Shown here: positions 1 to 64,000 of the stretch, one piece after another
Position numbering within the stretch: position 1 is the stretch's first letter
Layout of the letters: the number at the start of each line of letters is the position of its first letter
Source: an uncultured beta proteobacterium
Lineage (GTDB): Bacteria; Pseudomonadota; Gammaproteobacteria; Burkholderiales; SG8-41
Length of the DNA: 64,000 bases
Assembly (NCBI GenBank): GCA_903893565.1
Contig: CAITMU010000121.1
Span: 19,426-83,425 of the forward strand
Reading direction: 5' to 3'
The notes under the pieces: model-generated
What the model saw: the letters and a program-made list of their open reading frames with translations, nothing else
Databases searched by the model: none
Told to the model about the DNA's origin: nothing
Made by a program: the position numbers and the translations under genes

Positions 1-1577
1 TCTGACTGATCCATGTCGTATAAAACTGCGCTTCCCGATTGGGGCTGAGGGTGCTGAATAACCTCCAAAATAGCACTTCGTAGATCCTGAACGAGACCCT
101 GCGCTTCTTTGGGTAACCAGCGCGGGGGAACCATGGTGGAACCCGTGGCGAGAATGACCTCATGGGGTTGAAGACGGATAATGTCCTCTGCAGTGGCTTC
201 TTGTTGCAAGTGGAAAACAACGCCTGCTCTTTGAGAAGCCGCCATTTGATAATCATAAATGCTGCTGATGGACTCTCCTCCCGGTAACTGACTGCGTAAG
301 CGCGCTTTACCGCCAATGTGCGAAGAGCGAGAAAAAAGATGAACCTCATGACCTCGAGCGGCAGCCACCCAGGCTGCCTCCATCCCCGCAATGCCGGCTC
401 CGACGATGACCACTTTTTTCGGTATCGGGGCAGGACGAGGCCAATAATCGGTCTCATCCACCAGCGCGACTCTTGGATTATTGTCACACGACAAGGATTG
501 ATGGGCGGTCACGCCAACAAACCAGCAGTTATTACAAGACACACAGTAGCGAATATTATGAGCCCGTCCTTGTCGGGCTTTCAAAGGCCAGGCCGGATCG
601 GTCACCAGGGCTCGACCTAAGCCCACCAATTGGGCCTCATTTTGAGCGATGAGTTTATCGGCCTCCGCTGGGTCAGTAATACGACCGAGGATCATTAAAG
701 GGATGATCGGGTTTACCTGAGCACGGATTTGATTAAAAAGAGGCAAATAGGTGACTCTGGGTTCATGGTCGTCCGGGATGTGCATCTCTAAAGAGCGAGC
801 ATGACTGCCTTGTGCAAAGGTGAGATAGTCAATACGGTGCTGTGAGCAGAGGTGGTTAGCAATTTTGATCGCCTCCTCAGCGTTGATACCTCCAGGAACT
901 CCATCGTCGCCGGGTAATTTCAGGCCGACAATGAAATCATGACCGCATTGGCTACGAATCGCGGCGAGCATGTGGCTTAAAAATCGTGAACGCCCGACGA
1001 CATCACCGCCATAGGCATCCTCCCGAATATTGGACCAAGGGGATAAGAATTGATGAAAAAGGTGTCCATGTCCTGCGGAAATTTCAACGCCACTAAAACC
1101 ACAAGTTTTCAGTCGCAGTGCGGAAACGCTAAATTCTTCTATCATCGATTCTATTTCGAATGCCGTGAGTGCTCGGGGCACGGTGCCACTTAAATCATCG
1201 GGCAAAGCGCTCGCCCCTAGGGCCTCTGGATTGCGTCCCGCCTCATGACGGCCTCTGCCCGGGTCTTGAATTTGTCCGAGAAAGCGACAGTCGTGCGATT
1301 CTACTGCCTCAGCCCAGCGCTTTAAGTCTTCTTGATACCGGTTGTCAAAAACGATGACTTTGAAGGGGCTATTTTGATGTCGGGCCATCGATAGCGGTTC
1401 GCTCACAATCATTGCGGCCCCCCCGGCAGCACGATTAGCATAGTATTGCATCATCGGTTCGGTCAAGGCGCTGTGCTTGCCCATACGGGTTGTCATCGAG
1501 GCGTGAACGATGCGATTTTTTAGTTTTTTCCCAGCCAGTTCGAAGGGGGAAAATAATGCCTGATAGTGTTCTGTCAT
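1..1577 (-). CDS. NADH:flavin oxidoreductase, 2,4-dienoyl-CoA reductase (FadH)-like; partial, 3' end outside the window
   Basis: Missing from the ORF track because it runs off the window edge. Manual reverse translation from the ATG (complement of 1575-1577) gives MTEHYQALFSPFELAGKKLKNRIVHASMTTRMG..., an Old-Yellow-Enzyme TIM-barrel N-terminus. Further on it gives KKVVIVGAGIAGMEAAWVAAARGHEV (GxGxxG dinucleotide fold, complement of about 345-419). The frame stays open to position 1. Confidence 0.8.
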   Translation of the reverse strand, partial: MTEHYQALFSPFELAGKKLKNRIVHASMTTRMGKHSALTEPMMQYYANRAAGGAAMIVSEPLSMARHQNSPFKVIVFDNRYQEDLKRWAEAVESHDCRFLGQIQDPGRGRHEAGRNPEALGASALPDDLSGTVPRALTAFEIESMIEEFSVSALRLKTCGFSGVEISAGHGHLFHQFLSPWSNIREDAYGGDVVGRSRFLSHMLAAIRSQCGHDFIVGLKLPGDDGVPGGINAEEAIKIANHLCSQHRIDYLTFAQGSHARSLEMHIPDDHEPRVTYLPLFNQIRAQVNPIIPLMILGRITDPAEADKLIAQNEAQLVGLGRALVTDPAWPLKARQGRAHNIRYCVSCNNCWFVGVTAHQSLSCDNNPRVALVDETDYWPRPAPIPKKVVIVGAGIAGMEAAWVAAARGHEVHLFSRSSHIGGKARLRSQLPGGESISSIYDYQMAASQRAGVVFHLQQEATAEDIIRLQPHEVILATGSTMVPPRWLPKEAQGLVQDLRSAILEVIQHPQPQSGSAVLYDMDQS

Positions 1578-1617
1578 AAAGATCTCAATATGGCGTTGAA
1601 CCAACAAAGGATGCCCT

Positions 1618-2634
1618 TTACGGGGATTGTTTTAAATGCGCTGCCTTGATCAATTCAGCCCACTTGGCATGGTCACGGATGATGAAGGCTGTGAAATCGG
1701 AGATAGAACTGGCCACGACATCTCCGCCCAAGCTTTTTAAACGTTCCTTGGCTAAGCTTTGGGTGAGGGTTTTGACCATCGCTTGATTGAGTTGATCCAG
1801 TATTTTTTTATCTGTTCCGCTGGGGGCGACCATACCGAACCATCCGCTGGTATCGTAGCCCTTGACTCCTGACTCGTCGATAGTGGGTATTTCAGGCGCT
1901 AGGCTTGAGCGTTTAGCCGATGTGACTGCTAGCGCTCTTAATTTTTGACGATTGACCTGGGGTATCAGGGTGGTTAAGTCGCCTGACAGAATTTGAATTT
2001 GTCCTGCCATGACATCGGCCATGGCGGCGGCCACCCCCTTATAAGGAACATGCACGATGTTAATGTGCGCTAAGTACTTGAGCATCTCACCGGCCAGATG
2101 ATTGGTGGTGCCAAAGCCTGGAGATCCAAAATTTAATTGTCCCGGCTTAGACTTCGCTAACAGGATCAGTTCACGCATATTTTTAGCCGGTAGCATCGGG
2201 TGCACGGTGAGCACAAACGGCATGCTGACCACCTGGGTGATGGGGTCAAAATCTTTCAGGGGGTCGTAGTTCATTTTTTCTGATAAGGCGGGCAAAATTC
2301 CCATGGGCCCAGCACTGGCTAAAAGCAGTGTGTAGCCATCGGGCTCCGCTTTCGAGGCCAAGTCCGTGGCAATGGCGGCTCCGGCCCCAGGGCGATTGTC
2401 GACAATAAATGTTTTACCAAAGCTTTCAGTTAAACCTTGGGCTAAAAATCGTGCAATGAAATCACTGCCACCGCCTGGAATAAATCCGACCAAAATGCGT
2501 ACCGGTTTGGTGGGGTAGTTTTGGGCCGACGAGTTCCAAGACCCGCCCAGGTAGCCCAGTGCGACTCCCAACCCAAAGACGATGGAATGCCCCGTTCGAC
2601 GGGGACTTTGATTAATCTGCTTTAATGCCTGCAT
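1618..2634 (-). CDS. Bug/TctC-family tripartite tricarboxylate transporter substrate-binding protein
   Basis: 338-aa ORF with a signal-peptide-like N-terminus followed by QNYPTKPVRILVGFIPGGGSD, the typical start of a mature Bug protein. Size is typical of the family. Confidence 0.9.
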   Translation of the reverse strand: MQALKQINQSPRRTGHSIVFGLGVALGYLGGSWNSSAQNYPTKPVRILVGFIPGGGSDFIARFLAQGLTESFGKTFIVDNRPGAGAAIATDLASKAEPDGYTLLLASAGPMGILPALSEKMNYDPLKDFDPITQVVSMPFVLTVHPMLPAKNMRELILLAKSKPGQLNFGSPGFGTTNHLAGEMLKYLAHINIVHVPYKGVAAAMADVMAGQIQILSGDLTTLIPQVNRQKLRALAVTSAKRSSLAPEIPTIDESGVKGYDTSGWFGMVAPSGTDKKILDQLNQAMVKTLTQSLAKERLKSLGGDVVASSISDFTAFIIRDHAKWAELIKAAHLKQSP

Positions 2635-3610
2635 GGTGAATGAGCTCGGTCATGAGTTGAGTTTGTGATTTAATGTAGTCGGAGAATTCTTGTATCGTAG
2701 AAGCCATGGGCTCAGCGCCTACGTTTTGCAATCGTCGCTGGGTTTCGGGCGCTTGCAATCCTTTGTTCATTTCAAAATTGAGTCGGCTCATGATATCGGG
2801 GCTGACCCCGCTCGGAGCGATTAACCCATACCACGTATTGAGTTCCCATCCAGGTAGTCCTGATTCGGCCGATGTGAGGACGTTGGGCAATTGTGGGATT
2901 CGTTCTTTTCTTAATATCGCTAAGGCTTTTAATTTTTTTTCACGTAATAGTCCCAGTGCGGCCGGCGGACCTATTGTCACCATATCGGTTTCCCCAGTGA
3001 TGAGAGAAAACATGGCGATACTGGTGCCTTTGTAGGGGATGTGGGTGATGTTAATCTTAGCCAGATACTTTAGCATTTCCCCAGCCAAGTGATTGGATGT
3101 GCCAACCCCACCTGAGCCAAAATTTAACTGACCTGGATTTTTTTTGGCCATCGCAATGAGTTCACGCAGGTTGTTGGCGGGTACGGAAGGATGTACGACC
3201 AGCAAAGAAGGGATGTTAGCCACCAAGGAAATGGCCCCTAAGTCTTTTAAATCATACCCGGGATTTTTGTAAAGTCCTGGGCTAATGGTAATGGAGGGAG
3301 AGCATAGGCCGATGGTATAACCATCGGCAGGCGCTCTTGACAATAATGCGTAGCCCACGTTGCCACCCGCACCAGGTTTGTAGTCGGGAATAATATTTTG
3401 TTTCAAACCGAGTTGTAAGAGTTCAGCCACCGTACGACCGAGCGCATCGGTTGCCCCGCCTGGCGGAAACGGTAAAATGAATCGAAGCGCTTTGGTGGGA
3501 TAGGCATGTAACGTTTGTGCCATTGCTTTGTCGGTTCCCCCTAAGTTATTGAGAATGAGACCCCAAAGGAAAAGTGTAAAAAAAAGGGGCCTAGGCCGGT
3601 ATCTATTCAT
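2612..3610 (-). CDS. Bug/TctC-family substrate-binding protein
   Basis: The track ORF is 2612-3727. I place the start at the internal Met (MNRYRPRPLFFTLFLWGLIL...), which gives a normal signal peptide followed by AYPTKALRFILPFPPGGATD. The 39 upstream codons are AT-rich and low complexity. Confidence 0.85.
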   Translation of the reverse strand: MNRYRPRPLFFTLFLWGLILNNLGGTDKAMAQTLHAYPTKALRFILPFPPGGATDALGRTVAELLQLGLKQNIIPDYKPGAGGNVGYALLSRAPADGYTIGLCSPSITISPGLYKNPGYDLKDLGAISLVANIPSLLVVHPSVPANNLRELIAMAKKNPGQLNFGSGGVGTSNHLAGEMLKYLAKINITHIPYKGTSIAMFSLITGETDMVTIGPPAALGLLREKKLKALAILRKERIPQLPNVLTSAESGLPGWELNTWYGLIAPSGVSPDIMSRLNFEMNKGLQAPETQRRLQNVGAEPMASTIQEFSDYIKSQTQLMTELIHHAGIKAD

Positions 3611-4302
3611 GAGGAAGAGAAATTCATTGATGAACACGAAAGAAAATATCGTTTTTAAAAATATCGCGTATTTAATTTTACTGCTAAAGCCGGGTGATCT
3701 ATTTTTTAGCCGATTTTGAAACATCAATGCGGCTTATTTTTTCGCTTTTATTATTATTGATTCCAAGCGCTATTGTAATGTAATCGAAGTCCACACTAAC
3801 GCTAAAACGTGCGGCAAGTGTCCCATGAAAGGTAGAATAAGTCTTTTTTTGATGCCTGTGTACGTTTACTCATAAATCGCAAGTGAAGGCTTAATAAAAT
3901 CAGTGAGTTAGTCAATGGTCGTCCACCCTACAGTAGAAGCGTAAGCCCTCATAAGTGGCAAGTTTCTTAGTCAATTACCCCATAAACTGCACTTTTCGCC
4001 TACTATTTTGTGCATTTGAATATTCTGAGATAGGCTTCTAAGAGTCATGAAAGCACAAGGATCCATAGGGCGCTCCTAAATATGACTTTGGTTTACCAAA
4101 AGAATTGGCTCGAACGATTGGGGGCTGCTACAAGTGGGATTGAAAATTACGAAAAACATTGGTTTAGGATTGATGACCCAAATGTAGGTGAATTTAGAAA
4201 AAGTTCATCTGGGTAGTGGTAAGCGCAACCTTGTTCCAGGGGGTGTCTATCGCTCTGAATATCAACTGACTTTGTCGCGGGAGTTAATTTAGGTGGAGAA
4301 TT

Positions 4303-4512
4303 ATGAGTGCTAAGTTCGCTTTGCATGGAGGCACTGCAATCAATTTATTAGTCCGTGATATGCCTAGGCTTTCCGTGGATATTGATATGACTGACTTGCC
4401 CATTGATTCTAGAGATGTGACTTTGAAAAATATTGGCCTAGCTTTAGGACGAATTAAGCAGGAGATCGAAAGAGCGCTTGGGGTCTTTATTGTGTATCAA
4501 GTTGAAGTTTGA
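4303..4512 (+). pseudogene. Truncated fragment of an AbiEii/AbiGii-type nucleotidyltransferase toxin
   Basis: The 69-aa ORF reads FALHGGTAINLLVRDMPRLSVDIDMTD, matching the N-terminal nucleotidyltransferase motif (hGGTAl...pRfSxDiDf) of AbiEii toxins. Those are normally about 280-300 aa; this one ends after about 70 aa. The sequence just upstream (..PGGVYRSEY..) is broken by stops. Confidence 0.55.
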
Positions 4513-4599
4513 GTGGCTCTCAGAGGCATTTTCCTTTCCCATCAAAAAAATGGGTAAATAGTGGAAAAAACGTGGAAATAGTGTGTAAAATGATTTCCT

Positions 4600-5004
4600 A
4601 TGAGAACCCAATTAAGTACATCAAAACCCCCTTTTTCTATCTTTAGCTCCATTCCCGTATCTGATGAGCTGGGCTTATTTAGGGGGAAAGGCTTACCAAA
4701 TTACAACCGAGTCAAAGATATTTTGGGGTACACGAAAGAAGATATTTCGATTGCCTCAGGCGTTCCATTTGGGTCGGTTCGTTTTGATAAGAAAATCCCG
4801 ATTGAGCTAACGCAGCGTATTACAGAGTGGGCGACTGCTATTGCCTTGGTGCATAGTTTTTTCAATGACGAAAACAAAACTATGCTTTGGTTTAAAGTTC
4901 CCAACCCCCTCTTGGGTGATGTGGCGCCGCGCGACATGATCAAGGTTGGACGCTTTAAAAAACTCTTTAAATTTATTCAAAGTGCTTTGGAAGAGAATCA
5001 ATAA
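4600..5004 (+). CDS. Xre/MbcA/ParS-like antitoxin (HTH plus DUF2384 toxin-binding domain)
   Basis: 134 aa. The C-terminal part MLWFKVPNPLLGDVAPRDMIKVGRFKKLFKFIQS fits the DUF2384 pattern (W...pnp.LgG..P.dll). It lies directly upstream of and abuts a RES-domain gene. Confidence 0.8.
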   Translation: MRTQLSTSKPPFSIFSSIPVSDELGLFRGKGLPNYNRVKDILGYTKEDISIASGVPFGSVRFDKKIPIELTQRITEWATAIALVHSFFNDENKTMLWFKVPNPLLGDVAPRDMIKVGRFKKLFKFIQSALEENQ

Positions 5005-5982
5005 TTGGCCATTCGCAAGCCAGCCCTACATCATCGGGGTCGACCCAAGCTTATTAAGAAGACGAAAAAGCTGACACCTGAAAAACGAGTAGAGCATCTA
5101 CTGGAAGAGGGCTCCCTTCAAAGCTTAATTGAGGGAAAAAAACTTAATCAAGCCTATATAAAGTATCAATGGGATTTTTATTCGGAGTTGGCCTACCAGC
5201 GAAGTTTGATCCAAGATCAGCTAATAGCGAGTCTACAAGAAAGTGCCATTGCTGGTTATCAGTTTGATGCTTGGCAACGGGTTACACGCTGGAAGTATTC
5301 TGGACATCCCTTTTCCACAGTAGGTAGCTTAGTGTCATGGGGTGGCAGATTTAATCTTGGCCAAGATATTTCTCCCATCGGGACCTTGAAAACATTTCAA
5401 GCCTTGTATTTGGCGCAAAGTCAGGCTACCGCGCTGGTGGAAGGCCTGGGAAGTGGAATGAGCAACTCCCCTTTGTCTATTGAGGAAATCGCTCTAGCCA
5501 ATAAAAGCTCTTTTGTATGCGTCTCGGTCTCCGGCGCCTTGGATCGCGTGATTGATTTGACGGATAAAGCCACCCTAGTCAAGTTTGCGAAATTAATTTC
5601 AAAATTTAAAGTGCCGCAATCTATATTAGATTCTGCCGCGCAGCTTAATATTCCGCTGCCTACTTTAATAAAAAGTCCGGGCCCTCTACTCAAGTCATTT
5701 TTAATTGAGAACTGGCGCAAGGAGCCTGCTCAATTTGACATACCGGCTAATGGGCAAATCTTTGGCCAGTTAGTTTATCTGGCCGGAATTGACGTTATCA
5801 TCTATCCATCAAGTAAGACTGGTGAGAAATGCTTCGCAATTTTTCCATCCAATTTTGATGGTAGAAATTCTTATTTGAGACTTGACGATGAGCCTCCCGA
5901 AAAATGGACTCCGAGATTCATTTCATCAGATAATTTCACGCTTTGTGAAAAAACTTCCGATGAGCTCAAATCGTTGGGCTAA
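5005..5982 (+). CDS. RES-domain toxin (NAD+-targeting MbcT/ParT-type family) with a long N-terminal extension
   Basis: Candidate RES residues are WGGRFN (Arg), ALYLAQSQATALVE (Glu) and IIYPSSK (Ser). The TTG start immediately follows the antitoxin TAA (TAATTG). Confidence 0.75.
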   Translation: MAIRKPALHHRGRPKLIKKTKKLTPEKRVEHLLEEGSLQSLIEGKKLNQAYIKYQWDFYSELAYQRSLIQDQLIASLQESAIAGYQFDAWQRVTRWKYSGHPFSTVGSLVSWGGRFNLGQDISPIGTLKTFQALYLAQSQATALVEGLGSGMSNSPLSIEEIALANKSSFVCVSVSGALDRVIDLTDKATLVKFAKLISKFKVPQSILDSAAQLNIPLPTLIKSPGPLLKSFLIENWRKEPAQFDIPANGQIFGQLVYLAGIDVIIYPSSKTGEKCFAIFPSNFDGRNSYLRLDDEPPEKWTPRFISSDNFTLCEKTSDELKSLG

Positions 5983-5996
5983 TTGGTTAAGAAGCG

Positions 5997-6373
5997 TTAT
6001 AGAGCGTGATTAATATATTCCAAGTAACTCATTACGGTATCGGTTTTTGACCAGCGCCCCATACTCATAATGATGGGTAGGCTCGCTCCCGGTATCACTA
6101 AATCTTGAGCATAGCCAACACGCGTTGAGTGGCCGCTGATTATGGTAATAAAAGATTCATCTAATTAGTAGCACCAGAGGCTACCTTCTTTAAGACCAAT
6201 GCTTTCGCCAAATGAAACAAGGCATTCGGTAAAGGAGCTGTGACTTGTTTCCCCAATGGCATTTTCTTCAACCTCTAAAACTATCAAAGTAATTTTTGTC
6301 CAAGCGCGCGCATCATCACCATTAAGAGTCTTAATAGAGTCTGATATTTTTTGGTAATCTCTTGTTTGGACAT
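5997..6373 (-). pseudogene. Tyrosine recombinase/integrase, C-terminal remnant
   Basis: Manual reverse translation gives ..FITIISGHSTRVGYAQDLVIPGASLPIIMSMGRWSKTDTVMSYLEYINHAL*. This has the H-x-x-R and terminal catalytic Tyr pattern of a tyrosine recombinase C-terminus. An in-frame stop lies just upstream (..SLWCY*LDES..) and there is no intact N-terminal part. Confidence 0.55.
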
Positions 6374-6399
6374 TTAACCGAGATTTTCCATTAGAAACG

Positions 6400-6778
6400 T
6401 CTAAGGGTCAAAGACGGGGGTAAAAGTGACCGGTTTTTCGAAGGTTTTTGACCTATCCCAAACCCCTTCAAACCAGGTTCTTTGCTTTTACGTCCATGAC
6501 CACATTAAGGTGATTTTTTCGACCGGCTTTGCTTATGTAAGCCGCCTTGGCGAAGAGCTTATACCTTAGCGTGTTAAAGTGTGTGTTGCATCTGTTTGGG
6601 TTGTATTTTTTCTACCGTGCTACGCAGGGCCGCTTGCCTAAATAAACTCATCTTTGGCGGCAATTGAATCGGCTTTTAAAGCCTCTTCAAACTTCAAGTG
6701 TTCCAGGATGCGTTTCATCAGGGCCATTCCGTCCCAAGGCGTGATCTTTTTGTCTGCAAAAGTAAGCTCGAAGTCCAT
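6400..6778 (-). mobile_element. Internally deleted DDE-transposase (IS4-superfamily / IS1380-like) remnant
   Basis: The reverse strand encodes MDFELTFADKKITPWDGMALMKRILEHLKFEEAL.., a transposase-type N-terminus, which ends after 46 aa. Further on, ..LRYKLFAKAAYISKAGRKNHLNVVMDVKAKN.. resembles a transposase C-terminal tail. The catalytic core is absent. The family assignment is tentative. Confidence 0.45.
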
Positions 6779-7033
6779 CAAACCCCTCGCGCTAAAAAAG
6801 TGAATGAATTAAAATGAACTCAACACATTAAAAACCAATGAAATCATACATTTTTTTTATTGGTTTCCATTAGGAATCGAATCAAATAAAAAATCTCGAT
6901 TGAATTGGTTATTAGTCCAGCTGGCTAAAGTATTTATTGTCAAGTTAAAGTGTTTGGAACACTGTATTTATAAGGCTCTGCGGGACTGGCAATTTATGGT
7001 GGATCAAATTGCTGTTTATGGGTAACCCACGGT

Positions 7034-8677
7034 ATGGCGTTGCCTCTAAGAGTGCGAGGCTCATGCACCGAGTTCATTGAGAGGGTATCTGTTTTGTTGA
7101 CTTTGGCTCCATCGTATAGCGTGTGGCGTATGTTCGAATCCGCAGTGGCGCAAGGGCCGCTGAAGCCGGCTTTGATTTTTGAGTCTAAGGCTTGGACCTA
7201 CCAAGCGCTTCATCAAGAAGCGAATGCGATCGCGGCGGCATTGGTGGCTCTAGGTATTAAAAAAGGCGATTGTGTGGCGATTTGGTTACCCAATGTGCCT
7301 TTTTGGATCACTTTGTTTTTAGCCTGTACAAAAATCGGCGCCCCAGTGTTGGCCTTGAATACTCGATTTAAATCGAAGGAAGTGGGCGATGTGCTCGCCA
7401 GAGCTGAGGCTAAGGTATTGGTTTATAGTCCTCATTTTTTGGGTATCGACTTTTCTGCGCTCATTAATGAAATAGATCCGGTGTGCCTTAAGGCTCTATC
7501 ACAGGTATTTGCTTGGAGCCCCGAGGCGTCCCCTCCGACCAAGGTAGCCGGTTTGGCTGTATGGGATGCTGCGAGGCTTTTGGAGTTTCATCCCTTTGTG
7601 ACCCCTGTCGATACGCCTGATAGCGCGTGTGTGATGTTTACCACTTCGGGGACCACCAGTCGGCCTAAGCTTGTCTTACACAGTCAAAGGAGCATTGCTC
7701 ATCACGCGCAAGATGTCGCGCGCGCGCTCGGTTATGAGGTTCCGGGTAGTGTGATTTTGGTGGTGACCCCGCTTTGTGGGGTGTCGGGCTTTGGCGTTCC
7801 GATGGCTTGTATAGCGGCCCAAGCGGTTTTTGTCTTGAGTGTTAGTTTTAATACTGAGCAAAGTCTTCACATCATTCAATCCCATCGGATCACCCATATC
7901 CATGCCAATCACGAGATCGTACGGCGTTGGCTGGATTACGAAGCAGGGCCCGTTGATTTTTCTTCTTTGAAAATGGTCAATTGCGGTTCGGGTATCGGCG
8001 CTTTGATCGAGCGCGCAAAGGCGCGAACACTTCCCCTCTTATCGATTTACGGGTCGAGTGAAGTGCAGGCGCGTTTTTCTTCTCAGCTTCATGCGCAAAA
8101 TAGCTCACAAGCACTGGAAGGCGGCGGCAGGCCTTTGTCGTCTTTGGCCCGAGTTCGAGTCGCTGATATTGAAAGCGGTGAGTCTCTAGGCCCTGAAGCG
8201 CGGGGCGAATTGCAGATCTGTGCGCCCAGTCAGCTAATGGGTTATTTTTCCGATAGTCAGGCGACCCAAAATGCCATAACCCATGATGGTTATGTGCGCA
8301 CCGGTGACTGTGGTTATATTCGTGAGGATGGCAGTTTTGTGTTGGAAGCCCGTATTGGGGATGTTTTAAAGCTTTCCGGTTTTATGGTCAGTCCTGCGGA
8401 AATAGAGTCATTTATTTTGGACTATGAGGGCGTCTTGCAGTGTCAAGTGGTGGGTAGGCCAACAGCGCGTGGCCTACGTGCGGTGGCTTTTGTAAAAACC
8501 CAATACGAGTTTCAAGAGTCGAATCTTCGTGACTATTGTCGAGCGCATATGGCAGCGTATAAAGTGCCTATCAGAATTATTCGTTTGGATGAATTTCCCG
8601 TCACTGCAGGGGTTAATTCACCAAAAATACAAAAAAATGCCTTACGTGAATTGGCTAAAACAATCAATATTGAGTAG
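7034..8677 (+). CDS. AMP-dependent acyl-CoA synthetase/ligase
   Basis: Carries the AMP-binding motif MFTTSGTTSRPK, later GYVRTGDCGY, and a C-terminal ..YKVPIRII.. region. The true start may be the internal Met at 7130 (MFESAVAQGP...). Confidence 0.85.
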   Translation: MALPLRVRGSCTEFIERVSVLLTLAPSYSVWRMFESAVAQGPLKPALIFESKAWTYQALHQEANAIAAALVALGIKKGDCVAIWLPNVPFWITLFLACTKIGAPVLALNTRFKSKEVGDVLARAEAKVLVYSPHFLGIDFSALINEIDPVCLKALSQVFAWSPEASPPTKVAGLAVWDAARLLEFHPFVTPVDTPDSACVMFTTSGTTSRPKLVLHSQRSIAHHAQDVARALGYEVPGSVILVVTPLCGVSGFGVPMACIAAQAVFVLSVSFNTEQSLHIIQSHRITHIHANHEIVRRWLDYEAGPVDFSSLKMVNCGSGIGALIERAKARTLPLLSIYGSSEVQARFSSQLHAQNSSQALEGGGRPLSSLARVRVADIESGESLGPEARGELQICAPSQLMGYFSDSQATQNAITHDGYVRTGDCGYIREDGSFVLEARIGDVLKLSGFMVSPAEIESFILDYEGVLQCQVVGRPTARGLRAVAFVKTQYEFQESNLRDYCRAHMAAYKVPIRIIRLDEFPVTAGVNSPKIQKNALRELAKTINIE

Positions 8678-8684
8678 ATAGAAA

Positions 8685-9677
8685 ATGAGATATCAAAACC
8701 GTTATTTTTGGTGCACTCTGGGGTTAATGGGTTTGTTGGGTAGTCGCACGGTTATGGCACAAGAAAAATCGCTCGCTGACACTTATCCGAGTAAGCCCAT
8801 TCACTTTATCGTGCCTTATTCTCCGGGAGGGCCCACCGACGTGTTAGCCCGGTTATTGGGGCAAAAAATGACAGAGCGCTGGGGACAACCCGTGGTGGTC
8901 GAAAACCGGGCCGGCGCCAATGGTGCGATTGGTGCTGAGTTGTTGGCAAAGTCGCCTAACGATGGCTCGGTTCTTTTTCTGGGTAATACGAGTATCCTGA
9001 CAATCAATCCGGTCATGTATAAAAAACTACCCTACGATGCCGAAAAGCAATTTCAACCGGTGAACTTAACGGTGGCAGCGCCGTTATTGCTAACGGTGCA
9101 TCCTTCCATTGGGGTTAAATCGGTGAAGGATATGATTCGTCTAGCGCAAAAACCAGGCTCCGCCTTGACCTTCGCGTCCTCGGGAACGGGGGGGGTGGCG
9201 CATTTGTCGGGGGAGTTAATGAAACTGTTAGCGCATATCGACCTCATTCATATCCCGTATAAAGGGGCAGGGCCTGCGACAGTGGACTTGATTGCGGGGC
9301 AAGTGGCGATGACCTTTACCAGTACGGTTTCTGTGATGAACCACGTCAAGGCGGGGCGTTTGCGCGGTATTGCGGTGACCACGCCTAAAAGAGCGCCTAG
9401 CTTACCTGAAGTGCCTGCAATCAGTGAGACCGTGCCTGGCTATGATGTGAGCCCTTGGTATGGGGTATTGGTGCCGGCATTAACGCCGATGGTCATTGTG
9501 AATAAAATTCATAATGAAGTGGCTAGAATTGTTAAAATTAGCGAAATAAATCAGCGATTGAGTGAAGAGGGGGGTACCGTGGTGAACGAGGGGCCGGAAG
9601 GCTTTGCTCGAATGATCACGGCAGAAAGATTAAAGTGGGCCCGTGTGGTTCAGAACGCTCAGATTCGAGGTGAATAA
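8685..9677 (+). CDS. Bug/TctC-family substrate-binding protein
   Basis: Signal peptide followed by TYPSKPIHFIVPYSPGGPTD. 330 aa. Confidence 0.9.
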   Translation: MRYQNRYFWCTLGLMGLLGSRTVMAQEKSLADTYPSKPIHFIVPYSPGGPTDVLARLLGQKMTERWGQPVVVENRAGANGAIGAELLAKSPNDGSVLFLGNTSILTINPVMYKKLPYDAEKQFQPVNLTVAAPLLLTVHPSIGVKSVKDMIRLAQKPGSALTFASSGTGGVAHLSGELMKLLAHIDLIHIPYKGAGPATVDLIAGQVAMTFTSTVSVMNHVKAGRLRGIAVTTPKRAPSLPEVPAISETVPGYDVSPWYGVLVPALTPMVIVNKIHNEVARIVKISEINQRLSEEGGTVVNEGPEGFARMITAERLKWARVVQNAQIRGE

Positions 9678-9684
9678 GTCAGGG

Positions 9685-10653
9685 ATGTTAAAAATGCATT
9701 ATGGTTGGGGTCTACTGTTCGGGTGGTGTGTGAGCGGTTTATTGCACGCGCAAAATTACCCACAAAATTACCCACAAAAGGGTGTGCGCTTAGTCATCCC
9801 ATTTACTGCCGGTGGGGCTGCGGACATTATTGGGCGTTTATTGGCCGCAGAGCTTTCGCAAAACCTGGGGCAAGCCGTGGTAGTCGATAATCGCGGCGGC
9901 GCAGGCACCGTCATTGGCACCGAGATGGTGGCGCGCGCGAGTCCGGACGGTTATAGCTTAGGTTTGATTACGCCCTCTTTTACCATTAATGGGGCGATAC
10001 GACGGCTGCCTTTTGATTCGATCAATGATTTTGCCCCGATTGCCTTGGTTGGTATTACCCCATTGATTCTGGTGACCCATCCGAGTCTGCCGGTGCATAC
10101 CGTGACAGACTTGATTCGCTTGGCGGGCCAACATCCGGGCGAGTTAGTGTACGCCTCCGCAGGCCCTGGTAGCCCTACCCATATGGGAATGGAATTATTA
10201 CGTTTTTCAGGTATACGTATGACTCATATCCCCTACAAGGGGGCGGCTCCGGCGTTGGTGGATCTGGTAGGCGGCCATGTACAGTTAATGCAAACGAGCA
10301 TCATCATCGCTAAGCCTTATATGAGTTCGATGAGACTTCGTCCCATTGCGGTGACCACGGCGCAACGGGCTAAAAATTTACCGCAAGTGCCGAGCATCGC
10401 CGAGACAATCCCAGGCTATGAAGTGCTCAATTGGTGGGGCGTGGTTGCGCCAGCCAAAACCCCGCCGGCCGTAGTCACTCGACTCAACACCGAAATTCGT
10501 CAAGTGATGAATAGGGCCTCCAGTAAAGAAAAGCTTTCCGTTGAAGGGGCAGAATCTGCCAATGGTTCACCGGTGGAGTTCGAGCAGATGCTAAAAAAAG
10601 AAATCAGCCAATGGCGACGTTTGGGTGAATCCATTCAGCTTAAGCTCGATTAG
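9685..10653 (+). CDS. Bug/TctC-family substrate-binding protein
   Basis: The track ORF starts at 9643. The Met at 9685 (MLKMHYGWGLLFGWCVSGLLHA) gives a normal signal peptide before QNYPQNYPQKGVRLVIPFTAGGAAD. Start uncertain. Confidence 0.85.
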   Translation: MLKMHYGWGLLFGWCVSGLLHAQNYPQNYPQKGVRLVIPFTAGGAADIIGRLLAAELSQNLGQAVVVDNRGGAGTVIGTEMVARASPDGYSLGLITPSFTINGAIRRLPFDSINDFAPIALVGITPLILVTHPSLPVHTVTDLIRLAGQHPGELVYASAGPGSPTHMGMELLRFSGIRMTHIPYKGAAPALVDLVGGHVQLMQTSIIIAKPYMSSMRLRPIAVTTAQRAKNLPQVPSIAETIPGYEVLNWWGVVAPAKTPPAVVTRLNTEIRQVMNRASSKEKLSVEGAESANGSPVEFEQMLKKEISQWRRLGESIQLKLD

Positions 10654-10682
10654 TCAATTAAATACTTATTGGAGCGATCGAT

Positions 10683-12788
10683 ATGAGTCTAGACACCTTA
10701 TTAAACCCACGTTCAATTGCCATTGTGGGGGCTACACAGGATGCACGCCGTGCGGGTGGCCAACCTTTTCATAGCTTGACGCAATTGGGTTATGGCGGAG
10801 AGGTTTTTGCGGTCAATCCCCGTTATCAACAAATCGATGGCCACCCTTGTTTTGCTCATGTGGATGCCTTGCCCTCGCCAGTGGATTTGGCCGTGATTGC
10901 GGTGCCTGCCACTGAGGTGGCTGCCACGGTGGAAGCGTGTGGACGAAAGGGCATTCGATACGCACTGATACTCAGTGCGGGGTTTCGTGAAATAGGGGAG
11001 CGGGGTTTAGAGTTGGAGGCGCAATTACTCAGTGCCCTACAGCGAAGCGGTGTGAAAGCGGTCGGTCCTAACTGCATTGGTATGATGAACGTACCTAAAA
11101 AAGTCTTTGCTGGCTTTGGCGCCGCCTTTCGTAAATACGATTGGCGTGGGGGACCGATAGCGATGATTTCACAAAGTGGTGGTTTTGCCTATTCCATCAT
11201 GACCTTTTGCGATGAGGCCGGTATCGGATTTGATCATATGATTTCCACGGGCAATGAGAGTAGTTTGGGTACGCTGGATTTCATTGAGCATTTTTTAGAA
11301 GATGAGGCGATTCGTTTGATTGCGGTTTATATGGAAGGCATTCAAGATGGAAAGCGTTTGCGTGCCTTAGGTCGTAGAGCCTTAGAAGTGGGTAAGCCCA
11401 TTGCCGTTTGGAAAGTGGGCAATACCAGTACGGGAAGACGTGCTGCGGTCTCGCACACGGCGAACTTAACCGAGGAATATGACTACTACCGTGATGCCTT
11501 TGCCGAGGGAGGGTTTGTTCAGATTCGTGAAATTTATGATTTGATCGATTGTGCCAGAGTGTTTCGTTCTCCTAAGAGACCTCGGGGCAATCGAGTCGCG
11601 GTGGTGACCACTTCGGGTGGGGCGGGGGTATTGTTGACCGACGCTTGTGAGCAGGCCGGACTCGATCTGCCACTGCTAAACGAGAGCACCGTTAAGACCT
11701 TGCATACGGTCTTGCCCCACTTCGCATCAATCAGAAACCCCATTGATGTGACGGCTGCGATTGCGCAAAAACGATCCGAATTCGGTCAAGCCACGCAAGC
11801 CGTGCTCGATGATCCTAATGTGGATATGCTCATCGTGCGTTCTTATCCCGGTCGAGATGGCGCGTTGTGGGCGGAGGATTTTGTGGCTGCCGCCAATCAA
11901 ACCGATAAACCGATTCTAGTGAGTCTGACCGGCACACCGAGTGAATCCAGTGCGTGGTTGCCCGCTTTGGAGGCGGCCGGTATCGGGTGCTTTGAAGCGC
12001 CCAGCCGTTTGGTCTATGCCGCAGCGTGCTTAAATCGGTTTACGCGGCAACGAGAACTTTTAGCCAGTGCGTCTAGCGTGGCGGCTGTATCGTTCGAATC
12101 GGTGGCCTGGCCGCAGCAATCGAGTTGGGATGAAGTGAGTGCGAAACAATTTTTAAAGCGTTATCACATTCCCATTCCCGCGGCAACCTTCATTGCTTTG
12201 GGCGAAGAGGCGAGTCTTGTCAATCAAGCGATTGATTTTCCGGTGGTATTAAAAGTAGTCAGTCCTGATTTACCCCATAAGAGCGAGGCCGGAGGGGTTC
12301 GAGTGGGTATTCAGGATCGGGAGAGCTTAATCAAAGCCATTGAACAGATGAAATTAGCAACCCAACGCTTTAAACCCGGTCTTTGCATTCGGGGTTGGTT
12401 AATCGAATCGATGGTCAAAGGGGCGGAATTTATTGTCGGTGCTTTAAACAATGCGAGTTTTGGTCCTGTCATCATGGTCGGCATGGGGGGAATTTACGCG
12501 GAGCTTTTCCAAGACGTCGTCAGACGCTATGCCCCGTTTGACGCTGAGGTGGCTAAATCGATGATTCTGTCTTTGAAAGGGGCTAAAACCTTACAAGGAT
12601 ATCGCGGCCAGCCGTTATGTGATGTTGAGGCCTTCGCTCAAGTGTTAAGTCAGATCTCTTACATCGTGATGCAACACCGAGACGAGTTAGCGGAGCTAGA
12701 AATTAATCCCTTGATGGTGCGCGCTGTCGGTCAAGGGGTGGTGGCCGTGGATGCGGTGATTCAGCCCCGGTCTGCCGGTGCTCATTAG
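10683..12788 (+). CDS. ADP-forming (NDP-forming) acyl-CoA synthetase, fused alpha/beta type
   Basis: 701 aa. The N-terminal CoA-binding domain begins PRSIAIVGATQD. It is followed by a succinyl-CoA-synthetase-like ligase domain and a C-terminal ATP-grasp domain (..PVVLKVVSPDLPHKSEAGGVRVGI..). Confidence 0.85.
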   Translation: MSLDTLLNPRSIAIVGATQDARRAGGQPFHSLTQLGYGGEVFAVNPRYQQIDGHPCFAHVDALPSPVDLAVIAVPATEVAATVEACGRKGIRYALILSAGFREIGERGLELEAQLLSALQRSGVKAVGPNCIGMMNVPKKVFAGFGAAFRKYDWRGGPIAMISQSGGFAYSIMTFCDEAGIGFDHMISTGNESSLGTLDFIEHFLEDEAIRLIAVYMEGIQDGKRLRALGRRALEVGKPIAVWKVGNTSTGRRAAVSHTANLTEEYDYYRDAFAEGGFVQIREIYDLIDCARVFRSPKRPRGNRVAVVTTSGGAGVLLTDACEQAGLDLPLLNESTVKTLHTVLPHFASIRNPIDVTAAIAQKRSEFGQATQAVLDDPNVDMLIVRSYPGRDGALWAEDFVAAANQTDKPILVSLTGTPSESSAWLPALEAAGIGCFEAPSRLVYAAACLNRFTRQRELLASASSVAAVSFESVAWPQQSSWDEVSAKQFLKRYHIPIPAATFIALGEEASLVNQAIDFPVVLKVVSPDLPHKSEAGGVRVGIQDRESLIKAIEQMKLATQRFKPGLCIRGWLIESMVKGAEFIVGALNNASFGPVIMVGMGGIYAELFQDVVRRYAPFDAEVAKSMILSLKGAKTLQGYRGQPLCDVEAFAQVLSQISYIVMQHRDELAELEINPLMVRAVGQGVVAVDAVIQPRSAGAH

Positions 12789-12791
12789 CAA

Positions 12792-13922
12792 TCAGTCGAT
12801 GTTGTTGGAGACTTGTTTGATGAGTTGACCGTAGGTGGTAAAGTCACGTGCAATGCGCGCACTAAAGAGCTCGGGGGATAGTGCAATAAACTCCATGCCC
12901 CGGGCACTCCACAGTGTTTTTAACTCCGTGCTCGCAAAGCTTTGCGCTAAGGCCATATGCAGCCGATAAACAATCCCTTTGGGCAAATGCGCGGGCCCCA
13001 GTAATCCCTGCCAGCCATCCATTTCATAACCCGGTAGACCACTTTCTGCGATGGTAGGGATGAGCGGTAAGTTCGTCATACGATGGTGGCCCGTGACCCC
13101 TAAGGCTTTTAATTTACCTTGTTGGATGGGGGGTATTAAAAAGGCGGGATTATTCCACATCATATCCACCCGACCGCTGACTAAGTCGGCAATGGCCGTA
13201 GAGCCACCGCCTCGATAGGGCACGTGTAATAGTTTGATATGGGCCATAGAGGCAAACAAGGCTCCGGCAATGTGATAGGCACTGCCCACGCCATTAGATC
13301 CATAGGAGAGCCCCATGGATTTTTTGTGGGCTAAGAGTATCAACTCACGGGCATTACGAGCCGGTAATAAGGGGTGTGCGGCCCACAGAAAGGCGAAATC
13401 TCCGATAGGGGAAATAGCGGTGAAGTCTTTGGTCGGATTGAAGTTAACCTTTTGTAGATAAGGGGTGGCGGTCAGTGCAGAGCCCGGGGCTGCTAAAAGG
13501 GTATAGCCATCGGGAGCACTTTTCATCACCATTTCCGCTGCAATTACTCCGGTGGCACCTGGGTGAATATCCACAATGCATGGCTGACCCAAAACATCGG
13601 AGAGCTTTTGTGCCACTGCGCGGGTGTTTAAGTCCATGGAGCTGCCGGAGGCATAGCCGTGAATGATACGAATCGGTTTGATGGGGTAGGTACTGGAATC
13701 GTTGATCCGATTGGGTTCGGGGGGGGTGAGGCCAGAGGGAAAGCCTTGTGAGTGGGCGCCTGCCCCCCAGATTGCGCCTAAGAGGAGACAGAGGAGACGG
13801 AAAAAGGGTTGTTGGTGTTTTTTGAAAAAGGGGTTGACTCCCTTTGGCGTGAGGGTTTGAATCCCTTTGATGGTAGGCGCGAGCGCCATCAACAAAGTCA
13901 TGGGGAATAATAAGGGGCGCAT
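12792..13922 (-). CDS. Bug/TctC-family substrate-binding protein with an unusual N-terminal extension
   Basis: The core TYPIKPIRIIHGYASGSS.. and the overall length fit the Bug family. The N-terminus has two hydrophobic segments. No in-frame ATG, GTG or TTG lies between Met12 and the second hydrophobic segment. Confidence 0.8.
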   Translation of the reverse strand: MRPLLFPMTLLMALAPTIKGIQTLTPKGVNPFFKKHQQPFFRLLCLLLGAIWGAGAHSQGFPSGLTPPEPNRINDSSTYPIKPIRIIHGYASGSSMDLNTRAVAQKLSDVLGQPCIVDIHPGATGVIAAEMVMKSAPDGYTLLAAPGSALTATPYLQKVNFNPTKDFTAISPIGDFAFLWAAHPLLPARNARELILLAHKKSMGLSYGSNGVGSAYHIAGALFASMAHIKLLHVPYRGGGSTAIADLVSGRVDMMWNNPAFLIPPIQQGKLKALGVTGHHRMTNLPLIPTIAESGLPGYEMDGWQGLLGPAHLPKGIVYRLHMALAQSFASTELKTLWSARGMEFIALSPELFSARIARDFTTYGQLIKQVSNNID

Positions 13923-13928
13923 GGGTTT

Positions 13929-13938
13929 GGGGGGGGGG
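13929..13938. repeat. G10 (C10 on the minus strand) homopolymer tract 6 nt upstream of the Bug-gene ATG
   Basis: Read directly: atgggtttGGGGGGGGGGct. On the minus strand it occupies the position where a Shine-Dalgarno sequence would be expected. Confidence 0.9.
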
Positions 13939-14123
13939 CTACGAGGGATTGATGAGATTCAATGGGGTCGAGTGCTTGAGGATATGGCGTGATGTATATC
14001 TTAAGATTCAAGCATTCTTATTGGCAAGTGTAATCCAAAACGGCGCCTTACATTTCATCTAGGGCAAGCGGGCTTTGGGAGAGGAAAAAAGTCTCGTAGC
14101 GGCAGGGGCGGTTGCTCGGTCCA

Positions 14124-14177
14124 AATGGGAAGAGAAGGTGGGAAAAGTAGGTGGGAAGAGAGGGTGGGAAGAGAGGG
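14124..14177. repeat. Purine-rich 13-bp tandem repeat (GGTGGGAAGAGAG-like, about 4 units)
   Basis: Read directly: atgggaagagaag / gtgggaaaagtag / gtgggaagagagg / gtgggaagagagg. The last two units are identical. Confidence 0.8.
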
Positions 14178-14428
14178 ACGCGTTGGATGATGGGCTCCTG
14201 AGTCTGCGCGAGCCGAGTCTACTGGGTCGGGTCCTTCGGGAGAGTGAATATTCATTGAAAAAACAATCGGTTATGATCTTGATGGCGAGTTGTGCTGGGT
14301 TGTTAAGATTACCGCTTTGTGAGATATTCGTTTTTGGAAAGTGATTGCAGGCTAAATAGGCATGAGAGGCATGAGATAATGCTCGGGGTGTGATTAAAGT
14401 CCGCTTTGCGTTCGTTTACGGAGATCCT

Positions 14429-14977
14429 ATGTCAGAAATAGAAAAAAAAGTTCGATTGATTGTGCCGGAGGCGCCCCCTCCGGCCGTAGCCAAAATCAGT
14501 GAGCAGCGTGATTTTAAAACAGGTGGCATACGGCTGGGAGTATTGGATAACAGCAAGAGTAACGCCGATCATTTGCTTCAATTTATTATCGAAGGGGTGA
14601 AGGCGCATGTGAAGGTGGCCTCAGTGGTCTCACTGCGTAAACCTTCGCCCTCGGTGCCTGCTGAAAAAGCGCTGCTTGACGAATTATCGGAGACCACCGA
14701 TTGCGTCATCAGCGCGATGGCCGATTGAGGCTCCTGCACGTCGTGGAGTGTCCACGACATGTCAGAATTAAGAAAGCGCGGTTTGGTCACGGCCGTCATT
14801 TGTACTGATCCGTTTCTGAAATTGGGTAAAGCACAGTCGCGTGTTTTTGGGGTTCCGGAATTACCCTTGATTGTGATTCCTCATCCGTTAGGGGGTATTT
14901 CCCTTGAAAAAGTAGAGGGACGGGCTGAGGTGGCGATTCCTGAATTTGTCAAATTGATCAAGGAGCACATCAAGTGA
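14429..14977 (+). CDS. UGSC-motif selenoprotein (candidate), in-frame UGA = Sec at 14726-14728; function unknown
   Basis: Track ORFs 14390-14728 and 14759-14977 are in the same frame. The 30 nt between them (GSCTSWSVHD) contain no stop. The joined product reads ..CVISAMAD-U-GSCTSWSVHDMSELRKRGLV... GGAG lies 6 nt before the ATG at 14429, and no SD precedes 14759. A hairpin follows the UGA. Confidence 0.7.
14736..14762 (+). promoter_or_regulatory. SECIS-like stem-loop downstream of the in-frame UGA
   Basis: A perfect 8-bp stem, GTCGTGGA (14740-14747) / TCCACGAC (14751-14758), with loop GUG. The stem begins 12 nt after the UGA. It can extend at the base (A-U, C-G, G-U) across one mismatch. Confidence 0.55.
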
Positions 14978-16089
14978 GTGAGTTGTCGCAACTATTATTG
15001 GATCCTGAAAATAGCCTTGAGACCAAAGACGATTTTTTTGAGATCAATGCCCTTTACCTAGAAAAAGGTTGGGGGGATGGATTGCCTTTGATCCCACCCA
15101 CTGAACAAAGGGTGGCGGCGATGCTGGAGTATTGTGATCGCCCTTGGAATGAACCGATTGCTAAGATCGCGCCGCGTTACGGTGAGGCAACACCCCTGCG
15201 ATTGGCGGCTAATGCGGTGATGGCCGGATGTAAGCCCGAGTATTTTCCTTTGATTGTGTTGGCTGTTGAAGCCATGTGTGAGGAGTCATTTAACCTTTAT
15301 GGTATTCAGGCCACAACCCATATCTGTGCGCCCCTGGTGATCGTCAATGGGCCCGTGGTTAAGCAGTTGGGAATGAATAGCGGTCATAATGCGTTTGGAC
15401 CAGGAACCCACAGTAATGCCACGATTGGTCGGGCCATTCGTTTAATTTTGCTCAATATTGGTGGTGCAGTGCCTGGGCTGGGCGACATGTCGACCTTTGG
15501 TGGCCCCAATAAGTATTCATTCTGTGTGGCTGAAAATGAAGAGGCTAATCCGTGGGAGCCTTTGCATGTGGAGAGGGGCTTTCCGAAAGACTCGAGCTGC
15601 GTCACGGTCATCGGTGCTGAATGTCCTCATAACGTGAACGATCATGAGAGTATTTCAGGGCAGGGGATTTTGAAAACGATTGCCGGTTCCATGATTAGCA
15701 CGGGGGCTAATGATATTTATTATCCCGATGCGACCCCATTGATTGTGATGGGGCCTGAGCATGCGGCCAGTATTGCCAATGATGGATTTAGTAAAAAATC
15801 CGTTAAACAGTTTTTAACCGATCATGCCAAAATCCCCTTGGGTACTTTTTCTACCGAAAACATTGAACGTCGCTTTAGGGTGGCCTTTGCTTCTGTGTTT
15901 AAAAATGCGGGTTTAGATGAACCGGTGCCCATGATTCATCATGCCGATAACATTGTGATTGCTGTGATCGGTGGAGCGGGCAAGCACTCGGCTGTTTTTC
16001 CAACCTTTGGCGCTACCAAAGCGGTGACCCGTGCGCTTAAGACGAAGAATGGGGATTACGTGAAATTTATTGAGAAAATAAAGAAATAG
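14974..16089 (+). CDS. Conserved-looking hypothetical protein, translationally coupled to the UGSC gene
   Basis: 371-aa ORF. Its GTG start overlaps the upstream stop (aaGTGAgtg). Non-repetitive, globular-looking sequence (GWGDGLPLIPPTEQRV.., AANAVMAGCKPEYFP.., NATIGRAIRLILLNIGGAVPG..). I do not recognise a characterised family. Confidence 0.75.
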   Translation: MSELSQLLLDPENSLETKDDFFEINALYLEKGWGDGLPLIPPTEQRVAAMLEYCDRPWNEPIAKIAPRYGEATPLRLAANAVMAGCKPEYFPLIVLAVEAMCEESFNLYGIQATTHICAPLVIVNGPVVKQLGMNSGHNAFGPGTHSNATIGRAIRLILLNIGGAVPGLGDMSTFGGPNKYSFCVAENEEANPWEPLHVERGFPKDSSCVTVIGAECPHNVNDHESISGQGILKTIAGSMISTGANDIYYPDATPLIVMGPEHAASIANDGFSKKSVKQFLTDHAKIPLGTFSTENIERRFRVAFASVFKNAGLDEPVPMIHHADNIVIAVIGGAGKHSAVFPTFGATKAVTRALKTKNGDYVKFIEKIKK

Positions 16090-16276
16090 ATCGACATCCC
16101 CACGGCAAGTGGCTCGCCATACGGCAGGTGCAAATGGTGCAGTTCTTCAATGAGATGGGGCTGGTGTTGAATAAGTGAGGCGTAAACGGGGTAGAATTCA
16201 TCTTTAACAAATGTCCGGTTTAGAATCCGGTCTATCAGATTAATCCGCACGATTGATACGTAAATAAGGAGGACTT

Positions 16277-16702
16277 ATGGAACAACTCGAACGTCCGTTG
16301 CCGGCGCCGCTGGCCCCAGAGGCGAAGCCGTACTGGGAAGGGTTAAAGCAAGACAAGCTCATGCTTCCACAATGTAAGGACTGTGGGAAAGCGCATTTTT
16401 ACCCGCGCATTCTCTGCCCGCACTGTCACTCCCGCAATCTCACGTGGGTCGAGGCGAGCGGTCGGGGCAAGTTATTTGCCTTTGAAATCCTTTACCGCTC
16501 ATTTAACCCCGCGGTGAAGACACCTCTGCCTTATGTGCTAGCGATGATCGATCTGGAAGAAGGCCCTCGCATGTTGTCTAACCTCATCAACATCAAGCCC
16601 GATCCGGCCTTAATCCACTGCGACATGCCAGTGAATGCCGTCTTCGTAAAGCAAAATGACAACTTCACCCTTCCGTTCTTCCAACCTGCCGAGGGGAAAT
16701 AA
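16277..16702 (+). CDS. DUF35 Zn-ribbon/OB-fold protein (thiolase-associated)
   Basis: Contains CKDCGKAHFYPRILCPHCHS (a 4-Cys zinc ribbon) followed by an OB-fold-sized C-terminus. A strong SD (AAGGAGG) precedes it. It lies immediately upstream of a thiolase-like gene, which is the usual pairing. Confidence 0.85.
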   Translation: MEQLERPLPAPLAPEAKPYWEGLKQDKLMLPQCKDCGKAHFYPRILCPHCHSRNLTWVEASGRGKLFAFEILYRSFNPAVKTPLPYVLAMIDLEEGPRMLSNLINIKPDPALIHCDMPVNAVFVKQNDNFTLPFFQPAEGK

Positions 16703-16704
16703 TC

Positions 16705-17868
16705 ATGGCCCAACACGACTTTATGCGCGAGCTTTCGAACACGGCTTGTATCGTCGGCGCAGCCGAGAGCGACGAAATGGGTATTTTGCCGCACAAGAGC
16801 CAGATGGCCTTGCACTTGGAATCGATATCCAACGCGGTTGCGGATGCCGGACTCAAGGTCAGTGATGTGGACGGCATTTTCACGGCCGGTGCGCATTCAC
16901 CGGCCCTGATCGCCGAAGCGCTGGGCATCACGCCGCGCTACGTCGACGGCACGAGTGTGGGCGGTTGCTCCTTCATCATCATGGTGGAGCACGCGATAGC
17001 GGCGCTGCATCATCACCTGTGCGATGTCGCGGTCATTACTCATGGCGAAAGCGGCCGCTCGCAGGTGGGCGTAACGCGTGTGCGCGACACCAGCATCGCC
17101 GGCTGTTACGAAATCCCCTATGGCTTTGGCGCCCCGCCGACCTGGTTCGGCCTCATCACCACGCGGCATATGCACGAATACGGCACCACGCTCGAACAAT
17201 GGGCGCAGGTGGCGGTGTCTACGCGTCAGTGGGCAGCCCTGAATCCGAAGGCCCTATACCGCGATCCTATGACGATCGACCAGGTGCTCAAGGCCAAGAT
17301 GATCGCTTACCCGTTCACCGTGCTGAACATCTGCCTCGTCACCGATGCCGGGGGCGCAATAGTGCTCACGCGCGCGGACCGGGCGCGTGACTGCGCCAAG
17401 AAACCCGTCTACGTTCGTGGCACCGGCGAGGCGACTGAGCACGTGTCCGTGACGCAGATGAAAGGCCTGCCGTTGAGCAAGGCCACGCGCATGTCCAGCG
17501 AGCGCGCCTTCAAGATGGCCGGCGTTAGCCACGGCGACTTCGATCACCTCATGCTGTATGACGCGTTTACCTCCGGCCCTCCGATCATGCTCGAATCGAT
17601 GGGCTTCGCCAAGCCCGGTGAGGGCGTCTCGTTCTTCGAAAACGGCAAGTCAACGCCGGGCGGATCACTGCCGATCAACACCAACGGTGGTGGACTGTCT
17701 TATACGCATACGGGGATGTATGGCATGTTCCCGTTGATTGAGGCCACGCGCCAGTTGCGCGGCGAGTGTGGCGCACGGCAGGTGCCCAATGTGAAGCTGT
17801 CGCTGGTCAATGGCATGGGCGGCATGCTATCGGCAGCGGGTACTGCGGTCTTGTCGAACGAAAAATAA
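16705..17868 (+). CDS. Thiolase-like protein (SCP-x / DUF35-partner type)
   Basis: 387 aa. Carries ..INTNGGGLSYTHTGMYG.. near the C-terminus and has a thiolase-fold length. Starts 3 nt after the DUF35 stop. Confidence 0.85.
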   Translation: MAQHDFMRELSNTACIVGAAESDEMGILPHKSQMALHLESISNAVADAGLKVSDVDGIFTAGAHSPALIAEALGITPRYVDGTSVGGCSFIIMVEHAIAALHHHLCDVAVITHGESGRSQVGVTRVRDTSIAGCYEIPYGFGAPPTWFGLITTRHMHEYGTTLEQWAQVAVSTRQWAALNPKALYRDPMTIDQVLKAKMIAYPFTVLNICLVTDAGGAIVLTRADRARDCAKKPVYVRGTGEATEHVSVTQMKGLPLSKATRMSSERAFKMAGVSHGDFDHLMLYDAFTSGPPIMLESMGFAKPGEGVSFFENGKSTPGGSLPINTNGGGLSYTHTGMYGMFPLIEATRQLRGECGARQVPNVKLSLVNGMGGMLSAAGTAVLSNEK

Positions 17869-18330
17869 CGGCTCGCGGAGTGAGTGCCGCAAACGCCGGT
17901 CACAGGCGTGTCGCCTCTGAGGTCAAGATTGCCCTGAATGTGCGATCTTGACCCAAAAACCTTCCAACGTAGGAATGTTGAGCATTGATACCACAGTCGC
18001 TCCCGCCCCGTTGATCCACTCTAGGCTCAAAGACACTGAAAAGTGGGGAGGAAGTGGTGTTGTGTCGTTTGTCTTCCTACGTCGAGGGCTTTTTCTTGAT
18101 GCTCTTGAGGGGGAAAAAAAGAAATGAGCCGTTTGGGGTTTGTGTAGGAACTATATTCGGTTTTTAGCGTCTGTCAGTGTAGGCAGCCTTTTTTTATGGA
18201 TGCTCCTAGACCCTATCAATCGTCCCACGCAGCGGATCCCTTCATTTTTATGCCAATGATTGTATTCTTGAGGCATAGAAAAATGTTAACCTTTGTTTTT
18301 ATGTTTTTCTAACTCAAGAAGCATTCCCTT

Positions 18331-19281
18331 ATGGTTTCCCGACGTCTGCCCCCCCTTAACTCATTGAAAGCGTTCGAAGCGACGGCTCGACACCTCAGTG
18401 TTAAGAAAGCGGCATTAGAGTTAAATGTCACCCCCGCTGCAGTCAGTCACCAATTGCGCATTCTGGAGGAGTATTTAGGCGTTGAGCTCTTTCACCGCTT
18501 TAATCGCTCGCTCGAACTGACCCAAGTGGCCAAGGGTGGGCTAGCGAAGCTAGCGCAAGGATTTGACTGCCTGATGGAGTCGGTCGATTTGTTACGCGCC
18601 CAACAAGGGGGGGGCTCTTTGACCGTGAGTGCTGCGCCGTCATTTGCCTCTCGCTGGTTGATGCCCCGATTGCATCGGTTTATTGCAGCGCATCCGGAGA
18701 TTGATGTAAAAATTTCAGCTCGTATGCGCCGCGTCAGTGTCGATGGCAAGGGGGATGTAGCCGAAAGGGCCACGGTGGAGACTTGGCTAGCGGATTCGGA
18801 TGTGGCTATCCTTTATGGCTTAGGCAATATTTTAGGTTTCAATGTGGAGCGATTGCTTGAACTGACTATCACCCCTATTTGCAGTCCAAAACTGCTCACA
18901 GGAGAGTTTCCCTTACGTGAACCTTCCGATTTAAAGCATCATTTACTGCTGCATGATGATACCGGGCAGCTTTATGACAATGAAGCCTTTTGGACCGTTT
19001 GGCTGGCGGCGGCGGGGGTTACGGATGTGGATGTGAACAAGGGGCCTCATTTTAGCCATGCTGTGCTTGCTTTTGAGGCCGCCATTGATTCGGTGGGGAT
19101 ATTGGCCAGTATGCCGGTGTTGGCCGGTGAAGAAATTGCTTCAGGTCGTTTGGTAAAACCCTTTGATTTATCGGTGAAATTGCCTGACAGTTATTATATG
19201 GTTTCTGCCGAACATTCCGAGCAACGTCCGGCAGTGGTGGCTTTTTTACAATGGTTACGAGAAGAGGCTGCCCGTATTTAG
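18331..19281 (+). CDS. LysR-family transcriptional regulator (GcvA-like)
   Basis: N-terminal HTH region LNSLKAFEATARHLSVKKAALELNVTPAAVSHQLRILEEYLGVELFHR. 316 aa. Confidence 0.9.
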   Translation: MVSRRLPPLNSLKAFEATARHLSVKKAALELNVTPAAVSHQLRILEEYLGVELFHRFNRSLELTQVAKGGLAKLAQGFDCLMESVDLLRAQQGGGSLTVSAAPSFASRWLMPRLHRFIAAHPEIDVKISARMRRVSVDGKGDVAERATVETWLADSDVAILYGLGNILGFNVERLLELTITPICSPKLLTGEFPLREPSDLKHHLLLHDDTGQLYDNEAFWTVWLAAAGVTDVDVNKGPHFSHAVLAFEAAIDSVGILASMPVLAGEEIASGRLVKPFDLSVKLPDSYYMVSAEHSEQRPAVVAFLQWLREEAARI

Positions 19282-19440
19282 AAGTGGTTTGGGTCTGCTC
19301 TCAAAGCTTGCCCTGAAGTCTCAGCGGAAGCGTTTTGTTGCCAAAGTGTCTGGCTTTGCTGCGACTCACAAAAATATTCGGTCTCAGATGACAATGGATA
19401 GTGGCTTCTACGGGCAAATAAGCTAAAATACGGCCTCAGT

Positions 19441-19517
19441 CAGGGTGTAGCGTAGTCCGGTAGCGCGCTTGCTTTGGGAGCAAGAGGTCGTGAGTTCGAA
19501 TCTCACCTCCCTGACCA
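19441..19517 (+). tRNA. tRNA-Pro (anticodon UGG)
   Basis: Manual fold. Acceptor stem CAGGGTG / CTCCCTG (one T-T mismatch). Anticodon stem CTTGC/GCAAG with loop TTTGGGA (anticodon TGG, G37). T-arm GTGAG TTCGAAT CTCAC. Discriminator A plus encoded CCA. Confidence 0.9.
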
Positions 19518-19598
19518 TCCCCCAAAAATAAACAATTGTCCGTGCCCCGAGGGGCATGAAAGACGCGCCCCTACGCTAGTGTGCGCCCATGCTTCCCC

Positions 19599-20315
19599 CT
19601 AATCTTTCAGATGAAAGGGGCTAAAGTTGGTCCGATTGTCGAAATAATCCTCGTTTTCCGCCCTTTTTAACCAGTAGACAATTTTGTAGGTCAGGGGGGT
19701 AAAGAGGACTTCAACCCCTACCTTGAGAAAAAATTGCACTAACATCACTGCAGGCAGGTTTTCATTCGGTATGATGCCTGAGCCATAAAAAGCCAAGGGA
19801 TAAAATAGTGACGAATCCACGGCTTCGCCCACGATGGTCGAGCCAATCGTTCGACTCCACAAGTGACGGCCTTGGGTGATGATTTTCATTTTTGCTAAAA
19901 CGAGTGAATTGACAAACTCACCACAAAAATAAGCGATCATTGAGGCCAGCACGATTCTCCAGGTCGAGCCAAAGGCGATTTCGTAGGCATCTTGATTTTT
20001 CCAAAAAGGGGCCGGTGGCAGGGCCACTACCAGGCTTGCCATGATGGAAGCAAAGGCTAGGGCGCCAAATCCACACCAAATGACTCTTCTGGCCTGCGCG
20101 TAGCCATAGACTTCGGTTAAGACATCTCCAAAAATATAGGAAACGGGGAAAAAAAGCACCCCCGCGCCAAAGGTTAAGGTTCCCCAAAGGGGTAACTCTA
20201 TTTGGGCGATTTTTGCCGGGCCAATGAGATTAGAGCAGATTAACACGGTGACAAAGGCCACCATGACGACGTTAAAGTATCGGTAGCTGCGTTGAGGTGG
20301 GTGAGAAGAAGGCAT
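19599..20315 (-). CDS. yhhQ: Queuosine-precursor transporter, YhhQ/VUT family
   Basis: Multi-pass membrane protein with ..FFPVSYIFGDVLTEVYGY.., typical of YhhQ (DUF165). Confidence 0.8.
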   Translation of the reverse strand: MPSSHPPQRSYRYFNVVMVAFVTVLICSNLIGPAKIAQIELPLWGTLTFGAGVLFFPVSYIFGDVLTEVYGYAQARRVIWCGFGALAFASIMASLVVALPPAPFWKNQDAYEIAFGSTWRIVLASMIAYFCGEFVNSLVLAKMKIITQGRHLWSRTIGSTIVGEAVDSSLFYPLAFYGSGIIPNENLPAVMLVQFFLKVGVEVLFTPLTYKIVYWLKRAENEDYFDNRTNFSPFHLKD

Positions 20316-20354
20316 GGGGGATGATTTTCAATCAGTCAGAGGCGATGGGGTTCG

Positions 20355-20975
20355 TTATGTCAATGGTATTTGGCAGTGCTGTTTGAAGGCGGGGCGTTCA
20401 CTGAGGCGTTGATACCACGCATTAAGATGCGCTAAGTCAGGCCTGTCGATAGGCATTTCGAACCAACGAAAAGCGGCCACTCCCATGGGGATGTCAGCCA
20501 TACTAAAGCGGGACCCGGCTAGAAAATCTCGAGACGCCAGTAATTGGTCAACTATTTTAAAATTGTTTGTTAAGTGTTGGAGGCTGGTGTTGACCAGTGC
20601 CATATCTCGGGCCTCAGGGGCTGTGCGCACGAGGTTCCAGAAAACGGGTCTTAAATTGGGCCATAAGGTGGTGCTATACCACTCCATCCAACGATCGGCA
20701 TCGGCACGGGTTGGTAAGGCCTGGGGCATTAAAATCCCTTGGCTATCGAGCGTGGCTAAATAGCGCACAATGGCGTGAGACTCCCAGAGAATCAAGCCTT
20801 CGTGTTCGATCACGGGGACTAAGCCATTGGGGTTCATGATTTTAAATTCGGGCGTATTGTTCACCCCGAAGGCCATACCGGCATCGATGCGATCATAGGG
20901 CATGCCGAGTTCTTCAAGCGCCCAAATGACTTTTTGTACGTTAATCGAGTTTTTTCTGCCCCAAAGTTTTATCAT
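20355..20975 (-). CDS. Glutathione S-transferase
   Basis: I place the start at the internal Met (MIKLWGRKNSINVQKVIWALEELG..), which has GAAGGA upstream. Thioredoxin-like N-domain plus helical C-domain. The track ORF extends to 21050. Confidence 0.85.
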   Translation of the reverse strand: MIKLWGRKNSINVQKVIWALEELGMPYDRIDAGMAFGVNNTPEFKIMNPNGLVPVIEHEGLILWESHAIVRYLATLDSQGILMPQALPTRADADRWMEWYSTTLWPNLRPVFWNLVRTAPEARDMALVNTSLQHLTNNFKIVDQLLASRDFLAGSRFSMADIPMGVAAFRWFEMPIDRPDLAHLNAWYQRLSERPAFKQHCQIPLT

Positions 20976-21126
20976 TTGATCCTTCTTTAAAAAAATGTGA
21001 GAAAGTGAAAAAAAGGACAATACTTTTTTTTGTTGTCCTTTATGACGCAAAAAAAACGGGTGCCTTGACAGGTCAAGCGCACTGGGATCTCATCGGTATA
21101 CTGCGAGTGCTAAGCGGTGCTAAAAA

Positions 21127-21184
21127 GCCATCTAAAGCGATCTATAGCGATCTATAGCCATCTATAGCCATCTACATCTATCTT
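21127..21184. repeat. 10-bp tandem repeat (TCTATAGC[G/C]A, about 5 units)
   Basis: Read directly: tctaaagcga tctatagcga tctatagcca tctatagcca tctacatcta. Confidence 0.85.
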
Positions 21185-21217
21185 ATGGAAGATACGGGGT
21201 CTATTTTCAAATCAATC

Positions 21218-21661
21218 CTATCCCGCACTCACTTTGGCATTAAAGGCTTTGAAGAAATCGTTCGCAATTTTTTTGGCCACACCGTCAATTAAACGGGATC
21301 CGATTTGTGCCAATTTCCCGCCAACCATGGCTTGAGCGCGGTAGGTTAATAAAGTGCCTTCTTCCTTAGGGGAGAGTTGGACATGGGCCGTGCCTTTGGC
21401 AAAGCCAGCAATACCGCCTTGGCCTTCGAAACTAATGCTGTAGCTGGTGGGTTCTACAATATCCGATAAAATCATTTTGCCTTTGAATTTAGCGCTCACA
21501 GGCCCAACCTTAGCCGTCATGATCAGCTCAAATTCATTGGCAGCGGTGGGGGTGATGGATTCACACCCATTGATGCAAAGCTTTAATATTTGCGTGTCGT
21601 TTAGCGCCTGCCACGTAAGGGCCTGCGTCTGAGGGATCCATTGTTCACCGATCATTTCCAT
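21218..21661 (-). CDS. CoxG-family (SRPBCC) protein
   Basis: 147 aa. ..VGPVSAKFKGKMILSD..FEGQGGIAGFAKGTAHVQL..GGKLAQIGSRLIDGVAKKIANDFF matches the CoxG pattern. Confidence 0.8.
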   Translation of the reverse strand: MEMIGEQWIPQTQALTWQALNDTQILKLCINGCESITPTAANEFELIMTAKVGPVSAKFKGKMILSDIVEPTSYSISFEGQGGIAGFAKGTAHVQLSPKEEGTLLTYRAQAMVGGKLAQIGSRLIDGVAKKIANDFFKAFNAKVSAG

Positions 21662-21758
21662 GTTTTGAATGGTTCGCTTATGAAATACCGTTAATGAAGG
21701 GGGTCATTGTAGAATTTTTTTATTCTAGCAGGGGTTTATTTTATCAATAAATCCCCGC

Positions 21759-23108
21759 TCAGTTTTTTTTGTCTTTCGAGCCTTGGCGAGCGAGGGGGCA
21801 CGTTTGGGCCATTTGTCGTAGCACTCGCGTGCAAGCGAGTTCAGAACCCTTAACGTAGGCCTCGTGATTTTGCTCAATTTCATTTAAGTGATAGACGTAA
21901 TTGACCATCATGCCGGCACAGTTTTTGAGACCTCGCGGTGATACATCGGCTAACCAATTGAGTCTTTCAACCCGTGCCCCATTGCCAAGATGAAAGCGCG
22001 CGACACTGTCGGCTGGTAAATTTTGTTGTGTGGCCTTGGTTAAGTAATACGCACATAAAGCCATGACACTTTCTTTTAATTTCTTATCGTTGCTAAACTT
22101 CAGATGCCAGTCTGGCTGAGAAAGCGTGGCAATGGCCTGCAGGCTATCTTTAACGTCGGGTAATTTCTCGAGCTCTGGGGTGATGTGGGTTAACCACTGG
22201 GTAAAGCCTGGAATAGGCGACAGGGTGGTAAAGGTTTTAATGCGGGGAAATTCTTCCCCTAGCTTTTGAGCCACTTGTTTGATGAGTAAGTTGCCGAAGG
22301 AAACGCCTTTTAGCCCAGGCTGACAATTGGTGATCGAATAAAAGACGGCCGTATCCGCTTTTTCCGCAAGACCCACCGGTGCCTCTAGGTCGAGCAAAGG
22401 TCCAATCGCAGCGCTGATCCCTTTGGTCAGAGCCACTTCAATGAAAATTAAAGGCTCATCGGGTAAGGCGGGATGAAAAAAACCGAAACAACGTCTATCC
22501 GATTGCAAACGTCTTCGCAGATCGCGCCACCCGGAGATCTCATGGACCGCTTCATACTCAATGAGTTTTTCTAGTACGAACGCCGGTGTGTGCCAATCGA
22601 TCCGTTGCAAGGATAGGAAGCCACGATTAAACCAAAGATTAAACAGTCGATCTAACACTTCATCAATGAGCTGCCATTCAGGGTTTTGTTTGAGTCCTAG
22701 AATGACGTTTTTTCTTAAACTCATTAAAGTTTCAATGCCATCGGGTGCTTGATTTAAGCGCCTAAATAATTTCTGTAAGGGCGACTCGCAAGCCGATTGC
22801 AAAGCACTGAGGTGGGCTGCACTGGGTGCTGACAGATACTGTTGGCATGCTTTACTCACTAACGCTTCATCCGGTACTAAGGTCGTGGTGAGTTGGGTAA
22901 AAAAAAGCGGCTTTGCTTCTGCACTGAGTCCGCGAAAGGCCAAGATCGCTTCTCGGGCCACGGCCGCGCCAGAGACTTCGCCTCGATTAGACAGTAATTC
23001 TCGCCAAGCCTCGGTGACGCGCTTTGCCTGACGCATTAAGCGTGCTTGTTCTAGGCTAGAGGGTAGGACTTTGTTGACAATTCGCTTAAATAAAGAGGAG
23101 GGGCCCAT
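21759..23108 (-). CDS. Malonyl-CoA decarboxylase
   Basis: 449 aa. ..FGFFHPALPDEPLIFIEVAL.., FYSITNCQPGLKGVSFGNLLIKQV.., TFTTLSPIPGF.. and NGARVERLNWLAD are characteristic of MCD. Confidence 0.85.
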   Translation of the reverse strand: MGPSSLFKRIVNKVLPSSLEQARLMRQAKRVTEAWRELLSNRGEVSGAAVAREAILAFRGLSAEAKPLFFTQLTTTLVPDEALVSKACQQYLSAPSAAHLSALQSACESPLQKLFRRLNQAPDGIETLMSLRKNVILGLKQNPEWQLIDEVLDRLFNLWFNRGFLSLQRIDWHTPAFVLEKLIEYEAVHEISGWRDLRRRLQSDRRCFGFFHPALPDEPLIFIEVALTKGISAAIGPLLDLEAPVGLAEKADTAVFYSITNCQPGLKGVSFGNLLIKQVAQKLGEEFPRIKTFTTLSPIPGFTQWLTHITPELEKLPDVKDSLQAIATLSQPDWHLKFSNDKKLKESVMALCAYYLTKATQQNLPADSVARFHLGNGARVERLNWLADVSPRGLKNCAGMMVNYVYHLNEIEQNHEAYVKGSELACTRVLRQMAQTCPLARQGSKDKKN

Positions 23109-23401
23109 ACCACTACGCTATCCTAATATTGAGATATTGAATGCTATTATTTTTATGTCTGTTGACAATGATTATACTGAACTCTTGTGCTGTGGAAGCT
23201 TAATTATGCCCTCGGCAGAGCAATAAAAAAATTTTGTGGTGACTTTGATGTTTTTTAAGAGGCGCTTTCCTAGAAAGTTCGGGGCATTCGTCCCTAATAA
23301 AACAAATCGTGTGCCAATAGAATTTTTTTAACTTCAACGGATAAGCATGTAATAATCTCTCTGAGTGATTATTTTTAACTTTATAGAACTTTGTTTTTCC
23401 T

Positions 23402-24385
23402 ATGAAAATAGCTATTTTAGATGACTATCTGCATCAATCTTCCGTTAGTGCCGATTGGTCCCGTCTTGCCCGAGAGTGCGAGATCACCGTTTTTGATCAA
23501 GTCATTGCCGCGAAAGACCGGGCGAAGGTTTTGAGTCCTTTTGATATTATTTGCACGTTAAGGGAAAGGACCCCCATAGACCGATCCTTGTTAGCGCAAT
23601 TGCCGCGACTGAAGATGATTGCCATTACCGGTCTTTACAATAGGACTTTGGATGTGGCGGCAGCCCTTGAACAGGGGGTCGTGGTGTCTTATACCGAGTT
23701 AAAGGGGGCCTACCGTAAAGCAACCTCCGAATTGACCTGGGGGTTAATCTTATCAGTGGCTCGCCATATCCCCTTTGAAGCCTCGCAGATGCAGCAAGGC
23801 GGCTGGCAGCGCACGGTGGGCGTGACCTTACATGGTAGGACCTTAGGTCTTCTGGGCTTGGGTAGACAAGCTCGCCATATGGTTCCAGTGGCCAAAGCCT
23901 TTGGGATGAATGTGATGGCATGGAGTACAAACCTCACCGAGGCCGCCGCAGCCGAGCAGGGTGTGCAACGGGTGGACAAAGAGGTGCTTTTTCGCCAAAG
24001 TGACGTGCTGAGTATTCACCTCGTTTTAGGCGACAGGTCAAAGGGCATGGTCGGTGCTCAGGAATTGGGCTTAATGAAGCCTACCGCCATCTTAGTCAAT
24101 ACGGCGCGGGGGCCGATTATCGATGAGCCAGCGCTCATCGAAGCGCTACAGGCTAAGCGCATTGCGGGGGCAGGGTTGGATGTTTTTACCCATGAACCCT
24201 TAGCCGATGACAGTCCTTTGCGTAGATTACCCAATGTGGTGTTGACCCCTCATCAAGGGCACAATGTGGAAGAGTTTTTTAAGGTGGCCTACGCGGATGT
24301 AGTAGAAAACATAGAGGCTTTTTTAGCCGGAAATCCCATCCGGCGTCTCACTCCAGAGAGGAACCAAAGTGCGATACAAGGCTAA
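23402..24385 (+). CDS. D-isomer-specific 2-hydroxyacid dehydrogenase family protein
   Basis: NAD-binding region GRTLGLLGLGRQARHMV and catalytic region ..LVNTARGPIIDE..GAGLDVFTHEP..TPHQG. Confidence 0.85.
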   Translation: MKIAILDDYLHQSSVSADWSRLARECEITVFDQVIAAKDRAKVLSPFDIICTLRERTPIDRSLLAQLPRLKMIAITGLYNRTLDVAAALEQGVVVSYTELKGAYRKATSELTWGLILSVARHIPFEASQMQQGGWQRTVGVTLHGRTLGLLGLGRQARHMVPVAKAFGMNVMAWSTNLTEAAAAEQGVQRVDKEVLFRQSDVLSIHLVLGDRSKGMVGAQELGLMKPTAILVNTARGPIIDEPALIEALQAKRIAGAGLDVFTHEPLADDSPLRRLPNVVLTPHQGHNVEEFFKVAYADVVENIEAFLAGNPIRRLTPERNQSAIQG

Positions 24386-25337
24386 TCGGGTAGGAAGGGT
24401 GTGCAAGCTCTTGATGTCTTGGGGTGTGTTGATGTTTTCAACCGCCCTGTGGGGACAAAATTATCCTTTGAAGCCGATTCGATTCATTATCGGTTTTCCG
24501 GCAGGCGGTAGCGCCGATGCTGCGGCCCGGCCACTGGTAGCGCACATGGGACGCCAATTAGGCATTGGCTTTGTCATCGAAAATCATGGCGGTGCGGCTG
24601 GAAGTGTGGCTGCACAGATCGTGGCGCGGGCGCCCGCGGATGGCTATACGCTGTTGTGGTCCAGTCCTGGGGCTTTAACGATTAACCGAATACTAGAAAA
24701 AAATTTACCCTATAACCCTGACACGGCTTTCATCCCCGTGGGACGAGCGTTGAGTTTTTGTAATGCCCTGATTGTGGGGCTAGATACAGAGTTTAATTCG
24801 TTGACGCAATTGATTGCTGCGGCAAAAGCGCGTCCCGGCCAGATCAGTTATGCCACGCAAGGGGTAGGATCTGCCGGACATTTGTCGGCGAAGATGCTTG
24901 AGAAAATGAGTCAGATGGAAATGTCCCATGTGCCTTATAAAGGCGGCACTGAAATTTTAACTGCGGTGGTCGGTGGTCAATTGCCTGCCGCTTTTCTGAG
25001 TTCTACCTCCGCGGCGAGTTTAAAACAACGGATACGTATTTTGGCCGTTACGAGCTTGCATCGCACCTCCCTATTGCCCGAGGTGGCTTCAATGAGTGAG
25101 CTAGGGATTAAAGGCTATGATGCGAGCTTTTGGTATGGGATATTGGTGCCGGCCCATACCTCTGAAAAAATCGTATCCACGTTAAATCAGGCGTTAAAGC
25201 AGGCCATAGCGGATCCTGAGATTGAGCGTTTGGAGAAAAATATTGGTTTAAGTCCTGATGCGTCAAGTCCGGCTGAGTTCGTGCAAATTATCAAAAACGA
25301 TTTTATCCGATGGAAAAAAGTCATTGATCCAGCCTAA
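24369..25337 (+). CDS. Bug/TctC-family substrate-binding protein
   Basis: GTG start preceded by GAGAGGA. Signal peptide followed by QNYPLKPIRFIIGFPAGGSAD. Confidence 0.85.
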   Translation: MRYKANRVGRVCKLLMSWGVLMFSTALWGQNYPLKPIRFIIGFPAGGSADAAARPLVAHMGRQLGIGFVIENHGGAAGSVAAQIVARAPADGYTLLWSSPGALTINRILEKNLPYNPDTAFIPVGRALSFCNALIVGLDTEFNSLTQLIAAAKARPGQISYATQGVGSAGHLSAKMLEKMSQMEMSHVPYKGGTEILTAVVGGQLPAAFLSSTSAASLKQRIRILAVTSLHRTSLLPEVASMSELGIKGYDASFWYGILVPAHTSEKIVSTLNQALKQAIADPEIERLEKNIGLSPDASSPAEFVQIIKNDFIRWKKVIDPA

Positions 25338-25413
25338 GGGTTGGCTTCGGTATAATGGGTGCGTGTAGTGGCTCGTTGGCTGAAGGGTCCTTAGGATTTG
25401 AGGGAGGTTAAAT

Positions 25414-26409
25414 ATGGATAGCGTTGATTTACAAGTCATGAAGTCTGCTAGCCAATGGCTGGCCAGTGGTCACCGTGTTGTCATGGCCACCGTGGTAAAG
25501 ACGTGGGGCTCGGCTCCCAGGCCGATTGGCGCACTGACGGCGATTCGTGATGATGGCATGGTGGTGGGTTCGGTCTCGGGCGGGTGTGTCGAGGATGACC
25601 TTATTCTGAAAGTCCGAAGCGGGGAGTGGCTCAAAGATAAACCCATGAGCACCCAATATGGCGTCTCGGCCGAGGAAGCGCAACGTTTTGGTTTACCTTG
25701 TGGTGGAACTTTAGAGTTAGTGCTAGAGCCTTTATCGGCCTTAAGTCGAATCGACGAACTCCTCGCGCAGATTAGCCGGCATGAATTGGTTAAGCGCTTG
25801 TTGGATATGGACACGGGGCAGGTCAGTCTCTCCAAAGCCCATCCCAATGATCAGTTAAGTTTTGAAGCCAATCAATTCATTCATGTGTTTGGTCCGCGTT
25901 GGCGTTTATTAATTATTGGTGCGGGCCAATTGTCAAAATACTTGGCCCAAATAGGGCAGGCACTCGATTACAGCATAATTGTTTGTGATCCTCGTGAGGA
26001 GTATGCCGACGTATGGGATGTTCCAGGGGTCGATTTTAGAACGCAGATGCCAGATGATGTGGCGATTGACTTACGGCTAGATGCCCATAGCGCTGTGGTC
26101 ACCCTGACCCATGATCCTAAATTGGATGATTTAGCGCTGATGGAGGCCTTGAAGTCCCCCGCCTTCTATGTGGGGGCTATTGGCTCGAGAAAGAATAATG
26201 AATCTCGGCGTCAACGGTTACTTCAATTTGATTTGTCAGTCGAACAAGTCGATCGCTTGCACGGACCGGTGGGGCTTAAGATCGGTAGTAAAACGCCCCC
26301 CGAGATCGCTATTTCGATTTTGGCTGAAATGACCGCTATTAAAAATGGCACCGATATTCCCCTGACCATTGAAAAACCCAAAGCCACTCTGCCCGGTTGC
26401 GTGGTTTAA
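25414..26409 (+). CDS. XdhC/CoxI-family accessory protein
   Basis: N-terminal XdhC_CoxI domain (..ATVVKTWGSAPRPIGA..VGSVSGGCVE..) plus a C-terminal Rossmann-like part (LLIIGAGQLS..). Confidence 0.85.
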   Translation: MDSVDLQVMKSASQWLASGHRVVMATVVKTWGSAPRPIGALTAIRDDGMVVGSVSGGCVEDDLILKVRSGEWLKDKPMSTQYGVSAEEAQRFGLPCGGTLELVLEPLSALSRIDELLAQISRHELVKRLLDMDTGQVSLSKAHPNDQLSFEANQFIHVFGPRWRLLIIGAGQLSKYLAQIGQALDYSIIVCDPREEYADVWDVPGVDFRTQMPDDVAIDLRLDAHSAVVTLTHDPKLDDLALMEALKSPAFYVGAIGSRKNNESRRQRLLQFDLSVEQVDRLHGPVGLKIGSKTPPEIAISILAEMTAIKNGTDIPLTIEKPKATLPGCVV

Positions 26410-26488
26410 TGCTTTGTGGGTGTCATGTATCGGGTGATTCGTTTTAGCTCTATCTATTTTCATTGCCAATGAGCCTGCGTTATTTTTT

Positions 26489-27316
26489 ATGAAAAAATAT
26501 CTATCGCTCTTTTTGTGGGTTTTGATACTGGGCTTTTTTGTCGGGTTCGTTTATGCCGATGAGGGCGTTTCAGTGGGTAAGCCGTCTGCACTGAGAAACT
26601 TGGTATCAGCAGAAAGTCTTGAAAAACGCGCGGCAATGCAATACGAACAATTAAAAAAGCAGGTAGCGCAACAAAATGCCTTAGCCCCTGAGAGTAGTCG
26701 TGAATTGGCTCATTTAAGACAGATCGCTAAGCACTTGATCGCACAGTCTTCACGATTTAATCCCCGCTCGACGCAGTGGCAATGGGAGGTGAATCTCATT
26801 GCCTCCTCGCAAATCAATGCGTTTTGCATGCCCGGAGGCAAAATCGCAGTGTATACAGGGATCTTACGTTCGCTTCATTTAACCGATGACGAAATCGCCA
26901 TGGTGATGGGTCATGAGATTGCGCATGCGCTTCGAGAACATGCGCGCGCACAAGCGGGTAAAGGCGAACTGACCCAGTGGGGGAGCTTGGGTTTATCTGT
27001 CATCACCGGCGGGCGCTACGATGGCTTGGTAAGGGCAGGGGCTAATTTACTCACTTTAAAATTTTCTCGTAATGATGAAACGGAAGCCGACTTGGTGGGC
27101 ATGGAGTTGGCAGCACGGGCCGGTTACGATCCTCGTTCAGGTATTTCTTTGTGGAAAAAAATGAGTGCTTCCCATCGTGGGGCACCGCCTCAATGGCTCT
27201 CCACCCATCCCTCAGGGGATAATCGCATCCGCGAGATTGAAAAGCATTTGCCCGAAGTGATGCCCTTTTATAAAAAAGCGATGGAAAATAAACGCCGTCA
27301 AAATCCTAATCACTAA
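26489..27316 (+). CDS. M48-family zinc metallopeptidase, secreted or periplasmic
   Basis: Signal peptide, the HExxH motif in MGHEIAHALREH, and a downstream ..NDETEADLVG.. glutamate. Confidence 0.85.
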   Translation: MKKYLSLFLWVLILGFFVGFVYADEGVSVGKPSALRNLVSAESLEKRAAMQYEQLKKQVAQQNALAPESSRELAHLRQIAKHLIAQSSRFNPRSTQWQWEVNLIASSQINAFCMPGGKIAVYTGILRSLHLTDDEIAMVMGHEIAHALREHARAQAGKGELTQWGSLGLSVITGGRYDGLVRAGANLLTLKFSRNDETEADLVGMELAARAGYDPRSGISLWKKMSASHRGAPPQWLSTHPSGDNRIREIEKHLPEVMPFYKKAMENKRRQNPNH

Positions 27317-27520
27317 AAGAGTTGAACTCTTTCGGGGGGCGGGGGCGTTGGAGGAGTCTACATTTTGTACGTTTGGGGCGCACCACCTAGTAATGACGGG
27401 TATTTGAATTTTTTGTGTTTCCTTTGCTTTAATTAGATGCGGATTTGAGCCTAATCTCAAGTATCATCGGCATCTTTAGCCTCTCGGGGCTTTGCAACAC
27501 TCTAGGACGGAGAAAACGAC

Positions 27521-28336
27521 GTGAATGATCCTCAAGTGCCTCGCCCAGCCGCTACCGTGACGCTGGTGCGAGAAGCCCCAGCCGGTTTTGAAGTGCTCAT
27601 GATGCAACGTAACTTTAAATCGGTTTTTATGCCGGGTATGCATGTTTTTCCCGGTGGCGGGGTTGATCTGAACGATAGCGCCGGCATCTTGGCCCAGCGT
27701 TGCTTGCATTTGGATGATAAGGCGGCCAGTCAGCAATTGGGTATCAGTTCGGGGGGGCTGGCTTATTGGGTGGCTGCCGTGCGTGAGGCCTTTGAAGAAG
27801 CGGGCATCTTATTAGCTTGTGAGACCTCGGGTCATTATGTGAACTTAAATGATGCCGATAAAGTCGATCGGTTTCACGCCTATCGTGAACAAATAGAAAA
27901 AGGCACGCTGCATTTAAGTCACATGTTGGAAAGTGAATCGTTGCAATTGCCTTTAAAAGACATGATTTATTTTAGCCATTGGATTACCCCAATGGGGGCC
28001 CCAAGGCGTTATGACACTCGATTTTTTGTAGCGATGGCCCCTCCCTCGCAAAAGCCCTTACATGACAATCGCGAGACCATCAATCACGTGTGGATACGTC
28101 CAGCCGATGCCTTAGCAAAAAATAAATTAAAACAGTTTGATATGCGCACCCCTACGGTCTTTACCTTGAAATTATTTGCCGAGCATGAGCGCATTGATTC
28201 CTTGTTTAAATCGCTCCAAGCCTTAGGCGATATTCCCGTCATGGAGCCACGCATTGCAAAAAATGGTCGTCGCGTATTGCCCGGTGACCCCGATTATGAA
28301 GCCGCAGGAAGCCCCGAAGGAAGAGGAGTGTATTGA
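27521..28336 (+). CDS. NUDIX hydrolase
   Basis: Nudix box: FPGGGVDLNDS...VREAFEEAGILLA. GTG start as called in the track. Confidence 0.75.
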   Translation: MNDPQVPRPAATVTLVREAPAGFEVLMMQRNFKSVFMPGMHVFPGGGVDLNDSAGILAQRCLHLDDKAASQQLGISSGGLAYWVAAVREAFEEAGILLACETSGHYVNLNDADKVDRFHAYREQIEKGTLHLSHMLESESLQLPLKDMIYFSHWITPMGAPRRYDTRFFVAMAPPSQKPLHDNRETINHVWIRPADALAKNKLKQFDMRTPTVFTLKLFAEHERIDSLFKSLQALGDIPVMEPRIAKNGRRVLPGDPDYEAAGSPEGRGVY

Positions 28337-28338
28337 AT

Positions 28339-29190
28339 ATGAATAAATCAATCATACCGGGTGATGTTGCCAAACTGCACCCCCTTGTTTGCCGTATCAC
28401 CGCGGCCAATCCGGGCATGATGACGGGGCCCGGAACCAACACCTATATCGTGGGTGACAGTGAATCGAAGTTGGCCTTGATTGATCCGGGGCCTGAGTTA
28501 GGAGAACACATTGATCGACTCATTGAGTTGGTTAAAGGGCGTTTAGAATGGATTTTCTGTACTCATACCCATCTGGACCATTCGCCGGCCTCCCGAGCCT
28601 TGCAAAGTGCTACTGGCGCTAAAATTTTAGGCTTTGGTCATGTGCCTAATGATGGGCGTCAAGATACCTTTTTTAAACCCGATCAGGCCTTAGGGCATGA
28701 TGATGTGGTTGATTGTGGGGCTTTTAAGATTCGAGCCGTACACACCCCGGGACATGCGTCTAACCACCTTTGCTATCTTTTGGAAAACAAGGGATTGCTC
28801 TTTACGGGGGACCACGTGATGCAAGGCTCCACCGTCGTGATCTCCCCGCCCGATGGCGATATGCTCGCGTATTTTGCCTCATTACACTTATTAAGCCACT
28901 ACAGTATTTCGTCATTTTTACCGGGCCACGGACACGTGATCGATGCGCCTCGCGAAGAAGTGATTAAAATTCTTGCCCATCGATTAAAAAGAGAGCAAAA
29001 AATCATCGACACCTTGGTTCAAGTCAACGAAGGATCGTTAGATCAATTGGTCACTCGGGTGTATGACGACGTACATGAGAAATTGCATATCCCCGCCAAA
29101 CGATCCTTGCATGCCCATTTGTTAAAGCTCCTCCAAGAGGGGCGAGTGAGCCTAAAGGATGACATCTGGAAAATGAATGCCTCTCATTAG
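28339..29190 (+). CDS. MBL-fold metallo-hydrolase
   Basis: Contains THTHLDHS (the HxHxDH motif). I prefer the ATG at 28339, 10 nt after AGGAG, over the TTG at 28333 used by the track. Confidence 0.85.
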   Translation: MNKSIIPGDVAKLHPLVCRITAANPGMMTGPGTNTYIVGDSESKLALIDPGPELGEHIDRLIELVKGRLEWIFCTHTHLDHSPASRALQSATGAKILGFGHVPNDGRQDTFFKPDQALGHDDVVDCGAFKIRAVHTPGHASNHLCYLLENKGLLFTGDHVMQGSTVVISPPDGDMLAYFASLHLLSHYSISSFLPGHGHVIDAPREEVIKILAHRLKREQKIIDTLVQVNEGSLDQLVTRVYDDVHEKLHIPAKRSLHAHLLKLLQEGRVSLKDDIWKMNASH

Positions 29191-29264
29191 AGGACCTTCT
29201 ATCGGTTGTCCCTCTGCGTGTCTAAAACAAAACTGTAGTCATTCCATCAAAGAAGGACGCAGCG

Positions 29265-29441
29265 ATGAAGAAATTTGACCCGACGCAAATGAGCTATTTC
29301 ACTGGCACTGAGAAGTACTACCGAATCAGCCGCAGGCACCTGCTGACCGACGGCACCAATTACTTGGCAGAAAAGGCCGGGTGCTTTTGGATGATGGATG
29401 CGATTGCCAGCCACCTTAGCGAGATTGGCACTGCGCACTGA
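29265..29441 (+). pseudogene. DUF6876-like fragment (mobile-element-associated family)
   Basis: A 58-aa ORF below the track cutoff: MKKFDPTQMSYFTGTEKYYRISRRHLLTDGTNYLAEKAGCFWMMDAIASHL.. This fits the FTGTE.yYR...TDG..yLAE..ga.Wl.D pattern. It appears truncated relative to my recollection of about 110-130 aa for the family. Confidence 0.4.
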
Positions 29442-29713
29442 TTTTGACAGACTGTCATTGCCCAAGTGCAACCGATATGAGCCTTGATCCATTGCGTTTC
29501 GGGGACTATCTCGGACATATCCTCGAAGCCATTTCGCAAATTTAAACATCTCGATTCTTGATCCTTGGCGCCAATTGAAAATTTTGACGCGGCGAACGTC
29601 GTGAATAGTCGCGTCATTTACTCTGCGTCCGCTCATCCTTAAATCCAAATTTGCTGAACTGTAATTCCGTAATTTACGATTTATGTTTCCGTAATTTATG
29701 CTAAAGTAGAGGC

Positions 29714-30955
29714 ATGAAAACAAGCGCCTTCTACCCCCGATGGATTGAGCCACGCATTGCCGAGGCGCTGCAAGACACGCCGGTTGTATTTTTAGCGGGC
29801 CCACGCCAATCCGGTAAAACTACGCTTGTGCGGCAGATCGCGAATGACAAGGGGCTGCGCTACCTGACGCTTGACGATCAACTGACATTGCTGTCTGCGC
29901 GGGAGGATCCGGTTGGCATGATTCGCAGCGTGGACCGCGCAGTCATTGACGAAATTCAGCGCGCACCGCAGCTACTTCTAGCGATCAAGAAAAGCGTGGA
30001 TGAAGACCGTCGCCCCGGACGTTTTCTATTGACCGGATCGGCCAACCTCATGGCCTTGCCCACCGTGGCCGACTCGCTGGCCGGGCGGATGGAGACGCTG
30101 GCCCTCCTACCCCTGTCACAAAGCGAAATTGAGGGGCACTCGTCGAACTGGATCGACAGCGCTTTCACCGGAAAAATCTTGAATTGCGTCGCCCCTAGCC
30201 AAGGCCAGGTTTTAGTAGAACGCGTGCTGCGTGGCGGTTATCCTGAGGCGATTGCCCGCCCATCAGCCAAGCGCCGCAACACATGGGCACGGCAGTACAT
30301 GGACGCCATCATCCAGCGGGATGTGCGCGATATCGCCGGGATTGAGAAACTTGACCAGTTGCCTCGCTTTTTCAGCGCGTTGGGACAAACCGCCGGGCAA
30401 ATGTGCAACTACACCAAACTCGGTGGGCAAGTCGGCCTTGATGGCAAAACGGCATCGCGCTACATCGGCGTTTTTGAGCAGATGTATTTGCTTAGGCGTG
30501 TGGATGTGTGGGCGCACAACCGCCTCAACCGTGTCGTCAAGACGCCTAAGTTGCAGTTCTTAGACGCTGGATTGCTTGCCACTTTGCTTGAATTGACGAC
30601 GGAGGAAGTCCTCCATAACCGCACCCGGTTTGGCCATGTATTGGAAACTTTCGTTTTTGCTGAATTGCTCAAGCACACCACGATATCGGAAGGCGACTAC
30701 CGCCTGCTGTATTACCGGGATGCAGACAAGTATGAGGTTGACGTAGTTATTGAAAACGCGGCCGGGCAACTGGTGGGGGTCGAAGTCAAGGCTTCGGCCA
30801 CGGTCACGAAAGATGATCTACGTGGACTCAAAAAGTTGGCGAGCCTGGCGGGCGATCAATTCAAAATGGGAATTCTGTTGTACGACGGCGACGAGACCTT
30901 GCCGTTGGGGGAAGACATCTGGGCCGCTCCGCTTTCCACTTTGTGGGGCGGATGA
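29714..30955 (+). CDS. AAA-ATPase with C-terminal DUF4143 (PD-(D/E)xK-like) domain
   Basis: Walker A in FLAGPRQSGKTT and a Walker B-like DEIQ. The C-terminus YRDADKYEVDVVIENAAGQLVGVEVK fits a D...E-x-K nuclease-like motif. 413 aa. Confidence 0.85.
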   Translation: MKTSAFYPRWIEPRIAEALQDTPVVFLAGPRQSGKTTLVRQIANDKGLRYLTLDDQLTLLSAREDPVGMIRSVDRAVIDEIQRAPQLLLAIKKSVDEDRRPGRFLLTGSANLMALPTVADSLAGRMETLALLPLSQSEIEGHSSNWIDSAFTGKILNCVAPSQGQVLVERVLRGGYPEAIARPSAKRRNTWARQYMDAIIQRDVRDIAGIEKLDQLPRFFSALGQTAGQMCNYTKLGGQVGLDGKTASRYIGVFEQMYLLRRVDVWAHNRLNRVVKTPKLQFLDAGLLATLLELTTEEVLHNRTRFGHVLETFVFAELLKHTTISEGDYRLLYYRDADKYEVDVVIENAAGQLVGVEVKASATVTKDDLRGLKKLASLAGDQFKMGILLYDGDETLPLGEDIWAAPLSTLWGG

Positions 30956-30964
30956 CAATTCAGA

Positions 30965-31177
30965 ATGGATGACCCTGACCATTCTGATGATGAGGAAAGG
31001 TTCGTTTTACTGGGTCTTAGCAGCACACTTAAAGTGGTGTTGGTTTGTCATTGTTATCGTGAGGAAGGAAATGTGATCAGAATCATTTCTGCACGAAAAG
31101 CATCAGCGTATGAATCTAAGCAATATCGATCAAAGGTGCACTATGAGAAAAGAATACGATTTCAGCAAGGCACTTAA
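30965..31177 (+). pseudogene. brnT: BrnT-family (DUF497) toxin, 5'-truncated
   Basis: DHSDDEERFVLLGLSSTLKVVLVCHCYREEGNVIRIISARKASAYESKQY matches the C-terminal two thirds of DUF497. The N-terminal FEWD..KHGVSF segment is absent. The frame is closed by the ATPase stop region at 30953-30955. Confidence 0.6.
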
Positions 31178-31352
31178 GAATCCTTATGCTTCTCAGTTAA
31201 AGAAGCAGATCACCATTCGTTTGGATGAGGACTCAATAGGCTACTTTAAAGAAATTTCTGATCAAGTTGGTATTCCATATCAAAGTTTAATCAACCTTTA
31301 CCTGCGCGATTGCGTTGCACAAAACCGTAAATTAGATCTACGTTGGAAGTGA
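31143..31352 (+). CDS. brnA: BrnA antitoxin (CopG/RHH type)
   Basis: MRKEYDFSKALKNPYASQLKKQITIRLDEDSIGYFKEISDQVGIPYQSLINLYLRDC is a typical BrnA sequence. The track ORF starts 11 codons earlier. Confidence 0.8.
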   Translation: MRKEYDFSKALKNPYASQLKKQITIRLDEDSIGYFKEISDQVGIPYQSLINLYLRDCVAQNRKLDLRWK

Positions 31353-31376
31353 TGCATCAATAAGCTTTTTGGGAAT

Positions 31377-31544
31377 TTACTTTGGGTTTTTGATCTGACT
31401 CGGACCTGCTTGAATACTGTGAAATCCCCACTGAGCCCATAGCAACCATCGCGCTTCCTGCGCGTTCATGGCCCGAACTTCTGTTTTGATCACTTGGCTG
31501 CGGCCTTTGACATGTACGCGAACTGATGCTTGAAAGGTGTTCAT
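31377..31544 (-). CDS. Small hypothetical protein (55 aa)
   Basis: Manually found ORF below the track cutoff: MNTFQASVRVHVKGRSQVIKTEVRAMNAQEARWLLWAQWGFHSIQAGPSQIKNPK. No recognisable family. The coding status is uncertain. Confidence 0.3.
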   Translation of the reverse strand: MNTFQASVRVHVKGRSQVIKTEVRAMNAQEARWLLWAQWGFHSIQAGPSQIKNPK

Positions 31545-31847
31545 CAATTACTTATCCAAAAAAAGAACCTGCTTTTTTTCGGAACTCATTTGCCCTCTTG
31601 AACAAGAAGTCGCCTGCCTTCGGCATGGGGTGGCAATGCCACTCCAAGACCCCATTTATTCAATAATTTTCACCAATTTTTTATACCTTTTTGTTTTAGC
31701 CATTTAAATGGCAAAGTGCTTTAGTCTTCGCGTAATAAAAAAAATCGGGCCTTTAAAAAAGACCCGATTAATCGACACCAGAATATTGAACTTAAAACTC
31801 TCCGCTCTTAATGAGCGGTTTTTTTTCCCCTGTTAAGAGACCTCCAA

Positions 31848-31894
31848 AACAGAATCAGTCAGTGCCCTTTTGCAAAGGATGGGCTGATTCTGTT
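31848..31894 (-). terminator. Long stem-loop just downstream of acnA (putative terminator)
   Basis: Perfect 11-bp arms aacagaatcag / ctgattctgtt. An inner CCTTT-TGC-AAAGG hairpin sits in the loop. On the minus strand the stem runs into tgtttt. Confidence 0.5.
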
Positions 31895-31906
31895 GAGACG
31901 GTCGAC

Positions 31907-34585
31907 TTAGGCCAGTAGTTCACGCAACACGTAGGGCAAGATCCCGCCGTGATGGTAATAATCGACTTCCACGGGGGTATCAATACGTAAGGTTAAAGGC
32001 ACGTTTTCTTTGCTGCCGTTCTTGCGCGTAATGGTCATGGTCACATCTTGCATCGGGGTAATGCCTTTTTCGATCCCGGTGATGTCAATGATTTCTGAGC
32101 CATCAAGTTTAAGCGTTTGTGCAGTCGTGCCGGGCTTAAATTCCAAAGGCAGAACGCCCATGAACACTAAGTTGGCACGATGGATACGTTCGAAGGCACG
32201 AACCACAACCGCTTTGCTACCCAGTAATTGCGGTCCCTTAGCGGCCCAGTCGCGTGAAGAGCCTTGGCCATATTCATCGCCTCCGAAGACCACGGAAGGC
32301 ACGCCTTCTTTTTGATAGCGCATAGCGGCTTCATAAATCGAAGTCTGCTCGCCTGAAGGGTGGTGAATCGTGACCCCGCCTTCAGTGCCTGCGACCATTA
32401 GGTTTTTGATCCGAATGTTAGCAAAGGTGCCGCGCATCATGACTTCATGATTGCCACGACGTGCGCCGTAGGTATTAAAGTCAGCAATGTCGACTTTATG
32501 CTCCTGGAGGTATTTGCCCGCAGGAGAACTCGCACGAATGCCACCGGCAGGACTGATGTGGTCGGTGGTGATCGCGTCGCCAAAGATCCCCAGAACGCGT
32601 GCGCCGTGGATGTCTTTCACGGTGCCCGGGGTCATGCTGAAGTTATCGAAGTACGTGGGCAGACGCACGTAAGTGGAGTCTTTATTCCATTCGTAGGTCG
32701 CGCCCGACTGTGAGGGGATGCTGTCCCACATGGGGTTACCCTTACCGAAATCGGAGAAGAGCTTTTTATACATGTTGGGATCGGTCGCAAACTTCATGAC
32801 TTCACCGACCTCAGCCGTCGAGGGCCAGATGTCTTTCAAATAGACGGGCTTGCCGTCTTTGCCTGTACCCAAGGGGTCTTTGGACATGTCGATATCAATC
32901 GTGCCAGCGATACCAAAGGCCACCACTAAAGGCGGGCTCATCAGGAAGTTCGCTTTGATATTTTGATGAATACGCGCTTCGAAGTTACGGTTACCTGAGA
33001 GCACCGCGGCTGCGATCACATCGTTCTTGCCAACGGCCTCATCAATATGGGCATCCAAGGGGCCGGAATTGCCGATACAGGTGGTGCAGCCGTAGCCCGC
33101 GACGTAGTAACCGAGTTGCTCTAGGTAGGTCAATAGCCCTGCATTCTTTAAGTATTCCGTCACAGCCAGAGAGCCGGGTCCTAAAGAGGTTTTAACACGG
33201 GGGTGGGGCTTGATGCCTTTTTCTACCGCTTTTTTGGCGAGTAAGCCCGCGCCCAGTAATACCCCAGGATTGGAGGTATTGGTGCAGGAGGTGATGGCTG
33301 AAATCAGCACATCGCCATGGCCCACATCCACACCACTTTCTGTGGTTGAGACCCGCTTGCCAATGTCGCCTGTCTTACCGTAGCCACCTTCGGCAAACGA
33401 TTTGTTCATTAGCGAGCGATAGGTATTGCCAATTTCAGATAATTCCATGTGGTCGTGTGGACGACGCGGTCCTGACACGGCCGGTCTTACTGTAGAAAGA
33501 TCCATTTCGACAACGGCTGAATAATCGATATCGCCTTTTTTGGGCATGCCATACATGCCTTGGGCTTTCCAGTAAGCTTTTACAGCGGGCACAATGTTGC
33601 CACGGCCTGTCATTTCCAAGAAGTCACAAGCCACGTCGTCGACCGGGAAGAAGCCACAGGTGGCGCCGTATTCAGGGGCCATGTTACCGATGGTGGCACG
33701 ATCCGGCAGGCGTAAGGAGGCAGCACCTTCACCAAAAAACTCTACAAATTTACCCACGACTTTGTGGTCACGCAAAGTTTTTACGATTTTTAATACTAAA
33801 TCCGTTGCCGTAACGCCATCGGCCAACTTGCCGGTTAAATGAACGCCTACGACATCGGGTTCCAAGAAATACATCGGTTGGCCCAACATTGCCGCTTCGG
33901 CTTCAATACCGCCTACACCCCAACCCAAGACACCGAGGCCGTTGACCATGGTGGTATGCGAATCAATCCCCACCAAACTGTCGGGATAATACATGTTGCC
34001 TTTATTCCAAACGACTTGGGAGACATACTCCAGATTGATCTGGTGGCAAATCCCATTGCCCGGAGGGATGATTTGGAAGGTTTTAAAGGCTTGAGCACTC
34101 CACTTCAAGAATTCATAACGTTCACGGTTACGGGCAAACTCCGTTTCCATGTTCTTTTTGAGTGAGTCAGGGGTGCCGTAGTGATCGATCTGAACCGAGT
34201 GGTCCATAATCAAGTGTCCGGGACATAACGGTTCAATCACGGCGGGGTCTTTACCCATCGCTTTGGCCGCTTCGCGCATGGCAGCGAAGTCCACCACTAA
34301 AGGAACACCGGTCATGTCTTGCAACAATACGCGAGCCACAACGATGGGCACTTCCGAGGAGCGCTTGGAGATGGGCTTCCAACCGGCTAAAGATTTCAGA
34401 TGAGCTTCGGTGATTTTTTTGCCATCGAAGTTACGTAAGGCCGATTCCAGCACCACGCGCAAACTCACGGGAAGACGGGAAATTTTGCCCAATCCGGCTT
34501 TTTCCAGCGCTGGCAAAGAATAATACTGTCCGGTTTTACCGGCAAAACTGAATTCTTGAAGCGAATTGTGAAGATTGTGACTCAT
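31907..34585 (-). CDS. acnA: Aconitate hydratase A
   Basis: About 892 aa. Motifs include [15 protein letters not shown] and CTTCIGNSG (Fe-S ligands). I place the start at [12 protein letters not shown], which has AGGAG 5 nt upstream. The track ORF begins 5 codons earlier. Confidence 0.92.
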
Positions 34586-35117
34586 TTTTACTCCTGACAA
34601 GTGGAATTGGGACTGCTAACAGCCGATGTAAAGCGTGAAGCGAGGACATACAGAAATAGAGACAGAACAAACAATAAACGCGGGAAAATCATCAAAGCCA
34701 TCACTGCCTTCCCGTTTTTAGGCTCAGGGGTAGCGGGACGCTTTAATTTTTTTCTGTTTTTTTGGCCATTGAATCTGCCGATTAAGGCAGGGGAATGGGA
34801 AAAAAGCATAATTTCCTAAGTTAACTGATCGGCTTAGCCACTGTCAAGTGCGCACTCATCTTCGTTGTCCTAACGGGCTTAAATCGAGTCCCGGAGCGTT
34901 CACGCCCCATTTTTGAAGGGTGGGGGTTGGCAGGGGCTGCGAGTTTTCCCGCCTCACGTGAGGTTTCACACGAATTTCACTATTTTGGGTAAACTCGGGC
35001 TTCAGGGAGCTTGGTTTAAGTATCATAAATCGGTAACACCGCTCATAACGAGGTGCCGCCAGATCTCTGAAGCCCATTTTTTACTTTTTAAGCCCCTCAA
35101 TCCGTGAGTCCTATCCT

Positions 35118-35579
35118 ATGGTTGACCGCGTTGTTTTTGTGGTTGTCTTATTATTAGCCGGTGTTTATCTGTGGGCGAGCGCTCAAATCCCGGAGTTAGA
35201 GATGGGCGACCCCCTGGGGCCCAAAGCCTTTCCTCGTTTTCTGGGGGTGGGGTTGATAATTTGTGCGGGGATGCTTTTTTTTGAGATGCGAATGAAGTCT
35301 CTTAAAGCCTCACGCGTAGCGGCTGGGCAGGGATCTAAACCTAGGGCCTGGGGATTTATTTTGATCATGGTGGTGGTGATCGGTCTATATTTTCTTATGT
35401 TTGAACGGTTAGGTTACGTGATTTCAACCAGTCTTTTTTTGTGCCTCACGACCAGTTACTTTAATCGTGGAAAGACCATGGCCAATGTCTGTACTAGCTT
35501 AGGCTATAGCGGCGCGAGCTATTACTTATTTAGTGTTCTACTAGGCGTTAATCTTCCCCACGGACTGTTACCCTTTTAG
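35118..35579 (+). CDS. tctB: Tripartite tricarboxylate transporter small membrane subunit TctB
   Basis: 153-aa protein with four transmembrane-like segments, directly upstream of tctA. Confidence 0.8.
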   Translation: MVDRVVFVVVLLLAGVYLWASAQIPELEMGDPLGPKAFPRFLGVGLIICAGMLFFEMRMKSLKASRVAAGQGSKPRAWGFILIMVVVIGLYFLMFERLGYVISTSLFLCLTTSYFNRGKTMANVCTSLGYSGASYYLFSVLLGVNLPHGLLPF

Positions 35580-35590
35580 GCCAAACACTC

Positions 35591-37102
35591 ATGGACACCG
35601 TCGCTCACATCCTTAATGGATTTTCTATTTGTCTGACACCCATTAATCTGGGCTATACCTTTTTGGGCGTTTTGATGGGCACCATCATCGGTGTGCTACC
35701 CGGTATCGGCCCATCGGCCGGTATTGCCCTTTTGATACCCGTAACCTTTGGGATGAATCCAACCTCAGCGCTCATTATGATGTGCGGTATTTATTACGGT
35801 ACAAAATACGGGGGATCCACAACCGCTATTTTGATTAGAACCCCTGGAGAGGCCGCCTCAGTCATGACCTCGATTGATGGCTATGAAATGGCTAAAAAGG
35901 GAAGGGCGGGTGCCGCCTTGGCGGTGTCTGCGATTGGTTCATTTATTGCCGGCACACTGGGCGTGGTGGCGCTGAGCGTATTCGCGGTGCCGCTATCGTC
36001 GATGGCGCTTAAATTTGGTCCAGCTGAATACTTTACTTTGATGCTCTTTGCGATGACGGCGGTGGCCAGTCTGACCGGACAATCCGCAGCCAAGGGGGTG
36101 TTTTCTTGCTTACTCGGATTAATGATCTCTACCATCGGCATTGATTTGCAAAGTGGTCAGTCCCGATTTACTTTTGGGGTGGATGAATTTCAGGACGGGG
36201 TCGGCTTCGTCGTCGTGGTCGTGGGTCTTTTTGCGGTCGCTGAAGTCTTTCGAGGTTTAGAGGACATCGTAAAAGGCAGTAGTGCTAAAACCATGGCCAT
36301 CCATGGACGATTATGGCTTACTCGTGAGGAATGGGTTCGGTCCGTGGGCCCCATATGGCGCGGTGGGGTGCTGGGCTTTATTGTCGGGGTCTTGCCGGGG
36401 GCGGGTGGTACGATTGCCTCGATTATGTCCTACACCACAGAAAAAAGATTGTCCTCCCATCCGGAACGCTTTGGCCATGGCGCCATCGAAGCCGTCGCAG
36501 GTCCCGAGTCAGCCAATAACTCCGATACCGCAGGGGCGATGGTGCCGTTGTTAACCCTTGGTATTCCGGGCGGAGGGTCCACGGCGGTATTGATGGGGGC
36601 CTTTATCATGTATGGCGTACAACCCGGCCCCATGTTATTTGAAAATCATCCTGATCTTGTCTGGGGTCTTATCGATAGCATGTATGTGGGTAATGTAATG
36701 CTGCTCATTCTGAATCTGCCTTTGATTGGTGTATTTGTTAAATTACTGACTATTCCAGTCGGTATTCTGTATCCCTTGATCATTGCCATTTCGGTCATCG
36801 GTGCCTATGCCATTAACTCGAGTATGACGGATCTTTATTTGATTTTGGGGTTTGGTGTTGTAGGCTATGTGTTTGATAAAGTGGATATTCCCGTGGCCCC
36901 CCTCGTGCTCTCTTTGGTGCTCGGTAGCATGATGGAGCAATCCTTTCGTCAAGCGATGACCATTTCGGGTGGGGATCCCAAGATTTTTGTGAGTAGTAGT
37001 ATCACCGTTAGTTTGATTGTTTTGTCGGTGGTGTCGTTATTGGTGTCTTTTTTATTACCAAAATTGAGACAGTTTAAGGAAGATGGAAACAGTGATGCAT
37101 AA
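35591..37102 (+). CDS. tctA: Tripartite tricarboxylate transporter large permease TctA
   Basis: 503-aa polytopic membrane protein. ..GVLPGIGPSAGIALLIP.. and ..GVLPGAGGTIASIMSY.. form the duplicated TctA motif. Confidence 0.9.
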   Translation: MDTVAHILNGFSICLTPINLGYTFLGVLMGTIIGVLPGIGPSAGIALLIPVTFGMNPTSALIMMCGIYYGTKYGGSTTAILIRTPGEAASVMTSIDGYEMAKKGRAGAALAVSAIGSFIAGTLGVVALSVFAVPLSSMALKFGPAEYFTLMLFAMTAVASLTGQSAAKGVFSCLLGLMISTIGIDLQSGQSRFTFGVDEFQDGVGFVVVVVGLFAVAEVFRGLEDIVKGSSAKTMAIHGRLWLTREEWVRSVGPIWRGGVLGFIVGVLPGAGGTIASIMSYTTEKRLSSHPERFGHGAIEAVAGPESANNSDTAGAMVPLLTLGIPGGGSTAVLMGAFIMYGVQPGPMLFENHPDLVWGLIDSMYVGNVMLLILNLPLIGVFVKLLTIPVGILYPLIIAISVIGAYAINSSMTDLYLILGFGVVGYVFDKVDIPVAPLVLSLVLGSMMEQSFRQAMTISGGDPKIFVSSSITVSLIVLSVVSLLVSFLLPKLRQFKEDGNSDA

Positions 37103-38165
37103 AGAAGAAAATTTTCAAACCGTGACTTTAATTGCCGGTGATGGGATCGGTCCTGAGGTAACGGCAGCAGCGTGTGAGGTGGTGTTGGCCAGTGGTGCTC
37201 AGGTGATATTTGAGCCTGTGTTAGCGGGTATGGCGGCGATGGAACAAACGGGCACGCCTCTACCAAAAAACGTATTTCAATCGATCAAAAAGCATCACCT
37301 TGTCCTCAAAGGACCGACACAAACCCCTTTTGGTGGTGATTATCGGGTGCGGGTTGAAATGGAAAATGCACAAGGACAAACAGAAGTCCGATCGCACCCG
37401 AGTGTGGCCATTGCGCTTCGAAAAGAGTTGAGCCTGTATGTCAACGTGCGTCCTATACGCAATTACCCCAATGTTCCTTCACGCTATGAGAATATTGATT
37501 TATTAATCTTTCGGGAAAATAGCGAAGACTTATACACGGGTCAGGAACGGATGATTGATGCCAATACGGCCGAGGCGATCAAAATCATTACCGCCAGTGC
37601 AACGCAACGAGTCACACGCTTTGCTTTGGATTACATGAGACGTCTGAATCGTCAGAGGCTCACCGTCGGTCACAAAGCGAATGTGATGAAAATGACCGAT
37701 GGCTTATTTCTTAAGACGGCGATGGAGGTTGCGAAACCCTATGTTGATATTCAGATGGAACAAAGGGTGGTGGATGCGCTTTGCATGGAACTCGTGATGA
37801 AGCCGGAGAGCTTTGATGCCTTACTGTTACCGAATCTTTACGGTGACATTATTTCTGATCTGGCGGCGGGTCTGGTGGGAGGGCTTGGGGTTGCCCCGGG
37901 AGCGAATATCGGTGCGGATTGCGCGATGTTTGAGGCCGTGCATGGATCAGCACCCGATATTGCTGGAAAAGATGTGGCTAATCCGATGGCCGCTATTTTG
38001 TCAGCGGTGATGATGTTGCGTTACATTCATCAACCGCAAGCGGCTGATCGCATTGAAAGGGCGCTGAGTCGTGTGCTGGCAGACAAAAAAGATATTACCC
38101 GTGATTTGGGTGGTAGTGTGGGAACCCGTCAGATGACCGCGGCGATCATTCGGGCGCTTAATTAA
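37095..38165 (+). CDS. Isocitrate/isopropylmalate dehydrogenase-family beta-decarboxylating dehydrogenase
   Basis: Motifs: VTLIAGDGIGPEV, ..LRKELSLYVNVRP.., ..NLYGDIISDLAAGLVGGLG.., HGSAPDIAGK. The ATG at 37095 overlaps the tctA stop. The track start is at 37083. Confidence 0.85.
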   Translation: MHKEENFQTVTLIAGDGIGPEVTAAACEVVLASGAQVIFEPVLAGMAAMEQTGTPLPKNVFQSIKKHHLVLKGPTQTPFGGDYRVRVEMENAQGQTEVRSHPSVAIALRKELSLYVNVRPIRNYPNVPSRYENIDLLIFRENSEDLYTGQERMIDANTAEAIKIITASATQRVTRFALDYMRRLNRQRLTVGHKANVMKMTDGLFLKTAMEVAKPYVDIQMEQRVVDALCMELVMKPESFDALLLPNLYGDIISDLAAGLVGGLGVAPGANIGADCAMFEAVHGSAPDIAGKDVANPMAAILSAVMMLRYIHQPQAADRIERALSRVLADKKDITRDLGGSVGTRQMTAAIIRALN

Positions 38166-39604
38166 TGAATGGATGGGATCAGAGCGTTCAGATGACAGCA
38201 AAAACATTATTTCAAAAGCTCTGGGATCGGCATTGTGTGGTCGAGGATAATGGGGAATTTCTCTTACATGTGGATCGCGCCTATTTTCATGAAGGCTCTT
38301 CGCACGCTTTTTCAAAACTAGAGCAACAGGCACGGCGTATCGCAAGACCAAAACAGGTGTTTGGTTTTACCGATCATTATGTGCCGACGCTTGATCGAAC
38401 AAACGGCGTGGCCGGAATCGCGCAACCTGAAATTCGGCAAATGGTGATTGCTTTACAGGAAAATTCAAAGCGTCATGGAATCGATTGCTTTGGAATGGAT
38501 GATCCGCGTCAAGGCATCTTGCATGTGGTGCCCCCTGAGCAAGGCATTACGTTACCCGGACTGTTGATCACGGGGGCCGATTCTCACACGGCCACGCATG
38601 GGGCTTTTGGTTGCTTAGCCTTTGGTATCGGTGCCACCGATATGATGCATGTGATGGCCACACAAGCGATCTGGCAAAGGGCGCAAAAAACACTACGTTT
38701 TGTGATTGATGGGGAGTTGGGATTTGCGGTGAGTGCTAAAGATTTGATTCTTTTTTTGATTCATAAGATCGGCGTGGCTGGTGGTACGGGGCATGTGATT
38801 GAATATGCCGGGAGCACGATCCGCGCCCTTTCGATGGAAGCGCGAATGACGGTGTGTAATATGTCCATTGAAGCCGGCGCCAGGGCGGGTATGGTGGCTC
38901 CAGATGAAACCACGTTTAATTATCTCAAAGGGCGGGCCTATGCCCCACAGGGCGTTCAGTGGGAGCAAGCGCTTAACGATTGGAAAACGCTTTATTCGGA
39001 AGATTCGGCGCACTTTGATCAAGATATTGCTATTGATGCCCGTGAAATCTCCCCGATGGTCAGTTGGGGCACTAATCCCGAACAGTGTTGCCCCGTGACC
39101 AGCACCATTCCATCCCCAGAGCAAGAAAAAGACCCGATTAAAGCCCAGGAAATGAGGGCCGCACTGGAGTATCAGGGTCTCACGGCGGGTATGGCGTTGA
39201 CCGATATTGCGATTGATAAAGTGTTTATTGGTTCTTGTACGAATAGTCGGATTGAGGATTTACGTGCGGCGGCTATGGTGGCGAAAAGGGGGCAAGTCAA
39301 AGTGCCTAGCTGGGTGGTGCCGGGTTCAAAAACGGTTAAAAAACAAGCCGAATCTGAGGGGCTGGATCAAATCTTTAAAGCCGCTGGTTTTCAATGGCGA
39401 GAGCCGGGTTGTTCTTTGTGTACGGCAATCAATGGCGACCAGTTAAGTCCAGGAGAGCGCTGCGCTTCGACCTCGAATCGAAATTTTAAGGGGCGACAAG
39501 GCACCGGTGGGCGCACGCATTTATTAAGCCCTGCAATGGCGGCCGCTGCAGCGTTGACAGGACACCTGACCGATGTGAGGCAATTGATCGGAGCCCCCGT
39601 CTAA
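38165..39604 (+). CDS. Aconitase-family dehydratase large subunit (LeuC-like)
   Basis: Motifs: GADSHT, IGSCTNSRIEDL, EPGCSLCTAING. Its ATG overlaps the upstream TAA (TAATG). An alternative start is at 38192 (MTAKTLFQKLWDRH). Confidence 0.85.
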   Translation: MNGWDQSVQMTAKTLFQKLWDRHCVVEDNGEFLLHVDRAYFHEGSSHAFSKLEQQARRIARPKQVFGFTDHYVPTLDRTNGVAGIAQPEIRQMVIALQENSKRHGIDCFGMDDPRQGILHVVPPEQGITLPGLLITGADSHTATHGAFGCLAFGIGATDMMHVMATQAIWQRAQKTLRFVIDGELGFAVSAKDLILFLIHKIGVAGGTGHVIEYAGSTIRALSMEARMTVCNMSIEAGARAGMVAPDETTFNYLKGRAYAPQGVQWEQALNDWKTLYSEDSAHFDQDIAIDAREISPMVSWGTNPEQCCPVTSTIPSPEQEKDPIKAQEMRAALEYQGLTAGMALTDIAIDKVFIGSCTNSRIEDLRAAAMVAKRGQVKVPSWVVPGSKTVKKQAESEGLDQIFKAAGFQWREPGCSLCTAINGDQLSPGERCASTSNRNFKGRQGTGGRTHLLSPAMAAAAALTGHLTDVRQLIGAPV

Positions 39605-40215
39605 TGCAACCCTTTACTACACTTTGCGCCATTGCAGTGCCCATTGATGAGCCCAATGTGGACACCAATCAATTGTGTCCGACCCGTTTTAATAAAGTGC
39701 CTAGGGGTCCTGCCTACGCGCGAGTACTTTTTCATGACCGACGTTTTCATTTGGATGGCTCTGCTAAGGAGCATTTGCTGAATGTCGAGCCTTTTAGTCA
39801 AGCCAAGATTATTGTGGCTGATCGCAATTGGGGTAGTGGCTCTTCTCGAGAAAGTGCGGTCTATGCGCTCTACGAGTTTGGTATTCGCTGTGTGATCGCG
39901 CCGAGTTTTGGTGACATACATGTAAACAATTGCTATAAAAATGGCTTATTGCCGGTGATATTGAGTGTCGAGCAATGTGCAGCATTAAGACAGTCGCTAC
40001 GTGAAAACCCGGGTTCGACTGTAACGGTTGACCTAGAAGCGCAAGCGGTTCATGACTCGTGGGGTCACACTTATAATTTTGAAATTCAACCGGTGAGAAA
40101 GCGTTGTCTTTTACAAGGACTTGATGATATTGCAAGAACCGAACAATACCAAGAATTACACGATCGTTTTGAGCGCAAGGATCGTGAGTTAAGGCCTTGG
40201 ATTTATAGGTCTTAA
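39604..40215 (+). CDS. Aconitase-family dehydratase small subunit (LeuD-like)
   Basis: 203 aa with ..NWGSGSSRESAVYAL.., the swivel-domain motif (GSSRE). A TAATG overlap joins it to the large subunit. Confidence 0.85.
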   Translation: MQPFTTLCAIAVPIDEPNVDTNQLCPTRFNKVPRGPAYARVLFHDRRFHLDGSAKEHLLNVEPFSQAKIIVADRNWGSGSSRESAVYALYEFGIRCVIAPSFGDIHVNNCYKNGLLPVILSVEQCAALRQSLRENPGSTVTVDLEAQAVHDSWGHTYNFEIQPVRKRCLLQGLDDIARTEQYQELHDRFERKDRELRPWIYRS

Positions 40216-40471
40216 AGTCCTTGAGTCTTTGGTGTTAGCTGCGGTATAAATCCGCTTAAATCCGGTGGCCGATTGCCGAAAAGCTGCGGAACACTCTGAA
40301 AAAATAGATAGCAGCATCAGCAATCCTCCAAAGCCATGAGTCAAGGAGGAACAAGGAACAAGGAAAAAAGAAAAAGGAAAAAGGCTGCGTCCTTTGTCCA
40401 CGGTTTTGGGGGTTTGGGCGAAATTAGCCCCTGTGGGCATGCAGCATGGCGGCCCATTTTCCTGGGTTTAT

Positions 40472-41449
40472 TTAGTTAATGTGAATATTTGCCGCCTTTG
40501 CCACCTGCATCCATTTGGCGAGTTCTTGACGCAAATTTTTATCTAATTGGGCGGCCGTGCCTCCCAATACATCCGCGCCCACAGAATTAAACCGTTCACG
40601 AGTGGTACGAAGGGTGAGGGAATGATTAACCGCATGGTTTAGAATTTTAACGACAGAGGGGGCTATATTGGCAGGGCCCATAATCGCAGTGAAGGTGCCG
40701 GCATCACAGTTTTTAAGGCCACTTTCCGTCATGGTGGGAACCTCGGGTATGACAGGGTTTCTTTGTTCGCCCGCCACCACTAAGCCGCGTAATTTACCCA
40801 CCCGAATGTAATTACTCGATGAGCTTAATTGATCAAAGAGCATATCGACTTGCCCACCCATCAGATCAATGAGGGCAAGGCCGCTACCTTTATACGGAAT
40901 GTGGATGAATTTGACGCCAGTTTCGATCTGAAAAAGCTCTCCAGCCAGTTGATTCGTCGTGCCGTTACCCGATGAGGACATTGTCATTTGACCTGGTTTT
41001 GATTTGGCCATGGCAATAAAATCTTTCACGCTTTTTGGGGAGGCTTGAGGATTGATGACAAGCACGATGGGGACATAGGAGACCGAGGCAATGGAGCTGA
41101 AGTCTTTAACCGGATCGTAGGGCATTTTGCTGTAAAGGGAGGGTGCAACGGTGACCGTGCCACTAGAGGCCACCACGAGGGTGTAGCCATCGGGCAGTGA
41201 TTTAGCCACTAGATCTGAACCGATAATGCCCCCAGCGCCGCCTCGATTGTCCACCACAATAGTTTGACCGAGCGTTTCGGATAAGCTTGGCGCAATGGCG
41301 CGAGCCGTAATATCAATATTGCCGCCAGGAGCAAAAGGCACCACCAAGCGAATAGGGCGCGTGGGGTAGGTGGCGGGGGCGGCCTTTAACGAGGCCAGTG
41401 GATAAAAAAGGTTAAATACCATGGCGAATTTCAATATCCAATGTGACAT
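40472..41449 (-). CDS. Bug/TctC-family substrate-binding protein
   Basis: Signal peptide followed by TYPTRPIRLVVPFAPGGNID. Convergent with the tctBA operon. Confidence 0.9.
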   Translation of the reverse strand: MSHWILKFAMVFNLFYPLASLKAAPATYPTRPIRLVVPFAPGGNIDITARAIAPSLSETLGQTIVVDNRGGAGGIIGSDLVAKSLPDGYTLVVASSGTVTVAPSLYSKMPYDPVKDFSSIASVSYVPIVLVINPQASPKSVKDFIAMAKSKPGQMTMSSSGNGTTNQLAGELFQIETGVKFIHIPYKGSGLALIDLMGGQVDMLFDQLSSSSNYIRVGKLRGLVVAGEQRNPVIPEVPTMTESGLKNCDAGTFTAIMGPANIAPSVVKILNHAVNHSLTLRTTRERFNSVGADVLGGTAAQLDKNLRQELAKWMQVAKAANIHIN

Positions 41450-41571
41450 CGTTTCTCTCCTTAGTAGGTCTTATGCCAATCCATGCGCATTTTTGGCGAT
41501 CCGAATGGATCCACTCATATAAGCCGTATAATTAACTTTGTTTTTTATTATTCAATCCTTGCCTCAAACCG

Positions 41572-42453
41572 ATGATTCCTTCAGCGCGACTGGACTACAG
41601 TCCTATTATAGACCGTCCTGCATTAAAGTTGCCTGGACGGGCCCGAGTGGTCATTTGGCCAGTGATTAATGTTGAAGTGTGGGATATTAACCGCCCCATG
41701 CCTCGCCAAGTGTTGCCCCCGCCCACCCACATTACACGCTTACCGGATTTTGCTCATTGGGCGTGGCACGAATATGGCATGAGGGTCGGGTTTTGGCGCC
41801 TTAAAAAAGTGTTAGATGAATTGGATATTAAGGCCTCCTTGTTTACCAATGCTCGAGTGTGTGTGGACTATGCTCGGGTGGCTGAAGAGGCGCTGAAGTC
41901 GGGTTGGGAGTTTGTGGGTCATTCTTATGACCAACAACCCACTCATGTAGAAAAAAATCAGCGACAGATGATTCGCCGCACCATTAAAACGATCCAAACA
42001 TTTACGGGTAAAGCCCCCGTGGGTTGGTTGTCTCCTGGGCTGACTGAAACCTTAGACACGCCAGATTATCTGGCTGAAAATGGTATTCGTTATATTGCCG
42101 ATTGGATTGTTGATGATGAGCCTTGTGCGATCCGCACCCGCCATGGACCCGTGGTGGCTATGCCCTACAATGTAGAATGTAACGATATCCCGATGATGAT
42201 GGTTCAGCATCATAGTGCACAAGAGTTTGTGGATCGCATCATGGATCAATTCGATCAACTCTATGAGGAAGGTCAATCACGGGCTAAAGTGCTCTCGATC
42301 GCGCTGCATCCTTATATTTCTGGCGTCGCGCATCGAATAAAGTATGTTGAAGCGGTATTTAAAGCGTTACGTAAAAAACCCGGTGTTTTGTTCTGGACGG
42401 GTGAGCAGCTCCTGGATTGGTATAATCATCCGGTCAAAACAAAATCAAAATAG
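41572..42453 (+). CDS. Polysaccharide deacetylase-family protein (PuuE-allantoinase-like)
   Basis: ..VVIWPVINVEVWD.., ..WHEYGMRVGFWRL.. and ..GWEFVGHSYDQ.. resemble PuuE-type deacetylase-fold hydrolases. Confidence 0.75.
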   Translation: MIPSARLDYSPIIDRPALKLPGRARVVIWPVINVEVWDINRPMPRQVLPPPTHITRLPDFAHWAWHEYGMRVGFWRLKKVLDELDIKASLFTNARVCVDYARVAEEALKSGWEFVGHSYDQQPTHVEKNQRQMIRRTIKTIQTFTGKAPVGWLSPGLTETLDTPDYLAENGIRYIADWIVDDEPCAIRTRHGPVVAMPYNVECNDIPMMMVQHHSAQEFVDRIMDQFDQLYEEGQSRAKVLSIALHPYISGVAHRIKYVEAVFKALRKKPGVLFWTGEQLLDWYNHPVKTKSK

Positions 42454-42492
42454 ATGTAAAAATCGATGTGCTGAGTTCGGAGGAGATTTATC

Positions 42493-43461
42493 GTGTCAAA
42501 GAAAATTATGCTTTGGGCCATACTGTGCGCGTTGAGTGTTTTGCCCCACATTGTTTTTGCTCAATCGTTCCCCAGTAAACTCATTCGGGTGATTAATCCT
42601 GCGGCTCCAGGCGGCAATAGTGATGTTTTATTCCGTCTGTTGCAACCCAAAATGACTGAAAATTTAGGACAGAATTTGGTGTTTGATTATCACCCAGGGG
42701 GTGGGGGAACCTTAGGGGGGGATTTGATTGCGAAGAGTAATCCTGATGGATATACCACGGGATTGGTGGCAGCCAGTTTTGTCATGAATCCCTCGATGAT
42801 TAAAAAAATGCCCTACGATACATTGAAAGATTTTACTTACTTGGGCCTCATTGTGGACATCCCCTCGGGGTTGGTGATCCATCCATCGCTACCGGTTAAA
42901 AATGTTCAACAACTCATTCAATTGGCTATGAGGCAACCGGAACAAATTTTTGCATCCTCCTCGGGCCGAGCCACCTTGGGTCATCTGGCTTTAGAATTAT
43001 TTAACTCGATGGCACACGTTAAAATTGTCCATGTCCCTTACAAAGGGGCAGGACCGGCAATCATTGAGTTGGTGGCCGGTCATGTGCAATTGCAATTCTC
43101 GAGCCTGCCACTTTTGACTGGTCATCTGCAACAAGGTCGTTTAAAATTAATTGCACAGACGGGACAAAACCGTTCGGATTTCGCAAAGAGTGTGCCCACC
43201 ATGATTGAGTCTGGTATGCCCGGTTATGTGGTTAGTAGTGGCTTTGGATTGGTCGGTCCTGCCTTGATTCCAAGGCCGATTGCAGAGAAATTAAATGCTG
43301 CATTGGTCTATGCGGTGAAAGACGCGAATAATAAAAAATTACTCTTAGATCAAGGAGCTGACCCGGTTGGTAGTTCCTTGGAGGAGCATGACACCTACGT
43401 CAAATCCGAAGTGGTTAAATGGATTTCTGTGGTGAAGCAGGCTGGTATTAGTCCTCAGTAA
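42493..43461 (+). CDS. Bug/TctC-family substrate-binding protein
   Basis: GTG start 7 nt after GGAGGAG. Signal peptide followed by SFPSKLIRVINPAAPGGNSD. Confidence 0.9.
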   Translation: MSKKIMLWAILCALSVLPHIVFAQSFPSKLIRVINPAAPGGNSDVLFRLLQPKMTENLGQNLVFDYHPGGGGTLGGDLIAKSNPDGYTTGLVAASFVMNPSMIKKMPYDTLKDFTYLGLIVDIPSGLVIHPSLPVKNVQQLIQLAMRQPEQIFASSSGRATLGHLALELFNSMAHVKIVHVPYKGAGPAIIELVAGHVQLQFSSLPLLTGHLQQGRLKLIAQTGQNRSDFAKSVPTMIESGMPGYVVSSGFGLVGPALIPRPIAEKLNAALVYAVKDANNKKLLLDQGADPVGSSLEEHDTYVKSEVVKWISVVKQAGISPQ

Positions 43462-43505
43462 AGGGACTTTTTTTTAAAGTATTTTTTAATCATGAGCGAT
43501 ATCAA

Positions 43506-44600
43506 ATGAAACTGGGTTTTTTTACAATGCCAATCCATCCGCCTGAGCGTAATTACTCAGAGACGTTGAAAGAGGATAGACAAGCTATTTTGTTAGCCGA
43601 TGAATTAGGCTTTACCGAAGCTTTTATCGGTGAACACACCACCGATATCTGCGAAAACATCCCCTCTTCATTAGCTTTTATCGCAAGCCTTGCCCATGGC
43701 ACGCGCCAGATTAAGCTGGGTAGTGGAACGGTTAACTTGCCCAATAATCATCCGGCAGCCGTAGCGGCCAATGTGGCGATGATTGATCATTTATTGGAAG
43801 GCCGATTTCTTTTCGGTATTGGTCCAGGTGGACTGCGTTCAGACCAAGAGGTTTACGGTAACTTAGGAAAAGATCGCACGAAGATGTTTGTTGAATCCAT
43901 TGATCATATCCTAGCGATCTGGTCTGGAAAACATCCCTATAACCTAAAGGGAGAGTTTTGGAATATTTCCACTGAACAAACCATGATTCCGGAAGTGGGC
44001 CAAGGGGTCATGTTAAAGCCTTATCAAAAACCCCATCCGCCTATTCTGGTAACCGTCGTAGAGCCTTATTCCAAAGGAGTGACTGCGGCGGCACAGCGGG
44101 GCTGGAAACCGATCTCAGCTAATTTTTTGCAACCAAACTGGGTGGCCACTCATTTTCCGAGTTATGCCAAGGGGTGTGATTTAGCGGGGCTGCCGGCTGA
44201 TCGGCAGGACTGGCGGGTTTGTAAAAGTATTTTTGTGGCCGATGATGAGGCCACTGCTCGTCGTTACGCCAAGTCGGTTGAGGGCCCGTATGGATTTTAT
44301 TTCTGGAATTTATTAACGAAAAGAAAATCCAGAGGTGCTGCTAATATTTATAAAACCGACTTATCCATGCCCGATGAAGCGGTTACATTAGATTATGTGC
44401 TCGATACGCTTGTGATTGCGGGTACGGTCAATAGTGTCGTTGAGCAAATTTTAAAGCTTCGCGAGGTCGTGGGGGATTTTGGAACTTTATTGTATTGCGG
44501 GCACGATTGGGTTGATCCGGTGCTGGCACGTCGCTCTATGCAGTTGATGGCTGAAAAAGTGATGCCGGCCGTTAATGCGGCCCTTCAAAAAAAGGCATAG
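43506..44600 (+). CDS. LLM-class (luciferase-like) flavin-dependent monooxygenase/oxidoreductase
   Basis: MKLGFFTMPIHPP...LGFTEAFIGEHTTD.. is a typical luciferase-like monooxygenase N-terminus. 364 aa. Confidence 0.85.
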   Translation: MKLGFFTMPIHPPERNYSETLKEDRQAILLADELGFTEAFIGEHTTDICENIPSSLAFIASLAHGTRQIKLGSGTVNLPNNHPAAVAANVAMIDHLLEGRFLFGIGPGGLRSDQEVYGNLGKDRTKMFVESIDHILAIWSGKHPYNLKGEFWNISTEQTMIPEVGQGVMLKPYQKPHPPILVTVVEPYSKGVTAAAQRGWKPISANFLQPNWVATHFPSYAKGCDLAGLPADRQDWRVCKSIFVADDEATARRYAKSVEGPYGFYFWNLLTKRKSRGAANIYKTDLSMPDEAVTLDYVLDTLVIAGTVNSVVEQILKLREVVGDFGTLLYCGHDWVDPVLARRSMQLMAEKVMPAVNAALQKKA

Positions 44601-44619
44601 GCTTTAGTTAGGCTAGGGT

Positions 44620-44637
44620 GGGGGGGATTGCCCCCCC
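44620..44637. terminator. G7-ATTG-C7 hairpin between convergent genes
   Basis: Read directly: GGGGGGGattgCCCCCCC. No clear U-run on either side, so the terminator function is tentative. Confidence 0.4.
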
Positions 44638-44722
44638 TCTTCAATATCGACGGCAAGATAGACAAGAAGAAAACCGGAGGTTAAAAGTGCTTTCTGATTT
44701 TCATCTTGCCATGCTCTTATGC

Positions 44723-47416
44723 CTAGGCACCGGTGGCTAAAATTTCACGTAAGACAAAGGGTAAGATGCCCCCATGTTTAAGGTATTCCACTTCAATGGG
44801 TGAGTCGACTCGAATCGTTACTGAGACGGTTTGTTGTTGACCGTTCTTGCGATGAATCACAAGTTCCACTTCTTGGCGGGGTTTAACGTCGCCGTTGGCA
44901 ATGCCGATGAGATCAAAAGTCTCACTCCCATCTAAACCCAACGTTTGTATGCTGTCCTGAGCGTTGAACTGACACGGAACGATGCCCATTCCGATCAAAT
45001 TAGAACGGTGGATTCGTTCAAAGCTTCGTGCGACGACCACTTTAATGCCGAGCATCTGCGTGCCCTTAGCGGCCCAATCTCGAGAAGAACCAGTGCCGTA
45101 TTCCTCCCCACCAAAAACGATGAGAGGAATATGGTCTTTTTGATAGCGCATGGAAGCGTCATAAATATTCATTTTTTCAGCCGAAGGCTGATGAATCGTC
45201 ACGCCCCCTTCCGTGCCTGGGGCCAGTAAGTTCTTGATCCGAACATTGGCAAAAGCACCTCTAGCCATCACTTCGTGATTGCATCGGCGTGCGCCAAAGG
45301 TGTTCATTTCGCGCGCTTTATGTTCTGTGAGCCACTGACCGGCCGGGGTGGCGGGTCGGATCGGTGCGACAGGGCTGATGTGATCGGTGGTCAATGAGTC
45401 GCCATACATGCCCAAAGCTCTGGCGCCATGAATATCGTTAACGATGCGCGGCTTTACTTCGAAGTCGTCTAAAAAGGGCGGCTTGAGAATGTAGGTGGAA
45501 TCGTCTTGCCAATTAAATACAGCGCCTGTGCCTTGAGGAATATCGTCCCAAAGTTTGCCGGCACCGGAAAGGTCACTATATTCGCGACGAAAGCGTTGAG
45601 CGTCCGTGGCAAACTTTAATACCCCTGCAATTTCCTCATCCGTTGGCCACAAGTCTTTGAGGTAAACCGGCTGACCGTTGCTACCGGTTCCGATGGGATC
45701 GTGATCGGTATCGATGAGCACTGAACCGGCTAGAGCAAAAGCCACCACCAGCGGAGGGCTCATTAAGAAATTGGCTTTGAGGGTCTGGTGCACACGCGCC
45801 TCAAAATTTCGATTTCCGGATAGTACGGCGCAGGTGATCAGGTCGTTTTTAACCACAGTGTCTTCTAAAGCGGTATTTAGCGGACCGGCATTGCCCATAC
45901 AAGTGGTGCAACCATAGGCCACAACATGAAAGCCTAACTGCTCCAAGTAGGGTAGCAGTCCTGCATCTCGAAGGTAGGAGGTGACGACCTTGGAACCTGG
46001 GGCGAGGGAAGTTTTGACTCGAGCATTGGGTTTGAGACCTTTTTCGACTGCTTTTTTGGCCAGCAATCCGGCTGCGAGTAAGTTATTCGGGTTCGAGGTA
46101 TTGGTGCAGGAAGTAATCGCGGCAATCAGAATATCGCCATTTCCTAAATCTTTGCAGGCGTGATCGGTGGCCACGCGCTGCTGCAATTGGGACGCTTGTT
46201 TAGCGTATCCGGATTCTTTCACAGGCTTGGAAAAAAGCTCAGTAAATCTTTGTTTGATCTTCGGTAAGTCGATTCGATCTTGGGGAAATTTGGGTCCTGA
46301 TACCGAGGGCACCACGCTCGAGAGGTCTAATTCGATGGTTTTGGTGTAATCGATCTGACCGGCTCGTGGAATGCCGAACATGTCTTGTGCCTTGTAGTAG
46401 CTTTCGATGGCATCGACGAGTTCAGTGGGGCGCCCTGTCATGCGGTAGTAGTCTATGGTTTTTTCGTCAATTCCAAAAAATCCGATGGTCGCGCCGTAGT
46501 CCGGTGACATATTGGCAACCACCGCGCGATCGGTCGCGGAGAGACTCGCCGCACCGGCACCAAAGTATTCGACAAACTTGCCTACGACTTTAGATTGACG
46601 CAGCAACTGGGTGACGGTTAACACGAGATCCGTGGCAGTGACCCCGGGGTTTAATTTGCCGCTCATGTGTACGCCAATGACATCGGGGGTTAGAAAATAC
46701 ATCGGTTGCCCAAGCATCCCGGCCTCGGCTTCAATACCGCCTACCCCCCAACCCACAACGCCAATACCATTGACCATCGTGGTATGTGAATCCGTACCCA
46801 CTAGAGTATCGGGGTAGAACACATTGTCTTTTTCCCATACCCCTTTCGAAAGATATTCGAGGTTGACTTGATGCACAATACCGTTGCCGGGAGGAATCAC
46901 TCGGATGCCAGAAAAAGCTTGTTTACCCCATTTTAAGAATTCATAACGCTCGCCATTGCGTTGAAACTCGAGTGCCATATTTTTTTCTACGGCATCGGCT
47001 TGTCCGCTGAAATCCACTTCCACGGAATGATCGACGACTAAATCAACAGGGCAGAGGGGTTCGATGCGCTGAGGATCGCCGCCGACGCTTTGGGCGGTGG
47101 CTCTGAGCATGGCAAAGTCATTGAGGGAAGGAAATCCTGCCATGTCTTGCAACAAAATACGGGCCAATACGAAGGGCACTTCTGTGGTGCGCGGCGCATT
47201 GGCTTGCCAGGAGGCTAAGTCGCGAAGATGCTCTTCTGTGACTCTTTTACCATCACAATTTCTTAATACCGACTCGAGCACAACGCGTAAGGAGTGCGGC
47301 ATTCTTGAGGTTTTACCCAGTCCTGCCTTTTCTAAGGCGGCTAAAGAGTAAAAATGGGCTACGCCCCGGCCTGGAATGGTAAATTCTTGAAAACTATTAA
47401 ATAAATTATGTGACAC
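44723..47416 (-). CDS. Aconitate hydratase A paralog, linked to prpC-prpD
   Basis: 897 aa with a GTG start. The same Fe-S ligand motifs ([24 protein letters not shown]) are present. Colinear with, and clearly similar to, the acnA at 31907-34585. Confidence 0.9.
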
Positions 47417-47479
47417 GAGTTCTTTCCTTTCAGGGTTTATGGCAATACAAAGTGTTAAAGGGTGATGTTTTTTAGAGGA

Positions 47480-47528
47480 GGCGACTTAAGGGCTACTTAA
47501 GGGCTACTTAAGGGCGACTTAAGGGCGA
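47480..47528. repeat. 11-bp tandem repeat GGC(G/T)ACTTAAG, 4 units plus a partial one
   Basis: Read directly: ggcgacttaag ggctacttaag ggctacttaag ggcgacttaag ggcga. Confidence 0.9.
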
Positions 47529-47566
47529 AAAAGCTTGCCGGGTTAAGCCGCCTTTGTCATTGAATT

Positions 47567-49024
47567 TCAAATGACCATTAAATCGACAAATTCCTGTACG
47601 GAGGTGGATTCCAATTTTTTAGGTGCGTTGCAAAGCGCAAAAATAGCCTGACTTTGTTTATGGGAAAAACGTCTAGCCAAATTGGTTTTAAATTTTGATT
47701 CTAAAAGAGGGATACCGTCTTTGCGACGGTTTCGGTGCCCAATGGGGTACTCAACCACGACCTTTTCGGTTTGAGTACCGTCCTTGAAAAAGATTTGAAT
47801 GGCGTTGGCAATGGAGCGTTTTTTCGGATTTAAGTAATCCACACTCCAGGGCTTATGTTCAACGCATTGCATTTTAGCTCTGAGTTGATCGATCCTCGGA
47901 TCGCAGGCAACATTGTCCTCATAATCGCTTGCCGTGAGATTGCCCTTAATAAGGCCCACAGCCGACATATACTGAATACAATGATCGCGATCGGCCGGAT
48001 TATTTAAAACCCCTTGTTTATCGATAATACGAATGGCTGACTCGTGCGTGGTGATGATGATTTTCTCAATCTCATTTAAGCGATTGACCACCTTAGGGTG
48101 CAGTGTGACTGCGCACTCGACGGCGGTTTGTGCGTGAAATTCTGCTGGAAAAGAGATCTTAAATAAAACGTTTTCCATGACGTATGAGCCATAGGGTTGG
48201 TTTAACTCAAACGCTTGGCCTTTAAAGGATACGTCGTAAAAGCCCCACTGCTTGGCGCTCAGTGCTGTGGGATAGCCCATTTCGCCTTTGAGCGCCATGA
48301 GGGCTAATCGAACGCCTCGGCTTGTGGCGTCTCCTGCGGCCCAGGATTTTCTGGATCCGGTATTAGGGGCATGGCGATAGGTTCTTAAAGACTGCCCATC
48401 GATCCAGGCATTAGATAAAGCGTTAATGGTTTCCTCTAGGCTGCACCCGAGCATTTGGGATACCACCGCCGTGGTGGCGACTTTGACTAACACCACGTGA
48501 TCTAATCCCACACGATTAAAGCTATTTTCCAAGGCAATGATGCCTTGAATTTCATGGGCTTTAATCATTGCGGTTAACACGTCTTTCATGACTAAAGGGG
48601 ATTTGCCCTGAGCCACTCGGGTTCTTGAAATCCAATCGGCTGTGGCTAAAATGCCCCCCAGATTGTCAGAAGGGTGCCCCCATTCGGCGGCCAGCCACGT
48701 ATCATTAAAATCAAGCCATCGGATCATACAGCCAATATTAAAAGCGGCTGTGACCGGGTCGAGTTGATAGGAGGTGCCGGGCACTTTGGCCCCGTTTGGG
48801 GTTTGCGTGCCTGGCACAATGGGGCCCATCAATTTCGTGCAGGCCGGATAACTGAGTGCCTCAAACCCACATCCGAGCGTATCCATGAGGCAAAGCCTTG
48901 CTGTTTCAAAAGCAAGGGGGTTTTTGATTTTGTAATGAGCCGCATAGTTGGCTATATCCACTAGGACGGCATCGGCTGCAATGTGTTTTTTGGTGGATTT
49001 TTTTTTCGTCGGTTTTGTCATCAT
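47567..49024 (-). CDS. prpD: 2-methylcitrate dehydratase
   Basis: 485 aa of the MmgE/PrpD family (..[16 protein letters not shown].., ..[13 protein letters not shown]..). Adjacent to prpC. Confidence 0.88.
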
Positions 49025-49148
49025 CTTGCTTCCAGTGATTAAGCCAGAGAGGTAAAGGGGGCTATAGAGAAAAAGTGTTTTTTTTCGTCAGACGATGCCC
49101 CCAAAGGGGCATCGAGTCAGTGTGGCGTTTGTCGTTTAGGTGGGCAGG

Positions 49149-50303
49149 TTAGCGTTTATTTTGCGGTATGAAAGCTTTATTTTCGGGGCCAGTATAAACG
49201 GCTGCTGGGCGAATAATTTTATTGTCTAAACGTTGCTCGATCACATGAGCGCACCATCCGGTGGTTCTGGCAATGACAAAGATAGGGGTAAACATGGGGG
49301 TTGGAATCCCCATTTTGCTATAAGAGACGGCGGAAAACCAGTCCAAATTGGCAAACATGGATTTTTCTCTCATCATCACTTGCTCAATACGTTCAGCGAT
49401 ATCGTAGAGTTTTTTATCGTTCACGGCTTCAGACAACGACAAGGCCACTTTTTTAATGATTTTATTTCGAGGATCTAAAATGGTGTAGACCGGATGACCA
49501 AAGCCAATGACGGTTTCTTTATTTTCAATTCGACAGACAATGTCCTCCTCGGCCTCGTCCGGGTTTTCATAACGATTCATGACTTCATAACCGATTTCAT
49601 TGGCTCCGCCATGTTTAGGCCCTCGCAAGGCGCCGATTCCCCCAGTGACGGCCGAATGCATGTCAGCGCCAGTGCCGGCAATCACACGGCAGGCAAAGGT
49701 GGAGGCGTTAAATTCATGCTCGGCATAAAGAATGAGGGAGGTATGCATGGCTTTGACCCAAAGCGCTGAGGGGGCGCTGCCATGCAGTAAATGCAGAAAA
49801 TGGCCTCCTATGGTTTCATCTGCTGTCTCTACCTCGATACGACGGCCATTGTGACTAAAGTGAAACCAATAAAGGAGCATTGAGCCGAAAGAGGCGATGA
49901 GTCTATCGGCAATGTCACGAGCGCCGGGATGATTGTGATCGTCTTTTTCAGGTAAGGCGCATCCGAGGGCTGAGCACCCGGATCGCAATACATCCATGGG
50001 GTGAGAGGCAGCAGGAAGGGCTTCGAGCACGGCCTTGACGGCGTGGGGTAAGCCTCGTAGCGATTTGAGTTTATTTTTGTATTGTTTAAGTTCTGATTGG
50101 TTGGGCAGTTTTCCGTGTATGAGTAGAAAAGCAATTTCCTCGAATTCGCAGGTTTCTGCAATATCATGAATATCGTAACCGCGGTAGTGAAGGTCGTTGC
50201 CGGTGTGCCCTACGGAACAAAGGGACGTTGAGCCTGCGGCAATGCCGGAGAGGGCAACGGATTTTTTGGGTTTAAAGGGACTAATTTTTTCGTTCGCACT
50301 CAT
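49149..50303 (-). CDS. prpC: 2-methylcitrate synthase
   Basis: Citrate-synthase family, short type (..[13 protein letters not shown].., [20 protein letters not shown]). I place the start at [10 protein letters not shown], which has AGGAGG upstream. The track ORF starts 9 codons earlier. Confidence 0.88.
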
Positions 50304-50447
50304 TGGGACTCCTCCTGTTGAATGGTTCAAACCCCTGATGGATCAAAAAAAGAGCAGACTATTTTTTTACCCATTAATGGATATCAAAATATAAAACACA
50401 AGCGGACCCGTATCAGGGGTCCGCTGGTATGACTTCACAAGATGAAC

Positions 50448-51437
50448 TTAGCCTAGTAAATGTTTAATGGCATCACGCTCTTCATGTAATTCTTTCAAAG
50501 TCACTTGCATCCGAGCTTTACTAAAGTCACTTAACTCGATGCCTTTAACGATTTCAAATTGACCGTTTTTACAAGTAACCGGGTAGCCATACAACACCCC
50601 TTCAGCGATACCATAACTGCCGTCGGAGGGTATGCCCATGCTGACCCAATCGCCTTCGCGAGTGCCGAAGGTCCAGTCGCGAATATGTTCAATCGCCGCA
50701 TTGGCCGCACTGGCTGCAGACGACAGTCCGCGTGCGTCAATGATGGCAGCGCCACGTTTTTGGATGGTGGGTATGAAATTTTCTTCCAACCAGTTTTGAT
50801 CGTTGATGAGGGGCCAAACTTTTTGTCCATCGGCCTCAACGCTGAAAATATCAGGATATTGGGTCGAAGAGTGATTGCCCCAAACGCTTAATTTTTTGAT
50901 ACTGGCCACGGGTTTGCCAACTTTTTGGGCGATTTGACTTAATGAGCGATTATGGTCTAAACGCATCATGGCGGTGAAATTGGAGGGCTTCAAAGTGGGA
51001 GCATTTTTCATGGCAATCAAGCAATTCGTGTTAGCGGGGTTACCCACTACTAACACTTTGACATTGCGGCTGGCGTGATCTGAGAGCGCCTTGCCTTGGG
51101 GTCCAAATATTTGACCATTCGCTTCCAACAAATCCTTTCTCTCCATTCCTGGTCCGCGGGGACGGGCGCCGACGAGTAGGGCCACTTCGACATCCTTAAA
51201 CGCTACGTTAGGTTCCGAGGTCGCAATCATGCTGTGCAATAAAGGAAATGCGCAGTCATCAAGCTCCATCATCACCCCTTGTAGGGCTTTTTGCGCTTTT
51301 TCATGGGGGATTTCTAAAAGTTGCAAAATGACCGGCTGGTCTTTACCTAGCATTTCTCCACTGGCAATTCTAAACAATAGGCTGTAGCCGATTTGACCGG
51401 CTGCTCCAGTGACCGCAACGCGCACGGGTTTTTTCAT
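50448..51437 (-). CDS. mdh: Malate dehydrogenase
   Basis: [31 protein letters not shown].. is the LDH-like MDH type. 329 aa. Confidence 0.95.
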
Positions 51438-51836
51438 ATCTGAATACTCCTGAGTATCGTCTGTAGATTGTGGCTAGTGCCCTAAATTTTAGGGTATAGG
51501 GATTTAATGCCCCCTCTTATATAGAGGGTAAGGTCGATGATAGCCAAGGGCCACGGCGGGGTCAACCGGCCGTAGGCTTTAAGTTGAGGGTTTAAGGGCC
51601 GGGAGGGTATTTTTTAACCCTTCAATAGGTAGGGTTTTATGAGGGGGCTTTTTTCTTCTTTATTGCTGTTACGCAACAACTAGAAAGCTGTTAAAATTCT
51701 AATCATTATTGCTCGAGTTCGTGCTTAAACCCGTGCTTTAATTCCCTTAGTTGGGTGCTTCTGGCCCCATTAGGGCCACTAAACCCTAGTCAGAAAGTGC
51801 AATGCCATTTAAAACTATCGTGAGAGACGTTTACTG

Positions 51837-52211
51837 ATGCCGAAAAGTCGTCCAAAACATCTGAATTTGTTGCAAATTCGCCTTCCTATGCCTGCTTTTG
51901 TTTCCATTTTGCATAGGGTCAGTGGTGCTTTGCTTTTTCTATTAATCCCGCTCATTTTGTACGTGCTTGGCGGCAGCTTGCAATCGGCTGACTCATTTTT
52001 GCAAATGAAAGATTGTTTGTCCTACCCAGTGACCAAACTTGCGATGCTGGTGGTTTTATGGTCCTTTCTGCACCATTTTTTTGCTGGAATTCGTCATCTT
52101 GTGATGGATCAGCACATTGGTCTGGAATTGGAAGCGGCCCGTGCCTCGAGTAAGGTCGTGATGGTTATTAGTATCGGATTAACAGTTATTATCGGGGTCC
52201 AATTATGGTAA
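51837..52211 (+). CDS. sdhC: Succinate dehydrogenase cytochrome b556 subunit
   Basis: 124-aa membrane protein containing ..SILHRVSG... First gene of the sdh cluster. Confidence 0.9.
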   Translation: MPKSRPKHLNLLQIRLPMPAFVSILHRVSGALLFLLIPLILYVLGGSLQSADSFLQMKDCLSYPVTKLAMLVVLWSFLHHFFAGIRHLVMDQHIGLELEAARASSKVVMVISIGLTVIIGVQLW

Positions 52212-52552
52212 ACCGTGAAGTCATAGGGGCCCATTACGGCCTTCGGGATTGGTTAGTGCAACGTATCACTGCAGTTGTGATGTCGGTCTTTACTGTCATT
52301 TTCCTTGTCAAACTGTTCCTGATGCCGCAGTTTGATTATGCTCACTGGAGTGCCCTATGGCATGGAAATGTGATGCGTTTTGCTGCCCTTTTGTTTTTCG
52401 TCAGCTTGGGCCTTCATGCGTGGGTTGGTATGCGTAACATTTTTATGGACTACGTTAAAAATACCAATCTTAGGGTCGTTCTTTTTGCGTTTGTTATTCT
52501 TGCGCTTGTCACCTATGTGGCCTGGGCTGTACAAATTTTATGGGGTATATGA
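52205..52552 (+). CDS. sdhD: Succinate dehydrogenase membrane anchor subunit
   Basis: 115-aa three-TM protein lying between sdhC and sdhA. Confidence 0.9.
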   Translation: MVNREVIGAHYGLRDWLVQRITAVVMSVFTVIFLVKLFLMPQFDYAHWSALWHGNVMRFAALLFFVSLGLHAWVGMRNIFMDYVKNTNLRVVLFAFVILALVTYVAWAVQILWGI

Positions 52553-54318
52553 TGGGCATTGCCAAAAGACAATTTGATGCGGTGGTTGTGGGTGCAGGGG
52601 GTTCGGGGTTAAGAGCTGCGTTGCAGTTGTCCGAAGCCAATCTTAAAGTGGCAGTGTTATCAAAAGTGTTTCCAACCCGTTCGCACACAGTGGCGGCACA
52701 GGGTGGGGTTTCAGCCTCACTGGGCAATGAAGAGCCAGATAATTGGCATTGGCACATGTATGACACCGTTAAAGGGTCAGATTACTTAGGGGACCAAGAC
52801 GCTATCGAGTACATGTGTCGCAAAGCCCCCGAGGTTGTGGTGGAGTTAGAGCACTATGGTATGCCCTTTGACCGTCTGGACAATGGCAAAATCTATCAGC
52901 GTCCCTTTGGTGGTCATACCAGTAATTACGGTGAGCGCGCGGTTAAGCGGGCTTGTGCTGCGGCAGACCGTACGGGGCATGCTATGTTGCATACCCTTTA
53001 TCAGAGAAATGTGAGAGCCCATACCCAATTCTTTGTCGAATGGATGGCATTAGATTTAATTCGTAATTCCCAGGGCGATGTGCTGGGTGTGATCGCTCTT
53101 GAGATGGAAACCGGCGAAGTGATGATGTTTCAAGCAAAGTCGACTTTGCTAGCCACCGGCGGAGCAGGCCGTATTTACTCTGCGAGTACCAATGCCTTTA
53201 TCAATACCGGTGATGGTTTGGGTATGGCTGCACGAGCCGGTATTCCCTTGGAAGACATGGAGTTTTGGCAATTCCACCCTACCGGGGTTGCCGGTGCTGG
53301 GGTGCTGATTACCGAAGGGGTGCGCGGTGAGGGGGGATTCTTACTGAATAAAAATGGTGAGCGATTCATGGAGCGCTATGCGCCCACGGTCAAGGATTTG
53401 GCGAGCCGAGATGTGGTGTCTCGTGCGATGGCCACTGAAATCAAGGAAGGTCGCGGCGCAGGTAAAGACGGCGAATTTATTTTGCTCAAATTAGATCACC
53501 TGGGTGCTGATGTGATTGATAAGCGATTGCCGGGTATCCGTGAAATTGCCAAAAAATTTGCCAACGTGGATCCTGTCAAAGATCCGATCCCCGTGGTGCC
53601 TACCTGTCATTATCAAATGGGGGGGATACCCACCAATGTGCAAGGTCAGGTCTTGGCGGCTAACGCATTGGGCAAAGAAGTGATTGTCAAAGGTTTATAC
53701 GCAGCCGGTGAATGCGCCTGTGTGTCGGTGCATGGGGCCAATCGCTTAGGGACGAATTCATTGCTGGATTTATTGGTGTTTGGTAAATCAGCCGGTGAGC
53801 AAGTGGTAAAAGATATCGCAGCCGATGTGGCTTCTTTGCCTGATTTGCCTTCTGATTACGCTGATAAAACCATGGCTCGCTTGGCACGTTTGGACTCGTC
53901 TAAAGATGGGGAATCGGTTAATGAAGTGGGCAGTGAAATGCGTAGAACCATGCAATTGCACTGCGGGGTATTTCGCTTCCCTGATGGCTTAGCGGACGGG
54001 GTAGAAAAAATGCTCAAAGTCGGCGAAAGAGTCAAATCTACTTTCATTAAAGATAAGAGCAAAGTCTTTAATACGGCGCGTATTGAAGCGATTGAATTGG
54101 ATAACTTGGTGGAAGTGGCCATGGCCACCATGATCTCTGCCCATGCCCGTACGGAATCTCGTGGCGCCCATGATCGCAGTGATCACCCGGATCGTGATGA
54201 CGTGAACTGGATGAAACATACCTTATGGTTTAAGGAAAATAACCGCTTGGAATATAAGCCGGTTCAACTTAAGCCCATGACGGTGGAATCGTTTGAGCCC
54301 AAAGCCCGCGTTTATTAA
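52549..54318 (+). CDS. sdhA: Succinate dehydrogenase flavoprotein subunit
   Basis: FDAVVVGAGGSGLRAAL, RSHTVAAQGG (site of covalent FAD attachment) and ..HPTG... I prefer the ATG at 52549, which overlaps the sdhD stop (ATGA). The track start is at 52540. Confidence 0.95.
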   Translation: MMGIAKRQFDAVVVGAGGSGLRAALQLSEANLKVAVLSKVFPTRSHTVAAQGGVSASLGNEEPDNWHWHMYDTVKGSDYLGDQDAIEYMCRKAPEVVVELEHYGMPFDRLDNGKIYQRPFGGHTSNYGERAVKRACAAADRTGHAMLHTLYQRNVRAHTQFFVEWMALDLIRNSQGDVLGVIALEMETGEVMMFQAKSTLLATGGAGRIYSASTNAFINTGDGLGMAARAGIPLEDMEFWQFHPTGVAGAGVLITEGVRGEGGFLLNKNGERFMERYAPTVKDLASRDVVSRAMATEIKEGRGAGKDGEFILLKLDHLGADVIDKRLPGIREIAKKFANVDPVKDPIPVVPTCHYQMGGIPTNVQGQVLAANALGKEVIVKGLYAAGECACVSVHGANRLGTNSLLDLLVFGKSAGEQVVKDIAADVASLPDLPSDYADKTMARLARLDSSKDGESVNEVGSEMRRTMQLHCGVFRFPDGLADGVEKMLKVGERVKSTFIKDKSKVFNTARIEAIELDNLVEVAMATMISAHARTESRGAHDRSDHPDRDDVNWMKHTLWFKENNRLEYKPVQLKPMTVESFEPKARVY

Positions 54319-54364
54319 TGTGTAGTTAGCCTTACCTCTTATTCAATTCGCAAGGAGTTTTTTT

Positions 54365-55060
54365 ATGCGTTTCGAGATTTATCGTTTTAATCCTGATGTT
54401 GACTCAAAGCCTCGTATGCAAAGCTACGATGTGGAGATGGAGCCAACTGACCGTATGTTGCTCGATGGTTTGATGAGATTGAAAGTGCAAGACGATACTT
54501 TTTCGTTTCGTCGCTCCTGCAGAGAAGGGGTGTGTGGTTCTGATGCGATGAACATCAATGGTAAAAATGGTTTAGCGTGTATTACCAAGTTAGCTGATTT
54601 GAAAGAGCCAGTGGTCATTCGTCCGCTCCCAGGGCTACCGGTGATTCGTGACTTGATCGTCGATATGTCTCAGTTTTTTAAGCAATACCACTCGATCAAA
54701 CCCTACGTTACCAATGACACCCCGGCCCCAGAAATGGAACGGCTTCAGTCACCTGAGGATCGGGAAGAATTAAACGGTTTGTATGAGTGTATTTTGTGTG
54801 CCTGCTGTACAACCTCGTGCCCCTCTTTCTGGTGGAATCCGGATAAGTTTGTAGGACCAGCGGGTTTGTTACAGGCGTATCGCTTTATCGCTGATACCCG
54901 TGACCTTGCGACCAACGAGCGGCTCGATAATTTAGAGGATCCGTATCGCTTATTCCGTTGTCACTCGATTATGAACTGTGTCGATGTATGTCCTAAAAAT
55001 CTTAATCCCACCAAGGCTATCGGTAAGATTAAAGATTTGTTGGTCAAAAGGGCTGTGTGA
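54365..55060 (+). CDS. sdhB: Succinate dehydrogenase iron-sulfur subunit
   Basis: The three Fe-S cluster motifs are present: CREGVCGSDAMNING, CILCACCTTSCP, CHSIMNCVDVCP. Confidence 0.95.
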   Translation: MRFEIYRFNPDVDSKPRMQSYDVEMEPTDRMLLDGLMRLKVQDDTFSFRRSCREGVCGSDAMNINGKNGLACITKLADLKEPVVIRPLPGLPVIRDLIVDMSQFFKQYHSIKPYVTNDTPAPEMERLQSPEDREELNGLYECILCACCTTSCPSFWWNPDKFVGPAGLLQAYRFIADTRDLATNERLDNLEDPYRLFRCHSIMNCVDVCPKNLNPTKAIGKIKDLLVKRAV

Positions 55061-55311
55061 TTAATCTCATGTTGGATGGACGTCAAAACGACCGTATTCG
55101 ATGGAATTGTAGAAGGGGCTTATTAGAGTTAGACATTATTTTGGGTAATTTTTTGGCTCGCCATCTAGATCACCTAGATCAAGAGCAAATGGAATTATTC
55201 AAAGAGTTACTGGCCTATGAAGATAATGATTTATTGGATATGGTCATGGAAAGGGCAGAGCCGGTTAATAGTCAATTGTCTGCCGTGTTGGAAATGATGA
55301 GAGTAAGCTAG
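55057..55311 (+). CDS. sdhE: Succinate dehydrogenase assembly factor 2 (SdhE/YgfY family)
   Basis: 84 aa containing RIRWNCRRGLLELD (the RGxxE motif). Overlaps the sdhB stop. Confidence 0.85.
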   Translation: MINLMLDGRQNDRIRWNCRRGLLELDIILGNFLARHLDHLDQEQMELFKELLAYEDNDLLDMVMERAEPVNSQLSAVLEMMRVS

Positions 55312-55340
55312 TGGCTATAGGTGGTAATAGTGAATATAGA

Positions 55341-55370
55341 TATTTAACGAGACTTAACGAGACTTAACGG
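55341..55370. repeat. 10-bp tandem repeat GACTTAACG(A/G), about 3 units, next to the gltA ribosome-binding site
   Basis: Read directly: tatttaacga gacttaacga gacttaacgg, followed by gagaacggtATG. Confidence 0.8.
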
Positions 55371-55379
55371 GAGAACGGT

Positions 55380-56678
55380 ATGAGTGAAAAACTGGCAACG
55401 CTATCTTTTAGCGATGGCAAACCCTCGGTAGATTTTCCAATTTACTCTGGAAACGAGGGGCCCGATGTAATTGATGTTCGGGCTTTATATAATAAAACAG
55501 GGATGTTCACTTACGATCCTGGATTTATGTCAACGGCCAGTTGTCGCTCAGGCATTACCTACATCGATGGAGACGTGGGTATTTTGCAATACCGTGGTTA
55601 CCCGATTGAGCAGTTGGCTGGCACTTGCAGCTTTCTAGAAGTCGCCTACCTCATTTTGAATGGGGAATTGCCCAATAAAGTGGAGTTGGATTCCTTTGTT
55701 GGCACGGTGACTCGGCACACCATGGTGCATGAGCAATTGTCTCGTTTTTACAGTGGCTTTCGTCGCGATGCTCATCCGATGGCGGTGATGACCGGTGTGG
55801 TGGGTGCTTTGTCAGCCTTCTACCATGACTCGATTGATATCAATGATAAGAAAAGCCGCGATATCTCGGCTTTCCGCTTGATTGCGAAGCTCCCGACCAT
55901 TACGGCGATGACCTATAAGTACACGACCGGTCAACCGTTCATGTATCCGAAAAATAATCTTTCCTATGTGGAAAACTTTCTTTACATGACCTTTGGTACG
56001 CCTTGTGAAGAATGGGTGCCTAATCCCATCCTTACCAAAGCGATGGAAAGAATTTTGATTTTGCATGCCGATCACGAACAAAATGCTTCGACCTCCACAG
56101 TGCGTTTGGCCGGATCCACGGGTGCCAACCCCTTTGCGTGTATTTCAGCCGGCATTGCAGCGCTTTGGGGCCCGGCTCACGGTGGCGCCAATGAGGCAGT
56201 GTTAAGGATGCTCGAGTCGATTGGGGATGTGAGCAATATTCCTACCTTCATTAAGAAAGTGAAAGCCCAAGAAGACCATACCATGCTGATGGGCTTTGGT
56301 CATCGGGTGTATAAAAATTACGACCCTCGTGCAAAGCTCATTCAAGAAACCTGTCATGAAGTGTTGGAAGCCTTGGACTTGAAGGATGACAAGTTATTTA
56401 AATTGGCGATGGCACTGGAAAAAGTGGCTCTTGAAGATGAATACTTTATCAAGCGCAAACTCTATCCTAATGTCGACTTTTATTCTGGCATTGTGTACAA
56501 AGCGCTTAATATTCCTGTGCCCATGTTCACAGCAATTTTTGCCTTGGCCCGTACGGTGGGTTGGATTGCGCAGTGGAATGAAATGCAAGGCGACCGTGAT
56601 GCAAAAATCGGCCGTCCTCGTCAGTTGTTTACTGGTACAGCGCGTCGTGATTTTACATCATTGAAAGATAGAAAATAA
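55380..56678 (+). CDS. gltA: Citrate synthase (type II)
   Basis: 432 aa with ..[17 protein letters not shown].., GPAHGGANE and [14 protein letters not shown]. Confidence 0.95.
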
Positions 56679-56790
56679 CTGTGCAAGGCGCGGGGGGCTC
56701 AATGGTCTGGCTCCCCCCTAGTGAACTTAGGGAATGTTTTGAACTTCGCGCCTAGAGTCACATTCGTTGAAAGACCAAGGGTGTGTTGTG

Positions 56791-59667
56791 ATGATGAAAG
56801 AGTTTCTGGGTAATTCCTATTTGTTCGGAGCCAATGCTCCTTTTATTGAGGCGCTTTACGACTCTTATCTGAAAGATCCTCAATCGGTAGAGCCACGTTG
56901 GCAAGGATATTTTGATAGTTTGCAAGCGCTTGACGATGGTCCCAAGGATGTCAATCATCATCAAGTCATAGAAGGTTTTGCGGCTCTGGCCAAGCAGCCG
57001 AAATCGGCCAGTCAATCCGCGCCGCAAGATTTCACCAAACAGTTCTCGGTGCTTCAATTAATTGCGGCTTATCGTTTTCAAGGGTGTCGGGTTGCTGATG
57101 TAGACCCCTTAAATCGAATCGAAAAAGCTGATATCCCAGAGCTCGATCCTGCCTTTTATGGATTATCCGAAAGTGATTTGGGTTCAGTGTTCAACACGGG
57201 AACCCTACACGGGCCTTCGCAAGCCACGCTACGCGATATTTTACAGCGCTTAAAAGAAACCTATTGTCGAAGCATCGGGCCTGAGATTATGTATATCTCA
57301 GATATCCCGCAAAAACGCTGGCTGTTGGAGCGTTTTGAGCCAACGATGGGTAGACCGCATTACGATGCCACCTATAAAAAACATATTTTAGAGCGCTTAA
57401 CAGCGGCTGAAACCCTGGAAAAGTATTTAAACGCTAAATATGTCGGGCAAACGAGATTTTCATTAGAAGGCGGAGAGTCCTTAATCCCCTTGTTGGATCA
57501 CTTGTTACAAAAGGCGGGTGCGGCCGGTGTAGAAGAGGTTGTGATCGGCATGGCCCATCGAGGCCGCTTAAATGTCTTGGTCAATACCATGGGTAAGATG
57601 CCCAAGGATTTGTTTTCCTCTTTCGAGGGTAAACAAAACCCAGAAGTCTTAGCCGGTGACGTTAAGTATCATGATGGATACTCCTCCAATATCATGACCG
57701 CTGGCGGGCCGATGCATGCTATGTTGGCTTTCAATCCCTCGCATTTGGAAATTGTGAATCCCGTGATTGAAGGATCGGTGCGTGCGAGACAGCACCGTCG
57801 TAAAGATGCGGATGGCTCTCATGTGCTTCCCATCGTCATCCATGGGGATGCTTCGATGGCCGGGCAGGGTGTGGTGATGGAGACCTTGAACCTTGCGCAG
57901 ACCCGTGGCTATGGCACGGGCGGAACCGTGCACATTGTCATTAACAATCAGATTGGCTTTACCACTTCTGATCCCCGTGATTCTCGTTCGACGATCTACT
58001 GCTCAGACATCGCGAAGATGATGGAAGTGCCCATTTTCCATGTCAATGGGGATGATCCAGAGGCGGTTTGTTTTGCTACTGAAATTGCGCTTGATTTTAG
58101 AATGAAGTTTAAAAAAGACGCGGTGATTGACTTAGTGTGTTACCGACGCTTAGGGCACAATGAGCAAGATGAGCCGATGGTGACTCAACCGCTGATGTAT
58201 AAGGGTATTCACGCTCAACCCACCTCACGTACGGTGTACAGCAATCAGCTGATCGCTGAGGGCGTGATGACGGCAGCTGAGGCGCAAGACATTGTGCTGA
58301 CCTGTAGGCAAGCGTTGGATAGTGGGTATCACACGAACAAAACGATTCTTTCTAACTTTCGCCCTCCTTTCGAAGCCAATTGGAAGCCCTTCATTGGCAC
58401 CAAATGGAATGAGAACGATGACACGCGTTTGCCGATGGAAACGTTGCAGATGTTGGCTAGAAAAATCTGCGAAGTACCAAAAAACTTTCAGCTTCATCCC
58501 CGAGTAGAAAAAATCATGATGGATCGGCGCTCGATGGCCGAAGGCAAAATGATGCTCGATTGGGGGATGGCAGAATCTTTAGCCTATGCCTCTTTATTAA
58601 ACGATGGCTATTCGATTCGTTTATCGGGTCAGGATGCGGGACGTGGTACGTTCTTCCACCGACATGCCGTTCTACACGATCAGAACCGTGAACGTTGGGA
58701 TCAAGGCATTCATATACCTTTGCAACACATAGGTCCTAAGCAAGGGGACTTTACCGTGATTGACTCCGTGTTGTCTGAGGAGGCGGTATTAGGGTTTGAG
58801 TATGGATACGCGACTTCAGGTCCTAATGATTTGGTGATTTGGGAGGCGCAGTATGGCGATTTTGCCAATGGCGCTCAAGTGGTCATCGATCAATTTATTG
58901 CCTCGGGTGAGGTGAAGTGGGGTCGTTTGTGTGGTTTGACGATGATGTTGCCCCACGGGTATGAGGGAGCAGGGCCTGAGCACTCTTCGGGTCGTATTGA
59001 GCGCTTCTTGCAGTTGTGCTCTGACTACAATATGCAGGTGTGTGTGCCGGCCACTCCGGTGCAGATGTTTTACCTGCTGCGTCGGCAGATGATCAGACCC
59101 CATCGCAAGCCCTTGATTATATTTTCTCCGAAAAGCTTACTGCGTCATAAAGAATCGGTGTCCCCGCTGGAAGAGTTTTCGACCAGTAAATTTCATCCCG
59201 TCAACGAAGATTGGGAAGAACAAGAAATTAATCCCGATAAGGTGAAGCGGGTGATTTTTTGTAGCGGAAAGGTTTTCTACGACTTGAGGGCAGAAAGACG
59301 GGCGCAGTCCATCCGTGATCTACCCTTGGTGCGAATTGCCCAGCTCTATCCCTTTTCTCACGAAGAGTTTCGCTCGATCATCGTGCGCTATAAAAACGCC
59401 TCTGAAATTGTTTGGTGTCAGGAAGAGCCCCGTAATCAAGGCGCATGGCGTCACATTCAGCACTATTTGGTGAGAAATTTGTTGCCGCATCAAAAATTAT
59501 TCTATGCCGGTCGTGAGTCCTCAGCCACACCTGCGGCTGGATATAAGTCCTTGCACGATAAGCAGCAAAAACAACTCGTTGTTCAGGCGCTGACCTTGTC
59601 CGGTGGTACGGAACCCGTCAGTGAGACCCATCAGCCCAGGCCTTTGTCTGCGGGTGAAGAACATTAA
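56791..59667 (+). CDS. sucA: 2-oxoglutarate dehydrogenase E1 component
   Basis: MMKEFLGNSYLFGANAPFIEALYDSYL.. is the canonical SucA N-terminus. About 958 aa. The track ORF starts at an upstream TTG (56767). Confidence 0.95.
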   Translation: MMKEFLGNSYLFGANAPFIEALYDSYLKDPQSVEPRWQGYFDSLQALDDGPKDVNHHQVIEGFAALAKQPKSASQSAPQDFTKQFSVLQLIAAYRFQGCRVADVDPLNRIEKADIPELDPAFYGLSESDLGSVFNTGTLHGPSQATLRDILQRLKETYCRSIGPEIMYISDIPQKRWLLERFEPTMGRPHYDATYKKHILERLTAAETLEKYLNAKYVGQTRFSLEGGESLIPLLDHLLQKAGAAGVEEVVIGMAHRGRLNVLVNTMGKMPKDLFSSFEGKQNPEVLAGDVKYHDGYSSNIMTAGGPMHAMLAFNPSHLEIVNPVIEGSVRARQHRRKDADGSHVLPIVIHGDASMAGQGVVMETLNLAQTRGYGTGGTVHIVINNQIGFTTSDPRDSRSTIYCSDIAKMMEVPIFHVNGDDPEAVCFATEIALDFRMKFKKDAVIDLVCYRRLGHNEQDEPMVTQPLMYKGIHAQPTSRTVYSNQLIAEGVMTAAEAQDIVLTCRQALDSGYHTNKTILSNFRPPFEANWKPFIGTKWNENDDTRLPMETLQMLARKICEVPKNFQLHPRVEKIMMDRRSMAEGKMMLDWGMAESLAYASLLNDGYSIRLSGQDAGRGTFFHRHAVLHDQNRERWDQGIHIPLQHIGPKQGDFTVIDSVLSEEAVLGFEYGYATSGPNDLVIWEAQYGDFANGAQVVIDQFIASGEVKWGRLCGLTMMLPHGYEGAGPEHSSGRIERFLQLCSDYNMQVCVPATPVQMFYLLRRQMIRPHRKPLIIFSPKSLLRHKESVSPLEEFSTSKFHPVNEDWEEQEINPDKVKRVIFCSGKVFYDLRAERRAQSIRDLPLVRIAQLYPFSHEEFRSIIVRYKNASEIVWCQEEPRNQGAWRHIQHYLVRNLLPHQKLFYAGRESSATPAAGYKSLHDKQQKQLVVQALTLSGGTEPVSETHQPRPLSAGEEH

Positions 59668-59694
59668 ATTTGAACGTTTTTTTACGGTGTCGTT

Positions 59695-60954
59695 ATGATT
59701 ATTGATGTCAAAGTACCGCAGTTGTCTGAGTCCGTAGCCGAAGCTACTTTATTGACTTGGCATAAAAAAGTCGGACAAGCGATTCAAGTCGATGAGAATC
59801 TTGTCGATATTGAAACCGATAAGGTGGTTCTTGAAACGCCCTCTCCCTCTGCAGGGGTGTTGGTTAAAATTATAAAAGTCGATGGCAGTTCTGTGGGGAG
59901 TAAAGAAATTATTGCCCAGATCGATACCACCGCCACCGCCAGTGTGGGCGAGCCTTCGGGCGCTAGTGCGCCAGCGGCGGCGACACCTCCAGTCGATAAA
60001 GCGGCCGCTTCGGGAGCCGCTAAAAAATCGGGTGCGAAGACTCTACCGGCCGCCCAAAGGCTAGCGGCTGAAAATCAGATTGATCCTAATTCAGTCAACG
60101 GGAGTGGTCGCGGTGGACGTGTGACGAAAGCCGATGTGATGGAGGCGATGAAAGTGCCGGCTGTTGCAAAGGAGCCCTCAACGGTATCGGCCCCGATCGC
60201 ATCGGCTGCACCGCTGTCGCATCCCCCCATGGTTGATTTACATCATCTGGGTCACCGACCGGAGCAACGAGTGGCGATGTCACGTTTGCGTGCCCGTATT
60301 GCTGAACGCTTAGTGCAATCGCAATCCACGGCAGCCATTCTGACCACCTTTAATGAAGTGAATATGCAGCCCGTGATGGACTTAAGAAATCGATATAAAG
60401 ATCGGTTCGAAAAAGAACACGGGGTGAAATTAGGGTTCATGTCTTTTTTTGTTAAGGCGGCCGTCTATGCCTTGAAAAAATATCCTGTTCTTAATGCCTC
60501 CATTGACGGTAACGACATTGTCTATCATGGCTTTTATGATGTGGGTGTCGCAGTCGGTAGTCCTCGCGGATTGGTGGTGCCGGTATTAAGAAATGTGGAT
60601 GAATTAAGCCTTGCTGGTATTGAGAAGGCGATTGCTGATTTTGGTGTTCGTGCGCAAAACGGTAAACTCACGATTGAAGAATTAACCGGTGGCACGTTCT
60701 CTATTTCCAATGGCGGTGTGTTTGGCTCGATGCTCTCGACCCCCATTATTAACCCCCCCCAAAGTGCCATATTAGGTGTTCATGCCACTAAGGAGCGTGC
60801 CGTGGTGGAAAATGGTCAGATTGTGATTCGCCCCATCAACTATTTGGCCTTGTCCTACGATCATCGAATTATTGATGGACGTGAGGCGGTGCTAGCCCTG
60901 GTAGCGATGAAAGATGCGCTGGAAGATCCTGCCCGTATGTTATTGGAAATTTAA
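59695..60954 (+). CDS. sucB: Dihydrolipoyllysine-residue succinyltransferase (E2o)
   Basis: Lipoyl domain (..[11 protein letters not shown]..), an Ala/Pro-rich linker, and a catalytic domain with ..[12 protein letters not shown]... Confidence 0.95.
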
Positions 60955-60956
60955 AG

Positions 60957-62381
60957 ATGGATCAAAATTTTGATGTGGTGGTGATCGGTGCGGGTCCTGG
61001 AGGCTACATAGCGGCTATCAGAGCGGCTCAACTGGGATTAAAGGTTGCTTGTATTGACCAATGGAAAACAGCGCAAGGCAAGCCCGCTCCGGGCGGAACC
61101 TGCACGAATGTGGGATGTATACCCTCTAAAGCCCTGCTTCAATCGAGTGAGAATTATGAGCACGCCCTTCACGGCTTTGCCGATCATGGGATTAAGATAG
61201 GGAGTTTGTCGATCGATTTGGCGCAGATGCAAAAGCGCAAAAACAAAGTCGTGAAACAAAATAACGAAGGTATTTTGTATTTATTTAAAAAAAATAAAGT
61301 GACCTATTTCAATGGTCAAGGCGCTTTGGTGGGAGGTAAGCCAGAGGCTTGGCAAGTGAAGGTCACAGGGGCGAGCGAACAAACCCTGACGGCTAAGCAT
61401 GTGGTTGTGGCTACTGGATCGAGTCCACGTGAATTGCCGGGCGCCTCTATTGATAATAAGCAGATTCTTGATAACGATGGCGCACTGAGCCTGGAAGCCA
61501 TTCCGTCGACACTGGGTGTGATTGGTTCTGGGGTGATTGGACTGGAAATGGGTAGCGTCTGGCGGCGTTTGGGCGCGAAGGTGACGATTTTAGAAGCGTT
61601 GCCTAGCTTCTTAGGGGCAGTTGACGAAACGGTGGCTAAAGAGGCTAAAAAGATCTTCGAAAAGCAAGGCTTGGAGATTCAGTTGGGTGTCAACATCCAG
61701 CAAGTCAAAAAAGACGCAGCCGTGCACATTACCTATACCGATAGTCAAGGTGCTGAAAAAACGCTCACCGTTGATAAGTTAATTATTTCGATTGGCCGTA
61801 TTCCCAACACCCAAGGATTGAATGCCCCAGCGGTGGGACTCACCTTAGATGAGCGGGGGTTCGTTGCGGTGGATGAGGACTGTAAAACGAACCTCGCAAA
61901 TATTTGGGCAGTAGGGGACGTGGTTCGTGGTCCTATGCTGGCGCACAAAGCCGAGGAAGAAGGGGTGGCCGTGGCCCAGCGCATCGCCGGTCAATATGCG
62001 CACGTTGAGTTTAATCACATCCCCTGGGTGATCTACACCTCCCCAGAGATAGCTTGGGTGGGTAAAACCGAGCAACAATTAAAGCAAGAGGGTATTGCCT
62101 ATCGTGTGGGTTCCTTTCCCTTTATGGCCAATGGACGCGCTCGTGCATTGGGAGACACCCAAGGCTTTGTCAAAATGATCGCTGACAAAACGACTGATCG
62201 CATCTTAGGGGTTCATGTGATAGGTCCCATGGCCTCTGAATTAATTGCTGAAGCGGTGGTGGCGATGGAATTTGGTGCCTCATCTGAAGATATTGCGATG
62301 ATTTGTCATGCTCATCCGTCTTTGTCTGAATCAATGAAAGAGGCGGCTTTAGGGGTTGACCAAAGATCATTGAACTTCTAA
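60957..62381 (+). CDS. lpdA: Dihydrolipoyl dehydrogenase (E3)
   Basis: VVVIGAGPGGY, the redox disulfide GGTCTNVGCIPSKALL, and the C-terminal HAHPSLSE. Confidence 0.95.
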   Translation: MDQNFDVVVIGAGPGGYIAAIRAAQLGLKVACIDQWKTAQGKPAPGGTCTNVGCIPSKALLQSSENYEHALHGFADHGIKIGSLSIDLAQMQKRKNKVVKQNNEGILYLFKKNKVTYFNGQGALVGGKPEAWQVKVTGASEQTLTAKHVVVATGSSPRELPGASIDNKQILDNDGALSLEAIPSTLGVIGSGVIGLEMGSVWRRLGAKVTILEALPSFLGAVDETVAKEAKKIFEKQGLEIQLGVNIQQVKKDAAVHITYTDSQGAEKTLTVDKLIISIGRIPNTQGLNAPAVGLTLDERGFVAVDEDCKTNLANIWAVGDVVRGPMLAHKAEEEGVAVAQRIAGQYAHVEFNHIPWVIYTSPEIAWVGKTEQQLKQEGIAYRVGSFPFMANGRARALGDTQGFVKMIADKTTDRILGVHVIGPMASELIAEAVVAMEFGASSEDIAMICHAHPSLSESMKEAALGVDQRSLNF

Positions 62382-62493
62382 TAATCGGCGTTTAAGTTTT
62401 TATGGTTGTTGGGGTTGGCCTTAACCTGTAGACCCTGTCACCATTTTTTATGCCTTCCGTTGCAGGCTTCATCGATCGATTTATCAAACACTC

Positions 62494-63594
62494 ATGCGCT
62501 TATCTGATGGCATCATACAACTGGCCCAGGAGAAAGGGTTTTCGCTGGACGGGTCTCAGTTAAAAGCGGTTCAAACGTTGCAAGCGCTTCTGGATCAGCT
62601 CATGGACGTAGAGCGCGCTCCTTCCTTTTTTTCTCGTTTGCTTAAACCTCGTTCTGCCCTAAACAATATATACCTTTGGGGCAGTGTGGGCCGAGGAAAA
62701 AGTTTTTTAATGGATAGTTTCTTTAAGTTTGTTCCATTAGAAAAAAAACGAAGAATTCATTTCCATCGATTTATGCAGGAAGTGCACCAGAGAATGAACG
62801 CTATTTCTGGTGTCGCTGAACCCCTCTCCCAATTGGCCAAAGCCATTGCGCTTGAAACGCGATTGCTGTGTCTGGATGAGTTTCACATCACGGATATTAC
62901 CGATGCCATGCTCATGCGTAAATTGCTCGAAGGGTTGAGGGCCGAAGGGGTTGTGATTGTAACCACCTCTAACTTTGAACCCGATTCGCTTTATTTGCAT
63001 GGGCTTCAAAGAAACCAATTCTTACCTGCGATCCGTCTGATTAAAGAGTCTTTTAACGTGATCAATGTCGACGCGGGGATTGATTACCGACTCCGGGAAT
63101 TAACAAAGGCGGGTGTTTATCATATCGGTGAAGATGCTGAAATGATTATGAATCAGACCTTTGGGGTCATTGCGCATGAACCCGGCTTTGAGCCTGGCAC
63201 GATAGAAATCGATGGGCGTTTTATTCCGATTAAACGTCTAGCCTCTGAAGTGGCTTGGTTTGAATTCAGTGCTTTGTGTGATGGACCTCGGGGTAAACCG
63301 GACTATATCGAGTTGTCAAAGCGCTACCATACGGTCATGATTTCTAACCTCGCGCGCTTTGGATCGGGTAGCTCGGATAAATTACGTCGTTTTGTTTGGA
63401 TGATTGATGAGTTTTATGATCGACGCGTCAAAGTCGTATTGTCAGCCCCTGTCAGAGCGGAGGATTTAATCTTAGCGGCTGATTCGAAGGACGCATTTCA
63501 GATGAATTTGAATGCCTCTTTGAAAGAACGTTTGGTGAGTCGTCTGACTGAAATGCAGTCCCATGATTATCTAGCCCAACCCCATATCCCATAA
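62494..63594 (+). CDS. zapE: AFG1-like ATPase / cell division protein ZapE
   Basis: Walker A LWGSVGRGKS and Walker B LLCLDEF. It follows the odh-lpd genes. Confidence 0.85.
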   Translation: MRLSDGIIQLAQEKGFSLDGSQLKAVQTLQALLDQLMDVERAPSFFSRLLKPRSALNNIYLWGSVGRGKSFLMDSFFKFVPLEKKRRIHFHRFMQEVHQRMNAISGVAEPLSQLAKAIALETRLLCLDEFHITDITDAMLMRKLLEGLRAEGVVIVTTSNFEPDSLYLHGLQRNQFLPAIRLIKESFNVINVDAGIDYRLRELTKAGVYHIGEDAEMIMNQTFGVIAHEPGFEPGTIEIDGRFIPIKRLASEVAWFEFSALCDGPRGKPDYIELSKRYHTVMISNLARFGSGSSDKLRRFVWMIDEFYDRRVKVVLSAPVRAEDLILAADSKDAFQMNLNASLKERLVSRLTEMQSHDYLAQPHIP

Positions 63595-63615
63595 AAACAA
63601 TAGGCCTCTCACGAT

Positions 63616-64000
63616 ATGTCCTCCTTTAAAGCGTTTCGAGTTTTTCAATCGGACAACAAAATAGAAGGCTCCGTGGTTGATCTAGAGCAGGAAGCGCTTG
63701 GCGATGGGGATGTGGTTTTTAAGGTGGCTTATTCCAGTGTTAATTACAAAGATGCGTTGGCTGCCACGGGTCGTGCCGGAAAAGTCATGCGTCGATATCC
63801 CTTAGTGGGCGGCATTGACAGTGCGGGTGTCGTTGAGCAATCGAGTCATCCCGCCTTTCAGCCCGGCGATTCAGTCATTTGCACGAGCTACGATATGGGG
63901 GTATCGCATGACGGCGGGTTTTCGCACTATTGTCGTGTGCCTTCTCAGTGGCTAGTGCCCTTGCCCAAGGGGCTTTGCTTGTTGGAGGCCATGAGCTTAG
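63616..64000 (+). CDS. YhdH/AcuI-type quinone oxidoreductase / acrylyl-CoA reductase family; partial, 3' end outside the window
   Basis: Manual translation: MSSFKAFRVFQSDNKIEGSVVDLEQEALGDGDVVFKVAYSSVNYKDALAATGRAGKVMRRYPLVGGIDSAG.., a typical YhdH/YhfP MDR-family N-terminus. Confidence 0.8.
   Translation, partial: MSSFKAFRVFQSDNKIEGSVVDLEQEALGDGDVVFKVAYSSVNYKDALAATGRAGKVMRRYPLVGGIDSAGVVEQSSHPAFQPGDSVICTSYDMGVSHDGGFSHYCRVPSQWLVPLPKGLCLLEAMSL

What the first reader, a model, noticed from the sequence alone, without database searches (positions are those of the whole stretch)
14429..14977. Two called ORFs are one gene joined by an in-frame UGA in a U-G-S-C motif with a SECIS-like hairpin: candidate selenoprotein of unknown function
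What the sequence shows:
- ORFs 14390-14728 and 14759-14977 share a frame (both start coordinates are 2 mod 3).
- The only interruption is TGA at 14726-14728. The 30 nt after it (GSCTSWSVHD) are open.
- The second ORF has no Shine-Dalgarno sequence of its own.
- The local context reads CVISAMAD-U-GSC, a U-x-x-C redox-type motif.
- Twelve nt after the UGA a perfect 8-bp hairpin starts (GTCGTGGA-GUG-TCCACGAC, 14740-14758). Its loop contains G and U, and the stem extends at the base. This is the position and shape expected for a bacterial SECIS.

From memory, and not verifiable here: computational selenoproteome surveys list a 'UGSC-containing' family, and NCBI uses the name 'UGSC family (seleno)protein'. 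As far as I know no biochemical function has been assigned.

Standard gene callers will split or truncate this gene.
Basis: partly seen in the sequence, partly recalled or inferred. Interest (0 to 1): 0.85.

Follow-up and report, generated by a model that had tools for sequence, protein, structure and literature searches.

The report
UGSC selenoprotein gene with conserved partner
The two short ORFs are one gene for a known but functionally uncharacterised selenocysteine-containing protein (UGSC family), and comparison with hundreds of relatives shows it is always paired with, and in some organisms fused to, an unannotated 371-residue protein encoded right after it.

Summary
Window 14429-14977 is one 182-codon gene interrupted only by TGA at 14726-14728. 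With Cys in place of Sec, the product passes the curated models for the UGSC family (NCBIfam NF041046, Pfam PF24696). All full-length homologs are colinear and carry Cys at that column. 94 related loci carry TGA there.

The 8-bp hairpin at 14740-14758 is under RNA-level selection only when the codon is TGA. Its codons are frozen in 92 distinct Sec-form sequences, while flanking conserved residues and the Cys-form genes vary freely at synonymous sites. That is the signature of a bacterial SECIS. The sel genes could not be tested.

The family has been known since 2007-2008 and its function is unknown, so this is a new member of a known kind. Four things were added here:
- A flavodoxin-like predicted fold, not the thioredoxin fold guessed in the literature.
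- Weak similarity to the Sec region of GrdB/PrdB reductases.
- A 371-aa neighbour (14974-16089, no Pfam or NCBIfam family, no structural match in PDB) adjacent in 126 of 132 loci and fused to UGSC in about a third of its family representatives.
- One fusion of that neighbour to a thioredoxin-reductase-like domain.

The parts
14419..14422 (+). Shine-Dalgarno-like GGAG, 6 nt upstream of the start codon of the UGSC gene
   Evidence: Read directly from the sequence. Gene calls on identical public contigs start at the corresponding ATG.
14429..14977 (+). UGSC-family selenoprotein gene: 182 codons including one in-frame UGA (Sec100), ending in stop TGA at 14975-14977
   Evidence: Translation. NF041046 126.3 bits and PF24696 139.7 bits. 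Colinear with full-length Cys homologs.
14537..14569 (+). Conserved loop after strand 1 (G-V-L-D-N-S-K-S-N-A-D; L39, N41, K43 and N45 invariant)
   Evidence: Alignment A1. In the predicted model it lies at the C-terminal edge of the parallel sheet.
14726..14728 (+). UGA codon read as selenocysteine (U100), first residue of the U-G-S-C motif
   Evidence: TGA sits at this column in all 83 loci L001-L083 and in 11 further metagenome loci. TGC or TGT sits there in the Cys-form loci. Gly+1 uses 4 codons and Ser+2 uses 6, so the stretch between the TGA and ATG 14759 is selected at the protein level.
14735..14737 (+). TGC codon for Cys103, the resolving cysteine of the U-x-x-C motif
   Evidence: Invariant column in alignments A1 and A3.
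14740..14758 (+). SECIS hairpin: 8-bp stem GUCGUGGA/UCCACGAC with loop GUG, 11 nt after the UGA, encoded by the codons for (T)SWSVHD
   Evidence: Present in the minimum-free-energy fold. 99.8% of cells are paired across 80 distinct sequences, with one compensatory G-C to A-U change and two G-U changes. Synonymous diversity is 0-0.04 inside and 0.29-0.68 outside, p = 3e-5. AGT-GTC is found in 11 of 11 Sec forms and 0 of 17 Cys forms of one clade.
14879..14896 (+). Conserved P-H-P-L-G-G loop after strand 5 (P151, H152, P153 and G156 invariant)
   Evidence: Alignment A1. It aligns with the F-P-L-G loop of PrdB/GrdB-like proteins in hhalign.
14959..14964 (+). AAGGAG Shine-Dalgarno sequence for the partner gene, lying inside the end of the UGSC gene
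   Evidence: Read directly from the sequence.
14974..16089 (+). Partner gene: a 371-aa conserved protein with no family assignment. Its GTG start overlaps the UGSC stop (GTGA), which suggests translational coupling
   Evidence: No Pfam, NCBIfam or PDB sequence match. Confident AlphaFold2 model (pLDDT 85, pTM 0.86) with no significant PDB fold match. Adjacent to UGSC in 126 of 132 determinable loci and in all 5 look-ups started from partner proteins. Fused to a UGSC domain in about 53 of the 150 best family representatives.

Best explanation
Window 14429-14977 is a single gene for a 182-residue UGSC-family selenoprotein.

**Recoding (well supported).**
- The UGA at 14726-14728 is recoded to selenocysteine.
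- The signal is a SECIS hairpin (14740-14758) that starts 11 nt downstream and is written into the codons for T-S-W-S-V-H-D.
- By established knowledge of bacterial Sec insertion, SelB carrying Sec-tRNA(Sec) would bind this hairpin. This step is inferred.

**Protein (predicted).**
- It is predicted to be a five-stranded parallel alpha/beta protein of the flavodoxin type.
- U100-G-S-C103 sits at the N-terminal cap of helix 3, on the active-site edge of the sheet.
- From the U-x-x-C geometry, I infer that it cycles between selenol/thiol and selenenylsulfide.

**Partner (strongly supported by comparison).**
- The protein does not work alone. It is one half of a two-part enzyme.
- The other half is the 371-aa protein encoded immediately downstream (14974-16089), whose start overlaps the UGSC stop.
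- In other organisms the two are one polypeptide.

**Mechanism (inferred).**
- The U/C-x-x-C centre delivers reducing equivalents to the partner, or acts as the nucleophile in a reaction carried out on it.
- The partner holds the substrate site: an invariant Cys86 and many invariant His, Glu, Asp and Lys residues.
- The centre would be re-reduced by a thioredoxin-reductase-type flavoprotein.

**Substrate (unknown).** Gene neighbourhoods point loosely to breakdown of organic acids, acyl-CoA compounds or aromatic compounds.
For: **Single gene and family membership**
- One frame with one internal TGA.
- NF041046 126.3 bits (cut-off 125) and PF24696 139.7 bits (cut-off 25).
- Colinear Cys homologs carrying ADCGSCTSWSVHD.

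**Sec decoding**
- TGA at this column in all 83 loci L001-L083 and 11 further metagenome loci.
- Protein-level selection between the TGA and the next ATG: Gly+1 uses 4 codons and Ser+2 uses 6.
- TGA is a genuine stop in 8 of 48 window genes, including sdhB and prpD.
- Hairpin codons are frozen in Sec forms only. The Mann-Whitney test on synonymous diversity gives p = 3e-5. Fisher's exact test gives 5e-8 within one clade.
- One compensatory change and two wobble changes in the stem.

**Fold**
- AlphaFold2 model with pLDDT 83 and a (beta-alpha)5 topology.
- Only flavodoxin-like matches in PDB.

**Partner**
- Adjacent in 68 of 74 genome loci (downstream) and 58 of 58 metagenome loci (upstream).
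- Adjacent in all 5 look-ups started from the partner side.
- Among the 150 best family representatives: 19 full fusions, about 31 fusions cut at the UGA, and 3 in the reverse order.

**Redox relay**
- P0361 is the partner fused to a thioredoxin-reductase-like Pyr_redox_2 domain with a CAVC motif.

**Similarity to GrdB/PrdB**
- 10 of 20 family members hit TIGR01917 residues 333-406.
- hhalign against PrdB/GrdB-like reads gives P = 5e-4 over 74 columns, with Sec aligned to Sec and Cys to Cys.
Against: - No sel gene or tRNA-Sec was found in the window or in any fetched locus, so the decoding machinery is assumed rather than shown.
- There is no experimental evidence of selenium incorporation.
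- The NF041046 score is only 1.3 bits above its cut-off, and that is with Cys substituted for Sec.
- The link to GrdB/PrdB is weak. There is no Pfam GRDB hit, the HH-suite probability is 21-31%, and single-sequence comparisons fail.
- Some fused UGSC domains have lost both Cys/Sec positions (P0349, P0398, P0409, P0419). The redox centre is therefore not essential to the partner in every lineage.
- Six loci lack an adjacent partner (L036, L052, L070, L071, L079, L082).
- The other neighbouring genes are variable, so no substrate can be inferred.
- Only one thioredoxin-reductase fusion was seen.
Confidence: 0.85

Rival explanations
1. The TGA is a real stop. The locus is either a broken gene or two separate small genes: a 99-aa product, and a 72-aa product starting at ATG 14759.
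For: - Gene callers annotate it this way on every public contig.
- An ATG follows the hairpin, with a GGAG 10 nt upstream.
- That Met is conserved in 81 of 92 Sec-form sequences.
Against: - The ten codons between the TGA and the ATG are conserved as protein while varying synonymously at Gly+1 and Ser+2.
- They are identical to the Cys-form motif.
- The TGA aligns exactly with an invariant Cys.
- The second Sec clade has no ATG after the hairpin.
- The same TGA is kept in 94 loci that are 56-86% identical in protein sequence, which is incompatible with decay.
Confidence: 0.03
2. The hairpin is not a SECIS. It is a by-product of the conserved amino-acid sequence S-W-S-V-H-D, or a transcriptional or translational pause site. 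The UGA is read by some other route, such as near-cognate read-through or a reassigned code.
For: - The residues S-W...H-D already force six complementary base pairs, and the Cys forms keep a weaker 6-bp version.
- There is no Rfam match.
- The fold z-score is only -1.08.
- Covariation is minimal because the stem hardly varies.
Against: - The codon choices that complete the 8-bp stem and the GUG loop (AGT, GTC, ACG, TCG) are fixed in 92 of 92 Sec forms.
- Cys forms of the same clade never have AGT at that position (0 of 17).
- Position and shape match the bacterial SECIS rules as I recall them: about 11 nt of spacer, and G and U in the apical loop.
- TGA terminates ordinary genes in this window.
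Confidence: 0.04
3. UGSC is a free-standing thioredoxin-like thiol/selenol oxidoreductase, as the literature assumes. Its link to the neighbouring gene is incidental or merely regulatory.
For: - It has a U-x-x-C redox-type motif.
- Reviews list it among the Trx-like-fold selenoproteins.
- A few paralogs (the UGAC-type loci L070, L071, L079 and L082) lack an adjacent partner.
Against: - The predicted fold is a flavodoxin-like parallel sheet, not a thioredoxin fold.
- Adjacency reaches 95% across two phyla even though the gene order is inverted between them.
- Fusions are frequent, and occur in both orders.
- The genomes holding orphan paralogs L070 and L082 also carry a complete pair elsewhere: L008 with L070, and L066 with L082.
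Confidence: 0.1

Closest known systems
UGSC family (seleno)protein (NCBIfam NF041046; Pfam PF24696). Called 'UGSC-containing protein' by Zhang and Gladyshev, 2007-2008.
   Same: - Passes both curated models.
- Same U/C-G-S-C-T-S-W-S-V-H-D motif.
- Same Sec/Cys alternation.
- Same length as the full-length Cys members.
- The literature describes the family as a selenoprotein of unknown function, abundant in non-marine aquatic metagenomes. That fits the freshwater Betaproteobacteria genome bins that hold the closest relatives.
   Different: Nothing essential: it is a member. Two details differ from what the literature says.
- The model predicts a flavodoxin-like fold rather than the 'likely Trx-like fold'.
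- The 2008 paper mentions a fusion to a domain it calls 'Unknown_1'. That is probably the partner described here, but the figure is held only as an image and could not be compared.
Selenoprotein B of glycine reductase and PrdB of D-proline reductase (TIGR01917; Pfam PF07355 GRDB)
   Same: - The local architecture is the same: strand, then U-x-x-C, then helix, then strand, followed later by a P-x-L-G loop.
- 10 of 20 UGSC members hit the Sec region of TIGR01917.
- Profile-profile comparison gives P = 5e-4, with Sec aligned to Sec.
- Both work with a second protein subunit.
- From my own knowledge, both are re-reduced through thiol systems of the thioredoxin-reductase type. Here that link rests on a single fusion.
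   Different: - The scores are far below the family cut-offs (21 bits against 602), and there is no PF07355 hit.
- UGSC lacks the large N-terminal part of GrdB/PrdB.
- The partner is not a GrdE/PrdA-type pyruvoyl proprotein; no Gly_reductase domain occurs in any neighbourhood examined.
- The host organisms are Burkholderiales and Acidimicrobiia from freshwater and soil, not amino-acid-fermenting clostridia.
Bacterial SECIS elements, with the E. coli fdhF type as the reference
   Same: - A hairpin immediately downstream of the UGA and inside the coding sequence.
- About 11 nt between the UGA and the stem.
- G and U in a small apical loop.
- These criteria are recalled from the literature and were not computed here.
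   Different: - The loop is very short (GUG closed by an A-U pair).
- No bulged U was identified.
- The sequence is almost invariant across two phyla, because it also encodes an invariant peptide.
- No Rfam model covers it.
Redox selenoproteins with CxxU or UxxC motifs on a thioredoxin fold (SelW-like, Prx-like, Trx-like, DsbA-like)
   Same: A Sec/Cys pair two residues apart, at the N-terminus of a helix. Cys-containing homologs exist.
   Different: The predicted topology is a five-stranded, all-parallel (beta-alpha)5 sandwich. The best PDB matches are flavodoxin, WrbA and azoreductase at TM 0.4-0.5, and there is no thioredoxin-fold match.

Membership tests
UGSC family (seleno)protein (NF041046 / PF24696) | Scores above the curated HMM cut-offs | tested here: met
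   NF041046 scores 126.3 bits against 125, which is borderline and was obtained with Cys substituted for Sec. PF24696 scores 139.7 bits against 25.
UGSC family (seleno)protein (NF041046 / PF24696) | U/C-G-S-C motif at the conserved column, colinear with full-length homologs | tested here: met
   A98, D99, [U/C]100, G101, S102, C103, T104, S105, W106, H109 and D110 are invariant in a 20-sequence alignment. Homologs are colinear across the site.
UGSC family (seleno)protein (NF041046 / PF24696) | Sec-encoding members carry an in-frame UGA followed by a conserved SECIS | tested here: met
   TGA in 94 loci. Hairpin codons are frozen only in the TGA forms.
Selenoprotein (general) | Host genome encodes selA, selB, selC (tRNA-Sec) and selD | not testable with these tools
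   None are present in the 64-kb window or in the fetched loci, which hold no tRNA-Sec.
Selenoprotein (general) | Selenium is physically incorporated at the UGA position | not testable with these tools
   Requires 75Se labelling or mass spectrometry.
Bacterial SECIS | Stem-loop a short fixed distance 3' of the UGA, with G/U in the apical loop, conserved among orthologs | tested here: met
   11-nt spacer, 8-bp stem, GUG loop. 99.8% of cells paired across 80 distinct sequences. SelB binding itself cannot be tested.
GrdB/PrdB selenoprotein B family (TIGR01917 / PF07355) | Scores above the family cut-off | tested here: not met
   TIGR01917 gives 21.3 bits against a cut-off of 602. PF07355 gives no hit even at E = 1.
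GrdB/PrdB selenoprotein B family (TIGR01917 / PF07355) | Homology of the Sec-containing region | tested here: inconclusive
   10 of 20 members hit residues 333-406 at E <= 0.01. hhalign gives P = 5e-4 to 1e-3 with Sec aligned to Sec, but a probability of only 21-31%. Single sequences give P = 0.07 and 0.5.
GrdB/PrdB selenoprotein B family (TIGR01917 / PF07355) | Encoded together with a pyruvoyl proprotein subunit (GrdE or PrdA) | tested here: not met
   No such domain occurs in any neighbourhood examined. The constant neighbour is an unrelated 371-aa protein.
Thioredoxin-fold redox selenoproteins | Thioredoxin fold (mixed sheet, CxxC at the start of helix 1) | tested here: not met
   The AlphaFold2 model is a (beta-alpha)5 all-parallel sandwich. 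The best Foldseek matches are flavodoxin-like. This rests on a prediction made from a Cys-form homolog (P0022), not on a solved structure.

The most novel reading that the evidence does not exclude
UGSC and the unannotated 371-aa protein together form a widespread, uncharacterised two-part oxidoreductase.
- The two parts are sometimes a single chain.
- The 371-aa family has 6,886 cluster representatives.
- The large subunit has a fold with no solved relative.
- The small subunit is a stripped-down relative of the selenocysteine domain of the glycine and proline reductases, and is recharged by a thioredoxin-reductase-type flavoprotein.

If this is right, one of the most abundant environmental selenoprotein families would be the redox arm of a new enzyme class in aerobic freshwater and soil bacteria.
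Probability: 0.4. Interest if true: 0.65.

Novelty: new member of a known kind. Interest (0 to 1): 0.4.

Why it matters
**The finding itself.** It is a correct call of a known selenoprotein family. Its main practical value is for annotation. Every public gene call examined for this locus and its Sec-form relatives splits or truncates the gene at the UGA.

[quoted passage not shown] The comparative results here give a concrete way to approach that question:
- an obligate partner protein that no family database covers;
- natural fusions of the two proteins;
- one fusion of the partner to a thioredoxin-reductase-like domain;
- a predicted fold that contradicts the thioredoxin-like assumption.

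The two genes can now be co-expressed and tested as one enzyme.

Tried and rejected
- **Rfam.** Nothing at gathering threshold on the whole window, and nothing at E <= 10 on 14690-14810.
- **PDB by sequence.** Profiles of UGSC and of the partner gave no meaningful hit.
- **Fold search for the partner.** The best match was class I fumarate hydratase at E = 6e-3 and TM 0.26-0.30, which is not significant.
- **Relaxed Pfam scan.** Scanning 49 partner sequences at E <= 10 gave only noise.
- **Pfam GRDB.** No hit for UGSC members even at E = 1.
- **Single-sequence hhalign.** Comparisons with two GOS GrdB-like reads gave P = 0.07 and 0.5. Only the profile-profile comparison reached 5e-4.
- **Structure prediction of the window protein itself.** A Cys-form homolog, P0022, was modelled instead.
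- **'Unknown_1' fusion figure.** The figure in the 2008 paper is stored as an image, so it could not be compared with the partner.
- **526-aa database entries.** Three of them looked like fusions but were only over-extended ORF calls.
- **Promoter and terminator scan of 13900-18400.** Counts were at chance level.
- **tRNA-Sec.** ARAGORN found none in the window or in any fetched locus.
- **Other conserved neighbours.** Clustering the neighbouring ORFs found no universal neighbour apart from the partner.
Full report
**1. The observation**

- Reading 14200-15200 and translating 14390-14977 shows one reading frame with a single internal stop, TGA at 14726-14728.
- The context is ...TDCVISAMAD-*-GSCTSWSVHD-M..., and the frame stays open through to TGA at 14975-14977.
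- The hairpin GUCGUGGA-GUG-UCCACGAC occupies 14740-14758, with 11 nt between the UGA and the first stem base. It is part of the minimum-free-energy fold, with a few extra pairs at its base.
- The probable start is ATG 14429, preceded by GGAG at 14419-14422. Gene callers use the same start on identical public contigs.
- One small correction: a GGAG (14745-14748) lies 10 nt before ATG 14759, but it is inside the hairpin.
- Within this window alone the hairpin is only suggestive:
  - The fold z-score is -1.08.
  - There are 17 perfect hairpins of at least 8 bp in 64 kb, against 6.5 expected.

**2. Family membership**

- With Cys in place of Sec, the 182-aa product matches NCBIfam NF041046 'UGSC family (seleno)protein' at 126.3 bits (cut-off 125). 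It matches Pfam PF24696 at 139.7 bits (cut-off 25).
- A search of 5.8 billion proteins returned 103 relatives:
  - About 70 are 173-198 aa long and carry ADCGSCTSWSVHD.
  - About 30 end exactly at ...SAMAD, which is where a gene caller stops at the UGA.
  - One entry, P0001, was read through with Trp at that position.
- The alignment is colinear across the site. The invariant residues are A98, D99, [U/C]100, G101, S102, C103, T104, S105, W106, H109, D110 and, further on, P151, H152, P153 and G156.

**3. Is the UGA decoded, and is the hairpin a SECIS?**

*Loci collected.*
- A genome scan gave 80 loci from uncultured Betaproteobacteria/Burkholderiales genome bins, 56-86% identical in protein to the window's gene.
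- All 80, plus three metagenome contigs that carry this same locus, have TGA at the column.
- A metagenome scan seeded with Cys forms gave three groups:
  - 18 loci with TGC or TGT in the same TSWSVHD subfamily;
  - 11 more TGA loci from a different clade with an LTGSAD motif;
  - a further all-Cys subfamily with the motif CGSCTAYSVHD.

*Codon usage across 92 distinct TGA-bearing sequences.*
- The codons after the UGA are essentially invariant: TGC ACG TCG TGG AGT GTC CAC GAC.
- AGT, GTC and TCG are each found in 92 of 92.
- Conserved residues on either side use two to six codons.

*Statistics.*
- Synonymous diversity is 0-0.04 for the seven hairpin codons and 0.29-0.68 for 27 flanking conserved codons (Mann-Whitney p = 3e-5).
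- Within the LTGSAD clade, AGT-GTC occurs in 11 of 11 Sec forms and in 0 of 17 Cys forms, which use AGC with GTG or GTC (Fisher p = 5e-8). This test is not corrected for phylogeny.

*The stem.*
- It is paired in 99.8% of cells.
- There is one compensatory G-C to A-U change (L006), two G-U changes (L019, L069) and one break (L060).

*The interval between the TGA and ATG 14759.*
- Gly+1 uses four codons. Ser+2 uses six, from both the TCN and AGY codon boxes.
- This interval is therefore under protein-level selection, and it can only be translated by reading through the UGA.

*TGA elsewhere in the window.* It is an ordinary stop in 8 of 48 genes, including sdhB and prpD.

Together these results rule out a pseudogene, two separate genes, and a reassigned genetic code. 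They show that the hairpin is selected as RNA only when the codon is UGA. No Rfam family matches it.

**4. What could not be shown**

- The window holds no selA, selB or selD and no tRNA-Sec. None of the fetched loci holds a tRNA-Sec.
- The rest of the genome is not available, so the Sec machinery is assumed.
- The window is a chromosomal region of 48.9% G+C rich in TCA-cycle and tricarboxylate genes: sdhCAB, gltA, sucAB-lpd, mdh, prpCD, two acnA copies and many Bug/TctC binding proteins.

**5. What is already known**

- The family was named 'UGSC-containing protein' by 2007 and described as 'a selenoprotein of unknown function'. It was noted in Hyphomonas neptunium.
- In the 2008 Global Ocean Sampling analysis it was among the major selenoprotein families, with 255 Sec and 21 Cys sequences, and was most frequent in non-marine samples. 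[quoted passage not shown]
- A 2026 review still lists it, with NF041046, among families whose functions 'remain largely uncharacterized'.
- No paper in the library gives a function.

**6. Fold**

- An AlphaFold2 model of a Cys-form homolog (P0022, 56-sequence alignment, pLDDT 83, pTM 0.77) is a five-stranded (beta-alpha)5 protein.
- The C/U-G-S-C motif sits at the N-terminal cap of the helix that follows strand 3.
- The best PDB matches are flavodoxin, WrbA, azoreductase and similar proteins at TM 0.4-0.5. No thioredoxin-fold match appears.
- The other invariant residues are the L-D-N-x-K-x-N loop after strand 1 and the P-H-P-L-G-G loop after strand 5. They lie on the same edge of the sheet, which is the usual active-site or interface edge for this type of fold. 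That last point is an inference.

**7. Relation to GrdB/PrdB**

- 10 of 20 UGSC sequences hit residues 333-406 of TIGR01917 (glycine reductase selenoprotein B) at E <= 0.01.
- I built a 21-sequence alignment of PrdB/GrdB-like reads from Dataset S1 of the 2008 paper.
- Comparing it with the UGSC profile by hhalign gave P = 5e-4 over 74 columns. Sec aligned to Sec, the second Cys to Cys, and P-H-P-L-G to F-P-L-G.
- Against this: Pfam GRDB does not hit, single sequences are not significant, and the HH-suite probability is only 21-31%.
- I treat the relationship as plausible but unproven.

**8. The partner gene**

*In the window.*
- The ORF at 14974-16089 (371 aa) starts at a GTG that overlaps the UGSC stop (GTGA). 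It has its own AAGGAG at 14959-14964.

*No known relative.*
- It has no Pfam, NCBIfam or PDB sequence relative.
- Its AlphaFold2 model is confident (pLDDT 85, pTM 0.86), yet has no significant fold match in PDB.

*Family size and conservation.*
- It has thousands of homologs, and every one that carries a source name is called 'hypothetical protein'.
- An exhaustive profile search found 6,886 cluster representatives at E <= 1e-3.
- Invariant residues include C86 (in N-A-V-x-A-G-C), T114, T115, F-G-P-G 141-144, N-A-T-x-G-R-A-x-R-L 148-157, K180, E187, E216, H219, N220, D223, E225, E262, H263 and G-G-x-G-K-H 333-338.

*Adjacency.*
- It lies immediately downstream of UGSC in 68 of 74 determinable Betaproteobacteria loci.
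- It lies immediately upstream, on the same strand, in 58 of 58 determinable loci from the metagenome scan. There it is 40-48% identical to the window's partner.
- The nearest named relatives of those metagenome proteins come from Acidimicrobiia and other Actinobacteria.
- So the pairing is kept across two phyla even though the gene order is inverted.
- Five look-ups started from partner proteins all found a PF24696 gene next door.

*Fusions among the 150 best partner-family representatives.*
- 19 carry a complete N-terminal UGSC domain, for example P0350, P0357 and P0358 with D-C-G-S/N-C.
- About 31 begin with only the half of UGSC that follows the Sec site. This is what a Sec-type fusion looks like after a gene caller cuts it at the UGA.
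- 3 have the partner followed by the N-terminal half of UGSC, ending at the Sec site.

The fusions are Rosetta-stone evidence that the two proteins are parts of one enzyme. This is probably the 'UGSC/Unknown_1' fusion of 2008, but that figure is stored only as an image.

**9. Clues to mechanism**

- One representative, P0361, is the partner fused to a thioredoxin-reductase-like Pyr_redox_2 domain with a CAVC motif. This points to a relay from NAD(P)H through a flavoprotein to a dithiol or selenol-thiol centre.
- Some fused UGSC domains have lost both redox residues (P0349, P0398, P0409, P0419). The large protein is therefore probably the catalytic core, and the U/C-x-x-C centre an electron-delivering or nucleophilic accessory.
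- The other neighbouring genes vary:
  - In this window: acyl-CoA synthetases, Bug/TctC binding proteins, a DUF35/thiolase pair and a LysR regulator.
  - Elsewhere: muconate-cycloisomerase-like, DyP peroxidase, intradiol dioxygenase, acyl-CoA dehydrogenase, CoA-transferase, short-chain dehydrogenase, P450 and methyltransferase genes.
- These hint at organic-acid or aromatic catabolism but do not identify a substrate.

**10. Verdict**

- The finding is real and correctly interpreted: a UGSC-family selenoprotein gene that gene callers split.
- It is a new member of a known family, so it would not surprise a specialist.
- Four additions give moderate interest:
  - codon-level proof of the SECIS;
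  - a non-thioredoxin predicted fold;
  - an obligate and often fused partner that no family database covers;
  - a link to thioredoxin reductase.
- They turn an 18-year-old 'function unknown' into a testable two-protein system.

Noticed in passing
L070, L071, L079, L082, L054 (UGSC match at about 10001-10550 in L070 and L079): A small clade of Sec-form paralogs has U-G-A-C instead of U-G-S-C. Wherever enough flank is available, no partner gene is adjacent. The neighbours are TctC, CoA-transferase-like, acyl-CoA dehydrogenase and LLM oxidoreductase genes. The genomes holding L070 and L082 also hold a normal UGSC-partner pair elsewhere (L008 and L066).
   Followed up: partly
Proteins P0349, P0398, P0409, P0419 (fusions from the representative search): These UGSC-partner fusions have a UGSC domain in which both the Sec/Cys and the second Cys are lost, for example A-E-I-G-G-S. 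In some lineages the domain appears to be kept for a non-redox role.
   Followed up: partly
Protein P0361 (695 aa): The partner domain is fused at its C-terminus to a thioredoxin-reductase-like pyridine-nucleotide disulfide oxidoreductase with a CAVC motif. It was the only such case among the 150 best representatives, and its genomic context could not be fetched.
   Followed up: partly
Proteins P0363 (717 aa) and P0423 (741 aa): Two diverged copies of the partner domain in tandem within one polypeptide, with no Pfam hit.
   Followed up: no
L113:2603-2660: A Sec-form locus with an altered motif, U-G-S-C-T-A-S-S-V-H-D. Its 5' stem arm no longer matches the conserved hairpin. It may be a decaying copy or may use a different SECIS fold.
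   Followed up: no
window 14464-14484: A second perfect 8-bp G+C-rich hairpin (GCCGGAGG-CGCCC-CCTCCGGC) lies inside the N-terminal coding region of the UGSC gene, over the V-P-E-A-P-P-P-A codons.
   Followed up: no
window 4600-5982: A 134-aa ORF directly followed by a 325-aa protein with a RES domain, according to the Pfam call on an identical public contig. This looks like a RES-type toxin-antitoxin pair.
   Followed up: no
window 31907-34600 (-) and 44723-47416 (-): Two full-length aconitate hydratase AcnA paralogs (897 aa each) lie within 13 kb. The second sits next to the methylcitrate-cycle genes prpD (47567-49024) and prpC (49149-50330).
   Followed up: no
window 35118-40215: A cluster of two ORFs with no NCBIfam hit (153 and 503 aa), followed by an isocitrate/isopropylmalate-dehydrogenase-like gene and a LeuC/LeuD-like dehydratase pair. 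The sizes of the first two ORFs suggest TctB/TctA, which I did not test; if so, this would be a tricarboxylate utilisation cluster.
   Followed up: no
window 1618-3727, 8685-10653, 12792-13922, 24369-25337: At least six Bug/TctC-family periplasmic binding-protein genes lie in the first 26 kb of the window. This is typical of Burkholderiales.
   Followed up: no
Proteins P0096 (179 aa) and P0102 (163 aa): Database entries that join part of a UGSC protein directly to part of the partner, with large internal pieces missing. They may be deletion remnants or assembly chimeras. P0102 is seen on 5 contigs.
   Followed up: no
L006, L008, L069, L070 (titled Bordetella parapertussis); L041, L063, L076 (titled Streptomycetaceae or Streptomyces): The record titles of these genome bins look implausible for loci whose UGSC genes belong to the same Betaproteobacteria-type clade as the others. 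The taxonomic labels are probably wrong.
   Followed up: no
whole window: TGA is the least-used stop codon: 8 of 48 genes, against 28 TAA and 12 TAG, at 48.9% G+C.
   Followed up: partly

Follow-up and report, generated by a model that had tools for sequence, protein, structure and literature searches.

A protein family without characterized relatives is closely linked to the UGSC selenoprotein and may form a selenium-dependent reductase with it

Introduction

UGSC is among the most abundant selenoproteins of aquatic metagenomes and ranks first in several non-marine samples (Zhang & Gladyshev, PLoS Genet 2008, PMC2398784), and a 2026 review still gives it as a selenoprotein of unknown function (PMC13188914). 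In the DNA that we analyzed, a 64,000-nt stretch from an uncultured beta proteobacterium (hereafter the window), a UGSC-type gene is followed by an open reading frame for a 371-aa protein. An initial annotation of the window could place this protein in no family and suggested that the pair might form an undescribed selenium-dependent redox enzyme. We asked what the second protein, hereafter the partner, is, how tightly it is linked to UGSC, and what the two might do together.

A UGSC selenoprotein gene overlaps the partner gene

The upstream half of the module (14429-14977, plus strand) comprises 182 codons including selenocysteine (Sec). Its translation contains one in-frame TGA, within the motif AMAD-U-GSCTSW; this codon (14726-14728, plus strand) lies inside the Pfam and NCBIfam matches, and we read it as Sec at residue 100. 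The product is a member of Pfam family PF24696 (E 1.3e-40, 139.7 bits against a cut-off of 25) and, when queried with C in place of U, of NCBIfam family NF041046 (126.3 bits, cut-off 125). Folding placed a hairpin in the SECIS position (14734-14765, plus strand), with an upper stem of 14740-14747 paired to 14751-14758, an AGU loop, a minimum free energy of -17.3 kcal/mol and a z-score of -2.43 relative to shuffles. The 8-bp upper stem is retained in 73-82% of 253 unique TGA-GG...TGY sites, where compensatory variants such as GACGUGG...CCACGUC were also seen. Judged from its sequence, the gene is a genuine UGSC selenoprotein gene, with a hairpin placed as expected for a bacterial SECIS element. 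An Rfam scan of the window for Sec machinery found none, tRNA-Pro being the only match.

Sec is strongly preferred at this site. Of the 75 genome loci in which we found UGSC beside the partner (see below), 73 have TGA at this codon and the other 2 have TGY, for Cys. UGSC-type proteins in GOS show the same bias (255 Sec versus 21 Cys), the ratios for comparison being 235:110 for PrdB and 321:7,880 for "Trx-like 1" (PMC2398784). With a GOS ratio nearer to PrdB than to Trx-like 1, this preference would fit a selenium-specific chemistry.

The partner gene (14974-16089, plus strand; 371 aa) begins with a GTG in the open reading frame listing. This start overlaps the UGSC stop in the sequence GTGA (14974-14977, plus strand): the codons here are ATC AAG TGA in the UGSC frame and GTG AGT GAG in that of the partner, making it a true 4-nt overlap. 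A Shine-Dalgarno sequence, AAGGAG (14960-14965, plus strand), is located within the UGSC coding sequence, 8 nt before the GTG at 14974. The start codon is further supported by an ATGA or GTGA overlap at the equivalent junction in about 24 homologous loci from our survey of 80. Both the sequence and the list of reading frames agree with the initial annotation on the extent, start codon and overlap of this gene; the co-translation that it had proposed is more correctly worded as translational coupling. Promoter and terminator scans around the operon returned counts no better than those from shuffled sequence.

The partner represents a large family without characterized relatives

The partner matched no family in Pfam or NCBIfam, and no Pfam family was found at E ≤ 0.1-1 for any of the 72 homologs that we aligned. 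Sequence and profile searches of the PDB gave nothing meaningful. Its AlphaFold2 model (pLDDT 94.9, pTM 0.93) had no Foldseek match in the PDB below E 1e-3, and the predicted fold appears to have no solved relative. The earlier failure to assign the protein to a characterized family thus holds up in family, sequence and structure searches. Homologs are nevertheless plentiful: at least 7,967 of the 8,000 scored candidates match with E ≤ 1e-3, and at least 5,223 clusters at 50% identity are all named "hypothetical protein". A family of this size merits a domain model of its own. A second 371-aa reading frame in the window (2612-3727, minus strand) was considered as a paralog of the partner and rejected, being an unrelated TctC receptor.

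Three motifs singled out in the initial annotation are present in the translation and fall within the most conserved blocks of the 72-sequence alignment. It had also pointed to three cysteines in conserved-looking contexts, of which one proved conserved across 121 homologs. This is C86 (AGCKPEY; codon 15229-15231, plus strand), the best-conserved cysteine of the partner, which lies in the motif ANAVMAGCxPEY and is Cys in 116 and Ala in 5 of the homologs. The other two, C118 (THICAPL) and C217 (AECPHN), are Cys in only 45/121 and 14/121, respectively. A second conserved cysteine, C184 (KYSFCVAENE; 101/121), had been missed. Together with C86, the residues D35, T115, N148, R153 and E187 are invariant or nearly so in the 72-sequence alignment and the 121 homologs, as would be expected of an active site. 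In the model, a loop joins helix 74-83 to helix 88-101, and C86 sits in it, at the N-terminus of the latter helix.

The best Foldseek match of the partner, weak and roughly full length, is to class I (Fe-S) fumarate hydratase (6uqn_B, E 3.4e-3, probability 0.44, TM 0.22; alpha subunit from M. jannaschii, 7xky_A, E 1.1e-2). With TM-scores of 0.16-0.28 and an rmsd of 17-19 Å, we do not regard this match as significant. Class I fumarate hydratases use three Cys ligands for their [4Fe-4S] cluster, whereas only C86 and C184 are conserved in the partner, and we rejected its assignment as an Fe-S hydro-lyase of this class on both grounds.

UGSC and its partner are nearly always linked

To return to the linkage with UGSC, we surveyed loci from both sides. 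Starting from the partner, UGSC was adjacent on the same strand, in either order or fused in frame, in 75 of 80 loci. About 53 of the linked loci have UGSC first and about 22 the partner first, and in-frame fusions account for about 14 of the 80. Among the five unlinked loci, two (L045 and L065) lack upstream sequence, as the partner match lies at the end of the contig or close to it. Starting from UGSC, the partner was adjacent in 34 of 37 testable Sec-UGSC metagenome loci. The linked taxa include Beta-, Alpha- and Gammaproteobacteria, Chloroflexota, Methylomirabilota, Actinomycetota, Bacillota and archaea. Most hosts are aerobic bacteria from soil, fresh water or the sea, or haloarchaea. Fusions with UGSC at the N-terminal side were confirmed by Pfam in P0125, P0131, P0136 and P0149, as was one in the reverse order (P0123). 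The linkage is near-obligate in both directions, so the synteny that the initial annotation had wanted checked is present, and the window pair conforms to the same arrangement, with UGSC directly beside the partner on the same strand and a 4-nt overlap between them.

Such overlaps are common in bacterial operons, also between unrelated neighbors, and the overlap in the window alone therefore carries little weight; the weight comes from the recurrent two-way adjacency across many phyla. We accordingly consider it highly improbable that the two genes are packed together incidentally and encode independent proteins. That reading draws on the ordinariness of the overlap, but it would have to accommodate a linkage that holds from either side and across phyla, whichever gene comes first and however different the surroundings, as well as frequent fusions, one of which is predicted to be compact.

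For that prediction we used P0125, a natural fusion with 47% identity to the window partner, as a stand-in for the window pair. AlphaFold2 returned one compact unit (pLDDT 94.6, pTM 0.94), with low confidence in the linker only. From this model and the natural fusions, we infer that UGSC and the partner probably form a physical complex in the source organism.

The same model bears on the fold of UGSC, for which a thioredoxin-like fold had been proposed (PMC2398784). The UGSC domain was predicted to consist of five alternating beta-alpha repeats, and its C/U-x-x-C motif follows strand 3. Foldseek searches of the fusion against the PDB gave only generic flavodoxin-like matches, all to the UGSC half (MdaB, flavorubredoxin, NQO1 and PTS IIB), with no thioredoxin among the top 50; UGSC also had no match among PDB sequences. 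We therefore set aside UGSC as a thioredoxin-fold oxidoreductase in favor of a flavodoxin-like fold, itself a prediction.

Reductase modules accompany the pair in some lineages

Two partner homologs carry a disulfide-reductase module in the same chain. In P0162 the fused module is a low-Mr thioredoxin reductase (CAVC motif), and Sec-UGSC lies directly upstream; in P0214, also with Sec-UGSC upstream, it is the catalytic domain of a ferredoxin:thioredoxin reductase (PF02943, E 2e-21; CPC/CPC/CHC motifs). At six loci, a gene for a thioredoxin-reductase-like protein precedes UGSC by 41-110 nt. Reductase-like proteins are encoded in the operon at loci L029, L049 and L209, for example. Dedicated reductases of this kind are rare, being found at only about 10% of loci. 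Their fusion or adjacency to the partner gives independent support to the redox role suggested for the pair at the outset.

All-against-all clustering of neighbors at the 80 loci found no conserved third gene, and no conserved transporter or other gene that would hint at a substrate. The commonest neighbors were TctC (18 loci) and enoyl-CoA hydratase, luciferase-like, SDR and CoA transferase genes (8-9 loci each), and all of these families are expanded in the carrier genomes. In the window, the module is followed by genes for a DUF35/ChsH2-type zinc-ribbon OB protein (16277-16702, plus strand) and an SCP-x-type thiolase-like protein (16705-17868, plus strand), both assigned by Pfam and NCBIfam. 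This pair recurs on the near-identical contigs L007 and L008, is absent in L001 and L004-6 and is not among the recurrent neighbors of the 80 loci; it is local context only, outside the conserved module. A gene for a LysR regulator (18331-19281) is also adjacent.

These surroundings can also be read in another way, in which the partner is a non-redox enzyme that is active by itself, for instance an isomerase, hydratase or hydrolase of a carboxylate or CoA-linked metabolite, and UGSC has a structural or regulatory role, such as that of a redox switch. The neighbors are often organic-acid or CoA genes (CoA transferases, enoyl-CoA hydratases, MmgE/PrpD, TctC and TRAP transporters, and in the window the thiolase pair), and the weak best fold matches of the partner are all carboxylate-handling, non-redox enzymes, namely class I fumarate hydratase, cyanuric acid hydrolase, RidA, chorismatase and MmgE/PrpD. 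Among full-length Cys-type fusions, moreover, 4/14 have neither Cys nor Sec at the UGSC site and still keep D35, N80, C86, T115, N148, R153 and E187 of the partner. Conversely, C86 can be replaced, by Ala in 5 of the 121 high-scoring homologs and by Ile in the fusion P0237, and the UxxC/CxxC motif is kept at least in P0237 and several lower-scoring, paralog-like copies. The Cys/Sec site of UGSC and C86 are thus not absolutely coupled, suggesting that the partner may have a non-redox chemistry of its own. We nevertheless think a purely non-redox partner unlikely. The fold matches are not significant (E ≥ 3e-3, TM ≤ 0.28), the neighbor families are heavily expanded in the carrier genomes anyway, two different disulfide-reductase modules fused or adjacent to the pair are hard to explain on this basis, and the retention of a costly recoded residue in nearly all linked loci argues for a catalytic role of Sec.

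The pair might instead handle selenium or sulfur itself, in which case UGSC would carry a persulfide or perselenide and the partner would be a transferase, lyase or detoxifying enzyme. A U-x-x-C motif and a conserved Cys are also typical of sulfur and selenium relay proteins, and one homolog, P0139, has a weak, sub-threshold NifU-like match at its C-terminus (E 0.0085). Against this, selD, cysteine desulfurase, rhodanese and Fe-S assembly genes were not recurrent at the 80 loci, and Cys-type modules occur in haloarchaea, which are not known to use selenium. The reductase fusions also suit a turnover-type reductase better, and we regard a role in selenium or sulfur handling as quite improbable.

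Comparison with known selenium- and thiol-dependent systems

The arrangement of the module resembles that of PrdB/PrdA, GrdB/GrdE, GrdF/GrdG and GrdH/GrdI, in which the gene for a small U-x-x-C selenoprotein adjoins that for a larger, substrate-specific subunit. As in GrdB and PrdB, Sec is strongly preferred over Cys in UGSC, and UGSC residues 86-165 match positions 333-406 of the GrdB model TIGR01917 locally around Sec (E 1.1e-4). This match is short and, at 21.3 bits, far from the cut-off of 602.2; the score against the selenoprotein B family TIGR01918 is likewise below cut-off (14.3 bits versus 65.45). We therefore rejected membership of UGSC in selenoprotein B and speak of a resemblance only. 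Recycling depends on the thioredoxin system in glycine reductase and on dithiols in D-proline reductase, and the thioredoxin-reductase-like and ferredoxin:thioredoxin-reductase-like fusions of the UGSC-partner family offer a parallel.

The differences are equally clear. The Pfam searches detected no similarity of the partner to any family, including those of GrdE/PrdA and GrdB (which we take to be PF09338 and PF07355, respectively). Genes of the grdA/grdC/grdD or prd type were not among the recurrent neighbors at the 80 loci, and the hosts of the UGSC-partner module are mostly aerobic bacteria and haloarchaea rather than amino-acid fermenters. We also considered the partner as a pyruvoyl subunit of the GrdE/PrdA type and rejected it, as neither the window protein nor the 72 homologs have a Pfam match. 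C118 was rejected as a self-cleavage site of that type for the same reason and for its low conservation. The location of C86, in a loop between two helices of a confidently folded single chain in the model, also speaks against a pyruvoyl enzyme.

A second group of systems, including MsrA/B-Trx fusions, ArsC and peroxiredoxin-AhpF, likewise couples a catalytic subunit with a conserved Cys to a small CxxC or UxxC protein, and, as with thioredoxin-dependent reductases, some UGSC-partner lineages have the pair joined, by operon or by fusion, to a thioredoxin-reductase-type flavoprotein. Neither UGSC nor the partner shows a sequence or fold relationship to MsrA/B-Trx, ArsC or peroxiredoxin-AhpF. 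UGSC further differs from Trx-like families in its far higher Sec:Cys ratio (PMC2398784) and in lacking a predicted thioredoxin fold.

The family itself has probably been encountered before. Zhang & Gladyshev (PLoS Genet 2008, PMC2398784) described "UGSC/Unknown_1", a fusion of a UGSC protein to a conserved domain with a conserved Cys, the domain also occurring as a separate protein, in a few aquatic organisms. The fusion, the conserved Cys and the separate occurrence all fit the partner family, and Unknown_1 is probably that family; a search for partner motifs in the supplements of that paper gave no match, the alignment in its Fig. S1A being an image. The term "undescribed" in the initial annotation is not entirely accurate in view of this 2008 fusion. 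The near-obligate pairing, the reductase fusions and the structural models are added here.

A proposed two-component reductase

Because the partner family almost always adjoins or is fused to UGSC, the two most likely constitute one selenium-dependent reductase. We think it rather probable that the partner is the substrate-binding, catalytic subunit of such a two-component enzyme, the components of which are often fused. In the scheme that we propose, UGSC would be a small flavodoxin-like domain with Sec-Gly-Ser-Cys at the start of a helix, resembling near Sec the selenoprotein B of glycine and D-proline reductases (GrdB/PrdB). It would dock on the partner, which would provide a conserved polar pocket made up of D35, N80, C86, T115, N148, R153, C184 and E187. 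The selenol could then attack the bound substrate directly, as in PrdB, or hand electrons to C86/C184 of the partner. Either route would leave UGSC with a Se-S bond between Sec100 and Cys103, to be re-reduced by a thioredoxin-type system and, in some lineages, by a dedicated thioredoxin-reductase-like or ferredoxin:thioredoxin-reductase-like reductase, either from the same operon or as a fusion with the partner. Here we infer the redox function, the electron donors, the residue roles, the reaction and which subunit is catalytic. As for the substrate, our speculative guess is a small organic acid in which a reducible bond adjoins the carboxyl group.

A bolder version of this proposal, to which we give distinctly less credence, is that UGSC and the partner represent an unrecognized class of selenoenzyme, its catalytic subunit having a fold without solved relatives, and that in aerobic bacteria and archaea it cleaves a carbon-heteroatom bond reductively by means of selenium, much as PrdB does. 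If true, this would at last explain what one of the most abundant selenoproteins of freshwater, soil and ocean metagenomes does. Studies of UGSC alone were probably never likely to succeed, as it comes with a near-obligate partner; that partner, together with the dedicated reductases of some lineages, makes its function experimentally approachable. A natural Cys-type pair is present at the Sphingomonas locus L031. Cultured carriers are at hand: Halalkalicoccus jeotgali B3 has Cys-type modules (for instance WP_008415592.1 with WP_008415593.1), Robertmurraya sp. 2P01SA has a Sec-type fusion, and partner homologs are found on plasmids of Paracoccus versutus and Variovorax, culturable carriers in these two groups being P. 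versutus DSM 17099 and Variovorax sp. SRS16.

A UGSC selenoprotein gene overlaps the start of the partner gene

The gene upstream of the 371-aa protein (hereafter the partner) runs on the forward strand from ATG 14429 to TGA 14975-14977. Its translation contains a single internal in-frame TGA, at 14726-14728 (+), read as Sec (...CVISAMAD-U-GSCTSWSVHD...). With U written as C, it hit the UGSC-family models of both Pfam (PF24696, E 1.3e-40) and NCBIfam (NF041046, 'UGSC family (seleno)protein'; 126.3 bits where the cut-off is 125). A hairpin lies 3′ of the TGA (14734-14765, +; upper stem GUCGUGGA/UCCACGAC, -17.3 kcal/mol, z -2.4), and homologs carry the same hairpin behind the Sec codon with compensatory variants; across 253 unique sites, 73-82% retain the upper-stem pairs. 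Judged by its sequence, the gene belongs to a known selenoprotein family of unknown function.

The partner ORF occupies 14974..16089 (+), exactly as the initial annotation had placed it, and its GTG start lies on the UGSC stop (GTGA, 14974-14977); the motifs quoted for the protein were all found in its translation. Because of this overlap, an AAGGAG 8 nt before the GTG, and an equivalent ATGA or GTGA start in about 24 surveyed homologous loci, we consider both the start codon and translational coupling well supported.

The partner and UGSC genes are linked in both directions

We surveyed one genome per species, taking the best 80 of 596 confirmed partner relatives, and scanned these loci with HMMs built in this analysis, translating TGA as a residue. 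A same-strand UGSC gene was present at 75/80 loci; most of these genes are fused to the partner or lie no more than 260 nt from it, and none of the 75 is farther off than 1.5 kb. The order was UGSC-partner at about 53 loci and partner-UGSC at about 22, with about 14 in-frame fusions. At two of the five loci without UGSC the partner match lies at or near a contig end (L045, L065); the other three (L057, L058, L061) are true orphans, without UGSC within ±6 kb.

Starting instead from UGSC, we searched metagenome contigs with a DNA pattern for D-U-G-S-C-T-S-W and obtained 80 loci, 79 of which matched the UGSC HMM. Thirty-seven of the loci have 500 nt or more of sequence on both sides, and in 34 of these the partner adjoins UGSC; in the remaining three it follows a 475-nt gap, lies 3.4 kb off or is absent. 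The proposal that homologs are syntenic with UGSC genes thus held from both sides, and the linkage is near-obligate in both directions. It is extremely improbable that the adjacency is incidental.

The surroundings differ completely between loci, which argues that UGSC and the partner form a self-contained module: it adjoins a catechol dioxygenase gene at L001, sits between recN and fur at L004-6, and lies in a CoA-ligase/TctC/thiolase region in the window. Across the 80 loci, no third gene is universally conserved beside it, and the neighbors that do recur belong to gene families already expanded in the genomes concerned. At two loci, a gene of about 285 aa stands between UGSC and the partner (L022, 3013-3864; L029, 5039-5917); the one at L029 matches DUF6282 (PF19799, E 6e-64) and has HxH-type motifs resembling a metal-dependent hydrolase.

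The partner is a large family with a distinct predicted fold

The partner could not be assigned to any characterized family, as the initial annotation had reported. Pfam and NCBIfam scans and PDB sequence and profile searches gave no match, and a Pfam scan of all 72 members of the partner alignment at E <= 1 returned scattered noise only. By these scans, the partner belongs neither to GrdE/PrdA nor to any other family in Pfam or NCBIfam. A word-indexed search found at least 7,967 matches at E <= 1e-3 among 8,000 candidates scored, and an exhaustive search of 50%-identity representatives found 5,223 clusters at E <= 1e-3 and 1,429 at E <= 1e-30. Homologs that carry a source name are called 'hypothetical protein' throughout, including by RefSeq/PGAP on plasmids of cultured organisms. 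The closest come from Burkholderiales/Betaproteobacteria MAGs.

With the 72-sequence alignment as input, AlphaFold2 predicted an alpha/beta fold for the single chain at high confidence (pLDDT 94.9, pTM 0.93). Foldseek against the PDB found nothing at E < 1e-3; the top match, class I fumarate hydratase (E 3.4e-3, TM 0.22), and those that followed (cyanuric acid hydrolase, RidA/YjgF, chorismatase, MmgE/PrpD) were insignificant. Conservation concentrates in DGLPxxPPT (35-43), ANAVMAGCxPEY (78-90), QxTT (T115), VNGP (G126, P127) and FGPGxxANATIGRAxRL, where N148 and R153 are invariant, with further positions at AENE (E187), PW (193-194) and GG (333-334). Among the cysteine contexts previously noted as conserved-looking, C86 stood (Cys in 116/121 homologs) and C118 and C217 did not; C184 is Cys in 101/121.

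Natural fusions join the two proteins and attach reductase modules

Many representatives of the partner family exceed the partner itself in length. Pfam places UGSC then partner on a single chain in P0125, P0131, P0136 and P0149 (about 555 aa). P0122 and P0128, Sec-type fusions that gene callers split at the TGA, hold the post-Sec half of UGSC plus the partner; P0123 has the reverse order and stops just short of Sec. P0164 and P0168 are tandem partner-partner fusions (717-741 aa); in P0164, MAGC and GRA motifs are kept in both halves.

AlphaFold2 of P0125 (90-sequence alignment) reached pLDDT 94.6 and pTM 0.94, with low confidence in the linker only (about residues 181-200). For a two-domain chain of 560 residues, a pTM this high implies that the predicted interface is confidently placed. 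The UGSC domain is predicted to alternate beta strands and alpha helices in five repeats, with C/U-x-x-C opening the helix after strand 3, and Foldseek matched it to generic flavodoxin-like domains only. The thioredoxin-like fold suggested for UGSC in 2008 does not fit this prediction.

Two distinct disulfide-reductase modules, as judged from domain matches, attach to the system. P0162 joins the partner to a low-Mr thioredoxin reductase (Pyr_redox_2, E 6e-41, CAVC motif), and P0214 fuses it to a ferredoxin:thioredoxin reductase catalytic domain (PF02943, E 2e-21, CPC...CPC...CHC); a Sec-UGSC lies upstream of both, immediately so for P0162. A thioredoxin-reductase-like gene also lies 41-110 nt upstream of UGSC at L029, L047, L049, L054, L055 and L078. 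Beside these associations, a role of the pair in sulfur or selenium trafficking appears very unlikely. Seven Alphaproteobacteria loci (L047, L048, L049, L054, L055, L059, L078) encode, in this order, UGSC, the partner and a partner paralog shortened to about 270 aa, with most active-site residues intact, and five of them (L047, L049, L054, L055, L078) have the reductase-like gene directly upstream. This arrangement suggests that partner and paralog may form a heteromeric catalytic core.

The redox site is less constant than the partner pocket

Sec predominates over Cys at the UGSC site: 73 loci have TGA and two a Cys codon (L031, L083), the 80 loci sampled being those closest to a Sec-linked query. 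GOS counts of Sec versus Cys are 255 to 21 for UGSC, 235 to 110 for PrdB and 321 to 7,880 for 'Trx-like 1' (PMC2398784). Four of 14 full-length Cys-type fusions (P0163, P0149, P0136, P0269) have neither Cys nor Sec at the site (e.g., ADIGAAMSW, GWSGVYTIW) and keep all conserved partner residues; they are possibly redox-dead or mechanistically different lineages. Conversely, C86 is Ile in P0237, Ala in 5/121 high-scoring partners, and Ala beside a Sec-type UGSC in several lower-scoring, paralog-like copies. Since either can be lost while the other is kept, the UGSC site and C86 are not strictly interdependent, and of the two the partner pocket varies less. A partner that is a non-redox enzyme, with UGSC as its accessory or regulator, is a minority possibility that we take seriously in light of these losses.

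A two-subunit or fused selenium-dependent reductase complex is the reading we lean toward. The initial annotation's similar interpretation gains support because of the reciprocal synteny, the fusions in both orders and the reductase fusions. The partner would be the substrate-binding and catalytic scaffold, in a fold without a solved relative, and UGSC would deliver a Sec-x-x-Cys center (Sec100/Cys103) recycled by thioredoxin-type reductases. Sec might attack the substrate directly, as in PrdB, or relay electrons to C86/C184.

Comparison with known systems and cultured carriers

The UGSC-partner architecture resembles that of selenoprotein-B reductases and of thioredoxin-dependent reductases with dedicated redox modules. 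GrdB/PrdB enzymes pair a selenoprotein with an adjacent substrate-specific subunit and attack the carbon next to a carboxyl group. UGSC shows a short, sub-threshold match to TIGR01917 (glycine reductase selenoprotein B, positions 333-406, E 1.1e-4), and this local similarity spans the Sec region; GrdB/PrdB membership is ruled out by scores far below family cut-offs. One passage in the literature links reductive defluorination of fluoroacetate to GrdB-like genes (PMC10838667). The module is a genuine lead of fair importance, purely computational and partly anticipated: Zhang & Gladyshev (2008) describe a fusion, 'UGSC/Unknown_1', in which a Cys is conserved (PMC2398784), and 'Unknown_1', matched by description, is probably the partner domain. 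Reviews from 2022 and 2026 (PMC13188914) list UGSC without function or partner.

Cultured carriers offer material for experiments. Plasmid 2 of Halalkalicoccus jeotgali B3 (NC_014299.1, 77197-79896) encodes a partner paralog (341 aa), a Cys-type UGSC (YGDCGSCSSW) and the partner, of which PGAP names the UGSC gene only; this haloarchaeal locus neighbors CoA transferase, RraA-family and TRAP transporter genes. Robertmurraya sp. 2P01SA has a Sec-type UGSC-partner fusion, and partner matches place homologs on plasmids of Paracoccus versutus, Variovorax sp. SRS16, Vibrio europaeus and Sporomusa termitida.

Other genes in the window

A DUF35/ChsH2-type zinc-ribbon OB protein gene and an SCP-x-type thiolase-like gene (16277-17868, +), laid out as in BbsAB or Ltp2/ChsH2, begin 187 nt downstream of the partner; their link to the module is local, not conserved. 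Upstream, 1618-13922 holds at least six TctC/Bug-family solute receptors interspersed with an AMP-forming ligase gene (7034-8677) and one for an ADP-forming acyl-CoA synthetase (10683-12788), a content typical of Burkholderiales organic-acid catabolic regions. At 4600-5982 (+), a 134-aa ORF without a Pfam match immediately precedes a RES-domain protein gene (5005-5982) in what looks like the layout of an Xre/RES-type toxin-antitoxin pair. Two aconitase A paralogs (Pfam Aconitase + Aconitase_C; 31907-34600 and 44723-47416, both -) are 897 aa each, 60% identical and about 10 kb apart.
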